Positions 1 through 64,000 of a stretch of DNA of 64,000 nucleotides are shown piece by piece. The notes beneath the pieces are model-generated. The model was not told the origin of the DNA, ran no database searches, and was given only the letters and a program-made list of their open reading frames with translations. The DNA lies in the NCBI RefSeq assembly GCF_038025025.1, contig NW_027117343.1, positions 1,550,001 to 1,614,000 on the forward strand. The letters are read 5' to 3'. The translations under genes were made by a program, and so were the position numbers. The stretch's first letter is position 1; each line of letters begins with the position of its first letter. This DNA comes from Phyllosticta citribraziliensis. Its lineage: Eukaryota.

Positions 1-1281
1 ATTACATTGATGAGGTTGAGGATTAGGAGAAAAGACGACTGGACCAGGATGGTGACAATTCCTGGTTCGTGGTAGGGGAGCGAAACATCCATGTTCGCGT
101 GAAGGTAATCCTGGGCTTGATGGCTGACGTGGAGAGTCTGAATTCCCTTTCGAGCGCCAAAGTTGCAGCGACAAACCAGAAGAGATACGGAGGAGATGCG
201 GAGGAACTAATGACGTCGTGGCAGGGACCTCCGGCTCGCTAACGCTCGTACTCGCTTAGGCCGGATTACTCATAACCTTATCATGACCAGACTACCTCAA
301 CACCAGCGTCATTCATTTGCAAAAGAGCCCTGCAATTCCTTTACAAGCGTATCAGAGACGCAGGGTCAAAATGAGGGTCTTTCCTCCACGCAAATTTCAA
401 CTTCGACCAAATGCAGCCCCGTGACAGCCCCGTGACGGTTCAAGATATCACCCTTCAAGGAACAACTACGCGACATCCTGATTGTACCAGTGATGGTCCC
501 TCGTGGCATGGCTATCTTGAAAGTGGGATGGCCTCAGGGTCATGTCTCACTCAGCTAACGCGTTTCAATTGTCAACTCGGTGTCGGGGCTCTCACGGCAT
601 CAACGGGCACTAGAAATCCCGTCGCAGATCTGGCCCCAGATCCGCCCCGCTGTAATCCAGCCCGCCCTCGTTCATCCACTCTTCAAATGTTTTGCGTTGC
701 AAGAATTTTTGCAAAACGACTGTCCCCCTTCAGATAAGCACGCGGCTCGGAATCCTTCTCGCTGGGATTACAACTTAGCAGCCGAGGAACGGCTACCAAC
801 TCCCAGCTTTTGAGCGATCGAAGGCATGGCTGTCGCTTGATGATGCGCACGCCCCTTTGACATGGGATGTTTCCAAAGCCATCAAAGCAATGCCGATGAC
901 ACCTTTCGTGCGAGCTTTCTAATCCCTCGAATAGGAATCTACCCACGTTCCGCAGCGTCTTTCTCGAACGACTGGCATGCGCCGAGTGGACTTTCGTCGG
1001 GCGTCTGACCATGAACAACTCGACTGCATGAAGGTCCTGTCCCGAAATATGCCGCCAAGAGAAGCTCCTGTCTCGAAACCAGTCTTGACTACGGAGTCGG
1101 CGGATGCGGCGGGCTGTGCTGGTCCAGTTTCGCGAAACGAATATGGCTCGACGCTTCAGACTTTAAGGGTCGCGTCGCCCTCCCACTGCCGCCTGTCGGG
1201 ACCCTCGTCCGGACACCACCAAATCTAGTCCTGTCAACTTGCCATCGGGTCTGTCGGAACTTCCAGTGCCAACCACTCATC

Positions 1282-4200
1282 ATGTCGATCTCTCAGAATT
1301 TTGCAGACAGCTACATTGCCTTCGAGTCGCTCCGTGCCGCGGCCAAGGACAAGGAAAAGCAACATGGAGAGACTATGACCGTCATTGCTGGTGAATTCGA
1401 CAAGTACACCATATGGGCCGACAAATCTGGCGCTGCGCGCTCCGGGAAGGATTTTCGACTTTCGCTAGACTATCAGCTGCGCGAAGCATCTTTCTACAAA
1501 GACCAGGTCGTCAAGCTGTTGCAAAATCTCCAGGAAAATACGGAAAAGGCACTCTCCATGCTTTCGGATGGCCACAATAATGAAAAGGATGGTCAAGATC
1601 TACCGAAAGACGGGGAAACTCAAGGACTGAAAGGTTCGGATGGAGCTGGTTGCCAAGCGGATGTTCAAGATGCAGAGGTCCAACGAGATGCAGTGGAAGA
1701 CGAGTCGAAGGCCGCCAAGCCGACAGACGACATCGAAACCACGCCAGCTACCAAGAAGCTCAGCGCTGACTTTTGGAAATTGATGAGCTCAATCAATTCG
1801 ACAATCTCAACACTAGAAAAGGTCCCCGTTCGCAACCGCAACTCGATCAACGAGATCAAAGATGAGGAACTAGAAGGTGGTATCGCCCGGGAGCACTTTG
1901 ATATTCTGCACGTCAGAGACAAGCTGCCAGACAAGAACCTTGACCCCAAAGTCATTACGCGCTTGGGGAAAATGATTACGCGCCGACGGCAGCTACTGCT
2001 ATCACTTAGGAGCCGACGCGACGAGTTTCGGATGAGCGTCTCACTTGCTGGAGCCTCGGTACCAAGCCTGAAAAAAGTCGCCGCCTTAGACGCTCCCCCA
2101 AACACGGCGGCAACAGAGAATTTCGACAGCCAAGGACAGGGCGACAAACCGCTACCCAGCATCAGGGACAGCGTCCTGTTCGCCCCGTCTGAGCCTGGTT
2201 CTGCGTCTGGCAGTTCGACGCCCCCAGGCACGCAGGTGGGAAAGCAGCAACCTCAAATACCGCCTCGGCCAAGAAACTCTGCAGGGTTGGGAATGACGCG
2301 ATTCGAGTGCAAGTACTGCTTCATGACGCCATATGTACCGTCCGATACGGAATGGAAGTAGGTATTGACGGAATCCTCTGAAAGGACAAACCATTGACTG
2401 CCGCAGAAATCACATCCTCCGTGACCTCCAACCCTACGTCTGCACCTTCGCTTCATGCAGTCTCGTCGACCGTGTCTTTGAGAATCGCGATGCTTGGTGG
2501 GAGCATGAGATTTCGCATCATCGGTCTCAATTCTACTGCAACACACCCGGCCACGCACGTTACCGAGATCAAACTGCATTTCAATCACACATGCGCGACG
2601 AGCACAATGCGGATCAAGTCCAACCCGAATTACTGGCGCGATTCCGCAGACCAGTCAAGAGTCAAGGCGGCAAATGCAATCTTTGCTCCCGCGAGGCGCG
2701 CGATCTGAAAAGACACGTGGCTCGACATTTGGAGCAGCTTGCACTCTTTTCGATTCCTCGGTCAGATTTCGACGAGGGCGACGGAGGTGCCTCCCGAAGA
2801 TTGTCTCTGAACCCGCAGAGTAAGCCAGTCAGAAAGAGTCAAAGGAACAGCAAAGACAAAGCAAACATCTACGAAGATGACAAGACCGCTCGGGGCAACG
2901 TTGATTCATTGCTCGAGGAATTGATCGAAGCAAAAGGTCTCCAGACCAACGTCCCCGACGACGATGACGATGACAGCACCACATGTGGCACTGGAAGCAC
3001 TGTTGGTCAGTCTCCGAAAGATACTGCAACAACACAGTCCCTCCTAAGGAAATCGGAATCGCGATCAGAGTCACCGATACCCGTGCCCATCAACACGCCG
3101 TACAAGAGGGTGGGAGTGCTCATGTTTACGTGGTCTGATCCACGACCAGCAATATCGGTAAGGGTGACCCGACACTGGCGAATGTTGCTAACAAATCAGT
3201 TTTTCGACCTCGAACACACTTTACGCTGCCGATATCGATTCGATGTGCGCGTCGAGGAAATCCCAACAGACGGAGATGTATCGCAATACTTTACGCGAGG
3301 CATCAGCGACCTGATCCGCGACTTTCGAGGGCGCTCAGACCTCATGATCATCTACTACGCGGGGCGCGCAAGATTTCTGAGCCGGTCGCAGGACCTCGAA
3401 TTCCGGAGCAACCGGGACTTTTTCGAATTCGACGTGCCATGTGCCTCAATGTCATGGAAGCTTATCGAAAGCAAACTTTTGGCCGACAACAATGTCAAGA
3501 GCGACGTACTGGCCGTGCTTGAGGATAGCGCAGCAATTGACTTTGCAAGCGGGAATGAAATTAGCCAGATTCTGGAGACGCCAGACGCGCATGCTCCATC
3601 ATCTTCGTCTTCTTCTGCTTCCTCCGACAATTCTGGCGAAGAGAAGCGCGACAGGTGTTTCCAATTCTTAACCATGCGACGCACAACACCTTATCCGCAG
3701 GCGTCGTTCACCGAGGCCATGAATCAGGTTTTATTGGACTCGACGTCTGGAATCGACGCTTCGGATCTGGCATACCACATGACCCTGCAGAATGAATACG
3801 GCCATGCAACGCGGAACCCGTGCTACGTCTTCCACCGGCTCAATCCACCTGGAAGAGACATTGCCATTGCCCCTCTTCCAGCACCCAAGAAAGAAGAGTC
3901 GCCATTGCCTGAAGTGAGACATGGGAAGGGAGACGGGAAAGCGAAACTATCCCAATCTGATTCTGAGGCCAAAGGGGAAGAAAAGGGTTCAGACTCGACC
4001 CCGGCATCTCCGGCACCCAGCTCCATTTCTGTGAGCAACCACCCGCTCGTCCTGATGGCGAAGCAAGTAACGCTTAAACCTTTCGTATGGCCCGCCCAGT
4101 TCAATCCTTATTCTGCTGAATATGTCGGCATCCCTCGCACGAACCGTGACCGCTTACATGTGCCTGAGCCGGCGTCCAGAAGCTCGCCCTCGCCAATCGG

Positions 4201-6196
4201 TCGCGTCGCAAGTGAGGGTCGTGAAGCCGCGGGTCCAGTGGTGGAGAGAAAACATTTTTCGTTGCTGCACCCACGCTTCCCATTCCGCCATCAACGAGAC
4301 CAGCGAGATCTGCAAGAACGAAAGCAACAAATTCAGACGTCACAGCTCGGTTCCTTCAAATTTGACCAATTTACGCCTTCCAAGCTGGACCAAACTCCCA
4401 GGCGACGTCTACCACGCCGACGCAAACCCAATGTTCCTGTCTACGAGAATGACCTCGACCTGCCATCAACATTGTCCCTGTCTTTGTCTCTGTCCTTGCC
4501 TACACCAACTCTGTCCCTCCCTGGGCCAGCTCCGCACGTTGACCCGGACGCCTACGAGAGACATGATAACGAGGATGATGCCGCTCCAGGCCCGACCGTC
4601 CAGCGACGCCGGCCCTCGCCCACGTTTCTTTCTCGCCGCAATACCATAGCTTCCACGCAATTCCTTGATGGGGGCATGTTCGCACCACAACAGCCACGCC
4701 GCCTCTCACGCACTACAATGAATCATGTCCGCAGCTCAAGCCAAGGCAACCAGTCTCGCACTTTGACGCTCAACCCTCGGAATACGGACACAAGATCCAT
4801 CATTCTCGACTCCACTGATGACTATCTCTACGGCGGTTATGTCGCAAACGAGGATCTCATAATGAATGGGGAGCCGGAGTCGGCACCTGCGCCTCAAATA
4901 CCGACACACATCGCGCGACCTCGACGATCGGCCTCGCGCTCTTCACTGCAGCTGCTCTCCAACTCAATATCGAGACACGGTTCCTTTTCACGGCGACGCC
5001 CGCTGACTGCAAGCGGCAGCACCCCTTCTCTTGCAAGCACAGTGGCCAGCATGCTTGGACCTGCTCCTGGCCCCATTTACAACCCGATGCCGAATCGAAA
5101 TGATAGAGCGACATCAGCACCTGCGCCTGTTGTACCTCTGACTCAACCCGAGCCGGTTGGACCTGTGTCACGAGTGTCACGAGGGCCGGACCAAGATCCT
5201 CAGAAGGAACACCAGAGCCTAAAGCGCTCGGCATCGATGTCTTTGCGCCACTCGTTGTCGCTTCGTCGCTCGATTACGGGCAGTCTGCGTCGATCGGCCA
5301 CACTGATTGGTATTGTGGGTAGTACTCCTGAAAGTGCTCTCCTCAAAGCTACAGCATCCTCTCCATCTCTACCTTACCCGGCCAGTTTGAGATTGGAGTC
5401 AAATTTACCAAACATGAACTCCGCTACGGGCGCGCCCAACGCGCAGAAGGACAACCTTGCCACCAACTCCAACAAAGAAGAGACTGCCAAAGATGACGGA
5501 TCCTCAGACAACCCAACGAACTCCAACACTGTTGAAGCGGCGGCCCCAGCCAAGTCACATGGCGCAGCCGAGTCTGCGCCCGACAACAGAATCAGCGTCA
5601 TCGCACCACTGCCACACATGCCGTCTTTCCCCATTCTCGCCTCATCTTCCCGCGCAACAACCGCTGCCGATCTGTCATCCATACCACTCCCTCCTGCCCC
5701 TGAAGGCACAAACGGCGGTACAAGCGGCGGGCTTCGGCGATCGCCATGGGGTTCGATGCGGCGAGGGCGGTCGCTCCGGCGGTCGATCTCAGGGCTCTTT
5801 AGCGCTGGAGCTAGCACTGGTGGGGCAGGAGTTGGGAAAGGCGACAAAACCAAGACCGAGCGCGCCGAGGAAGTTGAGGTTGATGGGTCTGCCGATGCAG
5901 AGGCCGCGGAAACGCAGAAGCAGAAGCGCGCGCGAAGCCGCAGTCGAGCGTCGAGGGACGGCCAGCGGGAAGACGCCGCTGTTCGGGGATCCGGCGTCCT
6001 CGCTGAGAGCAGCGGCAATCGTGGTAGCGCGGCGGGCGTTGAAAGCGGCGGTACTGGATCCGCTGCCGCTGATGCAGAGAAGAGCAGACCTGATTCTTCG
6101 GGCACGAGCGATATGGAGAAGAAGGCAAAGAAGAAACGGAGTCGCGCCGAACTGTGGGCAGGCTTTCGAGCAGGCGTTAGTCGAAGGGGAAGATGA
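1282..6196 (+). CDS. Large multidomain protein: N-terminal helical region, C2H2 zinc fingers, degenerate caspase-like (C14-like) domain, long low-complexity C-terminus
   Basis: ORF 1282-2361 joins the 2591-6196 frame through a GT-AG intron at 2358-2406, giving FECKYCF...EWKNHILRDLQPYVCTF...WWEHE...CNLC...HVARHLEQLALF, a common fungal C2H2 array. There is a probable in-frame 42-nt intron at 3158-3199 (GTAAGG...GCTAAC...CAG). The exon structure of the C-terminal half is uncertain. Confidence 0.7.
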
Positions 6197-6715
6197 GTGG
6201 TGAGAAGACGAGGACAGAACAGGCTAGAAGGCGAGGTGAGCGGCTGACGCGATGCGCTGGCGACTTCAGAATTCTGCCGCGTTCTTTGTTTGTTGTCGTT
6301 TCTGTCGTTGTTTTGCCGTCGTCTCCTCGTCTCCTCAATCTCATGGACCTCTGGAATCCCGGGCAGGAACATCCTGCAGCAACAGTGTTGTCAACGGGAA
6401 TAAGCGTTCTGTCTTTCCACGGTATGCTTTCGTCCAGTTCTCGGCTCTTTGCTGTCACCTGTCAGATCCTCGCAGAAATTCAACATTCAACACAATCAAG
6501 GGAATACGCCGAAGCACAACATCTTCGTCCACAAACAATGAACAGTATCGCCACACAATGCTCTGCTCAATGCTCACAAGACTCCCTTCTCCAGTGACAA
6601 CGACCTGTACAGATCCAGGACAGAGGTGGGTCTACCTCGGAATTAATATTCGTTTGTCGTCGCTCTACAAAGCTTCTTTGTCGGTGAACAGACAATCCGC
6701 AAAGAACTCGGGAGA

Positions 6716-9700
6716 TTTTATAGGCAGTAAGCTCTCCGCCACCTCGTGCGCCAGCCGCCCGTGTGATAGCCGCTCGACGTGGTCCCGCACATGATCGCCA
6801 GCGTACCGAGCGGGTGTAAAACAGCCGCTCTACTTCTTCGATTTGCAACAGCATCCACAACCTGTCCCTACATCGAAAAGGTCGCGAAGGCACACTCCAC
6901 TGCTGTGACTCGGCATTGCCTAAGAGGCCGGCAACATACTGTCGACGGCTGGCGCCCTTTTTGGTCAATCAGGCTCTCGGTGGACAGTCATAATTCTGCC
7001 CTGTCCCTACAATTGCACAATGACGGCGGCGAGCTTTATCATCCATCGACGGCGTAGAACGGAGTATGAGAGACAGAGAAGTGGGCAGCGGGAAAAAAGT
7101 ACGCATGGAATTACAGTGTCACTCATCTCTGAGAGTGTGCTCAGCGCGCAAGCCGGCAGTAGGAGTGAGGTATACCCATGGTCGCTGTGAAGGGAGCGTG
7201 CAAAGGCGCTGGCTCACAAAATGGAAAAGGAGTGAGGCACTGGAGAGGCTTTTATACCTACGACACCCCCGAGCACCGCCACTACTCATCTGCGACCATG
7301 TTGACAACGCAACCAAGCGCTGCCGAGCATGTGAACGCGAACTGCCTCCGGAAATTGACACAAAAGCGCGACCGCTGTCACTGCTCCCTTGTCAACTTGC
7401 CTCCGCCGCCGGTCCCCCAAAGCCGTGGCCAGCAAGAAGCGACTGGCTCAAAAGGGAGTGGCAGTCCGAAATCGCAGAACTTGTTGGCTCCTCGTTCTTC
7501 TCGGTTGTCCGAGGCTCCTGTTCGTTGTCACAGATGGAGCTGGCCTGGATTTGTGCCAATGGGAAAGAACTATCGGATTGTGCTAGTTGCTAACATAATT
7601 TTTAGACGTTTTCCGTCGTCGCCACAGAATCATGCTGATGGGTGCTGCCTCTACATCTCTCTTGCAAATCAATCGCTGACTTGGGAATCAGAGCAAGCGA
7701 GAACAGAAAACAGAAAACACAAGGCAGTAGACCTCGAAAGTGAAGCTCGGAGCCACCGGAAAGTGAAACCAAACTGCTGTCTGGTTGGTACGCCACAAGC
7801 TCGACAATGGCCTGGCGAAATGATTCTCGTAGCGAGGAAGAGGTGCTTTTATACTGGAGCGGTTGAATCACGAGCGTCAGGCAGCCACGCTGAGCACATG
7901 GATTTCTGGCGGCGATGTCCTTGCATGTGCCTCGCAGGGGTGCGTATAAATCGCGTCTCTGCTCTGCTTCCACCTTTTCAATCTATTTGCGTCTTTTGCA
8001 AAGAAGTGGTCTATCAGAAAACAACCTCCAGAAATTCTGACTTTCGAGGCTTGCGCTGTACGCTACAGAAGAGTCTTTTCCAGCGTTTCCTCTAGCCAAC
8101 GCTCACTTCAGCAAATAACTATATCGCGATCCACCATCAACCGAAAACAGCGGCGTGGAGCATCTACAACGAAGACCGACAACAACCACATCACGCAACG
8201 ACTCGACTGCAGATACCAAACCCACATCGAAATCGAAGAGATCGGAACGAGAGAAGAAACACACACAAGTGGAAGGTTTCGCAGAGCGTGACCGCGACAC
8301 GAAGTGGCATCTGACGGAATGGTACTTGCGTTTGCGATGTGTGCAAGGTGTCGCCCTACGAAGCCCCAAGAGAAGCAGATGAAGGCGTTTTATATCCCAA
8401 CGGCCCTAGATTCGATCAACAGCGACGCTCGGCACAGATCACAAGGACGGCGATCACGCGCTAGCTGACGAGGTGTCTGTGTGCTCTGCTTCTTGACTAT
8501 AAAAGCGCTGTACTGACCTCTGATTTGCGGCGAACTGTCCAACGTCTATGGATGCGCAGAAAGAGATATCACTGAGCAAGATAAAACACTGCGTTTCTAT
8601 GGAGACGGTCTTTGGTACGTTTTGGCTTTGCTTTTGCTGCTTCCCAGTCCTGTCTTCTCTCACAATTCCCAGCATCCAGAGTGTCGTCATTTTCCTCTAT
8701 TCAGGCGCAACGATGGACACCACCACCATCCCTTTCCTCCGTACACTAGTGTCCTTCATCACCACAAGGAATTCCTTCCACTCCAGCAGGGGCATGCAGA
8801 GCAACACACAGAACCACCAAGTCCGTATGTTCGATGTTGCCTTCATCCCTCCGCACAGTGTCAGTTGTCGAAAGGGAATGTGGAAGCAGTGCATCCATGC
8901 TCTGTGGTCGACGAGCTAGGCGGCGCGAGAGGTGGGCAGTATTTATACCCTAACAGCTCCTCACCAACGCACCTCTACCGGCTTCCGGGCCGGGCATCGA
9001 CGCATGTGGAATGGTGTGCATATGGAGCATTCGTCGCTGCCTGCGGAGGTCGGCAGTATAAATACGGCGCATGTGGGAAGCAGTTGTCGCTCACCAGCGG
9101 AGGCGGGAGGAAGAAGCGATTACTCTCCGTCACGAAAGACTTGCTTTTGCGTCCTCTACTTGCACAGCACCTTACTGGAGTCCTGGAAGTGCGGTCTGAC
9201 TTGAATTTTGGCGGGCCATTCTGTCACACAATTAGCCAACGCGTGGAATAATGACGTCTTTCTTCATTGTATTGAACTGCTGGACGACACTACTACGCCT
9301 ATATGAAGCGAGGACTTCGCTCTACCCACCACTGTGCTGGAAACGAAACGGAGAAAGCACAGCGAGAAAGTACCCGCTCGATGACACCATGGTCTCAAAA
9401 GGCAAGTGATGTCGAAGAACTTTGCTTGCCAGCAGCCTGCCCAAAAGTTGCGGATGCAAGAGAAGCAATCCAGGAGTAATGCTTCCCTTTTTATACCTGA
9501 CTGCAGCACGCCACAAGCCACAAGGCACTCTTTTGCCCGCAGTCACATGGATCCTTTACACTTCCCTTCGCGCGAATTGCGCGTGACAGATGACGACGCA
9601 CATACCAGCCCTGGACCCGACGGCGACTACAAAATCTCCGCCCGGAGGATCTGCTGCAACCCCAGAGTTCTCATCACTCTTTCGCGACGTATGGTCTCAG

Positions 9701-12700
9701 CTTGTCCGCTCCAACACTTGTGCCTTTTGTTTGGTACATTAACCCTGACTTCACTGTTAGAGTGAGCCTCCGCTTGAACCACGCCCCTTTCTCCTTGCGA
9801 GGAGTTCCGCCCATCACTTCCCTCCAGCTCAAGGCCGAGCTGGCCTACTCTACCAGATCGAAATTACGGACAACACTATCGCCCATCATGCCTCCAGCTC
9901 AGTCATCGAATCTACAACAATCTACGCGAAAGACACCGCGCAAACAACAGTTCGGACAAAGCAAGATGCACTGCAAAGAGTACTTGTGGTGTTTAGCACT
10001 TCATACGCCACAGGCAGGAGGTTTTAGGAGAGAAGAATTGCGACGAAGGAGCGCACCTTTATACCTAAAAGACCAGGTCGCGCACATGCACTAAACAGAG
10101 GTCTGCAACTAGTCGGAAACACACGTCCCGCGTAACTGACCGCGCAGAGAGCGACGCATGTGCCCTCAACTTCTTCTGCAGGTATAAAGGCACCGTTTGT
10201 TGCCTCCCTTTTCCACCTCCACAGGTTCTGTGACTCTCCACAGCTCTTGAGGCGCAAAACAAAGGAAGAATCCGACTTGTCTATTGTCGTCGCCCTTCCG
10301 ACAAATATAACTGGCTAGGTGGCTAGGAGGCACTTCTACAACAGTCACTTCAGTTTTTCTCTATCAATGCATGGTCCACGTTCGTCGAAATTTCCCAAAA
10401 TAGAGAGAGACTGACGTGCCTCAACAGGTCGAAGCGACAATAAAAAATATTGAACTCCGTAGGCGCTGGACACCATCCGCCAACGCCAGACCCTGCAATT
10501 TTCTACTCTCCTTGACGCAGGAAATGCCAGACAAGAGGCTCCCCACAAGTGTTCTCGAATATCCTGTGATCCCCCAGCAAAGTCTTCCGTGGTGGCATGT
10601 TGAATTGCCAAGTGGGGCACTGGCGTCCTGCAGATGAACGGAAGAGAGACATGAGAAAGAAGTCTGCTTTTATACCCGCAAGAATCCATCAATCACATGC
10701 GCTGCAACTCGCTCTATCACGCCAAAGACTGCCACATGCCACGCAATCAGCCGCGCGCAAGAGCGGTACGTCAAGGCTCCGCCACGGGTATAAAAGATCT
10801 GCCCCTGGAGCCCAATCCGCAATCCAACGAGTCTTTCCCGGTATTCCGCGACTCTTGGAGTTCAAGAGAAAGGGGGTTGACTTGCACCCACGCTGGCTAC
10901 TGACAATCTTACTTTGGCTTCTCGGGGGAGCTGTTTGTGGTAGCCATCCTCAGTTTCCCCTTCAGCAGCCCGCCCGCAGTCCACGACGTCAGCAAATTGA
11001 AATGACGGACAACACCGCTACGCTTCACTAATGCTTAACACCAGCATCGACGCCGTGGAATCCTCCCCATGCAATTCAAACAACAGTGAAGAAACAATGA
11101 CAGAAAAACAGACAAGAGAAACAAGTCTGATACCATAGCTTTAAGGGAGTTGCCCCTTTGATGGCCACACAGAAAGTAGAGAAGTAGGCAACGCAGGAGA
11201 AGCGGACTAGCTTTATACCTGCAGCCAGTCCTTGGGCACGCACGCACATACGCCATGACGCCCGCATCTAGCTAGTTGACGGCCACGTGTCTTGAAGCTA
11301 TCACGCGCTTGCGCTGTAGCCTCTGGCCACGCCTCTCAAGGCATAAAACTCTACTCTCTAACCCCCCTTTCCAGGTCGCTGCTCACACAGCCCTTCAACA
11401 ACAAAGCTTATGGACCCAGAAGAACACTACTTGTGCTTCGGAACGACGAACCAGGAATTATCGGCACTTTGGGGAGTTTCTTTGCGGTAATCCCTTCAAC
11501 CCCTTCAACAACGCGCAGTGACTGAAAACACCGCCACTGCGCTCCATCAACATCCATCATCACCAACCCACACCGCATCCTCCCCATCCCTCTCCTTCCC
11601 ACCTTTTCCCCCGCTCAAAGCCGACAGTAAAACTAGAAACAACACCAAGCAGAAAAGTAGGGCGTGTCGTCAAAATTTGTCCCGCAGGAGTAGTGTGGCT
11701 TGAAGTCTCATGGTGTACGTGTACCGCTGCCTTCGTCGACGACAGACCTACAGAAGAGAGACAGGGTCAACCAGGAGGGCTTTATACCCGCAGCGCGCAG
11801 CCCGCAGCCACGCTCCGCCCGTCACATGCGCCGTCAGTCACATGTCGCCAGGCCCCTGCGCGGTCTGTCGTGGGTATAAAATCGATTCTTTCAACGCTCT
11901 TGGACTGCAAGGAGTTCCTATCGGCCTGCGACGACCCTGAAAAAAACATTGACAAAAGAATCTACTTGCGTTCTGCAGCGACGCTATTCTTCACTCTTTG
12001 CGCGGTCGAGGCCTGCTGCGCGGCATTTCCAGTCCGAGTTTCTTCATCATTACACGCAAGCGACGGCGGCAGTACGTCGAAGTGATGATCAACGCCATCA
12101 GCCATTGACGCCACATAGTCCCCCTTTTACTCTCCCCTGCCCTAGCTGCAAAATCGATAGAAAGGGGAGTCGGCACGACAAACAAGTAATGTTGTTTGAT
12201 TACCTTTCCCAGAGTACTTCCCATGCTGAGAGTCTTCGTCGACCGCTGCCTCTGTCGGTAATGCAGTTGCGGGTTGAAAGTGAGGAGATACGCAGTGTTT
12301 TATACCAGCGGACGCTACCCATGACGCACATGCGCCGCGACCCCCACCACCTGCACTTCTTGGCAGCTGAAAGCCGCTGCGCTGGCACAGCCGCTCTCCT
12401 ATCCTCTCTGGCGGGCTATAAAACTGCATCTTCGCCCGCTCCACCAGCTTCTTTCGCCCGGCAGGCTGTGTCACTCTTGTCGACGCACGAACATGACATC
12501 ATCTCCGACTTCTGGCTTGTAGCTTCCAGAATCTGGGCAAGCTCTTACTTCGGCGGTGGGGAGGCGTGCCGCGATGTCCCTCCACCACCACTCTCCTTTC
12601 CTGTTCACCGATGCAGCGATAAGCTGCAGTGATGCATACCTACATCACCACCACTGAACAATCTCAACAATCTCAATATCATCACCCAATCTTGCCGCAC

Positions 12701-13054
12701 CACCCTCGCTCCTCCGCGCTCTTCAGAATGCAAGACAAGAAAAGCAAGAAAGTGGAAATGCCATCCATATGTAGCATGCACCACCAACGCAGTGTCCGTG
12801 TCTGGACCGCTGGTACCCACGGCGCCCCGGTGCTCCTGCCTGTCGATGAGAGATGTATTGTACAGTTCAAGCCCCGGCGGGAGAAGGGGGTGGGTGCTTT
12901 TATACCTCCACCGCTCACGCCCACTGGCAGCATGGGCAGTGCGCCAGGTTCACATGCCTGTCGGACTCCTTCACTCGTGATAGCGCCTGCATCAGAAGAC
13001 AGGCAGGCGCGCAGCAGGCAGGCGCGCAGCAGGTAGACAAGTATAAAAACACCC
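6716..13054. repeat. Array 1: 12 periodic units, each with an inverted TTTTATAC...GTATAAAA pair
   Basis: Left arms at ~6716, 7250, 7847, 8388, 8941, 9488, 10058, 10668, 11212, 11781, 12298, 12898 (spacing 517-610 bp). Right arms at ~6814, 7357 (degenerate), 7944, 8497, 9056, 9625 (degenerate), 10181, 10786, 11341, 11872, 12416, 13041. Confidence 0.85.
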
Positions 13055-14501
13055 CTCCCTCTCCCTCCCCCCCTTTCCATCTACACAACAGCAACGCCAA
13101 CGACAACGGCATCGCTCGCAGCGTCGCTGCCGAGCGACCAAAGAAAACGTCAGATTTACTGTTGGCCTACCATTCTCTTCGTACTGTACTGTCTTTCCGT
13201 CGCTCCTGGCTGTTGCTTCCTGCTTTCTTACTTTTGCCCGGCAGCTCTGGCACGCCGATAGATACACAGGCAGTCAGGCGAGAGGATGACGAGGTGATGA
13301 TGGCGATCGTGACCACAGCGCAAACGCGACACGCAGCATTGCACGCTGCCTTCCATCAGTGAACCAAGGCCGATTGCACTGCATCGACAAGGCAAAATAA
13401 CGTTGGTTGGTCTATCCATTGATCTCTTCATTCGTTCGTTCGTTCGCTGCTTTCGTCTGTCTGTCTGTCTGTCCGCTGCCCATGCGACTCGACACGCCAC
13501 GCATCTCCTGCCCTCCCTTTTCCTTCGCTTTCGCTTTGAATTTTCCGGCAACCAAGCAACCAAGCAAGCAGTCAAGCAGTCAAGTAAGCAGTCTTTTTTT
13601 TCTTCGGCGCGTTGGCGTCACTACCACCCTATATCCACCATCGCCGTCACCGCCGTCGCTCCTGCACAACAGCACACAGCCGACCAAAATAAACGCCAGT
13701 GAAACAAGAAGCCGAGGAGCGCGGCACAACAGCAACGCAAGCAGGGTAGTAGGACAGAACAGGACGTGACAGGAGGCAAAATCTACAGAGCGCAAAGAAG
13801 GAGAGCGTGAGAAACGTGGCCATCAACGGGACAGGCGAGGATTTTAGAAAAGGTGAGGCAGGAGAGAAGAGAGGAGGAGAAGGAAAAGGAGAAGCGGGTA
13901 TATCGGCAGAGAAAGCAAGTGGTACATGGCATAATGGCGTGAGTGCGTAAGAGTGCGTGAGTAATAGATGAACAGGGGAGAGAAAGGGCAAGGGAAATAG
14001 AAAAACCGAAAAGATGGAAAGATGGGAAGATGTGGCTAGCTGTTTGGGCGTTGAGGGCGGCGGTGAGCGCTCTTTTTCGTCTTCGTCTTCGTCTTCTTTT
14101 TCTTCTTCGGCGGCATATCCTTTTCGATCTTTTTGGGATCAACGGCTCTGCGGCGAGAGCTGGCGATGCTGGCGTGGAGTATTGCGCCGTCTGCCTGCGG
14201 TCGTTGGTGCGGCGAGGAGTGTGGCGTGCTGTCTGCCGCACCGCGCCCACACGACGGGATATCCGGAACGACGGGAGCCGCAGCGAGCGCCTGCCAGCTT
14301 CTCAGTCTGACAATGTCTCGCTGCGGAGCACGATTCCCGTGCCAACCCGAAGACTGCAACGGGGAGACAAGTGGAGACCGGCGGAGGAAGGCCTGAACTA
14401 GCCCAGCAGAGGAGAGAGGGGCGGAGCGGAGCGGAGGCGATTCCTAGCGCCCACACGGTGGCAGAACCGACCACGTCCACTCCTCTCCACGCCATTGGTC
14501 C

Positions 14502-15629
14502 TCAGATCAGCTCGTCCGCGCTGCCGGCCCTCGCGCTCTCTTCAATGGCGCGCCACACAAAGTCCTCCTCGAACACGGGGCCCTGCCCGTTGCACCGCGC
14601 GGCGCCGCGCAGCCGCTCGCACACGTCCGCCACGTCGACCGCGCCCTGCCGCACCGCCGGGTGCGCCTGGATGAGATCCCACGTCTCCTTGGCGCCGAGG
14701 TGGTGGCCGGTGCTGGCGGCGCCGACGATGGGGATGCGCGAGAGGATGGTGGCGCCGGGGCCCAGGCCGGCCGTGTCGGGCGGCTTGTGGTGGTCGTCGT
14801 CTTGCGGGACCTTGCCCGTGACGACGGTGACGGCGTCGCGCGCAGAATCTCGTTTTCCGTCTTGGCCCGCTGCAGCAGCAGCTTCAGCCGCTCGTTGTCG
14901 CTTTGCAGGCTGTGCGTGCTGCTCTCCAGCGCCGACAGCTTGGCCTCCAGCTCCCGCACGTGGCGTTCCTTGCGCTCGCGAAAGGCGCGCTGCGCGGCGC
15001 GGTTCTGGGCCTTGCGGCGGGACTGCGCGGGCGTGAGGTTGCCGGTTGCCGTCAAGGCGCCCGTCGGCGTGGCCGCGGTCCCCGTGGCGAGGGACGATAT
15101 GGACGGCCGCTTGACGATGGTGTGTCCGCTCGCCGACTCGCTGTCGTCGTTGTCCGAGGAGCCGCTGCGGGTGCGCGAGGGCGAGTGCGGCGGTAGCGCG
15201 AAGGCGGCGTCTGCGGGAGCGGCTGCGGGAGCGGCGGCAGGAGCAGTGGGCGCGGGCGGGAAGGATTGCTGCTGGAATGGCGGGACGCGTGGTTGGGCAG
15301 AGTCGAGGTCGAGGTTGATGGCGCTGTCGACGCTGGCAGAGGGGTGGAGGGCGGCGGGGCCGGCGACGGCGGCGTGGTGGTGATTGGGCGGCGAGCCGGA
15401 ATGCAGGTTGTGGCAGTAGTGCTGTTGGGGCTGATGCTGCAGCGAGAACTGGTCAAAGTGGTGGTGTTGGTTGTTGTCCTGGGGGCGATTAGTGAGCAGC
15501 AAGCGAAACTGTGGGGATAATACGGACGTGGGGATTTATCTTGTTCTCGATGCCATCGTACGAGGGCGTAGGGGGCAGGCCCATGTAGTATTGCTGCTGG
15601 GGCGGGGCGGAAAAGTACGAGTAGTCCAT
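14502..15629 (-). CDS. AP-1/Yap-like bZIP transcription factor (RsmA/Fcr3-like), apparently frameshifted after the zipper
   Basis: Starts MDYSYF at 15629, with an intron at 15527-15479. Basic region TPAQSRRKAQNRAAQRAFRERKERHVRELE plus a leucine zipper ending ENEILRAT. The C-terminal block KETWDLIQAHP...DVCERLRGAARCNGQGPVFEE...AIEES...DELI* lies in a different frame and ends at 14502. Confidence 0.85.
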
Positions 15630-18519
15630 GGCGATGGTGTCGACGACTCTCAGCTGGCGGGGGAGCTGGAGGTGACAGACGAAGAAGTGGTGGTGGTCTG
15701 GAGGAAATGAAGGTGTCCGGGTCGGGATCGAACAGACCTGAAGCTCGGACGGCAGGCGGAGCGAGGGGAACCAGGCGGAGCGTCGTCGAAATATACCTTT
15801 TGCTGCGTAAGCCGACAGCGACAGCGACACCGACGACAGGAACAAGCTAAGGTAAGGCTGAGGGCGCGACGAGGTGTAAGGTAAGGTATGTAAGGTATTC
15901 TCTTCGCTGTCCTCCATGTCGGCCGGTCAGTCAGTGCTGTGGGCTGTGGCCGTCCGTCATGACGAGGACGAACAAATCCCTGCAGCTGATCCGCCCGTCG
16001 ATCGTCACTGGCCACTGCATCTGACCGGCCGCTGCAACGAAACAAACGAAACATGTATCAACTACTTCAAACGACATCCCCATCCCATCCCAATTCTGCA
16101 ACCCAACGCCTCCTCTCCCCACCATGTCCCTGTCCACCACAACAACCGGCCCGCCGTCCGCCTCCGCCCTACAGTACATCGCGGATCCACCTGAGCAGAG
16201 CAACGCACTTCCCCCGCCAGCCGGAAGACGTGGCTGATTAACGTTACCGCGGGAGGCCGCTTGAGAGGAGAAGCTTTGTATTTTGGTGTCAGAAGCACCC
16301 TTTTCTCATTTGTTGTGCGATCCGCGCGCTTGGTTGGTTGCCCGTTGGCGCATGGGTCTGGAAGCGGGCGGGCCGGCGGCGCGGGCTTTGGCTGCTCCTC
16401 GAGTCCTCTTTGCGGGTGAGCGGCATGCCCCCAGGCAGAAGTGAGGCTGTTTGGCCAAGATCCGCGATGACGGGCTTTGCGGTACACGTGCTTCAGGTAC
16501 CAGTGCCTATGGCAGTGTCATCCGGCATGCTCGAGGTGGTGTCGTAGCTTGGACTGGTGTTGTAGGAGTACTCGGGTCCAGATTGGGCATGCTTGCAGCA
16601 AGTGTCGTCTACCACTGAACGTCAACATCAATGCCTTTTCCCATCTAGTATGGTTGGGAATCCATCCTCTCCGACGTGCAATAGTCTTGCGAATCTCGAG
16701 TCTTCCAACAAGCCTCGACATCTTCACTGATTGGTCGGAGAAAAGCTGCAGGGGTAAACATCCAAGCAAAGCAGCTAGACAAGCGCCAAGCATTTCAGGA
16801 CTCGGTTCCCGCAGTACATATGCTCATGCATATGCCCATTGAAATGTAAGCCGCGATAGATGAACCTTGCGCTACACAACTTGAGCATGAGCCTTCTGAA
16901 GAATATCAATGTGTGTAGGAGCGTTGATGGAAGACAAGCGCGATTGACGAATCGAAAGACCCGGAAAGCACCGCCCCGAGACACTTGCGCAGAGAGATCA
17001 GCGCACTGCAGAGTCTGTGGTCCCAAAACAGGGGCATCAAAATCGGGAATGACAAGACTGGAGCGAGGTGAAGAGATGATGAAGCAAGCCAGTGTTGGAT
17101 CAACCAACCGTTCAACACCGATAAATGAATACCATCGCCTCCAGAGATCCAGATGCCCCGCCTGATCACGTACATTCAAGTACAGCAGAACACAGTATGA
17201 CGTGCGGTCCATGGATTCGCGCATCATCATCAAGTCCCATGTCTTCCGAACCCGTCTTACCTAGGCAGATCCTATGCCAGGCCGGCAGCGATCCTCAACC
17301 AACATATGTGAGTAGGCGAGATGGCCGAGACCATGAGGCTGAAACCCACGCTTGCGTGGTCATCGACCCCGCGCCGCACCTCGCCACGCTCCGAAAGACG
17401 GCGACAGCCAGTGGTGGAATGGAACGATCGAGGTCAGATGGGCAGCAGAGGCTTGAGAAGGCGGAGGCGGAGGCTGAGATGAAATCCGCAGAGAGGGGTG
17501 AAGATACGCAGTGCGACGCCGCAAGAGGGGAAGGACAGGGAAAGCGTTGCCAACATGTCGTCAGCGACGGACGAGGCCAATGGCAAGACGGTCCAGGGGC
17601 TGGCGAGGCTGATGTTGCATACGCGATGGTTTACGCCCAGGCCCACGTGTGCGGTTGAGAAGATGGATGGTCCAGTGTTGGAGGAGTCAGGGGGCCAAAA
17701 CGGGTAACTGCATGCATGAAGATGTCCATGCAGCCATGATACGGGCTACGGTCTGGACTCGAGATTGGGTGATTCTGAAAGGAGAGCCGGAGAAACGCGA
17801 TAACGTAGTTGGACGCTGCGGCGCCATTTGGTTGTGTTGGTGGCGTGGTGACAGCGCGTCTACTCAACCGCACTGTCCATGGACGGCGGCGATATACAAA
17901 GGCTGGCTGGAGAGAATGGGTGACTCACGAATGCTCAAATCTCTCTCAAGTTGAGGTCTCAGAATATATTGAGCCGTCCCACGATGCACATCTATTGCAA
18001 ACGAGTCCGCCGTATCAATGTCACTATATTCCAAGTCAGCAAAAGTCGGCCGAAGGACGCGCGTGGCTGCCGGACGTGATTCACCGTGGAGGAATGGCCA
18101 TCGTCGAAGCAGATGATGCGCCAAAGCATTTCGCGAGACATCCGACGAAAAGAAAATGGAAAAAGACGTAGTCGTTCGTGGTCAGCAGCTGAGCGGCTTT
18201 TCAGGGGCGAATCACCAGCCGCTGTTGGAGACTTGAGCTTGAAGCTGAAAGGTTGGTGTGAGCTCGGGAATTCACCAGGGACTTTGGCACGTGTCACTGT
18301 CATGGCTGACCTGCTGGAGATTTCGTAGGTTTTCAGGTCGGCCGTGCCAATAATCCTTTTGATCCATTCCAGTCGCTTTCGTATTTTCGTTGGCTTATTT
18401 GCCTTCTAGATTGTAGATTCGGGTCCTTTACTGCTGTGTCTAGGTGCCAGGCCTGGGACCATTGACGGTCGAACTTCCCGAGCCAGCTCGAGCATGGCGT
18501 TGATGTGTGCCCGCTGGGC

Positions 18520-19400
18520 TCAATCCCAGTCGCTATCTTCGTCGTCGTCATTCCGGGATTGGCGAATCTTCTTGGGTCCTTGCTCGGTATCCTCGTCTTT
18601 GCGCCTCAACCGTGGGTCGGAATGCTGCAGCGCCCCGAGATCCAATAGGACTTTCTTGATATCTGCACGTTGTCAGTCAAGTGTAGAGACACAAAGAGTG
18701 TGCACCTACCGTCGGTCGACGTCCGCGGCCCATTGAGCTCCCTCAGCGTCACAATTTGCCTCTTGATATCGCCATCCTTGTATATCAGCACCGTGGGGCA
18801 ATTCTTGTCCGGATATCCCTCGATGCACAAGTTGCCGCGCATCTTGCAAAACTTGATGTCTCCAAAGTCCCGCGCAAGCTCCCGCCACAGCTCTTCCGCA
18901 ATGCGCGACTCCACGTTGGAGTCTGAAGCGGTGAGGAGCACAAATACCCATGCCTTTTGCGACGCTTCCGTCACCTCGCGCGAGTAGTCTGGTTTTTGGA
19001 CCGGGTAGACCTGGTTGAAGACTGATGCTTTCGTAATGGTTGATAGCTCCGCCATGCGCTTCTTCCTGTCATTTGTCAGAGACTGCCGATGGCGAACGGA
19101 TAGCACCAACCGGTATTGCTCGAGAAAGTCCTCATCCTCGTCGTCCTCCAGCTCGTCCAGCTCGTCCAAGTCTTTGCCCTCCAGTCTGTTCTCGTGTGCC
19201 AATCTCCTCGCCTCGACGAGGGCTTCTTCGATCATGGGCGTGGGCGACGGGGGCTTTTCTGGAATGACTCCATGCTTGCGCAAAATGTCGTTCCTGGAAT
19301 TGCGTCAGCCTGCAGCCCAAACTGGAGCCAAGGACGCTCACCATTCAGTGTCCTCGTTCGGGTCGACTTCTACGGGAATGGGGACGTCTGGAATGTTCAT
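18520..19400 (-). CDS. PLP2: Phosducin-like protein 2 (thioredoxin-fold CCT co-chaperone)
   Basis: DPNEDTEW/NDILRKHGVIPEKPP (intron 19341-19294), LDELEDDEDEDFLEQYR, YSREVTEAS, CIEGYPDKNCPTVLIYKDG, and the terminus DEDSDWD*. Two more short introns. Confidence 0.92.
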
Positions 19401-19829
19401 CGTGGTGGCAGATTCAAAGTAGCCGGCGAGCAGCAGAGTGTCTTGAAGCAATCTAATCTGCTTCTGCGCAGGGTTGTTGTCGATGCCTGTGGAGCTGCAG
19501 CTCGTCGGGGGCTTCGACGTCTCCGCAAAGTCGTTGCCGGTGTTGTGGCCCGTGCACCGGCCTGATCATGGGCCACCGCCCGGCAGAGAGCTCCCATCAC
19601 CACACACCCAGGGTGAACTCGCCCACTCCCTCCCAACAACCCGCTCGCGCCAACCTCTACACGATACGATTCGCTGCCCGGCACCGAATCGCTCGTCGCT
19701 CACTTCCATCGCGACATCGCCGTCAACCCCGGTCGCGCAACTACCTCCGGACGGCCAACGAGGACACCTATACCCCATACTTGAGGCCACGCATACCCAG
19801 GTTGCCTGTTGGCGCCCACCAGCATTACA

Positions 19830-22800
19830 ATGGTGGACTACAACAAAAAAGACATGCCGCAGAGCATTGCGACTCCCACGGCCATTGACAAATCAAAAGT
19901 TTTGGCACAAGGTGCGTGCTTCGACTGCTTTCTGTTGCCAACGGGAGCTGACCGTGCAAAGCTCGTGAGATTTTAGACGACTCCAGCCTCACTCCGCTCG
20001 AGTGTCGCCCAATACTTGCTTCAGTCGCCCGACTGATTCTCAGTGGAGAAGAGTTGAAGCCGCCAGAAGTCGCCGAGATGCTTGACGAGATCAAGGAACT
20101 CTTCAAACATGAATCTCCCGCGCTCCGCCAACTTGTCCACTTGATCATCAAGGAAATGTACCAACTTGAAAATCTCAACCTCCACAATTACCGCCTTTTC
20201 CTTCCAAGCTCGGTCTCTAAGGATGCAGGAGGAAATCAGTCGCAGAGCAAAAGTTCCGTCAACAATCCTGTCAGGATTCTCCAACCCAATGCTACTAGGG
20301 CCTTCTGTCGTGTCTCCGAGGTGAGTCAGAAGCTGCTGAATCACGAAAGGGTGCTAACAAACAGCAGGCTTCTACTGCCCAAAGTTTTTCAACAAAAGTC
20401 GATCCCTTGATTGTCGACCCCGAACCCAGCATCCAGTCTGCTGCTCTTGTCGGCCTCTATCATACACTTCCCTTGGGACTTTCGCACCTCCGACCCCTCC
20501 AAGGGAAGATCCAAGAGGTCCCAAACAAGATTCAAGAGGCTTTCAAGGAAAAGAGGGGGATTTCGGCCTGGCCGGAATACCATGCCCTTGGACTCGACTA
20601 TCGCAACCGCCTTGCCCCCGAAATGCTGGCCAAGGACTACATCAGGTCTAGCGACGGAGGCTCCAGACACTTGAAAAAACTTCAAGCGCCCGCGTCCAAA
20701 ATCTTCTTCGCCCGCTTCGCAGCCGAGATGGCCGAGAAGAGCAATTATCGACAGGGTGCGATCGAGTTCCTAAAGGAGCAGTTGGACTTCTTCCAGTCCA
20801 TCGAGTACGATCCGACGGTCACTGGCGACAAAGAATCCTTCGTTTTGAAGCGCTCCATGGTAGCGCTCGAGGCTGCCAAAACCATTTGCCAAATCGAAGA
20901 CATCGACCGCGGATCTCTCGATGAAGCTGTGCAGAAACTTGTGGAGATGGCAAACAATTCCCACCAGGTTGTCAAGTTTGCCGCCATGCGGACTCTCTGC
21001 AGCGTTGCTAGCACCTACCCGGACATGGTCCGCCGGCACAACGACAGCATCAGGAAACAGATGAAGAACTCGAATAAGGACATTGGAAGTTTCGCCACTA
21101 CCACTTTGCTGAAGACAGCCGACGAGGCCGACGTGGACACCCTCATGAAGGAAGTCGGAAGTCTCATGACAAATGCGACCAACGATTTCAAGGTCGTCAT
21201 CGTGGAGGCAGTCACGACGCTCTGCCTGAAGTTTCCCGCGAAGAAGACTGCCTTGGCCAAATTCCTCGGCGACTATCTCAAGGATGAAGGGTCTTACGAA
21301 TTCAAGCGTGCCATGGTCGAGGGCATGTTTGACCTAGTCAAGTCCATTCCAGAAACCAAAAAGGACGTCTTGACCCAGCTTTGCGAGTTCATCGAGGACT
21401 GCGAATACCCGAACCTCACTATCCGGGTGCTGCATCTCGTTGGCACTGAGGGGCCAACAGTAGATCACCCTACCCCTTTCATTCGTTACATCTACAATCG
21501 CTTGGTGTTGGAGAATGCCCTCGTCCGTGCAGCCGCCGTGACGGCGCTTTCCAAGTTCGGCGTCGGCCAAAAGGAGCCCGAGCTCAAGCGCAGCGTCCAC
21601 GTCCTTCTCAGCCGCAGCTTGGACGACGAAGATGACGAAGTCCGAGATCGAGCAGCTTTGAGCCTGCGGTTGATGGATGGCGAGGACGAGAAATCGCGCG
21701 AGCTCGTCAGAAATGGTAAGGACACCTCGGCCCTCTGTGAATGTCTCTAACATGCGGCAGACTCCATGTACTCCCTTGCAGAATTCGAGGACAGGCTAGC
21801 CTTGTACGTGTCGACTGACGATCGTTCCGCTTTCAATGAGCCTTTCGACCTCTCCCTGGTGCCCATCGTCAGCAGGGATAAGGCTCTCTCCGAGAGTCGT
21901 ACCAAGAAGCTCCTGGCATCTACAACTCCCAAACCTCCTTCTGCCTCGAAGAACCCTGGGCGGAAAGGCGCTGATGATTTGGCCCCATCTGACGCTGCTG
22001 CTCAGAAGAAATACACGCAGCAGTTGCAGGCTATCCCAGAGTTCTCTGGATACGGCAAACTCCTGAAGTCTTCACCTGCCATCGAGCTCACTGAATCGGG
22101 TATAGAGTACATCGTCACTGTGGTCAAACACGTTTACGACAAGCACGTCGTGCTCCAGTTCAACATCACAAACGACATGGACAACACCGCTTTTGAAAAT
22201 GTCGACGTACAGTTCGAATCCGTCAGCGAATACCTTGAAGCAGATTGGAGGGTTCCTATTGAAAGACTCGAGAAAGACCAGTCCGGCATATTTTACGTCA
22301 GTTTCAAGAACACTCGAAAATACGTTTCAGGCCCCTACGAGTTTGCCGGCAAGCTTAGCTGCATCTTGAAGGATACACAACATCCCGACGACCAAGGCTA
22401 CGAGGACGGTTGGGGTCTCATTCCTTTCTCTCTCACAGTCGGAGATTTCTTCTTGCCGGCGTTTTCCGGAAGCTTTGACAATTTTTGGCAACAGCCTCGC
22501 ATCCGCCACGTCGGAAAAACTTGGACAGTTCCCCGGACAAGTATTCAAGGTAGGATCTCCTACTCTTTGCATATCGACTACAGAAACTAATTTCGTTCAG
22601 AATACGTTGAAAAAACCCTTCAGGCGCTGCAGCTTGAACCTTTCGATGGCACAGGGACTGTGTCGAGCAAATATGTACACAAGCTTAAGTTGTACGGTAG
22701 AACGATATACGGCGGCAAGGTTGCGGCGATGGTGGATATCGTGCGCCAGACAAGCACTGGTCCGATTGATCACATGGTGAAAGTCCAAGCCAGGTCGGAG

Positions 22801-22929
22801 GAAATTGGCGTTGCCACGTTGATTAAGAAGACCATGCCGCTTTATGTGGAGAAGCCCGATGAGGAGGAGGGGGCGGAGGCGGAGGCGGAGGTTGAGGAGG
22901 AGGAGGAGCAGGAAATGGAGGATGAGTAG
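19830..22929 (+). CDS. SEC21: Coatomer gamma subunit (gamma-COP/Sec21-like), divergent
   Basis: Conserved core motifs QLCEFIEDCEY, FIRYIYNRLVLENALVRAAAVTALSKFG, LDDEDDEVRDRA and ELTESGIEYIVTVVKHVY..HVVLQFNITN. Four short GT-AG introns start near 19912, 20321, 21716 and 22550. The start MVDYNKKD is inferred. Confidence 0.88.
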
Positions 22930-23559
22930 GCGCAATGGGTCAAATTCCTCAGTGTCCGCAGGGCACGGGCAAAATTCTCAGTTGCATGACATAGCCTTGA
23001 ATGGGTTGCCAGTTCAATTTCACTTCATCCCCAGAAATCACTTCGATGACCTGAGCTTGTGCAATCCATCGCAATCTCAGGCAGCGAGGCTCATGATTCC
23101 CCATTTCCAGATTTTGAGTGTATCCCCCGTCTATTTTGATGATATATTCGAACAGAGTAGACCATGGTGTGGTACGAAGCTGAAATGTTTACAGTCGAGA
23201 CTATCCACTCAGCTGAAAGAGTGCGAAATTGCAGCGAATCCAATTGGCATTGCGTGCAGCACAGGATGTGAGTTTGTAGACTCTGATGCTCAGGGCTAAC
23301 CGAGCACATGGACTGGCAACTTCGTCCGTGGTTGATACGTGCGGGGCCGCAAATCTGCACAAGAAATAGACAACCGAGAGACAACAGTTACCCTGCTGCT
23401 TGCGAATAGCCAACTTTAGACACGCTGGACGGCGGCGTAGAACAAGGCTGAAGTGTCCTGGGACAGATGCGCTGGAATCCTGGAGCCTGATTCGCGGCCC
23501 TGAAGACGGCGACAAAGTTGCACGTCGTGGCCTACCGCGTTGGGCCGGCGACATGGAGG

Positions 23560-24850
23560 TAAGGACCAATCGGAAAAGTTTGAACGCATCTTTGAACGTA
23601 GTTGAGAGCGGCGTTGGCTCTGCTCCGCGGCAACTTGGATCAGCGATCCTGGGCTATGACCTGTCTAGCCGCACAAGACAGGCAAAAGGGAGTATGGCAC
23701 CAATCAGGGAGCATTCGAACGCAACATTAAACGTCTGCAGTACGGCGTCGACGGTCACGATAGCAAGGGAATCCATGCGCAAGCCAATTGACGAGCAGCG
23801 AAAGTCAGGGGAGGGAAAGCTTCGAACGGCGAGAAAATGCGGCGTAGGGCGCGGTCTGCAATGGGGATGTGAGAAGCGAGAGAACCAAGTCAGCGTACGC
23901 CACCAGATTCCCAGCCAATGGCATGGCTGAAGAAATCACATTGAACGTCGGCGTGTACGGCGTCAACAAAGGAGGCTGGCGTAGTGACGAGACTGCAGCT
24001 ATTCGAGCCAATCAATCAGCACATGAAGAGCAACTTCAAACGTAGAGAGGAGCGGCGTAGGGCGTGGTCTGCGAAAATCGGATCATGAGAAGCGAGGAAG
24101 ACAAGAATAGATGAGCGCCACGAGGGAAGGCTTCTCGACCAATTGCATCCACGAAAGGACAACATCGAACGCCGTGGTGTAAGGCGCCAACTGAGGGTGG
24201 CCTAGGCGGGTTTGCAAAGGTGGATATCGATATCGCGGGAGCCAACCGAATCGACAAGGTAGAGAGACAACTTTGAACATGGCAGAGCGCGGCGTAGGGC
24301 GCAATCTGCAGCCATGCGAACATGCGGGACCGTCAAAAGCAATGCTGGATACTCCCAGACCTATCAAGCAGGCGCATGGCGAACCTCGAACGTCGAAGAG
24401 TGCGGCGTCAGGCAGAAAAGATGGGTCAGCGGCTAACTTACAGGTATTGGCAGGGTAAAGGGGCTGCTTTCGCTAATTATGCATGCGGGTTCGAAAGCAT
24501 TGAGCGCCTCTCCGCGCGGCTTAACGCACGAGATGGAAACGAACGGCCTAGCTATCAGCTTTGAGGAGTGGCACTCGTCCAAAAACCAATCGATGGCACG
24601 GGTTCCAATGTTGAACGTCTTGGGTTGCGGCGTCAAGTCCGACCGCAAGTAGTTGAGCGGCATGAAATCGAAATCGAAAGCAGCGAGGCCAGAGATGACG
24701 ACTTGCGTGGACCAATCGCTCGCACAGATTGTCAAGCAGTGAAGGTGGGGGCCAGAACACTGCAAATATGACGGACAGGGGCTCTAGCAAATGGAATCGG
24801 CGCATTTGCAACGTCGAACGTAGAGAGTGCGGCGTCTTGCAGGATTGCAT
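23560..24850. repeat. Degenerate tandem repeat, ~220 bp period with a ~110 bp sub-period
   Basis: GGCGTAGGGCG..TCTGC at 23841, 24054 and 24291. Related T(T/C)GAACG-N8-12-GGCG(T/C) at ~23592, 23726, 23941, 24164, 24386, 24611 and 24814. Confidence 0.6.
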
Positions 24851-26866
24851 ATGCAGTAAACAGATCGTCGCGATGGCTGGAAATGTGGCAGTCTGGATGC
24901 GTGTCCCTGTCCCATGGTTTGCTGCGCCGCGATAAAGCATGAGGCGTATTTTGTGCCTTGTTGAGTGAAGAGTTTCGTGGTTTGCTGTGCCGCATCTTCT
25001 GAAAAGCAGTAGGCAAGTTGACGGATAGGGAGAAACCTACAGCACGGCCCGCCGTCAAGGCAGACATGACAGCCGCTTTGAATGCTCCTTGATAGCGATC
25101 GACCCATGCTAAACTGCACACTGTTTTCGCTCAGCCAGGGGAAGACATACGGGGCGGAAACGGCAGTGTCCTGAGCAAGTCCAGCCATCAATTGCTGGAC
25201 CAGCATGTGTATGGAAGGCTGAGATATCTCTGGAAGAGAGTGCGCTGGAGCAGCTGCGTTGTTGTGTCGCACCTGTTCCGCTGCTACGTTCTACAAGAAG
25301 AGGATCGAATGGGAGACTTGCGGCGAGGCTGAATGGTCTGCCGTACTCCATGCAGGCGCCAAACTGGGGAAACACCTCGAGTTTGAGGAATTGGGTTGTA
25401 TTTCCACATGGTATTGAAGTGATCGAAGCGCGTAGATGTCCATGGTGGCTTGCATTGACAAGCCAGTTGTCAAATCAAGCCTCGCCCTGTTTGCCGCGCG
25501 GAAGCAAGAGGTGTCAGTTGAGAAAGTGCAGGTTGAGAGTCTGATGAGCATACCAGCTGGGGAACTTTGAGTTGATTGAACAAACTGTGCGCCAACGCTC
25601 GCTGGGCGCTTGGAGAGACTCGCCGCATGATCTCGATGATTCCGCTGTTGTTTGGCTTTCTCTACGCTCCTAGACAGGATCCTTTCCGGACAAGTGCGAT
25701 TGCTGCATGTGAAAGGTGATGGCTGACGCTAGAGTGTGATTGAGTCGGGAAGTCACTGGAGGTTGACTGGAAGCCGTCAAACGAGACCACAGCATCACTT
25801 CCAGATTCGGTATGCGGCATTGGCATGTAGCGTCAAACGTCTGCGCTGTAGGGCAATAGGCTCAGCATGTGCAGAGGTGGGTCGATGTCCTGAAGCGTGG
25901 AGTTCGTTGACCAATTGACGGCGGGGATGTCAGGGAGGCCTGTGCGCCCACTCGCTACGGGCGTTGTGACGTCATTGGTGGTCGGCCGGGCACGGACGGT
26001 TACGGTCCGGGTGGTCCCGTCAGTTGTTTTGACGCGTCTCTGCGCGCGACCTCTCCTGACTTACCTCTGCGGGCTGCTCCACTACTGGCGTCAATTCGAA
26101 GACCACCAGTTGATACATTGCGGAAAACAAACGAAGCGAGACAGTGTCAGTGCCAGAATCCGCCCACCCACGCATTTGGGCTCAAATTCAGCGCCAAAAC
26201 CCAGTCGTGCTCAGTATCGATTTAGCTGCATAGTCTAACATCTATGCGGGCCCACTGACGCGATGTCGCAGAGCGAGGATATGTCCATCGCCACACTTAC
26301 CCTCAGACATTCCCCGAGGGCCAACTGAGTTCCGTCCCGTGAATCACGGACCTCGCATCCGCGCGAACCTTGCAGAGGGTTGACCTATGAGACCAGGCTG
26401 AGTCACACAGTGAAATAATTTCAGACCGTAGCTGTGGAATCATCTCGCAAATCGACCCAGAGGTAAAGAGCCTGGGCTGGACCACAGGATCAACAAGCAA
26501 ATCCTACGGCGACAAATCAACGAGGTGAAAATGGTACTGCGATTCATCCACCCATTCACTGAAGTCTTGATTACGGCCCCAATTTGCAGCTCTGCTCAGC
26601 CTCGTTTTCGCGCTGTGGCACTTTTCAATTGGACAATGGTGCTTGTCGACGCGACAAGCGCATGCATGGCACGAGTTCCCGCATTCACAATGGGGGCTGC
26701 ATCAACCGCCTGGAGAATGACACCACAGGGGTAGTCGTGTCTCAGCATTCCTTCGGACCCGTGTGGCCAAAGCTATTCATCTGGAGGAGCTATAAAAGCG
26801 CTTCCTGGAACGACTTAATGCTACATTTCGTTTGAACTCGTGGTTGAAGGCCAAAACCAAGTAAAA

Positions 26867-29800
26867 ATGGGGAAAACTTATTCTTACGGACCCAATATCG
26901 TCCATGAGCCTACAGACACGTCAAGTATCGTTGCAGAGTAAGTTGACATAATTCAAGCTGTGTCGTCTCCTTCCTTACCACAGTAGTATCTGCTTTGTCC
27001 ACGGACTAGGTGGCCACCGGGAAGATACCTGGACGAAAAAAGAAGGAAAAGGTCAGTGCTGGGAGGCTCCCCAGAAATCAACGACACTGATTCAGGGATC
27101 GTTTCTCCAGGCTCCTGTTTTTGGCCCAAAGAGCTCTTATCTACAGACATCGGAAACGTCAGAATCATCTCTTGGGGCTACAACGCAGCGATTGTTGCTT
27201 TCTTTGGAACGGACAGCAAGGAAAGTCTGCAGGGTCTCGGGAATGCTCTCATCAACGACCTTTCGATACTTCGAAAACGTGAAGTGGTAGGTACAATCCA
27301 GTGATGTAAAATCACAAACGGCTGACACATCATATAGCGGGAAAGACCTTTGATTTTCGTGGCACACAGTCTAGGCGGTCTTGTGGTCAAACAGGCAATC
27401 ATCCAGTCAAATACTCATTACAACAACAAGTCATCTCGATCGGGGGATATGTTTCCTGCCGTCAAGTGCGCGGTAAGTTTGTATCTACGGAGGCAGCACA
27501 GCAAAAAGCTTACCTATGGACCTAGATGTTCTTGGCAACTCCTCACAGGGGCTCAAATGCTGCGAATTGGGCAGACATGGTCACGACAATCACTGCACCA
27601 TTAGCCATCAGGCTATCCAACAAAGAACTCGTGAAGACTTTGAAATCTGATTCGTGCGTTTTGTACAACCAGAGAGAAACCTTCTTGGCTGTGCGCCACT
27701 CCGTCGACCTGGATGTGCCATGCTTCTACGAAAACCGCCCTACATCGAAGATGACAGTACGATCTGCCTTGATATAATCTTGTCCCACGGCTGACCGCTC
27801 CCAGATCGTCCCCAAGGACTTTGCCGTCATAGAGGATTGTCATACCCGGATTGCAATGGACGCAGATCACCATGAAATTTGCAAATTCAACGACAAGAAT
27901 GACGTCAACTATCAAAGAGTCCTCAACGAGATCCAGATGGCTGTGGAGAAAATCGAAACGGAGAGAGACACAGCCGCTAAAGAAATACAAGAGAGACGAG
28001 AAAGAGAAGCTAGAGAGGTACAGGAAAGCACAGCGAGAGTATCCCGGCAAGGTCAGTCACGATGGTTTCGAACTACCTGACTGCCTCCATCCTACCGTCT
28101 TCCTCAGAAAATATTCGTCAAATAAAGTCAAGGACTGCTTCCTAGGTGCAGTTGTACATGAATGCTCCTTGAGCGCAGGCGTAGCAGCGAATGAATGCTC
28201 CTTGAGGGTGTTTAGATGCGGATCCAGCGAATTCAAAGTGATATTGATCAGCTACTGACTTAACGAGCAGAGACCGACGACCTCCTAAAGTCGTTATATT
28301 TCGCCGATATGGACCGAGTACCTCGCAGGATTGAAAATGCATTAGCCGGAACCTTTGAGTGGCTATTCGAGCAACAACCTTCTGAAAGTGACTGGGCCGA
28401 GGACGAGCAGTCAGACCACATTGCGGATTTTCAAAAGTTCCTCAATTGGGTACATTCTCCCCAATCCCTCTTCTGGATTACCGGGAAGCCTGCTTCGGGG
28501 AAGTCGACAATGATGAAGTACATCGACAACGATGGGTGGGAAAGACTGACTCAACACCTCAAGCAATGGACCGACGGCGATCTACTCATCCCCGCCGCTT
28601 TCTTCATAAGAAATACTTCCGAGTCCCAACTGTCACGATGCGGATCCGGCCTTCTTCGCTCTCTTCTATACCAGCTGTTACGCCACCCGGAATTGGAAGA
28701 CATCATCAAGTCTGCCTTCGCAAACAGCCCAAGCTCCCCGCAATCGTCGAAAGATTTAGAATGGTCTTGGGAACAACTGGAAGCTGCATTGATCCGCTGT
28801 CTGTCCAAAAAGCCTTCCAAGACAAAATTATTCCTCTTAGTGGACGGGCTCGACGAGCTCAATTCAATAGAAGAGAGAGATCAGAGTGAAGGGCCGCCAA
28901 CTTTCGCTGCACGAGCCTCAGCATGGGATCCCATGATGGCGTTGTTGATCCGAGTCTCGAAATTTCCAGGTATCAAGATCTGTCTCTCCAGCCGACCATT
29001 TTCCCAGTTGGAAAAACATTTTACGGAATCCTCGCGCCTGGAGATTCACAGGCTCACAGCTGGCGATATCAAGAAGTTCACCGAAAGCGTGCTCGAGAAG
29101 AACGACAGTGTTTGGCAAAACCTCACAGAACAGATTGTTGACCCCCGGGAACGCATCTCACACATGATTCAGATAGGAGCTGAAGGAGTCTTCATGTGGG
29201 TAAAGATCGCTGTACGCGCGGTGAACGCGAACTTGGATGGATACGCAAGCTTTGAAGACATTGAAAAAATGCTCAATGGGTTTCCGGGCGAATTGACTTC
29301 TGCCAATGGGCTTTACGCCCAGGCGCTCAGCAACTACCAGGATGGGTACAATCGGGATACGGGGCTCCGAATGTTCTATCACCTCTACGACTTCAACAAC
29401 CTGAAAGAGGACCGGAAGCTTCAAATTACTCCAATGAATCCGCAAGTTCTCTATCTTGCAGAAAAGCTCAATGGAAGAGAAGACAAAGTGTTCGAATCAA
29501 CTCGGGGTGTGTACGATCTGCTTTCCTCCAGGACGGAATGGCATGCAATCGTCGAAAAAGAAAAGAGGCGTATTTGGAACTACACCGCCGGTCTACTTGA
29601 ATGTCGAGATCTTGGAGATAGAAGCAGCTGGAGAGCAGACACCAACGAACTCACTGTGACCTGGGCCCATGAGACAGTCCGCGAATTTCTTGGAAGAAAG
29701 CACCGCAGCAAGATAGTGATGTGGGACCAGGAACCTGGGAGAACACTCGATGAGAACGAGAGCACTTCTAGGGTCGCCATCGCATTCCTCCTCTTCGACT

Positions 29801-31047
29801 TTCGGCTGTCTTTGATTCCTCGTCGTATCCAAGGCCCGTTATATGAATCACTCCATTTGCTCACGGGACTTCAGGAAATAGCAATGATAGGCATTGGAGA
29901 AGATGCCGTATTCGACAAGGCCAAGGGATTCCTGAAAAAAGTGTTGATGACCTGGATCAGACTAGCAAGATACATGGAACCTCATGTCCTCCAAGATTAT
30001 CCCGTCGATCACCCCAAAGACTCTGAAACCCTAGAAGAAAAGCTCCTCAACATATGTCTGACATACGGCAACGGAATGCTTTTCGTCTTCAAAATCTACG
30101 AGGAACCATGTACTACGGTGATTCGCAAAAGACCTCTCATTGATATATATCTAAGTCGGCTCCAGGCCTGGGCAGTGCGGGCTGGTCACAGGATTGCCTT
30201 ACTTGATGGAGCTCATATGATATTTGAGTACAGTTACGACGACTCTCTGCATGCACTGCAAGCACTGCAAGAGCAAGACGGCATTCTGAGTCGGAGTCTA
30301 AACACCGTATGGGGAGGACACTCAGTCTGGCACAGATACCTACATCGCGGTCTCGCGGGTAGCAGATTTGAGGAAATTGACATTTTGATGGCACACAATA
30401 CTCATTGGAACGGGGTCATGGCCATGACCTGGAAAGATGTCAGGGAGCTGGACGAACTTATCGCAAGGCCATGCCAGAGACGCATCTGTGAGCCGACACA
30501 GTTCTGGGGCGAAGGACTTGGCAGATCATACTCTGTTGCATGTTTTGTTGCCCTTGTAATTCTGTGTGATCAGAAAGGGTCGCGGAAGGTGCCCGAGCTT
30601 CCCGAATTGGACCTCCCACCTCTCTCAGGACATCTCCTGGAGATCCACAACGTGATCAAAGCAGAAGAAAAAAGCCTCGAGGGACTTCTACAGTCAAATA
30701 ACATCTATACAAAGATTGGAGACCTCGAACTCGAGGCTACCAAGTCGAGCAGCACTATCCTTGCGGGGCTGTCTGCTATGAGACGCGATTTGCTCCGTTG
30801 GACTTCGACGCTACAGCGTCATCAGTTTTCTGGCTTTCGACCTGGAGAGCTGGAGCTACTTCAAAGCCGGCTTGAATTGCGGTACAGTCCTCTCCTGAAA
30901 GACCTTTCCTGGTATGACTTTGAGGCCAAGAGGAGAAGGGAGGAGGAGCGTCTTCAAAGAAAGCTAAAGGAAGAAAAGCAAAGGGAGATGCGTGAACGCA
31001 ACAGAGAACAAGAAATGGAGCCTTGGCGCAGGAAAAAGGAGCAGTGA
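26867..31047 (+). CDS. NLR-like protein 1: N-terminal SesB-like alpha/beta hydrolase + NACHT NTPase
   Basis: Spliced exons give CFVHGLGG, FWPKELL, RIISWGY, IFVAHSLGGLVVKQA (nucleophile elbow), FLATPHRGS and ADHHEICKF. These are followed by Walker A WITGKPASGKST, Walker B LLVDGLDE, KICLSSRP, AEGVFMWV and HETVREFL. A 219-nt intron at 28052-28270 joins the modules in frame. Confidence 0.88.
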
Positions 31048-32385
31048 GGGAACAGTCTTGAAAGTGGATGGATTGGTCAGGGAGTATTCGGTTCGGACGA
31101 ATTGGAGTGGTCAACGACTGCTCCTTCGGTGCAACCATGATATCGGAAGATAGTCTCTCGGCGCAACTGGATGGAACTGTGGGAGGCTTGTACGTCGAAC
31201 GCCGGCAGACGGATGAAGTCAGTGGGGAACGGTCTTGATGGAGGACAGAGTCTCCAGTGGTAGGCAGTAGAGTCCTTAGACAGCCGTCGCGCTAGTCCGT
31301 AGTTAGTCTAGCGTGTGGTGCTGCGGGCGTCGCCCTGAGGGATATCTCAGTCACGCACTCACCTACTCAATACAATCACCTTGATTTCGCACCTTCGGCG
31401 GACCTGATCTCCTTCAAGTCAGTTCCAGTTGATTGAGGCGCGTCTCTGCGCCCGCGCTCTCCTAGACAATACAACAACCACATTCTGCACCTTCTTCATC
31501 AGTCATTTTGACGCGTGTTCGCACGCGTCCTGTCCAAAGCAATTCAACGACCAGGATCCACCAGCCGTATTGCCAGAAGAACTCGTTTCATTTGGACTCC
31601 CACAGTCGCAGTTCCCGGTGCTTTGGTCGTCTTTCGGCCCAGACGCGACATCCAGCGCTTCTCACTCAGTCCCCATATGTAAGTGACCCGTTCTGGATGG
31701 CACCCTGGACGACACACTGGACGAAGCGCTGAGCCGCACCTGCACCTGCGATACTCCGCCCAAAAGTAGTGCAGCTCAGCCAGTACCCCAGCCGCCGCTT
31801 ACCTTCCCATTCCTCCGGCCTTGATTTCGCGCTGTGGCGTTCTTGACGTTGATACCCACCGAGCTGGCCGGTCCGGCGTCTATGTGGACCCAATTGGAAG
31901 GAAAAAGAAGCGATCTTGCAGAGCACGGATAAATCGCAACAAATACGCGCCAGGGCCATGTCGAACGAGAGCCTCAAGCGCGTAAGTGGAGGGGACGGGT
32001 CTGGTCGTGACTGGACCAGCGTCGTGTGGGCCGCACGAGCAGGAGAAGATCATCTACACAGCAGAGCAAGGTTCTGTCTTGGTAAGCATTCCATTGGATC
32101 ACAGTGTGCAGCCATGGAGTAGATCCGCGGACCTGAGAGTGCGAAATGCAAGCACCTGCATTTTCTGTGGGGCCTTTCTGCCGCCCGGAGCAAGTTACTA
32201 TCTGGGAAGACCAGCCACGATACGCGGAATCGACTCGTCGTTTGCGAGCACCAATTCGAATTTATAGAACGTCTTAATCAAAGCTGCGAAACTAAATATG
32301 CGCATTTCCGCACCGATCCTCCGCCCAAATCTCAAGCCCAAGCCCAAGCCCCAAGCTTTACAATTCGACAACGCTCATTGAAATC

Positions 32386-35300
32386 ATGGTGAAGAAGACT
32401 TATGAGACTGGCGCAAAAATACTCTACGAACCCGAGGATAGAGCACGGATTGTAGCGGAGTAAGTGCTTCGACCCTATACGGTATGGGTCTGCCGCTTAC
32501 CATCAAAGCATCTGGTTTATTCACGGGTTGAATGGGGACCGTCTGAAGACCTGGACCAGACAGACCTCGAAAGGTGAGACTTTGAAAACGCAGTGTTCAT
32601 CCCATACTTATCAAGCGCAGGTGATGTGTGCTGGCCGAAGGACCTATTACCTCACGATCCGCAGCACCAGGAATTGAGCGACGTCAGAATCATTACCTGG
32701 GGGTACAACTCAAAAGCAGCATCCTGGACAAAGGAGACGAGCCAAGACACAGTCTTTGGACACAGTCAGAGTCTTCTTGTGGATTTATGTCGATTGAGGG
32801 CCCGGGAAGAAGAGGTATCCATCCATTCAAGTCATTGGAAGATATCCGAACAGGTTCGTGAGGGTGCTGACTCCAAGCAGAAGAGAAGATCGATCGTATT
32901 CATCGTCCACAGCCTTGGAGGAATTTTGATCAAAGAGGTACGTGAGGTGAGAGGTATGAGCTCGATCGACACACTTACATAAGTGTAGGCGCTTGTTCTC
33001 TCGAATAGCCGATCAGGAAGAAGTACGGAAAAACGCGAAGATGAGTGGTCAACAATATTTCCCTATACTCTGGGCGTGGTGAGTGTTTCTTCGCTTTATG
33101 AGCGTAAGGGGACTGTCCGCTTATCAAAGCAGGTGTTCTTGGGCACGCCTCATGCAGGGAGTGACATGACTGAAAGCCTGGAATTGGCCGTTCGACTCTC
33201 AATGGGAAGCAGGAACAAAAGACTGCTCAGCAACTTGTCCCGAGAATCAGGTGATCTGGAAAGACAAAGCGAAAACTTTGCGACGATATCAAAGCAGAAA
33301 GACCTCGAGATTGTGTGCGCGTACGAGACACTGCCGGTTAAACTCCCCGTCTCGGCCTTCTTGCCGCACTGTATGAGGCCAAGACCCATCAGAAAACTTG
33401 TAAGTAGCTCCACAGGCTCGTAAAATAAGGCTTCAGATGCTCACGACGCGTAGATTGTCAATAAAATGTCTGCGATCCTCCACGGTTGCGACACGTCTTT
33501 TGGAATCAACGCAGACCACAGCAACATGTGCAAATTCAGCGACCTTGCCGATGAAGGATACCAAAAAGTGTCGCATCAGGTGTGGCAAATGGTCCTTCAC
33601 GGTAGGAGGGAAGAGGAGGCTCTGAATGCGCGAGGTTAGTTACATATTTATATTTATACGACGACAAACATTACAATGGACCCATATGGAGTGTGATTAT
33701 GCAGGCCAATGCTTCCGAGGCTCAAAATAAGAGGCATATCATGGATATCGAATCGCTTTGAGTTCAAAGCAGGGCAACAAGTGGGATATCCATGATCGTA
33801 TGCTAACTTGACACACCAGAGAAGAATGAGCTCCTCAAATCATTGAGCTTTGCTAATATGGACGACGTGCGAAACAACATCCGTGACCACAGTGAAGGGA
33901 CCTTTGAATGGCTCTTCGACAAAGCGCCTTCTAAAGACTACTCCACTTCATTCGTCAAGTGGCTGCACTCCTCGGAATCCATTTTTTGGATAACTGGCAA
34001 GCCAGCATCTGGAAAATCAACACTGATGAACTTTATATATAAGCACGAAAGCCTCGAAAAGCACCTCACGGACTGGGTCGACGGCGGAAGTCTCGTCAAA
34101 GCGATAGTCTTCATCAGACGATCTGCCGAATCACATCTCTTGCGGCGCGGAACTGGTATACTGCGCTCATTGCTCTCCCAGATGCTATCCGAGGAACCAA
34201 AGCTGGTCAAGGTCGTCAATTTAGTCTGCAAACAGAATTACCCGCACTCAGACTTTTCAAAATTGTCCTCCTGGTCGTGGAATCACCTGCTATGCGCATT
34301 TCAGGGTTGCTTGCAACAAAAGCCTCCTCACGCGAAGCTGTTCCTTTTGATCGACGGGCTCGACGAATTTGAGGCACTGAAAGATATAGACGGACCCTAT
34401 TTCCAGAAATCGCGCCGGGAGAAAGACTACGAACTGGAACGATTCCTGTGCCAACTGCTTCAAGTCGACGGTCGACCCGACGTCAAAATTTGTCTCGCCA
34501 GTCGGCCCATTCGAGCTGTTGAATTGAAACTGGACCGATTCTCTTCCCTCAGAATACACGATCATACCAAGGATGATATCAAAATATGCGCCGATACGAT
34601 GCTGTCAGAATACGGCGGATTGTGGGCAAAGTTCGAGACAGACACGACGAATCCACGCGAGATCATTTCCAACAAAATCCAGGCGAAGGCCCAGGGAGTA
34701 TTCATGTGGGTGTTCGTCGTGGCTCGTAATGTGGGCGTTGAGTTGATCTACTGTCGCGATTTCCGTCAGCTTGAAGAAGAAGTGGAGAACTCCCCAGAAG
34801 AACTTTGCGGTCCAACGGGCCTTTACCAGGAAGCGCTCGAAAACCGGGTCCCTGAGAACCATCGCGAGCAAGGATTACGCATGCTCTACCACACACTGGA
34901 CTTAATGTTAGTCCCCGGTGAGGAAGAGGTTGCCTTATGGGGAGAGGGGTTCAGGATTCGGGTTTACCCGAGCCTCTTGGCCCTAATGATTGCCGAAGAA
35001 GTACGTTGGAGTGAAAGCTACCGAAATTTGTCGGTGCGAGAGCTCTTCCCCGTGCTGGCTTCAGAAGAAAAATGTCAAGCCCTGTCCAAGACAGGAGAGT
35101 TCTGGCTCAATAACCATACTGCTTGTCTCTTGGAGCTTCAGGGCAGTGAAGAAAGCGACAGGACTGTCGTCTTCGCACATGAGACAGTCCGCGAATTCCT
35201 GGAAGAGCAGAGAGAGACCTACCTGAGTGGAAAATCGAAATCCAAGCCGCAGAAAAGCCTGGCAAGATCTGAGAGCTACACCAGAGCAGTCGTTGCACTT

Positions 35301-36446
35301 ATCATCTGCGAATTTCGGAACCTGTTCTTGAAAAACCCTGCCATGCCCCAAGGAACACCCCGAAGATACTTACCAGGTGGGTCCTTGTTTGACGCACAAA
35401 GCGTGAACAAGGTTCTCAAGACTGCAGAATTCCACAATCAAATCCTGAGCATCTTGTTCGACTTCGCCATCCTCATCGATCAAAAGCGCACTTCCCTTCC
35501 AGACGATGACAGCTTCGCGTCCGCGGAGGAGAAACTGCTTCGCATCCTCTTTACGAGAGAAGCTGGGCGAGACTTCCTGCGAAGTCAGATGAGGACTCGA
35601 TGTTATACTGTCTACCGTTCTCAGCCTTACCTTGACTTCTATCTCGGCGAGATCCCTCGCCAGACACAGCAGCGGCGGCGCTCTTCATTGGAGATCGAGA
35701 ATGATAAACCAAAGGACGGTCCGACTGATACGCTTCTTGAGACCATGCTCTACGATCAAGGAGCAGATCCAAATGAAAAGTGGGACAATGAAACAATCTG
35801 GCACAGATTCTTGAGCTGCCGTGTACCAGTCGCGAAATTCGCCTCCGAAGCCGGACCAGGACGCCACTTCACTCAGCTAGTCCTGGCAGGCGCCGACATG
35901 AGAACAAAAGTGCACTTAACAGTCCAGATGAAACAATATCTGATGGGGGGTTTGAAGAGAAATCGCACGACGTATTATCGTAAAGAGGGCGATTCCCCCA
36001 ATGTTTGGCGATTCTGCAAGAAAATGGACGAATCCTTAGGGCGCGGGATCGATCATGCTACGCCAGCTTACATCCTCGCATATTTTGTCGTGTGCTGTAA
36101 TCTCGACCTGCCAGAGTATATTGATGATTTTAAGCTCCCACCCGCAAAGGGGAGGCTCTCCTTGGCGCTAGAAATCCTCTCAAAGAAAAACAGAGAATCC
36201 GACGCACTGATCAAGAGCGATTGCGTGAAGTACTGGGAGATGGGGCACACAAAAACGAAGAGGAAAAGTGCCGAAATCCAGCTCCGGCGCCTGGTTTCTC
36301 TGCTTCATCATCGTCGAGTTGGTCCGGTCACTGACTTACAAGAATACGAGTTCGCTGAGCTTACAGACTATTTCAAAAAATTTCAAATCCGCACACTGAA
36401 GCCGGAAATAGCGGAGAGATTATGGCGAGAAAAGAAGGAGAAGTGA
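32386..36446 (+). CDS. NLR-like protein 2: SesB-like alpha/beta hydrolase + NACHT NTPase, paralog of the upstream gene
   Basis: FIHGLNG, CWPKDLL, RIITWGY, VFIVHSLGGILIKE, FLGTPHAGS and ADHSNMCKF, then WITGKPASGKST, LLIDGLDE, KICLASRP, AQGVFMWV and HETVREFL. Intron positions match gene 1, with a 185-nt intron at 33635-33819. Confidence 0.88.
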
Positions 36447-36844
36447 CGGAGAAGGATCTGCTGAGTAGCGATTGTCTTGATCTATTCTTGGAATCTCTGG
36501 ATCCCCGGCGCTTGAGAGCTGGGTATTTTGGTTCGCCAGTCAGGGAGAGCGAGGATCGGAATTGGCAGACTTCGTATCCGTTCGGCAGCGGGACGTTGCG
36601 CGCATGACGGACGGCAAGACGGTTGTAGATAGGTATTTGCGGCAGCGCGGACGTTGGACAAGCGTCCATGCAGATAGGTTTCGCGCTGACACGTGCCAAC
36701 GTCAATGCCAGCGCTCGACACACGGTCTCGACTCCAGCCCTCTCAGCACTCCGGACAGTCTTTTCAAATCACCACGACGCGCATGAGAGCCCATGCAAGA
36801 TCGACCGAGAAAAATGGTATTTGGATTTCGATTGCCAGACGGTA

Positions 36845-38681
36845 TTACAGAATGATGCGCCACTTGGCCGTCGCGTGGCGGATGCGCTCGCCGTAAAAGT
36901 AGAGCGGCACGCCCAGCAGGAGCAACGCGACGTAGATGCCGGCTTGCGTGCCGAAGCAGTCAATGTAGCCGACGTTCTCGACCCACGGCACGACGCCGTA
37001 AAGGAACCCAAACGCGACGATGTTTTTGAAGCCTGGCGGGTCAGCACTAGCCCTGATGGAAAGCGCGGAAGAGAGGGAGAAAGAGAGGGGAGGCCTTACC
37101 ATTGACCAAAAGCAAAGCGTCCATCTGCACCGGAAAGTAACACTCGGAAACGTACACCATGGTCGGCGCCGTCGCGGCCGTCAAGCCGACGGATATCAAG
37201 CCGTAGCCCCAAAACAGCGCGACCCAGTGCCACGAGCGCTCGACGCCGTAGCCCCAAAGCAGACAGCCGACGGGCACCAGCAGCGCGGGCACGACCAGCA
37301 GCGGCAGGCGCGTCTCGGGGCGAAACACGCCGCCGGCGCGTTTGGTGCGCCACGCGCTGTAACGGTCGACGCACCAGCCGCCCACAAAGGCGCCGACGAG
37401 GTTGCCGAGCAGTCCGGGGACGTTGACGAGGCCGATGAGTGCGGGCGAGAAGGAGTAGGGCGGGGCGGAGAGGACGTAGGAGGAGAGGATGTTGATGGCG
37501 ACGGTGAGGGCGAGGGAGACGGCGTAGGCGAGGAACGCGTAGATGACGGCCGGGTATGCGGATAGCGGGAACGGCCGCGCGAAGAGATGGAGCAGGCTGG
37601 CTTGAGGCCGGGGGCAAGAGAAGAGCTTGATCGACTGGCCGTACGTATTCTTTGGGATCTGGTCGGGCAAGTTCATGGGCGGCTGCGAGGCTCTGATGGC
37701 CGTCTTGCGCGACATTGTCGAGGCGAGGATGTCTTCCTTGGCGATTTCCTTGTCGGTGGAGGAACTCGCACTGAGCGTGTCTGGCCCGTCGCGGTCGTAA
37801 GATGTTTCGGGGACGAAGAAGACTACGAGGAGGAAGTTGATGCCGACGGCTATGGCGGCGATTCCCTTGTGCCACCGCCAGCCAATGGTCTCGGCAATGA
37901 AGCCGCAGATGAGTGGTCCGATGGTGTTGCCCCCTGAGATGCTGGCCATGTAGATGGACATTTTGGAGCTGCGCTCGTGGAGAAAGTAGAGGTCCTGAAC
38001 TTTTGTTAGCTTGATCTCGAGAAATTGGTCGAGACTTACATTCACAATGGCAGCGCCGAGCGCCTCGGTGGTCGAGCCAGCAAAGGCGGCCACAATGTTC
38101 GACCAGAGCAAGCTCTTGAAGCTCTGCGCGAATGCTCCCCAGATGTATGCAACACACAAAAGCAGAGACGCAAGAACAAAGACTGGCCGCTTGCCAAAGT
38201 AGTTGGCTAGAGGAACCCAAAAGAAGTTCTGGCTTCAGGTTAGCAATGACCAGGTCAAATTGCGAGCAACTCACAAAAAGGCCCAAGACAAGGACAGGCC
38301 ATTTGAGCAGGTCGCTCGTCTCGTTCATTGATTTTCCAAACTCTTTGCTAAGCAAAGCAAATGCGGGTGCCATGCCTCCAATTCTGAAGAAGAGTTAGAA
38401 TGGCCATTGTGCAGGGGAAGAGACTACTGACGCATAATTTGTGAAGAATGTAAAGGAGCACACTGCAAAGAAGCACACATGTTTTTGGACCCGAGACCAC
38501 CGAAGCGGATCATTGGGATCGGTTTTCGAAGGTCGAGGAAACAAAATGAGCTCCGCGTCTTTGCTGTCGGTCGAGGCTTTTGCGGTCAGCAGGCGTTCAT
38601 GACAGGGCCAAAAGGCTTACTTTGCAGCTGGACCGTTCCCTCTGTCTGGTCCAGCTCGTGTAAGGTATACAGCTGTACCAT
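36845..38681 (-). CDS. Major facilitator superfamily transporter (DHA1-like)
   Basis: PSKTDPNDPLRWS N-terminal motif, GKRPVF, DLYFLHERS, GPLICGFIAETIGWRW, FFVPETSY, PETRLP and many hydrophobic segments. Several short introns. Confidence 0.88.
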
Positions 38682-39782
38682 GGCGACGTCTTGTCGTGGT
38701 CGGAGTATGAAAAGCCAGCACCAACCTTCCCGAGGCGAAAACAAGAAGAGAAATCGACGTCCCAGCAAATCCTACACAAGCTGCCTCGTCGCATATATGT
38801 ATGGGTGCATTCTACTGTACATGGTGGCTTGGCGAGCTAGCGTTGTAGTAATCTCACTCCTGCGGGAGTGGTCGATGCTGGGCAGTAGTGGTGTGCCAGA
38901 CTGCTCGGGTCCCCATGTCCGAAGAGGTTTTCGGCACTCGGAAACTGTTATTTTCGCCAATCAAACGGCATAGTGGAGCGCAAAGTAGGGTACTACTGCA
39001 GCTATTTTATCGAGATTCATTCTGGACGAATGTCTGGCCGTGGTGATATTCGGGCGCGGAGCTTTGTGCCTTGGAACTCGGGTGTACGACGCCACGGTTA
39101 TCGGAGAATGAGACGGACAGCGCCACCTCGCCGCACCATGTACGACTCGGAGATTTTCGTTTTTCGAGAAGTGATTGGAGAGATGGAACAATATCGAAAT
39201 TGCTGCAGAATTGTCCAACGTTGACGCGCAATCGCAGCGTATCTCCATGCTAACTATTCGCGTGGTGACTGAAAGGGGGAGATCGACCGGCAAAGCTTCC
39301 ATCTCCGGCTTCTCGTATCTCTGCTAATCGAGTATCAAAAGGTCGGTCGCACAACAATTGAACAAGGGACGGTGCTCAGATTAGGACGGAGCATCGTCGG
39401 AATGTGGGATGAAGGAACGGCAGTTGTGCCGAGGGTTGGGGTGGGTATCCGTTGTGTTGCAAAAGTAGTGGGTGGTGTATGGCTGGAGGCTCTGGACATG
39501 ATGGCAAGAAAAAGCGCAGCGGAGAACTTGTGGTGTTTTGTTCAAGACGGCCTTTTCGAACGACACCCTGAAAACGTCAAGCGACATCACGTGGGGGCAT
39601 GGATTGCGGGGACGGCGATCCCTGTGCTCGGTTCACGTTAGACGCGACCGATCAACATCTTTCATGAACCCGACTCGACCTCGCTCATCTCGCCGCATCT
39701 CAGCCTTGCATCCGCATCTCATTCCTTACATCCACATCATAAATCTCCATACGTTGGGCGCTTCACCTCCAAATCGAACCTC

Positions 39783-41826
39783 ATGTCGCGCGACTTTGAC
39801 CGCAGTCGACCTCATCGCAGGCCAGAAAACTACCACCAAGCAGACTCGCGCCCCGTCGAGCGCCATGCCATCCGACATGACGGCCTAGACTACGAAGATG
39901 GTCCGCGATCTGACTACGGCCGTCGCCCGTCTCGCGAGTACGACGAACCCCGCCGCCGCGAAAATCAAAGCCGCGAGGAATACAGGGACCGCGATTCGTA
40001 CCGCCACAACGAAGGCTATGATTACTATCACAACCAATTCACCGAGCATCCCTATCGCGGAGACGAGCGCCGTCGGAGATCATACTCGCGCTCCAGCTCG
40101 CCTCGACATGGCAGCAATCGCGGAGGACACTACAAAGAACGTCGCGGATCTCAGGACTCTTACGAACAATACTCGGGTACCTTCATAGCATCATGATGGC
40201 TGATATGAGATGTCAAGACGCAAAATGGGCTAATTTACTTGGTCTCTGAAGATCACCTCCGGCGTGGCCGCAGCAACTCGCCTTCTTTGGATTACGATGG
40301 TGCGTCCCGGGGACACTCGTCAGCTCGCCAGTCGAATTATGAATCCATTTCAACCACTCCGTACCAGGTCATCAGGACTCATGGCCCCCAGGCAAATGGA
40401 GATTGTACGCCGGATGGCTCCGCGACCCAGTTTCTCTTGATCAAGAAGCTTGGCGAGCAGGTCGACGAAGAAGGCTTCCTCCAGCTTGTTTCGAAATTGT
40501 TCAAGAGGGAGGACTCCCAGGAGGTCAAGGACCCGCAGCCGGTGACTGGACTGCGCTCGACCGGTCTCAAATCCACATCCATACCAAGGAACGCCGGTGC
40601 CAAGCCCGGTAGTTTGAAGCGCATCTTTCTTGTTCGCGACAAAATGACGGGATTCAGTTGCGGGTTCGGATTTGCAGAATATCACAGTAAAGAGGTAGGG
40701 GAAACCGTCCGAAGGAAAGAAAGGCGCTGACCCCGCTAGGACGCTACCGGGGCTTTTGAAAAATTTACACACGAGAGCGGCATCTTTCCGGAAGACGTCG
40801 AGGTCACGTTTGCCCACCTTGGTATCTTCATGCCAGCAGTGCCAAACATGCGGGAAAACTTCACTCACGCAAAGTCTGGCGGAGAAGACATGCGTCTTCA
40901 ATACCGGTTACCGCACTTGTATGCCAGCGAGCTCGTGGTGTCGGAGAATCCTCCGGATGAACCCAAGGCTGTCGAGGCTGTGGAGAGGAGGGATGAAGAA
41001 AAGAAGGAGAAGAAGAGGAAAGCTGAAGATGGCGGCAGCAGCAAGTCGTCCAAGGTGTGTGACGAAGCTATCCGCACCTTGACCGCACACTGACAGTCGA
41101 CAGGCACCAAAAATCAAGCTCCCAGCATTCGAAGCGTGGACCAAAGCACAAGTCCAGCTGGGCCACCGCGAAAAAGAAACCGCGCGTCCCGTCGAAGAAG
41201 CCGCGGCAGAGCAGCCGCCCGAAACGCTGCCCGTGTCGCCGCTCATCGACTGGGAGAACAACAGCTGCTTCCTCTGCCAGCGCAACTTCAAGCCCAACAC
41301 CCTCCAGGCACACGTCGACAAGTCGGAGCTGCACAGGAAGAACGCGGCCGACGCGGACATGATTGCGGCCGGCTGGAAGAAGCTCAAGGAGAAGAAGCCC
41401 GGCACCGTGATTCCGGCGGCTGCGGCTTCCAACGTGAACGCCGCCAAGCCAATCGACCGCGCGCGCCTGCGCCGCCAGCAGCAGAGCCGCATGGCCGGCA
41501 CGCCCGTGGGCAAAGCCGCACAGCAACACTCATCCCACGCCCCATCGTCGTCGTCGTCGTCGCCGCCGCCACAGCCGACCAAGAGCCTGGGCGCCAAGCT
41601 CCTCGAAAAGGCCGGGTACAGAGAGGGCGAGGGCCTGGGGGCGGCGGGGACGGGCATCACGGCGCCGATCGAGGTGGCCAAGTACGCCGAGGGCGTGGGG
41701 CTGGGGGCGGTCGGCGGCAAGCTGGGGCTCGCGCATGAGGTGGCGAATCAGGGGCACCAGGAGCGGTTGGCGCATTTGGCGCGGGAGCGGTACAAGGCGC
41801 TGGAGGGGGATGGGGGGAAGGAGTAG
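39783..41826 (+). CDS. RBM5/RBM10-like RNA-binding protein (RS/RD-rich N-terminus, RRM, C2H2 finger, G-patch)
   Basis: RNP1-like LVRDKMTGFSCGFGFAEY, zinc finger CFLCQRNF...HVDKSELH, and G-patch SLGAKLLEKAGYREGEGLGAAGTGITAPI...GVGLGA. Three short introns are inferred. Confidence 0.82.
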
Positions 41827-42306
41827 AAATTGAAGAGGTAGATTGGGTGGGGTAGGGGGCGTTGGATCTTCTGGTGTGTATCGTTGGTTGGTTGGATTTT
41901 GGGGTTTGATATGCTGGAGCAGCAGAAGAGGATGAGGGAGAGGGAGTATCGTCGTCAGCGACTGCATGCACATAGCCCGATCCTAGACAAAGGTTTCAAC
42001 CCGCTGCAAACATCAACATCGACAAGTACATCAACAAACAGAGTGAGCACGGTGGGGCGAGGCGACACGAGGCAAGCAAGGCAAGGCGGGTACCAGGGTG
42101 ATAGTTAGTCCGTCTGCGCCGCGGCCGCCCCGCCGCCCGGCAGAACCAAGCCAAATGTTTTGCGGGACGGGCGGCGGGCGGGCGGACGGTTCCTTCGCCA
42201 ACCAACCTACCTGCTTAGCTATCTAGCTAAACCACGGAGCAAGAGACGCGCATGGGAATGGGGGTGAGGCTGACGGGACGGATAAGGACCAGCTACCAGC
42301 GCGCGG

Positions 42307-42381
42307 TGCTCTGCTCTGCTCTGCTCTGCACTGCACTGCTCTGCTCTGCTCTGCTCTGCTCTGCACTGCATTGCTCTGCTC
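42307..42381. repeat. (CTCTG)n microsatellite
   Basis: Imperfect pentanucleotide run visible directly. Confidence 0.85.
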
Positions 42382-43616
42382 AGCTCGAATCACGAACAGA
42401 CGCTTCGCGAGACGGGTTTACAGGTAAAGTTAGGTGTGGACGGGCTGGGTGACTAGGAGACGGGTTCGCGGAACGCGGCTAAGTCTGTTCAAGCATCCGA
42501 TGCTTTCGCGTGTGGATGGTCCCGGGCGCTTCGGTTGCTGTGGTTCTTTTTTGTTCGTTTTTCTTTTTGCCGTTGAAACACGCACCGACCTGGCTGGCTG
42601 CCAGCCTCACACGAGCCGCAGCGAGCGACCAATCAACGACGAGACGGTGTCTAGATTCGTGAGTTGCGTTGGGAAGAGGAGAGAAAGGATAGAAGAGGGC
42701 GTGAAACGGGGCGGGTGGCAGTGGCAGCGGCAGTGGTAGTGTGGTGTGGTGTGGTGTGGCAGGGAAGCGTTGGAGCCGAGGGTACAAGGGAGTGGAGCGG
42801 GAGAAGGTTTTTTGGTGTTTTGAGGGCAGGGGCAGGGGTTGCACGTGGAGGGATGGAGATAATCCGGATGGCGGTGCAGAAAGAGACAGAGGCAGAGAGG
42901 GGCTTAGCGTCGGTGGAGACCTGAGGCGGGGAATTTGCCGCAAGGGTCATGTCCGATCCGCTCATCTACAGTACCTACAGTACCTAGTAATCCAGATGCT
43001 GCAGGCTGCGACTATTGCTGCGCTGCACTGCTGCATCGTCTATTGCCGAGTGCATCTACCAGCACTTGAAGATTGATATGCATGGCTCTATCGATTGATT
43101 CAATGCGACGAGACAGACCGCCGACAGACTGGCAGACAAGACAGGTCCCCCCAATCAACCCCCGACGCGCCCTGATTGGCGGCGCGCAAATGACGACGCC
43201 GGATGCCACATGCCCATACGGCAGCCTTGCCGCCTGAGGTGGTCGACAGCAGAGTGAAGCGAACGAGCGACACAAGACACGACGGGACGACGCGCCCGGG
43301 CTGGGCTGTTTGGTCAGAGCGACGCTCCCGTCGTGTTCCTTCATCGTTTCCTGTTCCTCGTGCTGCCAGTGACAACCGGGATTTCGCAACCACCCATCCA
43401 TGACCCGCGGCCCCAGGTAATGTACTTTAATATACCCAACTATCCTGGCCCACGGGCCTAGCGGGTGGCTGGCTGCTGTCGTCTCGTCTCTCCAGCTGTC
43501 TTCCCTTCTCTCCTCCAATTCTGCCTCACTCCCGTCCTCTCGCCCATCACCCGTCCAGCCACCGGCACTCTTTTCGACACACACCGTCCTCTGCTACTGC
43601 GCGGCCCGCCGTTGCC

Positions 43617-45461
43617 ATGGCCAAGCCCAATCCCACTACTTCGAGCGCTGCTCCTGCCGCCGCCGCCGACCTCTCCCGCCACTCGAGCTTCTCCTTCCTG
43701 CGCCGCCAAAAGTCGACCGACGGCGCCAAAATGGGCAAAAAGGCAAAGCAACAGGCCAAGGACGACCTGCTGCGCCAGCAGCGCGAGCAGCAGGAAGCGT
43801 TGGCCAAGCGACCGCCGCAGCTGCCAGAAATGCCTCCAATGGCCTCGTCCGCCGTCAACACCACCTTTGGCACCTTTGGCGGCGACAACAACCACAACCA
43901 CCTGCGCCCCGACTCGTACCACTACGTCTCCCACAAAGCCACGTCCTTTAGCCGCCCCTTGATGGACCGTAGGAATCCCTCCTCTGCCTCGCCCCTCGCC
44001 GTCCCTCCTCCCATTCCTCAGAGCCCCTCGTCGGCCACTCAAAACTACATCCATTCCTCTGAGCCCTACGACCCCGCCCACCGCTCTGAAAGCATGACGC
44101 ACCGCGGCCGCTCCAGCTACGCCAGCAGCATCGCCAGCCCCGCCGTCAACAGTCCTCGTCGCGTTCGCAGGCGCAAGGACCCGACGGCCTTCAAGTGAGT
44201 TTGTCCCTTCTCGCCAACCCTTCCTTCCTGCTGACCGTCTGCTAGCGTCCTCGTCATTGGCGCCAGCGGCTGCGGCAAGTCGTCGTTTGTCAACTTCCTC
44301 AAGACGTCGCTGGCCCTGCCCAAGCCCAAGCACGCCATTGGCTCTCCGCCGCCCCGCCAGCACGACCCCAACTCGCCCTTCACCTCACACTACCTCGAGA
44401 CCGAAATCGACGGCGAGCGCGTCGGCCTGACGCTGTGGGACTCGCAGGGCCTGGAGCGCAGCGTCGTCGACCTGCAGCTGCGCGAGATGACGTCGTTCAT
44501 CGAGACCAAGTTTGACGAGACGTTTGCCGAGGAGCAAAAGGTGGTGCGCTCGGCCGGCTTCCGCGACACGCACATCCACTGCGTCTTCCTGCTGCTCGAC
44601 CCGGCCCGCCTCGACGCCAACATTGCCCACGCCCGCGGCACCCCGGGCAGCTACGTCGACAAGTTTGCCGTGCGCCCGAATCTGGTTGGCTCGCTCGACG
44701 AGGATCTCGATCTGCAGGTTCTGCGCGGCCTGCAGGGAAAGACGACTGTCATCCCTGTCGTCAGCAAGGCCGACAGCATCACCACGGCCCACATGGCGTA
44801 CCTGAAGCGATCCGTGTGGGACGGCTTGAAGCAGGCCAAGCTCGACCTGCTCGAGGCGCTGGACCTCGACGACGAGTCGGACGTCGACCCGGGCCTCGAC
44901 GACGACACGGACACGGGATACGCCCAGTCGGACGACGACGTCGACCAGTCGGACATGATCAACAAGCTCGTCGACCGCTCCGACTCGGATTCGCAGCGCT
45001 CGTCGACGTCGGCCTCGTCGCCGCCCCCGCAGTCGCCCGTCGTCTCCAAGGCCGTCAAGCAAGGCCGCCGCCTGTCGGCCCAGCTCATGGCCGCCGCTCC
45101 CGACGACGACGAGCTGCCCTACCTGCCGCTGTCCATCATCTCGCCCGACATGTACGAGCCGCACGTCATCGGCCGGCGCTTCCCGTGGGGCTTCGCCGAC
45201 CCCAACAACAACACGCACTGCGACTTTTTGCGACTCAAGGAGAGCGTCTTTTCCGAGTGGCGCGGCGAGCTTCGCGAGGCGGCGCGCGAGCGCTGGTATG
45301 AGGGATGGCGCACCAACCGACTCAAGCGACTGGGCGGCGGCCTCAGTGGTGCGGGCACGCCGCGGCGCAGGGCGGACTACGCCAGCTCTCCGGGCCCGCA
45401 GGGCACGCCGCGCAATGGAAACGGCAATGCCATGGCGTACAAGAGCGTTTCGACGTATTGA
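43617..45461 (+). CDS. Septin, AspE-like (group 5) of filamentous fungi
   Basis: Intron 44195-44245 gives FNVLVIGASGCGKSS (G1), LTLWDSQG (G3), PVVSKADS (G4) and the septin unique element GRRFPWGFADP...HCDFLRLKESVF. Confidence 0.9.
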
Positions 45462-45694
45462 GGTGGATATTGGTGGAAGTGGTGGAATTGTGGTGGATGT
45501 GTGTGGGATGCGCGGGGATGATGCGCGAGTCGGCTTGTTCCAGCCGTTGTTTGATCGTCGCTGAGACGGACCGTGACCGGGCGAGGCTTGGTTTCGGGCA
45601 GCGCGACGTTTTTCCGGCCCGAGCTTGACAACCCGGACCTTACCACGGCACGCATACCGCTACGACTCGTCGAGAAGAAGTTGGTCATGAATAC

Positions 45695-45759
45695 GGATGG
45701 ATGGAAGGATTGATGGATTGATGGATTGATGGATTGATGGATTGATGGATTGATGGATG
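45695..45759. repeat. (GATGGATT)n microsatellite
   Basis: Octamer tandem run visible directly. Confidence 0.85.
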
Positions 45760-46269
45760 CATTACTCGGTGAGTATGCGCAGCTTTGCACTTTTTGACGG
45801 GTGTCCTTTTTTGCTTGGTCGTCTCTTCTCTTCTTCTACAACACTTTTTTTTCTTTCTTCTCTCTTTCTTCTATCGACGGCGCAGTCGTCCTCTTTTGAT
45901 ACACTACTTTTTTTTTTTTTTCCCCTCTCTCCGCGACACTGACACGCGATGTATGGTTTGCTGGTATGGTATGGTATGACTTGGCTGTTTTTTTTTATTT
46001 TTGCTGTTGCTGTTTGTCTGACTGATGATGCTTACTGCTTTTACTTTGTACGACGACGGCCGTGGCTGCTGCTGCTGCTGCTGGTTTCAATTCTGTTTTT
46101 TTTTTTTTTTTTTTTTTTTTTGCGTCTGCTGGACTGCGATATCGGATATGATATGAAGGGAGAAGTGCGTTGAGTTGATTCTTTTTGCTTGCTTGTTCTT
46201 CGATCGTATCTTGGTGTGCTATGGGGCACGGAAGGAGGCAGTGTTTTGTGTGGTGTGGTTTGAGGGACG

Positions 46270-46441
46270 GGAAGGGAAAGGAAGGGAAGGGAAGGGAAGA
46301 GGAGATGGGATTGATGGATGGATGGATATACCTTGAGAATGAATACTAGGGATGGGCATCGCAGTTGTGGTAGTAGACGTAAGGGAAATAGGTAGTAGGA
46401 AGTAGGTAGTAGGTAGTAGGTAGTAGGTAGTAGGCAGTAGG
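46270..46441. repeat. (GGAAG)n and (GGTAGTA)n simple repeats
   Basis: Short tandem runs near 46270-46298 and 46391-46441. Confidence 0.75.
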
Positions 46442-47043
46442 AACTTGAAAATGTGCATGGGATTCTTCCTTCTTCAATCGATCCTTTCTGACCTCTTGAT
46501 TTATTAAGTATATCTACCTGCCTTGCCTTCCTCCTTTGACATGACCTTCAGCGAGTGGCAAACACCCTAGACCACCGACCTGAGATGTCATACAACATGT
46601 ATACAGTAGGTCGTGAATAATCTGCCATGTATGTTGGATGTGCCAGACGCTCCGCGGCCCGTGTTCTACGCACACGCACGCTCTGCGACAGTGGTTTCAA
46701 GTTGAAGACGGAAAACGGTCTTCTGCTGCACTGCTGCTGTGCTACACTCTACCGCGAATGATTAGTGGTAGTAGTATTGGATTGATCCTCTTCCGTCTAT
46801 GTGTGTGTGAGGTAAGGTAGGTATCGCTATGAGAGGTACGAGGAGGAGGGTAATAGGGAGGAGGAGGAGCGGCGGCGGCGGCAGTTAAAGCCAGCCAGCC
46901 AGCCAGCCGATCGTCGAGGAGGAGGGGATGCAGTGGATGTTGAAAAGGGGAGGGAAGGAAAGGGAAAATCGGCTGCGTTTGCCCGCGCCGCAAACACACG
47001 CTCTTCCTTCAGTTTGCTGCACGCAGTCTGCTACCGCACGCAA

Positions 47044-48387
47044 TCATTTCGCCTCGGCTTTGCCGCCGCCCACGCTGACTTCTCCCACCTGCACCTCCCC
47101 CATCCCCACGTTCCCCACGCCCCCTCCCGCTCCGCCCGCGCCCCTCTTCTTGAGCACGTTCTCGATGAACGCCTCGCCCGCCTTGTACGACGACCGCACC
47201 AGCGGCCCGGACGCGCAGTACAGGAAGCCCAGCTCCAGCGCGCGCTGCCGCCACGTCTCGAAGACGGCGGGCGTGACGTATTCCTCGACTTTCATGTGCC
47301 GTTTTGTCGGCCGCATGTATTGGCCAAAGGTTATGACGTCGCAGCCGACGGCGCGGAGGGCTAAGGGGTGTGTCAGTTGAGAGGGGGAAGGGGGGATGTT
47401 GGGGAAGGGGGGGGACGCACCTCGCAGCGCGGCCCAGATCTGCTCCTCGCTCTCGCCCAGGCCCAGCATCATGCTCGTCTTGGTGATGACGTCCGGATTG
47501 GCCTGCTTCGCGCGCTCCAGCACGCGCAGGCTCTGCCGGAACCCGGCGCGGCGGTCGCGCACCATGGGCGTCAGCGCCTCAACCGTCTCGACGTTGTGCG
47601 CGTAGACGTCGAGCCCGCTGCGCGCCACCAGCCCCACCATGTCCAGGTCCCCGCCGTAGTCGCCCGTCAGCGCCTCGACCAGCATCGTCGGCGCCTTGTG
47701 CTTGATCTTGGAGATGGTCTCGGCGAAGTGCCGCGCGCCGCCGTCCGCCAGGTCGTCGCGGTCGACGCTCGTCAGCACCACGTAGCCCAGCCCCCAGCGC
47801 CGCAGCGCTTCGGCCGTGTTCTCCGGCTCGTGCGGGTCCAGCGGCGGCGGCCGGTTGCTCGTCTTGACGCTGCAGAACCGGCACCCGCGCGTGCACGTGT
47901 CGCCCATCAGCATGATGGTGGCCGTGGCGGCGTTCTTGTTGCCGCCGCCCCAGCAGTCGCTGATGTTGGGGCAGCGCGCCTCCTCGCACACCGTGTGCAG
48001 GTTCAGTCCCCTCAGGTCGTTCTTGATCCGCTTGAAGCTGTCGCTCGACGGGATGGGCGTCTTGAGCCACGACGGCAGCCGCGTGATTTTTTTCTTCTTG
48101 CCCTCCGGCCCCACCATGGCTGTCCGCAGCTCCAGCATCTCGTCCGTCGTCATGGGCTCCTCTTTTGCCGAGACGAAATCAGAGAGCGACGGCCCCGTGT
48201 TGAGTTTGTCGTGGAAGGCTGTCCGCGGCCGCGACACTTTCGCCGCGGGGGTCGACGACGCGGTGGGAGGCTCGGTGACGGCGGTGGCGAGGCCGCGGGC
48301 GAGGCGCCATTGTGCGGGGGCGCCGCGCGACGAGAGCGCCGACGCGGGCAGGCGGAGGCATTGCGAGCGTGGTATCGAGGAGGCCAT
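47044..48387 (-). CDS. LIP5: Mitochondrial lipoyl synthase (radical SAM)
   Basis: [13 protein letters not shown] and CTRGCRFC cluster motifs, [28 protein letters not shown], and a presequence-like N-terminus. In-frame 60-nt intron at 47420-47361. Confidence 0.97.
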
Positions 48388-48799
48388 TGTCGCTCAGGAC
48401 GTGGGTTGCGGCGGCGAGGTCGAGGCCAGTGTTGGGAAGAAGACTGCGCGGGCCATCAATCAAAGCGTCGGGTGGTCAATCGCGTCAGTTGTACCTTTCT
48501 TGGCGCTGTTATCTTATCAATCGCGCGGCTGGCGGCGGCCTGTCGTCTTTCCGATGTCGGTTCCGCGCGGCTCGCCGACGACACTCGACAACAACAGTCA
48601 TGCACATTCCACGCCTCGCAACTGGCTACGCGTCTGCCGTCGATAATTTTGATTCATTCTGCCGTCCAAAATCCCGCCTGCTCCAAGCCAATCGCCTTTT
48701 GTCCAATGTATGTATGGAAGAAAGTAAGGTAGGTAAGTGGGTAAGCTATTCAAAGGAAAGAAAGAGAAGAGGGATCCAAACCGCCCAGGATTAAGCTCG

Positions 48800-51503
48800 T
48801 CACGACACCAACACCGTCTCGCCAATGCCCGGCACCCCGTCCACCACCACGTACACGACGTACGGCCCCGGCGGCGCCACGTTCAAGCTGGGAGGGCCGC
48901 TCACCGTCAAAGTCTGGCCCGTATTGCCCGCCTTCCACCCGGTAAAGTCGAGGTACATCATGCGGGCGCCCATGTGCACGCTATGCGTCACGAAGCCGCC
49001 GTGATACAGGGCGACTTTGACCTGCTTCGCGCCGGCCGGCGCCTTGAAGGTGATTTGGAACGTCGACGACGACGACGCCTTGATCGCCAGCGTCGACAGC
49101 ACAATCTGCCGCGGCCGCTGGTTGACCTTGTCGCCCAGCAGGTACGGCGGCGTGTAGATCTCGACCCGGAACTCCGTGTCGTACGGGAACGCCGTGTTGT
49201 TGTTGGGCGAGAGGACGGGCTGCTCGACCGGGTTGGAGCCCGTCACCATGACCGTGCCGTCGAGCAGCAGCAGCGCGACCGAATGGTACAGGCGCGGGAT
49301 CGTCGACGTGCCGGCAGTCGTGAACCGCTTGCCGAGCGGCTGCGCCGGGTCGTACAGCAGCGCGTCGAAGGTCGGGTCCCTTGCAACACCAAAACCCTGC
49401 GCGCCGCGGTTGGCGCCGTTGAGCCAGAGGACTGTGCCGTCTGGCAACAGCGTTCCCTCGACCATACCGCGTCCTTGCGGCATCGAGTCCATCTCCCACG
49501 TCGGGTTCGACGACATGGGCGCGATGCGGCCGCACGACGCCTCTGTTGGCGAGGTAATGTCTTGATAGGCGCCGCCGCCGCAAATCATCACGTCCGAGGT
49601 CCAGTTGCTGGCCGAGCTCAGGGGCAGCATGACGGAGCCTCCAGTGTTGGGATAGGTGCGGTACTGGCCCGGCATGTCGGGATAAGACTTGGTCGACTTG
49701 TTGCGCGCAATGTCGAAAAGCTGCGAAGACTTGGACACAAAGACGTACAGCGAGCCGTCCTTCAAGAGGTGCATGAACGGGTACATGTAGTAGGGCTGGT
49801 TCTTGACGAGGATATCCATTGGTCGACTGATACCGTCCGAGACGCCCTTGGAATTCAACAGCTCCCAGGTAGGATTGTTGTTGGTCATGTTGGACGGATC
49901 AAGGCCGTTGAGGGATCCTGAAGCGACAAATATGGAACCGTCTGCAAGTGTCTGGACGGACGGGTACCACCGCTTGCTTGCGAGCTTGTTGCCGGGCTCA
50001 CTCCAGGCTTGGCCGTCAAGCTCGGTACCATTGACAGTGCGCTTGAGGTACCTGATGCCGTTGAAGCCGTCGGTAATGGTGGGATCGATAAAGTCAAGAG
50101 GCCCGTTGCCTCCAAGAGCAAGGAATGTTCCGTCGGCAAGATACGCACCGCCTGCGCAAAACGCATTGGTCTTGTAAGACAAAGGAACGTAGGTGTTGAA
50201 TTCGGGATCCCACTCGACCGAGTATGCGTATTGGCCGTTGCTCAGCTTGGTCTGGGTGTAGTTTTCGACCTTGTCCAGGAACGCAACCTTGCCGTTGGGG
50301 AGCAGGCCGGCGTGCATGACGGGGACACCTGAGTCACCAACAACGTCAAAGGATCCAGGGGTAGGGGCTGGCGGAGCTGGGCTCGGTCCAGGAGCTGCAA
50401 CCACTGGCGCACTAAGGCAGGGTCCAGACTGGCAGCCAGAGCCACAGTGCGACGTCGTGTTTCCGCAGTATCCGTACATGGAACAGCAACCTCCAGCAGC
50501 CCAGTTGCCGCAAATGCTGCCGCCATACGAGGCGCCGCAGCTACCGTCAGTCGTCACTTTTCCAGATGCGGTCGGGGCGGCACTGCTGATAGAAGTACCG
50601 AGGAGCGGTTCCTGAGTGCTGGAGCTGACGGGGGGCTTTGTCGAAGCAGATCCAGATTTTGTCGGAGATCCAGACGACGTGACGGCAGAGCAGCCATTCT
50701 GGCAGCCGTTGGCAACGAGACAGTGGTCCTCTGTCTTGCCGCAGTAACTGGAAATGGTAAGTAGTTGAGACAAGATCAGCTTCAGACAAACCTACCCATA
50801 TTGGGAGCAGCATCCACCGTACGCGCCATTGGCATCACAAGTTGCACCGCCAAAGTCTTTACCACAACGACCATCTGAGCGAGGGGCCGCCGAAGTACCG
50901 GATGGTGCAGCCGCTGAACTTGCAGAGCTGGTAGCAGCAACGCGAACCGAAGTGGTCGCAGCAGCAGTCGTAGTAGGCTTGGAGGAGGGAGCACTGGATG
51001 CACTGGATGCACTGGACGGAGCACTACCAGAGCAACCACTTACGCAGCCATTTGAGACCAAGCAATGACCGTCAGTAGATCCGCAATATCCATATTTACT
51101 GTACGACGTCAGCATCTATTGATCACATTTCCAACTAGTGCTTACCTGCAGCAACCCCCATATGAACCTTTGGGGTCACAAGTAGCCCCTCCGAAAGAGG
51201 CACCGCATCGTCCATCAGTACGAGGAGCTGTAGCGCGTCCTACAAGACTGGCAGCATTTCGGCTGAACGAGCCGTAGTGGGAGTCCTTGATCGACAAGTC
51301 GGGGACGCATCTGAAGGCGTCAGTCGATGAAGAGCGTCGCGCATTCTCCACACTCACAGGTTGTCCTCGGAACAACGCTGGCCCTCGAGACAGCTAGAAG
51401 AGTAGACAGACGAAAAGTCGCAGGTGGGCTGGACCCAGTGGAAGACAATGTTTGCGTGGGCCGTGGCGAGGCACAGGCCGAGCGAAAAGATGGCAGCCTT
51501 CAT
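48800..51503 (-). CDS. Secreted copper radical oxidase (AA5_1 glyoxal oxidase-like) with three N-terminal CBM18 chitin-binding modules
   Basis: Signal peptide MKAAIFSLGLCLATAHA. Three hevein-type modules (DG.CG..(F/Y)GG..C...GGCCS.YGYCG.T..HC) across short introns. Catalytic-site motifs AFCAGG, RWYPS, RLYHS and FVTHS, plus VAPPGPY. Confidence 0.92.
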
Positions 51504-52055
51504 GGCCGAAGGCTGCGATTAACCTGAGGGAAGAAGGTGAGTAAAGGACTGGATAGGGATTCTGCAATGAGGCCTGCACGAGGAGCGGCGCAAAGTGGTA
51601 TATGAGGGGGGCGTAGGCTGAGAAAAATTCGAGGTGATGGAGGCAAACGGAGCGAATGGAATGACGCGCAGAAGTTCTTCTGTTTGACGCGCTGCGGACG
51701 CTCGCATGCAGGTGCCACCATCTGCATGCGCATGACAGCGGCAAGAACCTCTGGCTGTTGCACAGGACCACGGAGAGCAAAACGTACCTGTCGACGATGG
51801 AGCTTATCAGGAGACAAGCCTCAAGAGGCAAGCAAGGACGTGGGGATGGTGTTTTGGAAGGAGGGACTCGCAATTAATCGACGGTGATACCAGCAACCAA
51901 AGGACGAGCGCAAGGAGTGACGTGAGGTTGGTCAACGAGTGAGAGGCCGGGCGGCGCGCAAAAGGCAAAAACGGCGTAACAAAATTCGCACGGCTACAGA
52001 CGCATGGTGGACGATTGGGGTGGGGCTGAGGCTGAGGGGGCGTGTCGACGACGCG

Positions 52056-52063
52056 GTATATAA
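52056..52063 (-). promoter_or_regulatory. Candidate TATA element upstream of the glyoxal oxidase gene
   Basis: GTATATAA about 550 bp upstream of the ATG. Position only, not verified. Confidence 0.3.
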
Positions 52064-54433
52064 GGGGCCTTGGTGCATGCAAGCCACGGCGGCCCTGGAG
52101 GTTAGCAGAGCAGCGCCATGTAGCAGCCCTAGCAGCCAACAGCGCGGTAAGATGTGGTGTCGTGCGTCTTGTCAAATTTTCCCCAGCTCGCCGTCACTAT
52201 TTTGGGCCACCATGGCGGCGGCCAGGCCCAAAGGGGCAGCTGGTCGAGCAGTAGGCCAAATGCATCGTCGTAGGCTCTGGGGCCAAGCCACGCGCCTCGA
52301 AGCTTATGCGCTGGAGGGTTCAGGGGCTAGGTCGGGATAGGAAGAGTCGAGGTGGTCCAAATCTCGTTGTTGTTGACATGCAGCTTCTTCTCCTCCGTCA
52401 AAACATCACATATCCCGCAGGCCATCCATTTACGCGCGGGGCTGGGGCCAAGAGGCGCAAGCAATAAGGCTATTTTATGCTTATCTTGGAATGGAGCAGC
52501 GTTGGGGGCGTGCCCTCCATGTCTCGCTCTCTCGTGTCGTGTCTGGTTACACGTCGAAGCGAGACCAACCACGACGCTGCATCCCTCTCGCGCTGCACCC
52601 GCGAAGCGCCAGACCAACCTCCCCTCCCTCCTCTCCCTCTCGCTCTTCGCCGACGACTGCCAGCTCACCTCCGCCACATGCTACCTCTCTCCGCTCTGGC
52701 TTGTTCGTGTCCCCGCGGATCAACCTCTTCCTGTCTCCACATCCACTCGACTTGTTAGCGGCACGTCAGGCTAACCTCTCCAGGCATCGCATCTCCAAAA
52801 TCCAGTCATCTTTGGGACCCAAAAGGCCCCGGCCAGTCCAACACGAGCCACTGCTCCCCGCCGCGCGCGTGCGTCAACTTCGACGCGCCCCTGCGCCGGC
52901 TTCTGCCTTGAGGTACAACTTTGTACCTGCGGCCCTCTCCGCGTCTGCCGTCGTCACTCGTCCTCCATCCATGCACGTGCCTTGATGCGCGGACGGGCCC
53001 GCTGTATCTGATCTCACTGCGCATCCCAAATGCTCGTCTCGTTCGACTCGCTTCTTTCTGTCGAGACAGCGGGGCGCGGAGAATGAGGATCCCGAACCCG
53101 GTTTTTGTGGGCGTGTGGCCGGATCCAGACTCACGATTTGGAGCCCCCCCAAGAAGAAATGGCCCTTTTTTCGACTCGAGCCCATCTCGCGGCATCACTC
53201 AGCAAACCCCGCGCCTATCCATCGTGAGCAAAAGCCCCAGAGTCTCATCAAATTCCACCAAGTCCAAGGTCGCCACCCAGTCACCCAACCAGCCGTTCGG
53301 CCGACCGGTTGGCCATCCGGCACTTGCGGCGCCTCCCTCGGCTTGGCCTCCTTTCAGGGACAGCAAAAAGGCGGTTGCTCCCTTCGACACGGCGACTCCA
53401 TCGCGTCTACCCGTACCCGCCGCCGCTCGTGTCCGCATTTAGCACGCACCCCTGCCGGCGATCACCCAACCGCATCACGGTGCTGGGGGACGGCCCAGGT
53501 ACCAGCGCCTCGCCTTACCGAACCGAACCGAGTCGCTGCGCTTCGCGTGGCAGACTGGCAGTCGGTCGACTGGCAGGTACGTCCGTCCCTGGCGGATCCG
53601 CATCCGCGGACGGCGCCCGTCCGTCGCCTCGTTCGTTCCCGGAACACGCGGCATCCTGCCCGTCAGACGTGGCTCTCGCATCGCCTGGGTCGGACAGGTC
53701 GCTTGCTCACGATGGATTGGAGTCAGGCACCGCGGGTGGAGGCTGTGGGGAGAAGGGTAACTAACCGAGCGACTTCACGAGGGCCCGACATGGCCCGTAT
53801 TTCGGGATACGATAGGCGGTGGTTCGATGGCGTCGGCACTCGATGCGACAACAGTGAGAAAAGAGATTGTTTTGCGGTTACTGCAGTGCTCACGCTTCGC
53901 GCATGGTAGCATTGCACAGGCACATCCATCCTTCTCGTTCACCTCATCCTTCGTGGGCGCCTGTCGGTGACGAGAAGCGGGGTATAGAAAAAGAAAGAGA
54001 CTTGGTTGCAGCACGGGAGGAAGGCTGTTGCACTGTTTCGCGTTGATGGGCTGACCGACGGATAGACTGACAAGGACGGGTGAAATGGCTGCCCTCTTGC
54101 TCTCTATATGCCTGGCGTCCCGCCAGACTTTCGCAATGTAAGTTCTGTCCCTTTCTGTTCCGTCCGCATCATCACACGAAGAGAAATGCCACCGTCACTG
54201 TGTCTCTACGTTGTCGCCAAACATTGTTTGTAACCGCACCGCTCCGGACCCCGGCCGTATAGAGAGAGAAGAAAAAAAAGAGGAAGCGATTGACACACCC
54301 GCCGCGAGGAGCGGCAAGTGTGAAATTCCCCGATCACCGTTGTTGAAGCATTGCCTGCATACTGGTCTTTGGCCAGGAGCAACGTCGCGCCAGTGCTTGG
54401 AGTTGCTCATACCACGGAAGACGGCGAGGCGTC

Positions 54434-57400
54434 TTTTATACTTACAGGTTGGAGCAGCGGAGTATCATGTGCGCGTCCGACGCTTGTGATGCCCGTGACG
54501 CCTGTGACGTCTCGCTCCGGCAGCCGGTGCGGCGGGTATAAAACCCAGACTCTGTCCTGCTCTCCGACACCATCCAGCACTTCCAGACTGTCTGTGGGCG
54601 CCTCCTGAGATCGTGAAGAAAAAGTACTTTTGGGTCTTTTGTTTCCTTGACAAGTGGAACGTTCCAGTTGTACTGTGGCTTGTGCTGTCCTCTCTCTTCT
54701 CTTTTCTATTTGGGCCGCTGAATCGATTCCACCATGCCCGCACGCAGCTTACCATCATTTCTGTCCAACAAGGTAGAACAGCAATGCGTGTAAACGCTAC
54801 CTACGTCCCACCTTGACTGACTGAGGAAAAAGGAGACAATTCCAGGAGCGCAGCGACAACCGGGCAGCATTCTCCTTTGGCCTGTAAGCCCGCGATTCAG
54901 CAGCCCATCCAGCGTGTATAAAATCCACTGCCCTTGAACCTCGTCTCCTCGGCATCTACAGCAGCTCCAGCACTCTGCGTCTCCTCTCGGGCAAAGGAAG
55001 GCTCGCATGGTCCATTTGTGTCTGCCTCCCGGTTCCTCAACACATGACTGCGCCCTGTGCTGTTTGCCCCGACGGACTAGCCGTTCCCTTATTTCTTCTG
55101 CGTCCCTCCGCTCATCAACGCCTAGCTTGAGTCCAGCATTCCTGCAAATAGGTCGTCTGCGCTCTCTCGCCACGACGCGGAATAGCATCACACACAAACG
55201 CGGCGTGTTCTGTACCTCCGCCACCCGGAGACTAACTGGGGCAAAAGGAGACAAGTCAAAGAGCGCAGAAAAAGCACAACCCAGCAGTCCAACCAACGAC
55301 AAGGCGGCAGCCGCGAAGTCCACACGCGGTCGATGTGTTTCTGTGGCTGTAGAAAGGACGCCCTGGAGTGAGTTTTGCAAGCGATGAAGCGGTGTCTTTT
55401 ATACATGCGAGAGAGAGTGGAAGCCAGGGGAGGGCGGTCGCGTGGGCAGTCATCGCCAGTGACGCTCGTGATTCAGGCGCTCGTCTCGGTGCGTATAAAA
55501 TCCACTGTTCCTTCGTCTCCTCAGTGCCTCAGCAATTGCAGCAGTCCACAGCCTTCTCTCGAAGCTCAAGACGGCAAAAACTTCACTCTTCGCCTTGCTC
55601 TGCTTGTCGTGTTACACTGGCCGCCATACCTTATTTCTTTTGTGTCGCTCTGCATGTTGATGCTCTAATTTAAATGTAGTATTCTAGCGTGTGGGTTCTC
55701 TTCATTTTCGGGCTGCGATGTGGAACAGCAATGTGTGAAGATGCTGCATGTTCTGTACTGTACCTGCGTCAACTCCAATTTGCCAACAGAAACACAAAAG
55801 AGTCCGGGACCGCCGCAACAAACGACAAGTCCTTCCTCTCTAACACGGGCTACAAAAGCCAACTTGCAATCGCTTTCTGTGGCTCTGACAGCACAGGAAG
55901 CCCTGGAGAGAAGTTTGTGAGCAAGGAAGCGCTTTTTTTTATACCCTGGAGCAAGAGGGGAACCGGGGTGAGGGCGGTAGCGTAGGCAATCGTCGCGCGT
56001 GGTGCTCGCGATGCTCATGACGCCCGTGATTCAGGGGCTCAGTGCGTACAAAAGTCTGGTCTTTTCTCCCTCCGTCACTCGACATCTTCGACGGCTGCGA
56101 CACTGCGCGGCGTCCTTTGAAGAAGAAGAAAGTTGAAACTAGGGGTTTTCTCCCTTCCCGATACTACAACAACCTCACTGCACCTTTTTGGTCTGTCTGT
56201 CTGCTTGGTCGTGCATTCATTCTTTTCCTCAAGTCCGCCACGCAGAATTGCGCCCCTCACTTCACCATCCTATGACAACGCAACTCCGCATCATCTCTGC
56301 CTCTCTATGACACCCATCAAACAGCCCAAAAGCTGCCAACACGGCGCCGGTGCAATGCCTTACTAAGATCCAAGCGAAACCAAGCAGCGCACGCAAAAAC
56401 CCGCGCCACAGTACGTCAGTTCTACCTCTGCGATCTGACACAGTTCGTCGAAAGTGTACAGGAAGCCTGTCGTTTGTGCCGGAAGTATGCAGCAGAGAAG
56501 ACGCAGCAGCGCCGCTTTTATCCTCCACAGTTACGCACGGAGCGTGCGTCACGTGTGAATGCTCCCCATGCGTGCGCGTGACTGCCGATTGCGCCGTGCA
56601 GTGTGAGGAGGATAAAAGACGCCGTTTGCTGCGGCCTGCTACTGACTTCCAGGATGTGTACCTGCGCTCAACTGCGCAATTTCAACTTTAACAATGGCGA
56701 CGTACTGGTGCTTGTTTGGCCTGGTGAGCTTGATTTTGGCAAGGGAAGGCGGGGGGTTTGTCGTGGTGAGGATTGGGATAGTGTGGAGAAAGATAAGGTG
56801 AGTGGTGGTGTTTGCCATCTTTGTGGACCGGTGCTGGGGTCTGTCGTTTTGGGGCCATGGTATCGCAGACGCGCGATATTCCGTGGACGAGGAAGAGAGT
56901 CGGGTTCAGAGGAGCGAGCGAACCATCCACAAACCCGAGTCTCGGATTCTGCGATCGATGTCGCAAAGCCAAGTGGATTGGGATCCTGGTTTTCTTTCCT
57001 GTACCCAGTCGCTCTATGCATGTCGAACTGCGTCGATGAGTGAAGCCTCTGGTGACTTTTATACCAGCGACGCCGCACTTCTCCCTTTTCGGTCGACGAG
57101 CGCGCGTGACAGAGCGCACCCGGGTATAAAACCTCCTTGTCGGACTGACTGCCTTTGCATCCTGCAATCCAGCCAGCTTACTCTGCCCGCCGCTTCAGGT
57201 GTCAACGTACTTCTGGTGGTGCGGCCGCCACGGTTTTGAGAACGAAGACATTGGTTTTGGTCTTGTGCGCTGGTGATGATATTCCTCCCTGGCTTTTATC
57301 TTTAGTTTCCCGTGCTCAATAGCAGCGGTCGTTGTGGGATTTCGTCGACCGTCTCCGTCATTCTTCAGCGCTACTCCGCATCACCGCTCCGCAATCACAG

Positions 57401-60400
57401 CAGACATTCTCCAGTTCAACGGTTCTTCTGCTGTCTCACACCATCCAGAACTTCTACTCCAGCCACCAGTCGCCAGTAAGAAGAGTGCAAAAAACCAGTA
57501 ATTCTAAGGAAGGCCCGGCGCAACACAGTCAGTATTGGTCATATATTCCATTCCTTAGAATCTCGTGAAACTGAGGACAAAACTGCTGACGCAAAGTAGA
57601 AACGCAGAAGAGCGCGCTTTTATACCTCCCCTCCCTCCCCAGCCCTAGCTCCGGCGACAGCCTAGCAGCGCACGGCCGCACATGACAGCCCCCTTTTCGC
57701 TTTCTGACATCTGACTATCTTCCTAGGCGGGGAGCAGTATAAAACCCCCTCTTCCGCCGTACTTTTCTATCCTAAAAATCAACGACAGCCCTGCCGGCGC
57801 CCTTGCATTAGCTTCCCAAGACAACACCATGCAGACTTTTGGGAATGTCTTTGGCTTGCAGAGTTCCAGGTCTTCCTGTTCCAGTCTACTATCCGTCTTC
57901 ATTGAACTGCGATGCCGCGCTGCGTCATTCCTCTGCGATCGCGACTGGCCTTTTTTCCCGTCTTGGAATCTCAGTCGAGGTGGATCATCTTTGCCGGCGC
58001 AAGAGAAAGCAGCGAGTGTTGAGTCTTGACAATGTTCTATACAATGTTTCCCCCTTGTTATTAGAGGCCTGGGAACTGCTTGCAGTGAGTAGAAGCGAAG
58101 GAGGGAGAGAAGAGCTTTTATACCTTCCCCCCCTGACTATGGCGCAGGCGGGAAGCGGCAAATAAACAGCTCAGCGTCGCACGTGTCAACCAATTCGCTT
58201 TCCCACTTGCGATCGACCCGGGCAGTGGTGGGTATAAAATCCCCCTTCTCGCCCAGCTCTTCGACTCGACAACGGAGCTTCCGCGGCAAAGATTTGCATT
58301 GCACGCACGTATATCGATCGTCCCTGTCTCGTCCTTCGACTGCTGGTCCTTTTGTGGAGGAGAGGAGATACAGACTTGAAACTTTCCAGCCTTCCATCTT
58401 TCCACCCAAGTTCTTCGTTGACATGGCCCGCCATTGTCCCACGTTGCTGGAGCGCAACATCAACACCATGCCTCCTATCCTCGTTTTCATTGAACTGACA
58501 CAACAAGGCGTGGACTGCGCACCAAACCGACCGCAAAACAAGTAGGACCTTGTTGCTGGACTGGCACGAAGCCGCGAGTCAAAATCTTTGGCATTTCTGT
58601 CTCTGAAGCCGTTTGAGTCGACAGGTCAATTGTCGATGAGAAAGAAGGTGCAGTGCGAAGACGACGAGAGTTTCATACCTCGCTGCAATCCGGCCTCGGA
58701 TCAAATTCGTTCGACTTCGGCGTGTGAGCGGCACTCTATCGATCAATCTGTCGATCCAGCATCCAGCGTCGGCTCAGCGGACGGGTATTTAAACCTCGCT
58801 TGCCTCCCTCCTCGCCGTTCACTCCAAAGCAAGACAGATTGCACCATATGCCGGTCATCCACTGCCCTTAGGTCATCATTTCTGGTGACTACGCACTTGC
58901 TTGTCTTCACCGTCCTCTTCTAGTGTTTAACTTTTTCTTCTCGTTCTCTTGCCGACACATCCCCTGTATAGCAGTTCAAGTCTTTCACTTAATCCTTCAC
59001 TATCTAACATCATCAGCGGAAGCGCGACTCCCGCAATCATCAACAATGGAAGATGACATATGCGCTTGTCGTTGTTGTCACAGTATCTAGCTGAGCCCCT
59101 GAGCCCCTGAATTCTTTTGGAATGACTGACTGGCTGAATGCGCAAAAGGCGAGCACCGACTCCAAAAGCCAGCATGAGAGAACGGGTACTGGCTGTGGAA
59201 CCGCCAGTCGATGTCTTCGCGTGGGGGAATTTGCGCAGCTCTCTGCAAGCCAGGCGAGGTGTTGATGAAAAGAGGTCGCCGTTGACAGACTGACAGCGGG
59301 TTTTTATACTTGCGCCTCGTCAGAAGCAAAAGCACGGATGCCGTCAGGAGGCAGCGCAGGCAGTAGCATGTGGGTTCAACGTACACGTGTCCCTGACAGA
59401 CCTGCTGACAAGCCGGCATTTCAGAGGGTAGCAAGGCGAGGTATAAAAGCCCCCCTTTCTCTCACTCACCTTTATTCTGCAGAAGAGGACTTGCTTCCGC
59501 ACCACCCAAGTCGCCAGCAGTGCACTTGCTACTAGTCTTACTTCCCCTCCTGCTGTTGTAGAATTTAAAAACTCCATCGGCGGTAATGTTGCTCACTATC
59601 ATCCCACGACTTTGACGCAGGACACAACGCTGGCAACTGTCGTCGCAGCGCCTCTCTTGACTTGCCAGAACCCAGTCCAAGCGCGCGAACAGCAAACCAA
59701 GTAGGCCATTTCCCATATTTCTGGACACCGCAGAGCCGCGAGTGCTTTTTCTGCCTGCGGAAGTTCCTGTAGTCATCTGTGGGTCTACACAGAACGCCCG
59801 AATAGCAACGAGTCAAGGAGAGGGAGTGAAGCCTTTTATACCTCTCCGCAACCCCTGTGTCAGGAGTCTGGCGGGAGAGGTATAAAACCCCAGCCCTTTT
59901 CTTCAGCTCCCCTTTCTTTCCGCAGGGGGAGGCTTGCGTCTGCGCCGCGCAAGCTTCATCAACATCTACGCATTCCACTGTAATTATTCCTGCGCTTTTT
60001 CCGGCGCTGGGTGCATCCATTGCCTCTTCTTTCACGCCCTCTCCGCGTTATGGAGGGTTGGCTGACGAGCGTTATTGATGGTAGTGCTGCGCGCCGTCAT
60101 GCGCCTGTAATGTAGGGGAGAATGACACCCTAGCACAACCGCGCGAGCGGGAAACAAGTCGGTGTGGTTGATGATCACTGGACATCGCAGAGCCGCCAGT
60201 ATGTCGTTTGACGAGGATTTCCAGTAGTCTGCACGCCTGCGCAGAGTGTTTGAACAGGAACAAGCTGTGTAGGAGGGAGAAGAGCCTTTTGTACCCCCTT
60301 GCACCTCCGTAATGAGTGAGTGCGGCAGGCAGGCAGGCAGGCAGGGTATAAAACCCCCGCCCCTTCTCTTCTGCTCAGCTTTATCTTGCAACAAGATGAT

Positions 60401-61650
60401 TAGCCTGCAGGAATAAGGTTGCGGAGAACAACCAGTTCATTTACTACTTGTTTCTGTCCCTGCTCTTTTTCTGCTACCTACTTGAGGAGTTGATTTCGCA
60501 GACCAGCGACGTCGCTGTCTACTGCATCGTCAGTGCAAATGCTGTGCGCCATCATCTCGCGCCTTTGACGTAGGAAATCAACGCTGATGCTGACGATGCC
60601 ATCGCAGTCGCAGCGTCTGCCTTAACACACAACACAACACCCCAGCCCAACCGGAACGACACGAACAGCAAACCAAGTCGATAGTCGATCGCCTCCTCTC
60701 CGGACACCACAGACCCACCAGTCAGATAGACCTTATGAACTCTGAATTGCTCGCTGGTGCTCGTTGTGGAAGAGAAAGAGAGAGGATCCAGTGCCCGGAG
60801 CGGCGCTTAAATACCTCGTGGCAGCGACGGAATCGATGCAAAAGCACATGTCGGCCTTTTTGAATGGCCAATTGACTGACTGACCAATTGACTGACCAGG
60901 CACAAGCCAACAAGCCGACCAACCGGCACTCTGGCGACTGGAGCGGGCAAGGTATAAAACCCCCAATCCCCCCCACCCCCTTCTTCCCGGAGGCCGACAA
61001 GAGTGCGTCTACGTCTGCGCAAAACCCCCAGAAGAGAACAAATTGAAGAGGAAAGATACGGTGTTTTTTTCTTCTTTTCCTTCTTTCTTGGCGTTCCGTT
61101 TGTCCACTTCCTCGCGTCTCCTCGCCGCCTCCTCGCCGTCTTTGCGGGTTCTGCCTGTCAAATGTCAATTGTCAAATGTCAAACATCAGCAGCAGAAACA
61201 ATGCTATATGTGGCCATCATTGCGGTTTGATGAAGCAGATCGCCGGCGTCCTGTAGTGTGTTCCGTAGTCAAAGTCGCGCTGTGTCGACTCAGCGCAACG
61301 CCGGCACAACGTAACGCAACGCAAGTACGCAATCGAACGCCTCTCCCGCCCCAATACCAACGCCAGTGGCATCCCACGCAGATGTCGAGACATTGTCGCT
61401 TCCTCAGAAGAAGAGCGCAAGGTATCTACTTCCACTGAGTGAGTGAGTGAGTAGAGAAGCCGCTTTTATACCTGCGGAGCTGGAGATGCCACATGCCATC
61501 CACTCACAGTCTCGTGGTTGACTCGCGCGGTAGTCTGGGCGCGTGGGAGCGTGGCATGTGCGCGACATGTGCTACTAATTCCGTGCGGTGTCGTCTCCTC
61601 AGCCAATGAGCTGGAAACGGCTCGTGAGTGAGTGAGTGAGGAGGTATAAC
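54434..61650. repeat. Array 2: ~14 periodic units, each with an inverted TTTTATAC...GTATAAAA pair
   Basis: Left/right arms at 54434/54536, (none)/54916, 55397/55493, 55937/56046, 56516/56611, 57057/57123, 57618/57737, 58116/58231, 58671/58784, 59302/59441, 59834/59880, 60287/60344, 60807/60951 and 61464/61643. Mean period is ~550 bp. Confidence 0.88.
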
Positions 61651-64000
61651 ACCCTCCCTCCTTTCCTGCAACCACTGCTCTCTCATCATCAACAGCGGCA
61701 GCTTGCACCACAAAACCTAGGAGCCAAGTGACTGTCCACCAATCGCGTGTACAAGGCATCTTGACTTTTTTCTGGTTGCTGCTGTTGCCGAATTTTCCCC
61801 ATCTATTCCAACTGACCTTTTCTTCATTTTCGTCTCCGCGCGCAGCTTTGAGATTTCTCAGAGCTGCGCCGTCGACACGGCGGAAGTGTGTGCGGACGAT
61901 GATGCAGCTGCTCATTGCGCGCTGACGCTACCCTTCGCCATCATGCTGTCAAAATGACGCCGCGCCGTATTTTCGCCCGCCGCACTTCACAGTCAGAAAA
62001 GGAGGGGACGGGAAGAAAGAGTGAGAGAGTGCAAGAAGGGAAGATAGGAGACGAGGAGAAGAAACAAAACAAGACAAGAAAAGAAGAGGAAGAGAGAGCA
62101 GGAAGGGCTGGAAAGAGAAAAACGCACCCCACGAGTTTACGTACGCGCATCTGCACATCTTTACCGAACAGGCACGACAGATCTGCCGTGTCACCGTGGC
62201 AGTGTTCTGGCTGACTGGCTCAGCCCTGCCCTGCGCCAAGCAAGCCTGTGTTCTCACCTCACGAGACGAGCAAACCACTTACCTGCCACTCACCTGCCAA
62301 GGAACTGCTGGATGGGTGGCGCACAAGCATCGCGTCACTCGCGCGACTCTGCTTTCCGGCACACCACGAGGACGGAAGGTTTGCTGAGAAGTGGCGGGCA
62401 GGAAAGGCTGCTCGTCTGCCGTTGCGCGACAATGCCCAGTACCCCGTCGGAATACTGTAGAAAGAGGTGAGAGGGCGCGCTTTATGTACTCCGCAGCATG
62501 TGTACTGTACAACGGCGATTCAGCCAGCCCAGCACGGATGGGTAGAGTTGTCAGATGGATGGATGCATGGACGCGGCGCGCTGGCACGCACGCACGCGAG
62601 GAAGCGAAGACTCGGCACGAGAAGAGTCTATGCAGCGTGCGGTGCATGCGCTGGCGGATGAACATGTAGGAGCATGAATCGAGCAAGGCAAGGCGAGTCG
62701 CAGGCCCGCTGCGTCGTCTGCCGCAATCCCAAAGAGAGGACGGCGTATCCGTCCGTCACAGTAACCAGTGCAGACAGAGAAAGAGAGTAAGGGACAGCTC
62801 AAAGCAGCAAGCCGACGACGCATCTTGCCGCCATTCCTCGACGACCAGCAGGAGGATGGCAGTGCCATCCGACAGAGACACGACCAAGTCATCCACCTCT
62901 TGCCAGCTTTGACAGCAGCAACCCGCGAAAACACTCATCCACGCACGCGGAGGAGCGCGACGAATAGGGCCGAAGGCGCGCCCGTGGGGTCTGTGTTGGG
63001 GTCCGGGGGAAACGCCACAGGCCGTATCTCGTGCGGCGGTAGTGGGTCCGGGGGTGAGTGAGAGAAAGGTGGGAGAAGCAGAGAGGGATGGAAAAGCAGA
63101 CCGACAGAGAAGAAAAGAACGAAAAAGACGACGAGGTCAAGGACGAAGCAAGCAACGCGCGGCACCGACAGAGAACAGACACGCGCAACAAACCACGGCG
63201 GCAAAGTGAAGTGGCCATCCACCAGACGAGTCGAGGCGAGGCGAGGTTGCTTCAACCATTGCCGATGGCCGCCTGGGAAATGGTCTCCGAGTCGGCAGGC
63301 AGGTAGGAGACTCGAAAAAGCCCCCATCCGCGCGTTACCCCCCCGTTGGCAGTCAGGGTCCGCGGCGCCGTGTGGCGCTTTTTGCGGCGCCTTTCAGCCT
63401 GGAGAAAGGCACCGCGCGGCTGGGGTCTAGGCCGGGAGGCGCTGCGCGCAGACATTCAGGCTGAATCGTGTGGGTAGAAAGGGGGATGGCCGACGGAGCA
63501 ATGGGTGCCGTGGCTGGCGTGCTGTTGAGAAGACAAACAGAGAGGCGGAAGAGGAAGAGAAAGTTGGTGTTGGCGGAGCTGGTGGATTACCGGTTACGGT
63601 AGTGCAGCCGACCGAAGCAGCGACGAAGTATAACAACAGGGCGAGTCCACGGGGCTGGCTGGGTCGTCAGCTGGGCAGCAGCTTGGTGTTCCAGGTTGGT
63701 GATGGAGATGCAGCAGTGCGGCTCGGTGTGGTGTTCCCCCGTTGGCGTCTGGCTGCAGGGAATAGAGTTCGTTTGAGGGGCCCCATGGCACCTACGGACC
63801 TTACCCCACGACGCGCTAGGCCACCCCATCACACACACACACCCGCACACCAAGCCCAGCATTCCTCCATCGACCTGACGGCCCTCTCACCGCCGCCTAT
63901 GTCCTGTCGCTCTTATATAACACAATGTGCTCCCCTGCCGTTGGCCCCGTCTCCTCGCTCGACTCGACTCCCTGCTTGCTTCTGCGCTCTGTTCAGGTGC

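Follow-up and report, generated by a model that had tools for sequence, protein, structure and literature searches.

In yeast, the nucleosome-free regions of bidirectional promoters fire both ways and give rise to short cryptic or stable unannotated non-coding RNAs; of the two directions, the non-coding one is usually without a consensus TATA box and goes along with a genuine gene. The small-RNA loci of fungi that involve convergent transcription or natural antisense, such as the Neurospora disiRNA loci, consist of ordinary, dispersed genes. The type-I 21U-RNA (piRNA) clusters of C. elegans bring together many autonomous mini transcription units with a common upstream Ruby motif. A. nidulans promoters have TATA 30-45 nt upstream of the start sites, pyrimidines enriched from -50 to +25 and a CACGTG peak near -70 (PMC4046813), and the mouse L1Md promoter monomers are head-to-tail repeats of variable copy number (PMC6454616).

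Here we describe two arrays in a stretch of 64,000 nucleotides (hereafter, the window) from the plant-associated fungus Phyllosticta citribraziliensis, a citrus-leaf endophyte. Together they hold ~25 TATA pairs at a period of ~560 bp, each stretch being 6-7 kb long and the two taking up 21% of the window. The initial annotation had reported 12 regularly spaced TATA-like inverted pairs at 6716-13054, and our count agrees with it: array 1 comprises 12 units at intervals of 518-611 bp (mean 562, sd 29, 11 intervals). Its placement between convergent genes (stops at 6196 on the + strand and 14502 on the - strand) was likewise correct, the two being C2H2-type and bZIP ORFs. Array 2 has the same architecture and polarity as array 1, and its adjoining ORFs, which are predicted and not confirmed genes, have the same orientation as those at array 1. 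This second array (54434-61652) was overlooked in the first reading.

2369-6196, + strand: left flanking gene, C2H2-type, with 99% identity to a protein of P. citribraziliensis; 3' end towards array 1
6716-13054, unstranded: array 1, 12 units, each with a core between outward-facing TATA boxes; period 562 +/- 29 bp
14502-15535, - strand: right flanking gene, bZIP; 3' end towards array 1
54434-61652, unstranded: array 2, 13 paired units and a lone + strand TATA box at 54917

We found 28 TTTTATAC/GTATAAAA octamers on both strands of the window, against 0.35 expected, a count that none of 100 shuffles reached; all 28 lie at 7250-13048 or 54434-61471, that is, within the two arrays. The arrays also take in 39 of the 44 TATAAA hexamers (+ strand, 18 of 19; - strand, 21 of 25). 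A comparison of motif-pair frequency with shuffles was run on the window and bore out the pairs: 15 divergent exact pairs (TTTATA followed by TATAAA 40-190 bp on) were present, against none in 100 dinucleotide shuffles, and the convergent order (TATAAA then TTTATA), searched across the window at 40-190 bp, did not occur. The clustering of the array motifs is real and far from chance. In array 1, 8 of the 12 units have exact hexamers in both arms and 4 have a degenerate arm (6717/6817, 7361, 9629 and 11343). The units are given below, array 1 before array 2; cores are unstranded.

6717-6822: unit 1 core, both arms degenerate (TTTTATAG / GTGTAAAAC)
7251-7366: unit 2 core, degenerate right arm (ACACAAAAG), one CATGTG
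7848-7950: unit 3 core, two E-boxes
8389-8503: unit 4 core, without E-box
8942-9062: unit 5 core, CATGTG and CATATG
9490-9634: unit 6 core, degenerate right arm (CTACAAAATC)
10058-10188: unit 7 core, two E-boxes; contains a spliced + strand intron
10669-10794: unit 8 core, two CACATG
11212-11348: unit 9 core, CACGTG; right arm GCATAAAAC
11781-11880: unit 10 core, two CACATG
12299-12422: unit 11 core, one CACATG
12899-13047: unit 12 core, one CACATG
54435-54542: array 2 core
54917-54922, + strand: array 2 lone TATA box (GTGTATAAAATCC), left partner lost or degenerate
55398-55499: array 2 core
55938-56053: array 2 core, right arm GTACAAAAG
56517-56617: array 2 core, arms altered complementarily (TTTTATCC / GGATAAAA); top palindrome, fold z -7.3
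57058-57130: array 2 core, short
57619-57743: array 2 core
58117-58238: array 2 core, CACGTG
58672-58792: array 2 core, both arms degenerate (TTTCATAC / GTATTTAAAC)
59303-59447: array 2 core, CATGTG and CACGTG
59835-59886: array 2 core, the shortest
60289-60352: array 2 core, left arm TTTTGTAC
60809-60958: array 2 core, left arm CTTAAATAC
61465-61651: array 2 last core, three E-boxes; right arm GTATAACAC

The cores are 40-175 bp long and have a GC content of 62.9%, against 52.6% in the spacers. Across the 51 half-units, the TATA arms read RGGTATAAAAGC in the minus direction and GGGTATAAAA(C/T)C in the plus direction, both matching the consensus TATA box; tested outward on each strand, TATAWAWR was found as RGGTATAAAAG/C, some of the 51 half-units being degenerate. 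A pyrimidine tract stands outward of each box: the first ~40 nt that follow GTATAAAA have a C+T content of 0.60-0.67, and the stretch ahead of TTTTATAC has an A+G content of 0.69. Both runs noted initially, purines ahead of the left arm and pyrimidines behind the right one, are thereby confirmed. The cores (2,639 bp) contain 21 CACATG/CATGTG motifs, the spacers (10,229 bp) 2 and the remaining 40.5 kb 18 (7.96, 0.20 and 0.44 per kb, respectively), corresponding to a ~18-40-fold core enrichment, and an E-box is present in 18 of 25 cores. At +60 to +170 from the TATA box, ACTTG occurs 30 times, in 26 of 51 half-units, against 6.1 +/- 2.6 in shuffles and 7 on the opposite strand. Its offset in both arrays is about +82 to +108 in the plus direction and about +113 to +147 in the minus direction, and the mid-spacer motif CATCA is found 23 times on the + strand versus 5. 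A first EM motif run was dropped because of seed bias.

The spacers, 373-510 bp long, are as divergent as first described. All-vs-all blastn of 26 units returned 6 weak pairs, whole-unit MAFFT alignment gave weak blocks only, and TRF found no long-period tandem repeat near 560 in the window. The similarity between array 1 and array 2 is limited to the TATA motif, and the spacers match the remainder of the window over 15-17 nt only, which we take as chance.

How do these arrays compare with the systems above? They differ from the yeast bidirectional promoters in having a consensus TATA box in both directions and no gene. They would resemble the disiRNA loci if, as we propose, their opposed promoters yield overlapping sense and antisense RNA; unlike those loci, they are dedicated, non-coding, arrayed units with one promoter grammar. 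The arrays may work in the manner of 21U-RNA clusters, in which a common short motif goes with an unrelated transcribed sequence in each unit, but they are not a member of that class, given the other phylum, the TATA pair in place of the Ruby motif, the other unit size, and the strict pairing and periodicity. As in known divergent fungal promoters, two half-promoters stand back to back. With the A. nidulans TATA/pyrimidine promoters (PMC4046813), they have in common TATA, adjacent pyrimidines and a CACGTG-type E-box tens of bp upstream, and on sequence grounds the unit layout is the same as that core-promoter layout; what sets the arrays apart is ~25 copies at a 560-bp period with no protein-coding gene on either side. 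The L1Md monomers are repeated promoter units too, but they are mutually similar, unidirectional and upstream of mobile-element ORFs.

A metagenome scan for CTTTTATACC-N85-115-GGTATAAAA returned at least 119 loci, with no arrays among the matches listed; since those listed are mostly AT-rich (top GC 0.59) and include no array, we read these loci as chance matches. We found no published account of such promoter arrays in Creative Commons PMC papers and bioRxiv, and the view that this is not a described fungal element stands within that literature.

Transcription of array 1 was followed in assembled contigs. X1 and X3 are runs from two studies, whose RNA status comes from a guess together with the observed splice joints; X2 is a DNA-like run, and X4 is a relative, about 90-96% alike. 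Such contigs cannot show transcript starts, ends or strand, and their depth was not used to rank expression. Array 1 is present in X1 and X3 contigs and thereby in spliced RNA, with four GT..AG joints of 47-59 nt, all four on the + strand:

7642-7691, + strand: intron, X1, GT..AG with a GCTGAC branch-like site, mid-spacer
10101-10147, + strand: intron, X3, within the unit 7 core
10380-10427, + strand: intron, X3, mid-spacer, GTTCGT..ACTGAC..CAG
13186-13244, + strand: intron, X1 and X3, downstream of the last + strand TATA box

In the same runs, the bZIP intron is spliced as CT..AC, and a contig of X2 (record 10) continues across 10380-10427 without interruption. Several cores are spanned by single contigs (X1 records 1, 2 and 4; X3 records 17 and 18). 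Because the introns are all on the + strand, one of them lies within a core and contigs bridge cores, at least some + strand RNA must traverse the TATA pairs instead of beginning or ending there.

Some contig boundaries in array 1 were also noted. X1 has no listed piece at 12238-12488 and 12840-13081, which cover the cores of units 11 and 12 with 40-70 nt on each side. Contig ends with an adapter tag were seen in X1 (10698, 12238, 12840 and 13081) and in X3 (8640 and 9915); the one at 13081 is 39 nt past the TATA box at 13042. A reading of these holes and ends as RNA termini was set aside, since contigs cannot show ends and holes prove nothing.

Considering the above results, we favor a model, to which we give an even chance of being right, in which bidirectional core promoters under common regulation send short non-coding transcripts into every spacer from its two ends. 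Each unit would be a divergent RNA polymerase II core promoter regulated together with the other units, its GC-rich core presenting CACATG/CACGTG E-boxes and TGACG-type sites between the outward TATA boxes, with the pyrimidine tract typical of filamentous-fungal promoters beyond each box. With ~25 modules ~560 bp apart, polymerases would run into each 373-510 bp spacer from either end. The two TATA boxes of a pair would both fire, and sense and antisense RNAs would overlap within the spacer. The strand-specific ACTTG plus T-rich element (on the other side, A-rich plus CAAGT) may help to end the incoming transcript. The products would be short, unstructured, non-coding and partly spliced; their sequence would drift freely while selection holds the promoter grammar. 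Downstream, the RNAs or their transcription may act through dsRNA or small RNA, by transcriptional interference, or on chromatin or boundaries. Bidirectional promoters were one of the models put forward initially, and they are backed in part: the sequence grammar and the presence in spliced contigs agree with them, but the RNA seen is + strand only (4 of 4 introns) and crosses some cores.

We also considered a more specific version, in which the arrays are dedicated dsRNA/small-RNA factories, one E-box factor switches on ~50 opposed TATA promoters, and the freely diverging spacers form a cassette repertoire; it corresponds to the repeat-spacer RNA cassette array of the initial annotation. Transcription of a spacer from its two ends would yield a sense/antisense pair, and the small RNAs of these cassettes might have targets in the fungus's own genome or in the host. 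We regard this version as rather unlikely.

The alternative that fares best, although we likewise consider it improbable, is that the arrays are tandem small + strand genes (lncRNAs or micropeptide mRNAs) in which the right-hand (+) TATA box alone is the gene promoter. The left box would be a promoter with an antisense or regulatory role, or else a remnant, and read-through would give some two-unit RNAs. The + strand orientation of all four GT..AG introns points this way, as does the fixed polarity of the units in both arrays (the ACTTG offsets and the CATCA bias of 23 versus 5). A codon-score scan detected strand skew only, that of array 1 resembling a + sense strand. Furthermore, hydrophobic first ORFs of 7-21 aa begin mid-spacer in many plus-directed units, and three adjacent units have in common the pattern M-[LV]-x-x-[IA]-[IV]-x-R-L-stop. 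On the other hand, the minus-directed boxes equal the plus-directed ones in consensus match and pyrimidine tract, so that idle left boxes would be hard to explain. The small ORFs are not conserved between units, and what is in excess mid-spacer is CATCA/TGATG as a motif, not ATG as such. ATG-free leaders were rejected as a sign of translation because GTA, TAG and GAT are depleted equally. The X4 relative also speaks against these genes, with 1-nt indels at 7486, 11081 and 11426 in array 1; all four listed indels in the flanking coding sequence are multiples of 3.

Somewhat less probable still is that the DNA and its bound proteins carry the function, with the RNA as a by-product. The TBP and E-box-factor sites would serve as a sink for factors, as a boundary or insulator between the convergent genes, as a cohesin/chromatin organizer or as a recombination substrate; the initial model of protein-bound or recombination sites falls under this reading and is not separated from bidirectional promoters by these analyses. 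Conservation limited to binding-site grammar and spacing, with the transcribed sequence left free, would fit such a role, and so would the position of array 1 between ORFs whose 3' ends face it. In the X4 relative, a joint skips 579 bp from core to core, its shorter side being only 26 letters long, and may point faintly to units having been gained or lost. X4 cover is absent over parts of array 1, and these gaps were not used. The splicing and the strand-specific ACTTG and CATCA motifs suggest instead a constraint that goes beyond protein-binding cores.

An overlooked cluster of small protein or peptide genes (effectors, secreted peptides) might be expected in a plant-associated fungus with tandem, fast-evolving, transcribed units, and a few spacers do contain single ATG ORFs of 123-129 aa. 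However, no ORF common to the units was found across the spacers, in agreement with the earlier statement that they contain no consistent one, and stops interrupt every frame of a spliced RNA-derived piece of 572 nt. For three of the longest ATG-initiated array ORFs (123, 126 and 129 aa), no credible homologs were found in a protein database that contains annotated Phyllosticta proteins, as the match of the flanking gene indicates. In a profile-free search, the 129-aa ORF gave two matches to internally repeated proteins over 33-35 aa, which we judged to be chance. The spacers are without coding constraint, the 1-nt indels in the X4 relative weigh against small proteins as well, and this reading is largely refuted and very improbable. 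As far as tested, then, the initial description of the array as non-coding stands, on the stops in all frames of the spliced piece and the ORFs without homologs.

Scarcely any likelihood is left for a hairpin RNA precursor, another of the initial models, in which read-through RNA would pair the TATA arms and the purine/pyrimidine flanks into a stem. Cores with 25-nt flanks do fold somewhat more stably than shuffles, with a mean z of -1.12 (5 of 25 below -2), the hexamers are paired in the minimum-energy fold of 12 of 25 cores, some cores are crossed by RNA, and in three units the two arms have changed to match each other (8942/9057, 10058/10183 and 56517/56612). Nevertheless, arm complementarity within a unit was not above that across units (p = 0.31, 0.10, 0.075; separately p = 0.80, 0.45), any left arm pairing equally with any right arm and without co-variation, and at least 7 degenerate units lack compensation. 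What is conserved in the arms is their sequence and not their pairing with each other, and a stem would not require their exact TATA consensus. The spacers are also free of structural constraint: 23 of them folded no better than shuffles (mean z +0.45 on the + strand, +0.54 on the - strand). The model was thus not borne out. A snoRNA/snRNA cluster was not supported either: no Rfam family reached gathering thresholds, two sub-threshold matches were not credible, and a C/D box scan turned up no more than 2 weak C..D candidates, confined to a single strand of array 1.

Finally, a decayed satellite, MITE array or solo-LTR array without present function, suggested by the regular period and the inverted terminal motifs of each unit, is hardly to be entertained, because neutral decay would erase the boxes, yet TATA and E-boxes stay near consensus in ~50 copies while the remainder is unalignable, and TRF found no long-period repeat and the arrays carry no RIP signature (RIP indices normal). 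A satellite or tandem repeat was rejected because the units cannot be aligned to one another (6 weak pairs among 26), and a MITE/TIR transposon because internal sequences are dissimilar between units and the arms of one unit do not co-evolve.

In the proposed bidirectional core promoters, commonplace components (TATA box, pyrimidine tract, E-box) stand in an unusual arrangement: 51 consensus core promoters in two non-coding arrays, apparently selected while the intervening sequence drifted. If both boxes of each pair fire, the arrays would represent natural serial convergent transcription under one regulator. They could then be used to study transcriptional interference and termination between opposed polymerases, as well as the origin of fungal dsRNA and small RNA and the conservation of promoter grammar alone. 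A sizeable type of transcribed locus can thus elude the protein-centered annotation of fungal genomes.

Across the 64-kb window, the octamer TTTTATAC and its reverse complement GTATAAAA gave 28 matches where 0.35 would be expected, a count reached by no shuffle, and all 28 fell in two stretches: array 1 (6716-13054), described in the initial annotation, and array 2 (54434-61652), absent from it. Together the arrays make up 21% of the window and hold 39 of its 44 TATAAA/TTTATA hexamers. Exact TTTATA-(40-190 bp)-TATAAA pairs numbered 15, with none in 100 dinucleotide shuffles, and the reversed order (TATAAA then TTTATA, 40-190 bp apart) did not occur in a scan of the window. The array first described is confirmed and stands on firmer ground than originally reported. 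When arms one or two letters off the hexamer are admitted, array 1 comprises 12 units that follow one another every 518-611 bp (mean 562, sd 29), matching the twelve pairs at about 560 bp noted before. Array 2 comprises 13 paired units and one lone plus-directed box, at intervals of 454-656 bp; one longer interval (963 bp) lacks a left arm.

The best-supported reading, to which we give about an even chance, is that the arrays are co-regulated putative divergent core promoters, one per unit. The two boxes of each core would drive Pol II RNA outward, each spacer being entered from either side, and the products would be short, unstructured, non-coding transcripts. Left, minus-directed arms (outward consensus RGGTATAAAAGC) and right, plus-directed arms (outward consensus GGGTATAAAA(C/T)C) alike match the canonical TATA box, and the pyrimidine-rich tract outward of each agrees with the purine and pyrimidine runs reported earlier. 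Cores are 40-175 bp long (median 104), richer in GC than spacers (62.9% vs 52.6%) and strongly enriched in the E-box CACATG/CATGTG (21 copies in 2,639 bp, compared with 2 in the 10,229 bp of spacers and 18 in 40.5 kb of remaining sequence). Enrichment extends to CACGTG and TGACG, and an E-box is present in 18 of 25 cores. This layout of TATA, pyrimidine tract and E-box follows the grammar of Aspergillus nidulans promoters, whose mapping places TATA 30-45 nt upstream of start sites, pyrimidine enrichment from -50 to +25 and a CACGTG peak near -70 (PMC4046813). Left and right arms differ slightly but systematically in sequence, which points to duplication of entire units.

Of the words sampled from array 1, 89% and 30% were present in contigs from two runs taken as RNA (two studies, same organism code). 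Aligned to 4000-16000, these contigs, which show neither starts, ends, strand nor level, revealed four joints with GT..AG ends in the array 1 region:

7642-7691, plus strand, intron joint
10101-10147, plus strand, intron joint inside the core of unit 7
10380-10427, plus strand, intron joint, unspliced in a contig from a DNA-like run
13186-13244, plus strand, intron joint found in both RNA runs

The bZIP intron was spliced as CT..AC in the same contig sets. From the plus-strand joints and the unspliced DNA-like contig, we conclude that array 1 is transcribed and spliced on the plus strand. Several RNA contigs span cores and, with the intron inside the core of unit 7, establish that part of the RNA reads through the TATA pairs, against a simple picture. 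The bidirectional promoters proposed initially agree with the promoter grammar at both boxes, and all four joints are on the plus strand; minus-strand RNA and start sites at the boxes are predicted. A tandem family of plus-strand lncRNA or micropeptide genes, with the left-hand boxes as antisense promoters, is possible but doubtful. We are similarly hesitant about the boldest reading, in which the arrays would be dedicated dsRNA or small-RNA cassettes. RNA contigs of both runs also cover 13408-14502, extending over 1 kb past the bZIP stop codon and coming within about 350 bp of the final TATA box in array 1; this may be a long 3' UTR of the bZIP gene, whose end contigs cannot show.

Spacers (373-510 bp, n=23 measured) carry short strand-specific signals whose polarity is constant across both arrays. 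In 26 of 51 half-units, ACTTG with a T-rich tract after it lies at +60..+170, with 30 copies in all, against 6.1 +/- 2.6 in shuffles and 7 on the other strand. Plus-directed copies cluster near +82..108 and minus-directed ones near +113..147. CATCA lies mid-spacer on the plus strand. From the opposite side the ACTTG element is an A-rich run with CAAGT at its end, and we infer that it could help terminate the incoming transcript. It is unlikely that the arrays act at the level of DNA or bound protein, for example as a factor sink, boundary or recombination substrate, and yield RNA only as a by-product.

Small protein genes are very improbable. No ORF is common to the units, and three ORFs that rank among the longest starting with ATG (123, 126 and 129 aa) had no credible relative in databases containing the neighbouring gene's annotated Phyllosticta proteins. 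Among the indels listed in contigs of a close relative (about 90-96% alike), all but three of the total, array 1 has 1-nt changes at 7486, 11081 and 11426, and the flanking coding regions have +3, +3, -9 and +6. The spliced 572-nt piece at 9915-10581 has stop codons in all three frames, and the array looks non-coding, as first called. ATG is depleted in the first 180 nt; since GTA, TAG and GAT are depleted equally, we attribute this to composition and reject start-codon selection. Three adjacent array 2 spacers (59590-59640, 60060-60110, 60540-60580) hold related plus-strand ORFs of 9-10 codons from first or early ATGs (MLLTIIPRL, MVVLRAVMRL, MLCAIISRL), a likeness that may stem from recent duplication of an ancestral unit and not from a peptide.

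Hairpin precursors, also proposed initially, have very little left in their favour. Cores with 25-nt flanks fold slightly better than shuffles (mean z -1.12; z < -2 in 5 of 25) and pair their TATA hexamers in 12 of 25 cases, which we ascribe to generic inverted symmetry. Spacers show no folding advantage over dinucleotide shuffles (mean z +0.45 and +0.54 on the two strands, n=23), and complementarity between arms within a unit does not exceed that across units (permutation p = 0.31, 0.10, 0.075; second test set 0.80, 0.45). What is conserved in the arms is thus the motif itself and not a stem. No Rfam family passed its gathering threshold; relaxed E-values yielded just two matches, both below threshold. 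A C/D-box scan was negative. In the array 2 core at 56517-56617 the two TATA arms carry matching, complementary changes (TTTTATCC / GGATAAAA), and as a palindrome this unit exceeds all others by a wide margin (fold z -7.3). A decayed satellite or MITE is highly improbable: in keeping with the spacer divergence first reported, only 6 weak blastn pairs arose among 26 units, and Tandem Repeats Finder returned no long-period row. The TATA motif is the sole sequence common to the two arrays, and spacers bear no RIP signature. In the relative's contigs, one joint links 10715 with 11295, from core to core, and omits 579 bp, equal to one period (the shorter side has only 26 letters); another links 10773 with 10911 and omits 137 bp that take in the plus TATA box of unit 8. 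These joints hint that unit number and content vary between relatives.

Array 1 lies, as first described, between convergent genes. The plus ORF that stops at 6196 shares 99% identity with an uncharacterised C2H2-type protein attributed by its source to Phyllosticta citribraziliensis (78% with P. paracitricarpa, 64% with P. capitalensis), and the minus ORF ending at 14502 encodes a bZIP. The remaining window holds ordinary fungal genes, including coatomer gamma, and microsatellites:

28264-31047, plus strand, intron-free ORF of 927 aa, NPHP3_N/NACHT domains
33807-36446, plus strand, intron-free ORF of 879 aa, NPHP3_N/NACHT domains
42307-42386, microsatellite (TGCTC)16
45696-45758, microsatellite (GATGGATT)8
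46096-46121, microsatellite T26
46389-46441, microsatellite (TAGGTAG)7.6
47044-48393, minus strand, lipoyl synthase, adjoining the glyoxal oxidase gene
48800-50791, minus strand, glyoxal oxidase (Glyoxal_oxid_N and GO-like_E_set) with an N-terminal chitin-recognition (chitin-binding) module

The two NACHT ORFs, one also carrying DUF7791, look like a tandem fungal NLR-like gene pair and lie where the AT content of the window is highest (GC 0.475-0.51). GC content and skew vary strongly at 45-47 kb, where microsatellites lie.

As the initial annotation held, the architecture appears undescribed: full-text search of Creative Commons PMC papers and bioRxiv found no such arrays. The nearest systems include ordinary fungal bidirectional promoters and convergent-transcription small-RNA loci, and nematode 21U-RNA clusters are near in mode of working; the arrays are a member of none. 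We rate them among promoter-driven non-coding transcription units; in the best-supported reading, selection would act on promoter grammar and spacing, and the transcribed sequence would be largely unconstrained.

Follow-up and report, generated by a model that had tools for sequence, protein, structure and literature searches.

Two arrays of paired, outward-facing TATA boxes with noncoding spacers in Phyllosticta citribraziliensis: candidate tandem bidirectional promoters

Two arrays of promoter-like units were found in the 64-kb stretch of Phyllosticta citribraziliensis DNA analysed here (the window). A glyoxal oxidase in the flank agrees with an origin in a Phyllosticta-type dothideomycete. 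A complete unit consists of a GC-rich core of 38-172 bp between two outward-facing boxes, GG-GTATAAAA-CC. We give about an even chance to the reading that the arrays are tandem bidirectional Pol II promoters which drive short, convergent, overlapping noncoding RNAs, with selection on the architecture and not on the product. The arrays share one orientation and enclose a block of 41 kb:

6716..13048, no strand: array 1, 12 units with the grammar and strand polarity of array 2, period 562±29 bp
54434..61651, no strand: array 2, 14 units resembling promoters, repeating every 544 bp on average

The gap that holds array 1 measures 8 kb and is bounded by convergent 3' ends; the array's downstream neighbour is the 3' end of a convergent bZIP gene and not a + strand gene. 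Because the genomes of filamentous fungi are compact, 6-7 kb of gene-free DNA made up of about 26 strong-looking promoter pairs is unexpected.

The initial annotation had described a second array of about 14 inverted TATA-like units, and 14 were counted in array 2. Exact copies of TTTTATAC/GTATAAAA on both strands number 28 in 64 kb compared to 0.35 expected (0 of 100 shuffles reached 28), and all 28 lie within 7250-13048 or 54434-61471, so that the exact motif is confined to the two arrays. When one mismatch was allowed, 63 matches were found in the window, 50 of them in the 13.7 kb of both arrays. The hexamer TATAAA occurs 39 times in the arrays versus 5 times in the remaining 50.3 kb. Together the arrays contain 47 arms (24 left, 23 right), 28 with the exact GTATAAAA and 19 with one mismatch. 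Unit centres in array 2 are 376-672 bp apart (mean 544, sd 75) and left arms in array 1 are 518-611 bp apart (mean 562, sd 29); motif and period are retained in both arrays, as had been noted. Pair spans in array 2 measured 54-188 bp, against an earlier estimate of about 54-187 bp. Nine of the 14 units of array 2 have both arms within one mismatch and at least one arm exact. One unit carries a single mismatch in each arm, and the two changes are complementary (TTTTATCC at 56516 and GGATAAAA at 56610). Two have an arm with 2 mismatches (GTATTTAA at 58785 and TTAAATAC at 60807), one is a right arm alone (54916), and one has a 1-mismatch right arm (GTATAACA at 61644). The units of array 2 are:

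54434..54543, no strand: unit 1, TTTTATAC at 54434-54441, GTATAAAA at 54536-54543, E-box CATGTG at 54466-54471
54916..54923, + strand: unit 2, right arm GTATAAAA only
55397..55500, no strand: unit 3, both arms exact, core 73% identical to the unit 4 core
55937..56053, no strand: unit 4, TTTTATAC and GTACAAAA
56516..56617, no strand: unit 5, TTTTATCC and GGATAAAA, one variant in both arms, E-box CACGTG at 56550-56555
57057..57131, no strand: unit 6, both arms exact, 59-bp core
57618..57744, no strand: unit 7, exact in both arms, with E-box CACATG at 57679-57684
58116..58239, no strand: unit 8, exact in both arms, with E-box CACGTG at 58180-58185
58671..58792, no strand: unit 9, degenerate, TTTCATAC at 58671-58678, GTATTTAA at 58785-58792
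59302..59448, no strand: unit 10, exact in both arms, with two E-boxes (59367-59372, 59384-59389)
59834..59887, no strand: unit 11, both arms exact, 38-bp core
60287..60353, no strand: unit 12, TTTTGTAC and GTATAAAA, core mostly a (GGCA)n microsatellite
60807..60959, no strand: unit 13, TTAAATAC (2 mismatches) and GTATAAAA, E-box at 60845-60850
61464..61651, no strand: unit 14, TTTTATAC and GTATAACA, three E-boxes at 61490-61571

Comparison of unit 2 with the next spacer suggests that its left arm and core were deleted. On direct reading of the sequence the arms of unit 5 lie within an inverted repeat of about 30 nt, and this unit folds strongly (z -3.3 to -5.4).

The conserved grammar extends beyond the 8-mer. 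All arms, left and right, share the oriented consensus g.gGG-GTATAAAA-(g/c)CC and are followed by a pyrimidine-rich stretch of about 40 nt. The purine run on the left and C/T run on the right that had been noted are real: over the 30 nt from +10 to +39 of the oriented arms the pyrimidine share is 74%, falling to about 50% beyond. The cores have a GC content of 63% compared to 53.5% for the arrays. CACATG was found 18 times in the cores (1.6 expected) and CACGTG 4 times (0.5 expected); one or the other E-box is present in 15 of 21 cores of both arrays, giving 22 sites versus about 2 expected. CCAAT boxes were not enriched in the cores (2 vs. 3.7 expected). Left and right arms are equally well conserved. 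Within a unit the arms tend to agree in their TATA variant (identity 0.935 vs. 0.899, permutation p = 0.0024); outside the 8-mer, arms are no more similar within units than between units. Common to both arms and both arrays are the pyrimidine tract, the core E-box, and the ACTTG element with its A-to-T switch described below.

These features were compared with TATA-type Pol II core promoters of Pezizomycotina. A TATA box of the form TATAAA(A) is present in the 47 arms, the sense strand is pyrimidine-rich, and the E-boxes provide an upstream activator site. In Aspergillus nidulans promoters, according to the accessible text of PMC4046813, TATA lies 30-45 nt upstream of the site at which transcription starts (TSS), the sense strand is pyrimidine-rich from -50 to +25, CA stands at the TSS, and CACGTG peaks near -70. 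Judged by sequence, the arm grammar matches these mapped core promoters in its TATA box, its pyrimidine-rich tract leading to the putative start site and its CACGTG-type E-box a few tens of bases upstream. Unlike the A. nidulans promoters of that text, those of the arrays form inverted promoter-like pairs (26 within 14 kb), none of them with a protein-coding gene attached.

The ACTTG element marks a point farther downstream. Of 28 copies in the 47 modules, 25 are found between 80 and 159 nt downstream of the TATA (about 4 expected). At ACTTG the A content drops from about 0.3 to 0.1 and T climbs to 0.47; this switch from A-rich to T-rich sequence, 80-160 nt past the box, is seen with both arm types in both arrays. 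The sites in array 2 are:

59698..59702, - strand: example of ACTTG, seen as CAAGT on the + strand, which lies 139 nt downstream of the unit 11 left TATA
54315, 55252, 55826, 56970, 58539, 60155, 60674 and 61322, - strand: equivalent ACTTG sites
58374, 58895, 59524, 60446 and 60480, + strand: ACTTG sites

On the + strand, CAAGT stands at a set distance to the left of 10 of 13 left arms. Read on the opposite strand, the element runs from A-rich sequence through CA/AGT into pyrimidine-rich sequence, and in this respect it resembles a cleavage/poly(A) site. We know of no established promoter role for ACTTG. Both arrays have more C than G on the + strand, and the CATCA:TGATG ratio on that strand is 33:13 in the arrays (16:5 and 17:8) versus 49:52 elsewhere; therefore, the two directions of the array are not equivalent. 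CATCA-type words are enriched on the + strand in the spacer centres (about 8 vs. 1 expected each), where they come after a T-rich, A-poor tract.

Divergence of the spacers has gone beyond what can be aligned. In blastn, arrays 1 and 2 matched each other over 23 nt at best, as expected from the earlier remark that the spacers could not be aligned to array 1, and comparison of array 2 with itself gave only 4 weak matches, all between neighbouring units. The period-3 signal in the arrays (median 0.76-1.0) is like that in the flanks at 52000-54400 and 61700-64000 (0.89-0.99); controls in the window gave 6-10 for conserved genes and about 2 for two NLR ORFs. No ORF family was found among 338 stop-to-stop ORFs, and array ORFs of 305 aa and 224 aa had no homologue among 5.8 billion proteins. 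The arrays thus show neither the codon periodicity nor the conserved ORFs or homologues of a protein-coding family, and the absence of recognisable genes reported in the initial annotation holds as far as tested. Rfam gave 0 matches in the whole window at the gathering threshold and one chance-level match in 54200-62000 at E up to 5; ARAGORN found 0 tRNAs. Folding of modules compared to shuffles (mean z -0.09, n=47) and of units compared to flank shuffles (mean z -0.19, 42 folds) revealed no excess structure. Known structured RNAs (snoRNA, snRNA, tRNA, miRNA-like hairpin) were rejected, with no family match and no folding beyond shuffles. Small genes of the Pol III type-3 kind, with TATA and a T-run terminator, were also rejected: 13 of 47 modules lack any T4 run within 260 nt, and those present are at scattered positions. 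Since the grammar is kept while the spacer sequence has diverged (47 arms retain the 8-mer at 0-1 mismatch), the data agree with the earlier proposal of selection on architecture rather than on sequence.

Array 2 is covered by RNA contigs from two unstranded runs (X1 and X2), which by themselves cannot show starts, ends or strand. An X1 contig matches 52784-56254 with 0 differing letters and 0 gaps except one intron, so the sequence is not an assembly artefact. Contigs cover the array units, and introns with GT..AG (+) and CT..AC (-) ends show that both strands are transcribed and spliced:

54773..54832, + strand: intron in spacer 1, GT..AG, branch CTGAC, both runs; joint 54769/54830, cut +3
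58603..58678, - strand: intron from X1 contigs; joint 58602/58679, ends CT..AC

The left TATA of unit 9, in its mutated form, is the 5' splice site (GTATGA) of the - strand intron. On the + strand, donors 54137 and 54772 are joined to the single acceptor 54833, and one of these introns is 695 nt long. Unit 1 falls within this alternative intron (54138-54832). The X1 contig of 52784-56254 traverses four units without a gap, which indicates RNA reading through from upstream, at the least. Units 6-11 have low RNA depth (5-15) compared to 240 and more than 700 on either side, and from about 60000 through the right flank the depth reaches 700-3000. An X2 contig matches up to 61324, ending exactly at CAA/GT, and continues with at least 255 letters absent from 44001-64000; the start of an X2 contig, at 60673, precedes CAAGT by one base.

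In the reading that we favor, a unit would be a short GC-rich core, usually with a bHLH-type E-box (CACATG/CACGTG), between outward TATA boxes GG-GTATAAAA-CC, and the start sites would lie 30-45 nt downstream of each TATA, in the pyrimidine-rich stretch of about 40 nt. Because the arms point outward, each spacer of about 450 bp lies between two facing promoters. It would be transcribed from both sides into overlapping RNAs of about 300 nt that encode nothing conserved, and ACTTG probably sets the end of one of the two RNAs. As promoter grammar, spacing and composition are kept and the RNA sequence is not, what is selected is likely paired convergent transcription itself, as an act or an architecture, which may work through sense/antisense dsRNA or transcriptional interference and not through a product. 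We infer that the arms fire as promoters, where the RNAs end, and a role in dsRNA formation, interference or promoter choice. Of the candidate functions in the initial annotation, putative convergent-transcription ncRNA cassettes remain the best reading, given the promoter match, the outward arms and the RNA from both strands. An artificial convergent-promoter construct in Fusarium oxysporum gave sense and antisense RNA and silencing, as reported in the accessible text of PMC3733888. More tentatively, the arrays might be a device of convergent-promoter cassettes, with the promoter/terminator frame under selection and inserts of about 230 bp free to vary as sense/antisense pairs, serving as a dsRNA battery or as exclusive toggles, perhaps at many loci in Phyllosticta and its relatives; we think this wider proposal doubtful.

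Several observations sit uneasily with bidirectional promoters. Divergent promoters predict silent cores between them, whereas one contig runs unbroken over four units. The contig ends observed (54109, 56254, 60673 and 61211) are off the predicted start sites, and depth is low over units 6-11. The ACTTG element, with no established promoter role, the lack of CCAAT enrichment and the + strand polarity also count against the reading.

Among the rivals, an array of alternative promoters with variable first exons fared best, and we still regard it as unlikely. Right arms would start + strand RNAs spliced to distal common exons or running into the right flank, and left arms would yield only upstream antisense by-products, a scheme that follows promoter choice in clustered protocadherins. 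This would account for the + strand polarity common to both arrays, the two donors joined to acceptor 54833, the CAAGT left of the left arms, the X2 contig that leaves the array at 61324, and the climb in depth across the right flank. However, no common acceptor or constant exon turned up, coding signal is absent from the right flank, and array 1 is followed by a convergent bZIP 3' end instead of a + strand gene. CAA/GTNNNN fits the fungal 5' splice consensus poorly, in spacer 2 this motif aligns to sequence past the acceptor of the spacer 1 intron, no excess of intron-like candidates was found (0 and 5 on the + strand vs. about 3 in shuffles), and conservation is as good in the left arms as in the right.

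A chromatin-organising role of the arrays is possible. As a full explanation, it is less likely again that the arrays are DNA-level elements with no productive transcripts, whose paired TATA/E-box sites bind TBP or another factor and act as a boundary, in nucleosome phasing or as a factor sink. A length of 550 bp is close to 3 nucleosomes. The period stays regular despite sequence turnover, the arrays flank the 41-kb block in one orientation, array 1 lies between convergent 3' ends where no promoter is needed, the arms of one unit share their TATA variant, and the middle units are low in RNA. Against this, the region is transcribed, and the grammar reaches 160 nt past each TATA, as expected for transcribed sequence.

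The unbroken contig over four units would also be explained if the array were segmented in reverse, a quite improbable reading in which promoters lie in the spacer centres (T-rich tract, then CATCA), ACTTG marks poly(A) sites, and the units are transcribed bodies or bidirectional terminators. The tract and the enriched CATCA-type words recall the pyrimidine-then-CA start grammar in the accessible text of PMC4046813, the X2 contig begins one base before CAAGT, and the A-rich to T-rich switch is similar to cleavage sites. This segmentation gives no account of why inverted TATA pairs and E-boxes are the best-conserved feature, and unit-spanning RNAs carry no selected hairpin (mean z -0.19). In addition, at the glyoxal oxidase 3' end (48640), the only genuine one in view, an A-rich tract lies upstream and ACTTG is lacking.

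It is more improbable still that the spacers hold fast-evolving genes for very small proteins (peptides of about 10-60 aa) in divergent pairs like silkmoth chorion genes. The layout is like that of paired genes around a short common promoter, translation of the T-rich, A-poor tract past ACTTG would give hydrophobic stretches, the first ATG lies at +74 to +85 in several left modules, and a 9-10 codon ORF is kept in three neighbouring spacers. In those three spacers, however, conservation continues beyond the stop codon; there is no period-3 signal, ORF lengths are at chance level, ORF positions are not shared, and the ORFs are dissimilar to each other, two having no database homologue. No CaaX-type pheromone ORFs were found, and ATG in the leaders is no rarer than its base permutations.

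Mobile or recombination cassettes, either MITE-like with terminal inverted repeats or integron-like with attC sites, are very improbable. The 8-10 nt inverted arms around 38-172 bp and the inverted repeat of unit 5 would fit such elements; the cores are unlike between units except two neighbours, the arms beyond the 8-mer are no more alike within units than between them, spacing is regular, and the grammar carries on outside the arms. A MITE/TIR transposon was rejected on the unlike interiors and arm flanks, and no target-site duplications were seen on reading the sequence. The integron analogy of the initial annotation, which rests on short imperfect inverted repeats between variable inserts of a few hundred bases, did not survive: this is eukaryotic DNA, the spacers hold no ORF cassettes, the arms are TATA boxes with promoter flanks whose complementarity reflects only the promoter consensus, and no integrase or other recombinase and no transposase was found among 16 window ORFs scanned against Pfam. 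An old tandem satellite in neutral decay would explain the tandem array, regular period and diverged units, and is just as hard to credit because 28 exact and 19 one-mismatch 8-mers, with several more features at fixed offsets, would not survive by chance beside unalignable spacers. Satellite DNA with homogeneous units was also rejected, the units being barely alignable.

Parts of the arrangement have parallels elsewhere. In clustered protocadherin genes, tandem variable exons each have a conserved promoter element and are used by promoter choice; the arrays likewise have tandem units in one orientation with a conserved promoter element and a variable transcribed part, but neither constant exons nor coding variable ones were found in them. 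In C. elegans 21U-RNA/piRNA clusters each small transcription unit has its own upstream motif, and conserved per-unit motifs, unconserved products and genomic clustering are shared with the arrays. Kingdom, motif, RNA pathway and unit size (about 550 bp vs. tens of bp) differ, so this is a functional analogy only. Neurospora disiRNA loci are sense/antisense loci with convergent transcription. To our knowledge, natural fungal convergent loci are single gene pairs with no shared promoter grammar, while the array repeats one stereotyped cassette 12-14 times. Promoters facing each other across a few hundred bases and giving complementary RNAs are common to the proposed spacers, the disiRNA loci and, in the accessible text of PMC3733888, the F. 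oxysporum constructs. The silkmoth chorion locus, as presented in the accessible text of PMC4639761, also repeats divergent pairs with a short common promoter head to tail; it encodes proteins in homologous units, whereas the array units are noncoding and their transcribed parts unalignable. No description of such promoter-pair arrays was found in the open-access literature searched, and one may exist in print.

If the modules are silent, TATA/E-box arrays acting on DNA or chromatin would be as unfamiliar as arrays that fire. If they fire, the arrays would be a natural set of convergent transcription units selected for architecture alone. They would then offer a tractable system for fungal sense/antisense transcription (dsRNA/RNAi, interference, chromatin) and a source of compact bidirectional promoters.

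Counting both strands, the 64-kb window contains 28 copies of the motif TTTTATAC, where 0.35 would be expected, and shuffled sequences never came near this number. All exact copies lie within 7250-13048 or 54434-61471. When up to one mismatch was allowed, 63 matches to TTTTATAC were found in the window, of which the arrays, 13.7 kb together, account for 50, and the hexamer TATAAA was counted 39 times within the arrays vs. five times in the other 50.3 kb. The arms, outward-facing TATA-like motifs on either side of a GC-rich core, group into 14 units in array 2 (54434-61651), with a pair span of 54-188 bp and a mean unit spacing of 544 bp (sd 75). Array 1 (6716-13048) contains 12 units at 562±29 bp. 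The initial annotation had described arrays of inverted units, and its coordinates, counts and dimensions held when motif counts, unit spans and spacings were recomputed. An RNA contig shows zero differences from 52784-56254, one intron aside; therefore the sequence did not arise as an artefact of assembly. Several arms and the array ends adjoin tetranucleotide microsatellites, among them (GGCA)n and (GTGA)n (60325-60345, 61436-61452, 61625-61643 and 13400-13600). Blastn between the flanks of arrays 1 and 2, as a test for paralogous flanks, gave no match.

To build an arm consensus, every arm was turned to the orientation GTATAAAA. The consensus g.gGG-GTATAAAA-(g/c)CC is common to left and right arms and is followed downstream by about 30 nt at 74% pyrimidine and then by about 50%. 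The purine run and C/T run reported earlier are real, and are one pyrimidine tract viewed on two strands. GC content is 63% in the cores as compared to 53.5% for the arrays overall. E-boxes are abundant in the cores (CACATG, 18 vs. 1.6 expected; CACGTG, 4 vs. 0.5 expected), and 15 of 21 cores contain at least one. TGACG is modestly enriched (15 vs. 6.5 expected), and CCAAT is not enriched in the cores (2 vs. 3.7 expected). According to PMC4046813, mapped promoters of Aspergillus nidulans start 30-45 nt downstream of TATA with CA at the start, have a sense strand rich in pyrimidines between -50 and +25, and show a CACGTG peak near -70. This is the same grammar as in the array units. Because of this likeness, the complete unit resembles, judged by its sequence, a bidirectional TATA-type Pol II promoter, and the spacers between neighbouring units would lie between facing promoters. 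We give about an even chance to the reading that the arrays are tandem bidirectional Pol II promoters which drive short, convergent, overlapping non-coding RNAs, with the element ACTTG fixing the RNA ends and the architecture being selected. The alternatives rank by weight as promoter choice, chromatin element, reverse segmentation and peptides, followed by cassettes and satellite.

Two sequencing runs of the same organism, X1 and X2, both cover the stretch. They represent RNA, because canonical introns of neighbouring genes are visible in the contigs. The introns found in array 2 are listed here.

54773-54832, + strand: intron of 60 nt, GT..AG with a CTGAC branch, in both RNA runs
54138-54832, + strand: alternative intron of 695 nt with a canonical GTAAGT donor, in run X2; contains unit 1
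58603-58678, - strand: intron in RNA contigs; its donor GTATGA is the mutated left TATA of unit 9

The introns on + and - strands mean that array 2 is transcribed on both strands. One X1 contig spans four units without a gap. Contig depth is low at units 6-11, where low cover is not evidence, and high from about 60000 rightward, although depth is not an expression level. Contig ends lie off the predicted start sites; contigs do not mark starts, ends or strand, and for this reason the firing of the arms as promoters is something we infer. The alternative that the array is a variable-first-exon or promoter-choice array on the + strand is unlikely, though the strongest of the rival readings. The two + strand introns have a common acceptor. 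Slightly less likely is a chromatin element that acts at the DNA level. Several other features of the contigs were observed. By the standard of filamentous fungi, an intron of 695 nt is very long. Unit 9 departs from GTATAAAA in its left TATA by a single A-to-G change (GTATGAAA), and this altered TATA is the one used as a 5' splice site in RNA contigs. RNA contigs extend over both flanks of array 2 (52000-54400 and 61700-64000), which have no coding signal; on the right, depth is high (about 1300-3000 in X1) and there are long tracts rich in purines at about 61980-63200. The (GGCA)n run gives rise to chimeric-looking joints in RNA contigs.

The word ACTTG (CAAGT on the opposite strand) occurs 28 times in the 47 modules, each module being one oriented arm with its downstream sequence. 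In 25 cases it is located 80-159 nt downstream of TATA, where about 4 are expected. The composition switches sharply at ACTTG, with A falling from about 0.3 to about 0.1 and T rising up to 0.47. After TATA, a pyrimidine-rich block (+8 to +58) is followed by an A-richer block (+58 to +108) and a T-rich, A-poor block (+108 to +158), and this order is common to left and right arms in both arrays. The distances from TATA to ACTTG in left and right arms (medians 125 vs. 93) are not significantly different (p=0.19). Two discontinuities in X2 contigs coincide with the CAAGT form: one contig starts at 60673, one base before CAAGT (60674-60678), and another matches to 61324, at CAA|GT (61322-61326), and continues with at least 255 letters absent from 44001-64000. 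CATCA-type words are abundant in the spacer centres on the + strand only, with a CATCA:TGATG ratio of 16:5 in one array and 17:8 in the other vs. 49:52 elsewhere in the window. Thus the units are polar, and arrays 1 and 2 are direct repeats of one architecture. A reverse segmentation, in which promoters sit in the spacer centres where these words lie, is rather improbable, and the promoter-like grammar is found at the arms. The 10-mer TTGACGYAGG, which may be a further bZIP-type site, is exact at 10512, 55763 (-), 59612 and 60565, all in array spacers; at one mismatch it occurs 11 times vs. 7.9 expected.

We examined whether the arrays encode proteins or structured RNAs. The period-3 signal of the arrays does not rise above noise (median 0.76-1.0), where conserved genes reach 6-10 and the NLRs about 2. 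The 338 array ORFs formed no family, first-ATG ORFs downstream of the arms were not consistent, and array ORFs of 305 aa and 224 aa had no homologue of near length among 5.8 billion proteins. CaaX pheromone-like ORFs gave five small matches in the arrays vs. 0-3 in controls, none convincing. An apparent avoidance of upstream ATG was rejected, since the ATG depletion downstream of right arms vanished against permutations of the ATG bases. Tiny peptide genes are, with these results, an improbable explanation. Rfam at the gathering threshold gave no match in the window, and on 54200-62000 the sole match was a chance-level lncRNA (E 0.16). ARAGORN found no tRNAs. Module folds were on par with shuffles (mean z -0.09, n=47); this lack of fold signal, together with 13 of 47 modules having no T4 run, ruled against Pol III or shRNA-like genes. 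A selected hairpin across the unit, formed by pairing of purine and pyrimidine runs, was also rejected (mean z -0.72 vs. full shuffles and -0.19 vs. flank shuffles); the sole outliers were units 12898/13041 and 56516/56610. Intron-like candidates were not enriched in the arrays. As to targets of a putative siRNA, the spacers match nothing of 18 nt or longer elsewhere in the window.

The host is a dothideomycete of the Botryosphaeriales. The window contains genes for two NACHT/NPHP3_N NLRs, an adaptin/coatomer subunit, lipoyl synthase, a bZIP factor, a phosducin-like protein and a chitin-binding glyoxal oxidase, whose ORF has 100% identity to an NCBI protein named for Phyllosticta citribraziliensis and 88% and 83% identity to proteins of two other Phyllosticta species; the placement of the host follows from these matches. 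Loci beside or between the arrays are as follows.

2591-6196, + strand: 1201-aa ORF with no Pfam match, left neighbour of array 1
14507-15535, - strand: bZIP factor gene, right neighbour of array 1
28309-31047 and 33843-36446, + strand: tandem NACHT/NPHP3_N NLR-type genes, within the 41-kb block separating the arrays
48640-51900, - strand: glyoxal oxidase carrying a chitin-binding domain, separated from array 2 by 2.5 kb and directed away

Array 1 occupies the 8-kb gap (6196-14507) between the 3' ends of the convergent 1201-aa ORF and bZIP gene; a gap between two convergent 3' ends normally needs no promoter. In both runs, contig depth is by far the highest in the bins where the glyoxal oxidase lies (about 40000-77000 in X1).

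Matching TATA variants were found in both arms of three units: GTATAAAT in 8941/9056, GTATAAAG in 10057/10182 and GGATAAAA in 56516/56610. The 8-mer arm identity is 0.935 within units vs. 0.899 between units (permutation p=0.0024), a difference that rests on these three units; arm flanks are not more alike within than between units. From so few units, matched variants are a hint that the two arms may be tuned to equal promoter strength, converted one by the other, or read by a factor that recognises a palindrome. An inverted repeat of about 30 nt is present in unit 56516/56610, and this unit folds strongly (z about -3.3 to -5.4). Spacers show four weak matches among themselves in array 2, and the longest matches between arrays are 23 nt or less. 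Mobile or integron-like cassettes are very improbable. A neutral old satellite is equally so and cannot account for the arrays, because 28 arms are exact and 19 are one base off and several features are kept at fixed offsets, amid spacers diverged past alignment.

A metagenome scan with CTTTTATACC-N80-110-GGTATAAAA gave at least 119 loci; those among the matches listed were mostly low-GC chance matches, with no array. Nothing similar was found in the open-access literature searched on fungal promoter arrays and convergent transcription or on the species. For a filamentous ascomycete, production of sense plus antisense RNA by convergent promoters, with silencing, is shown only for an artificial construct in Fusarium oxysporum (PMC3733888). 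The parts of the arrays are ordinary fungal promoter elements and their arrangement is unusual: 26 pairs of inverted arms follow a strict period, no genes are attached to them, the downstream grammar is kept and the products are not conserved. In the bidirectional-promoter reading, the tandem units would produce short convergent RNAs that overlap, ACTTG would set their ends, and the architecture would be what selection acts on.
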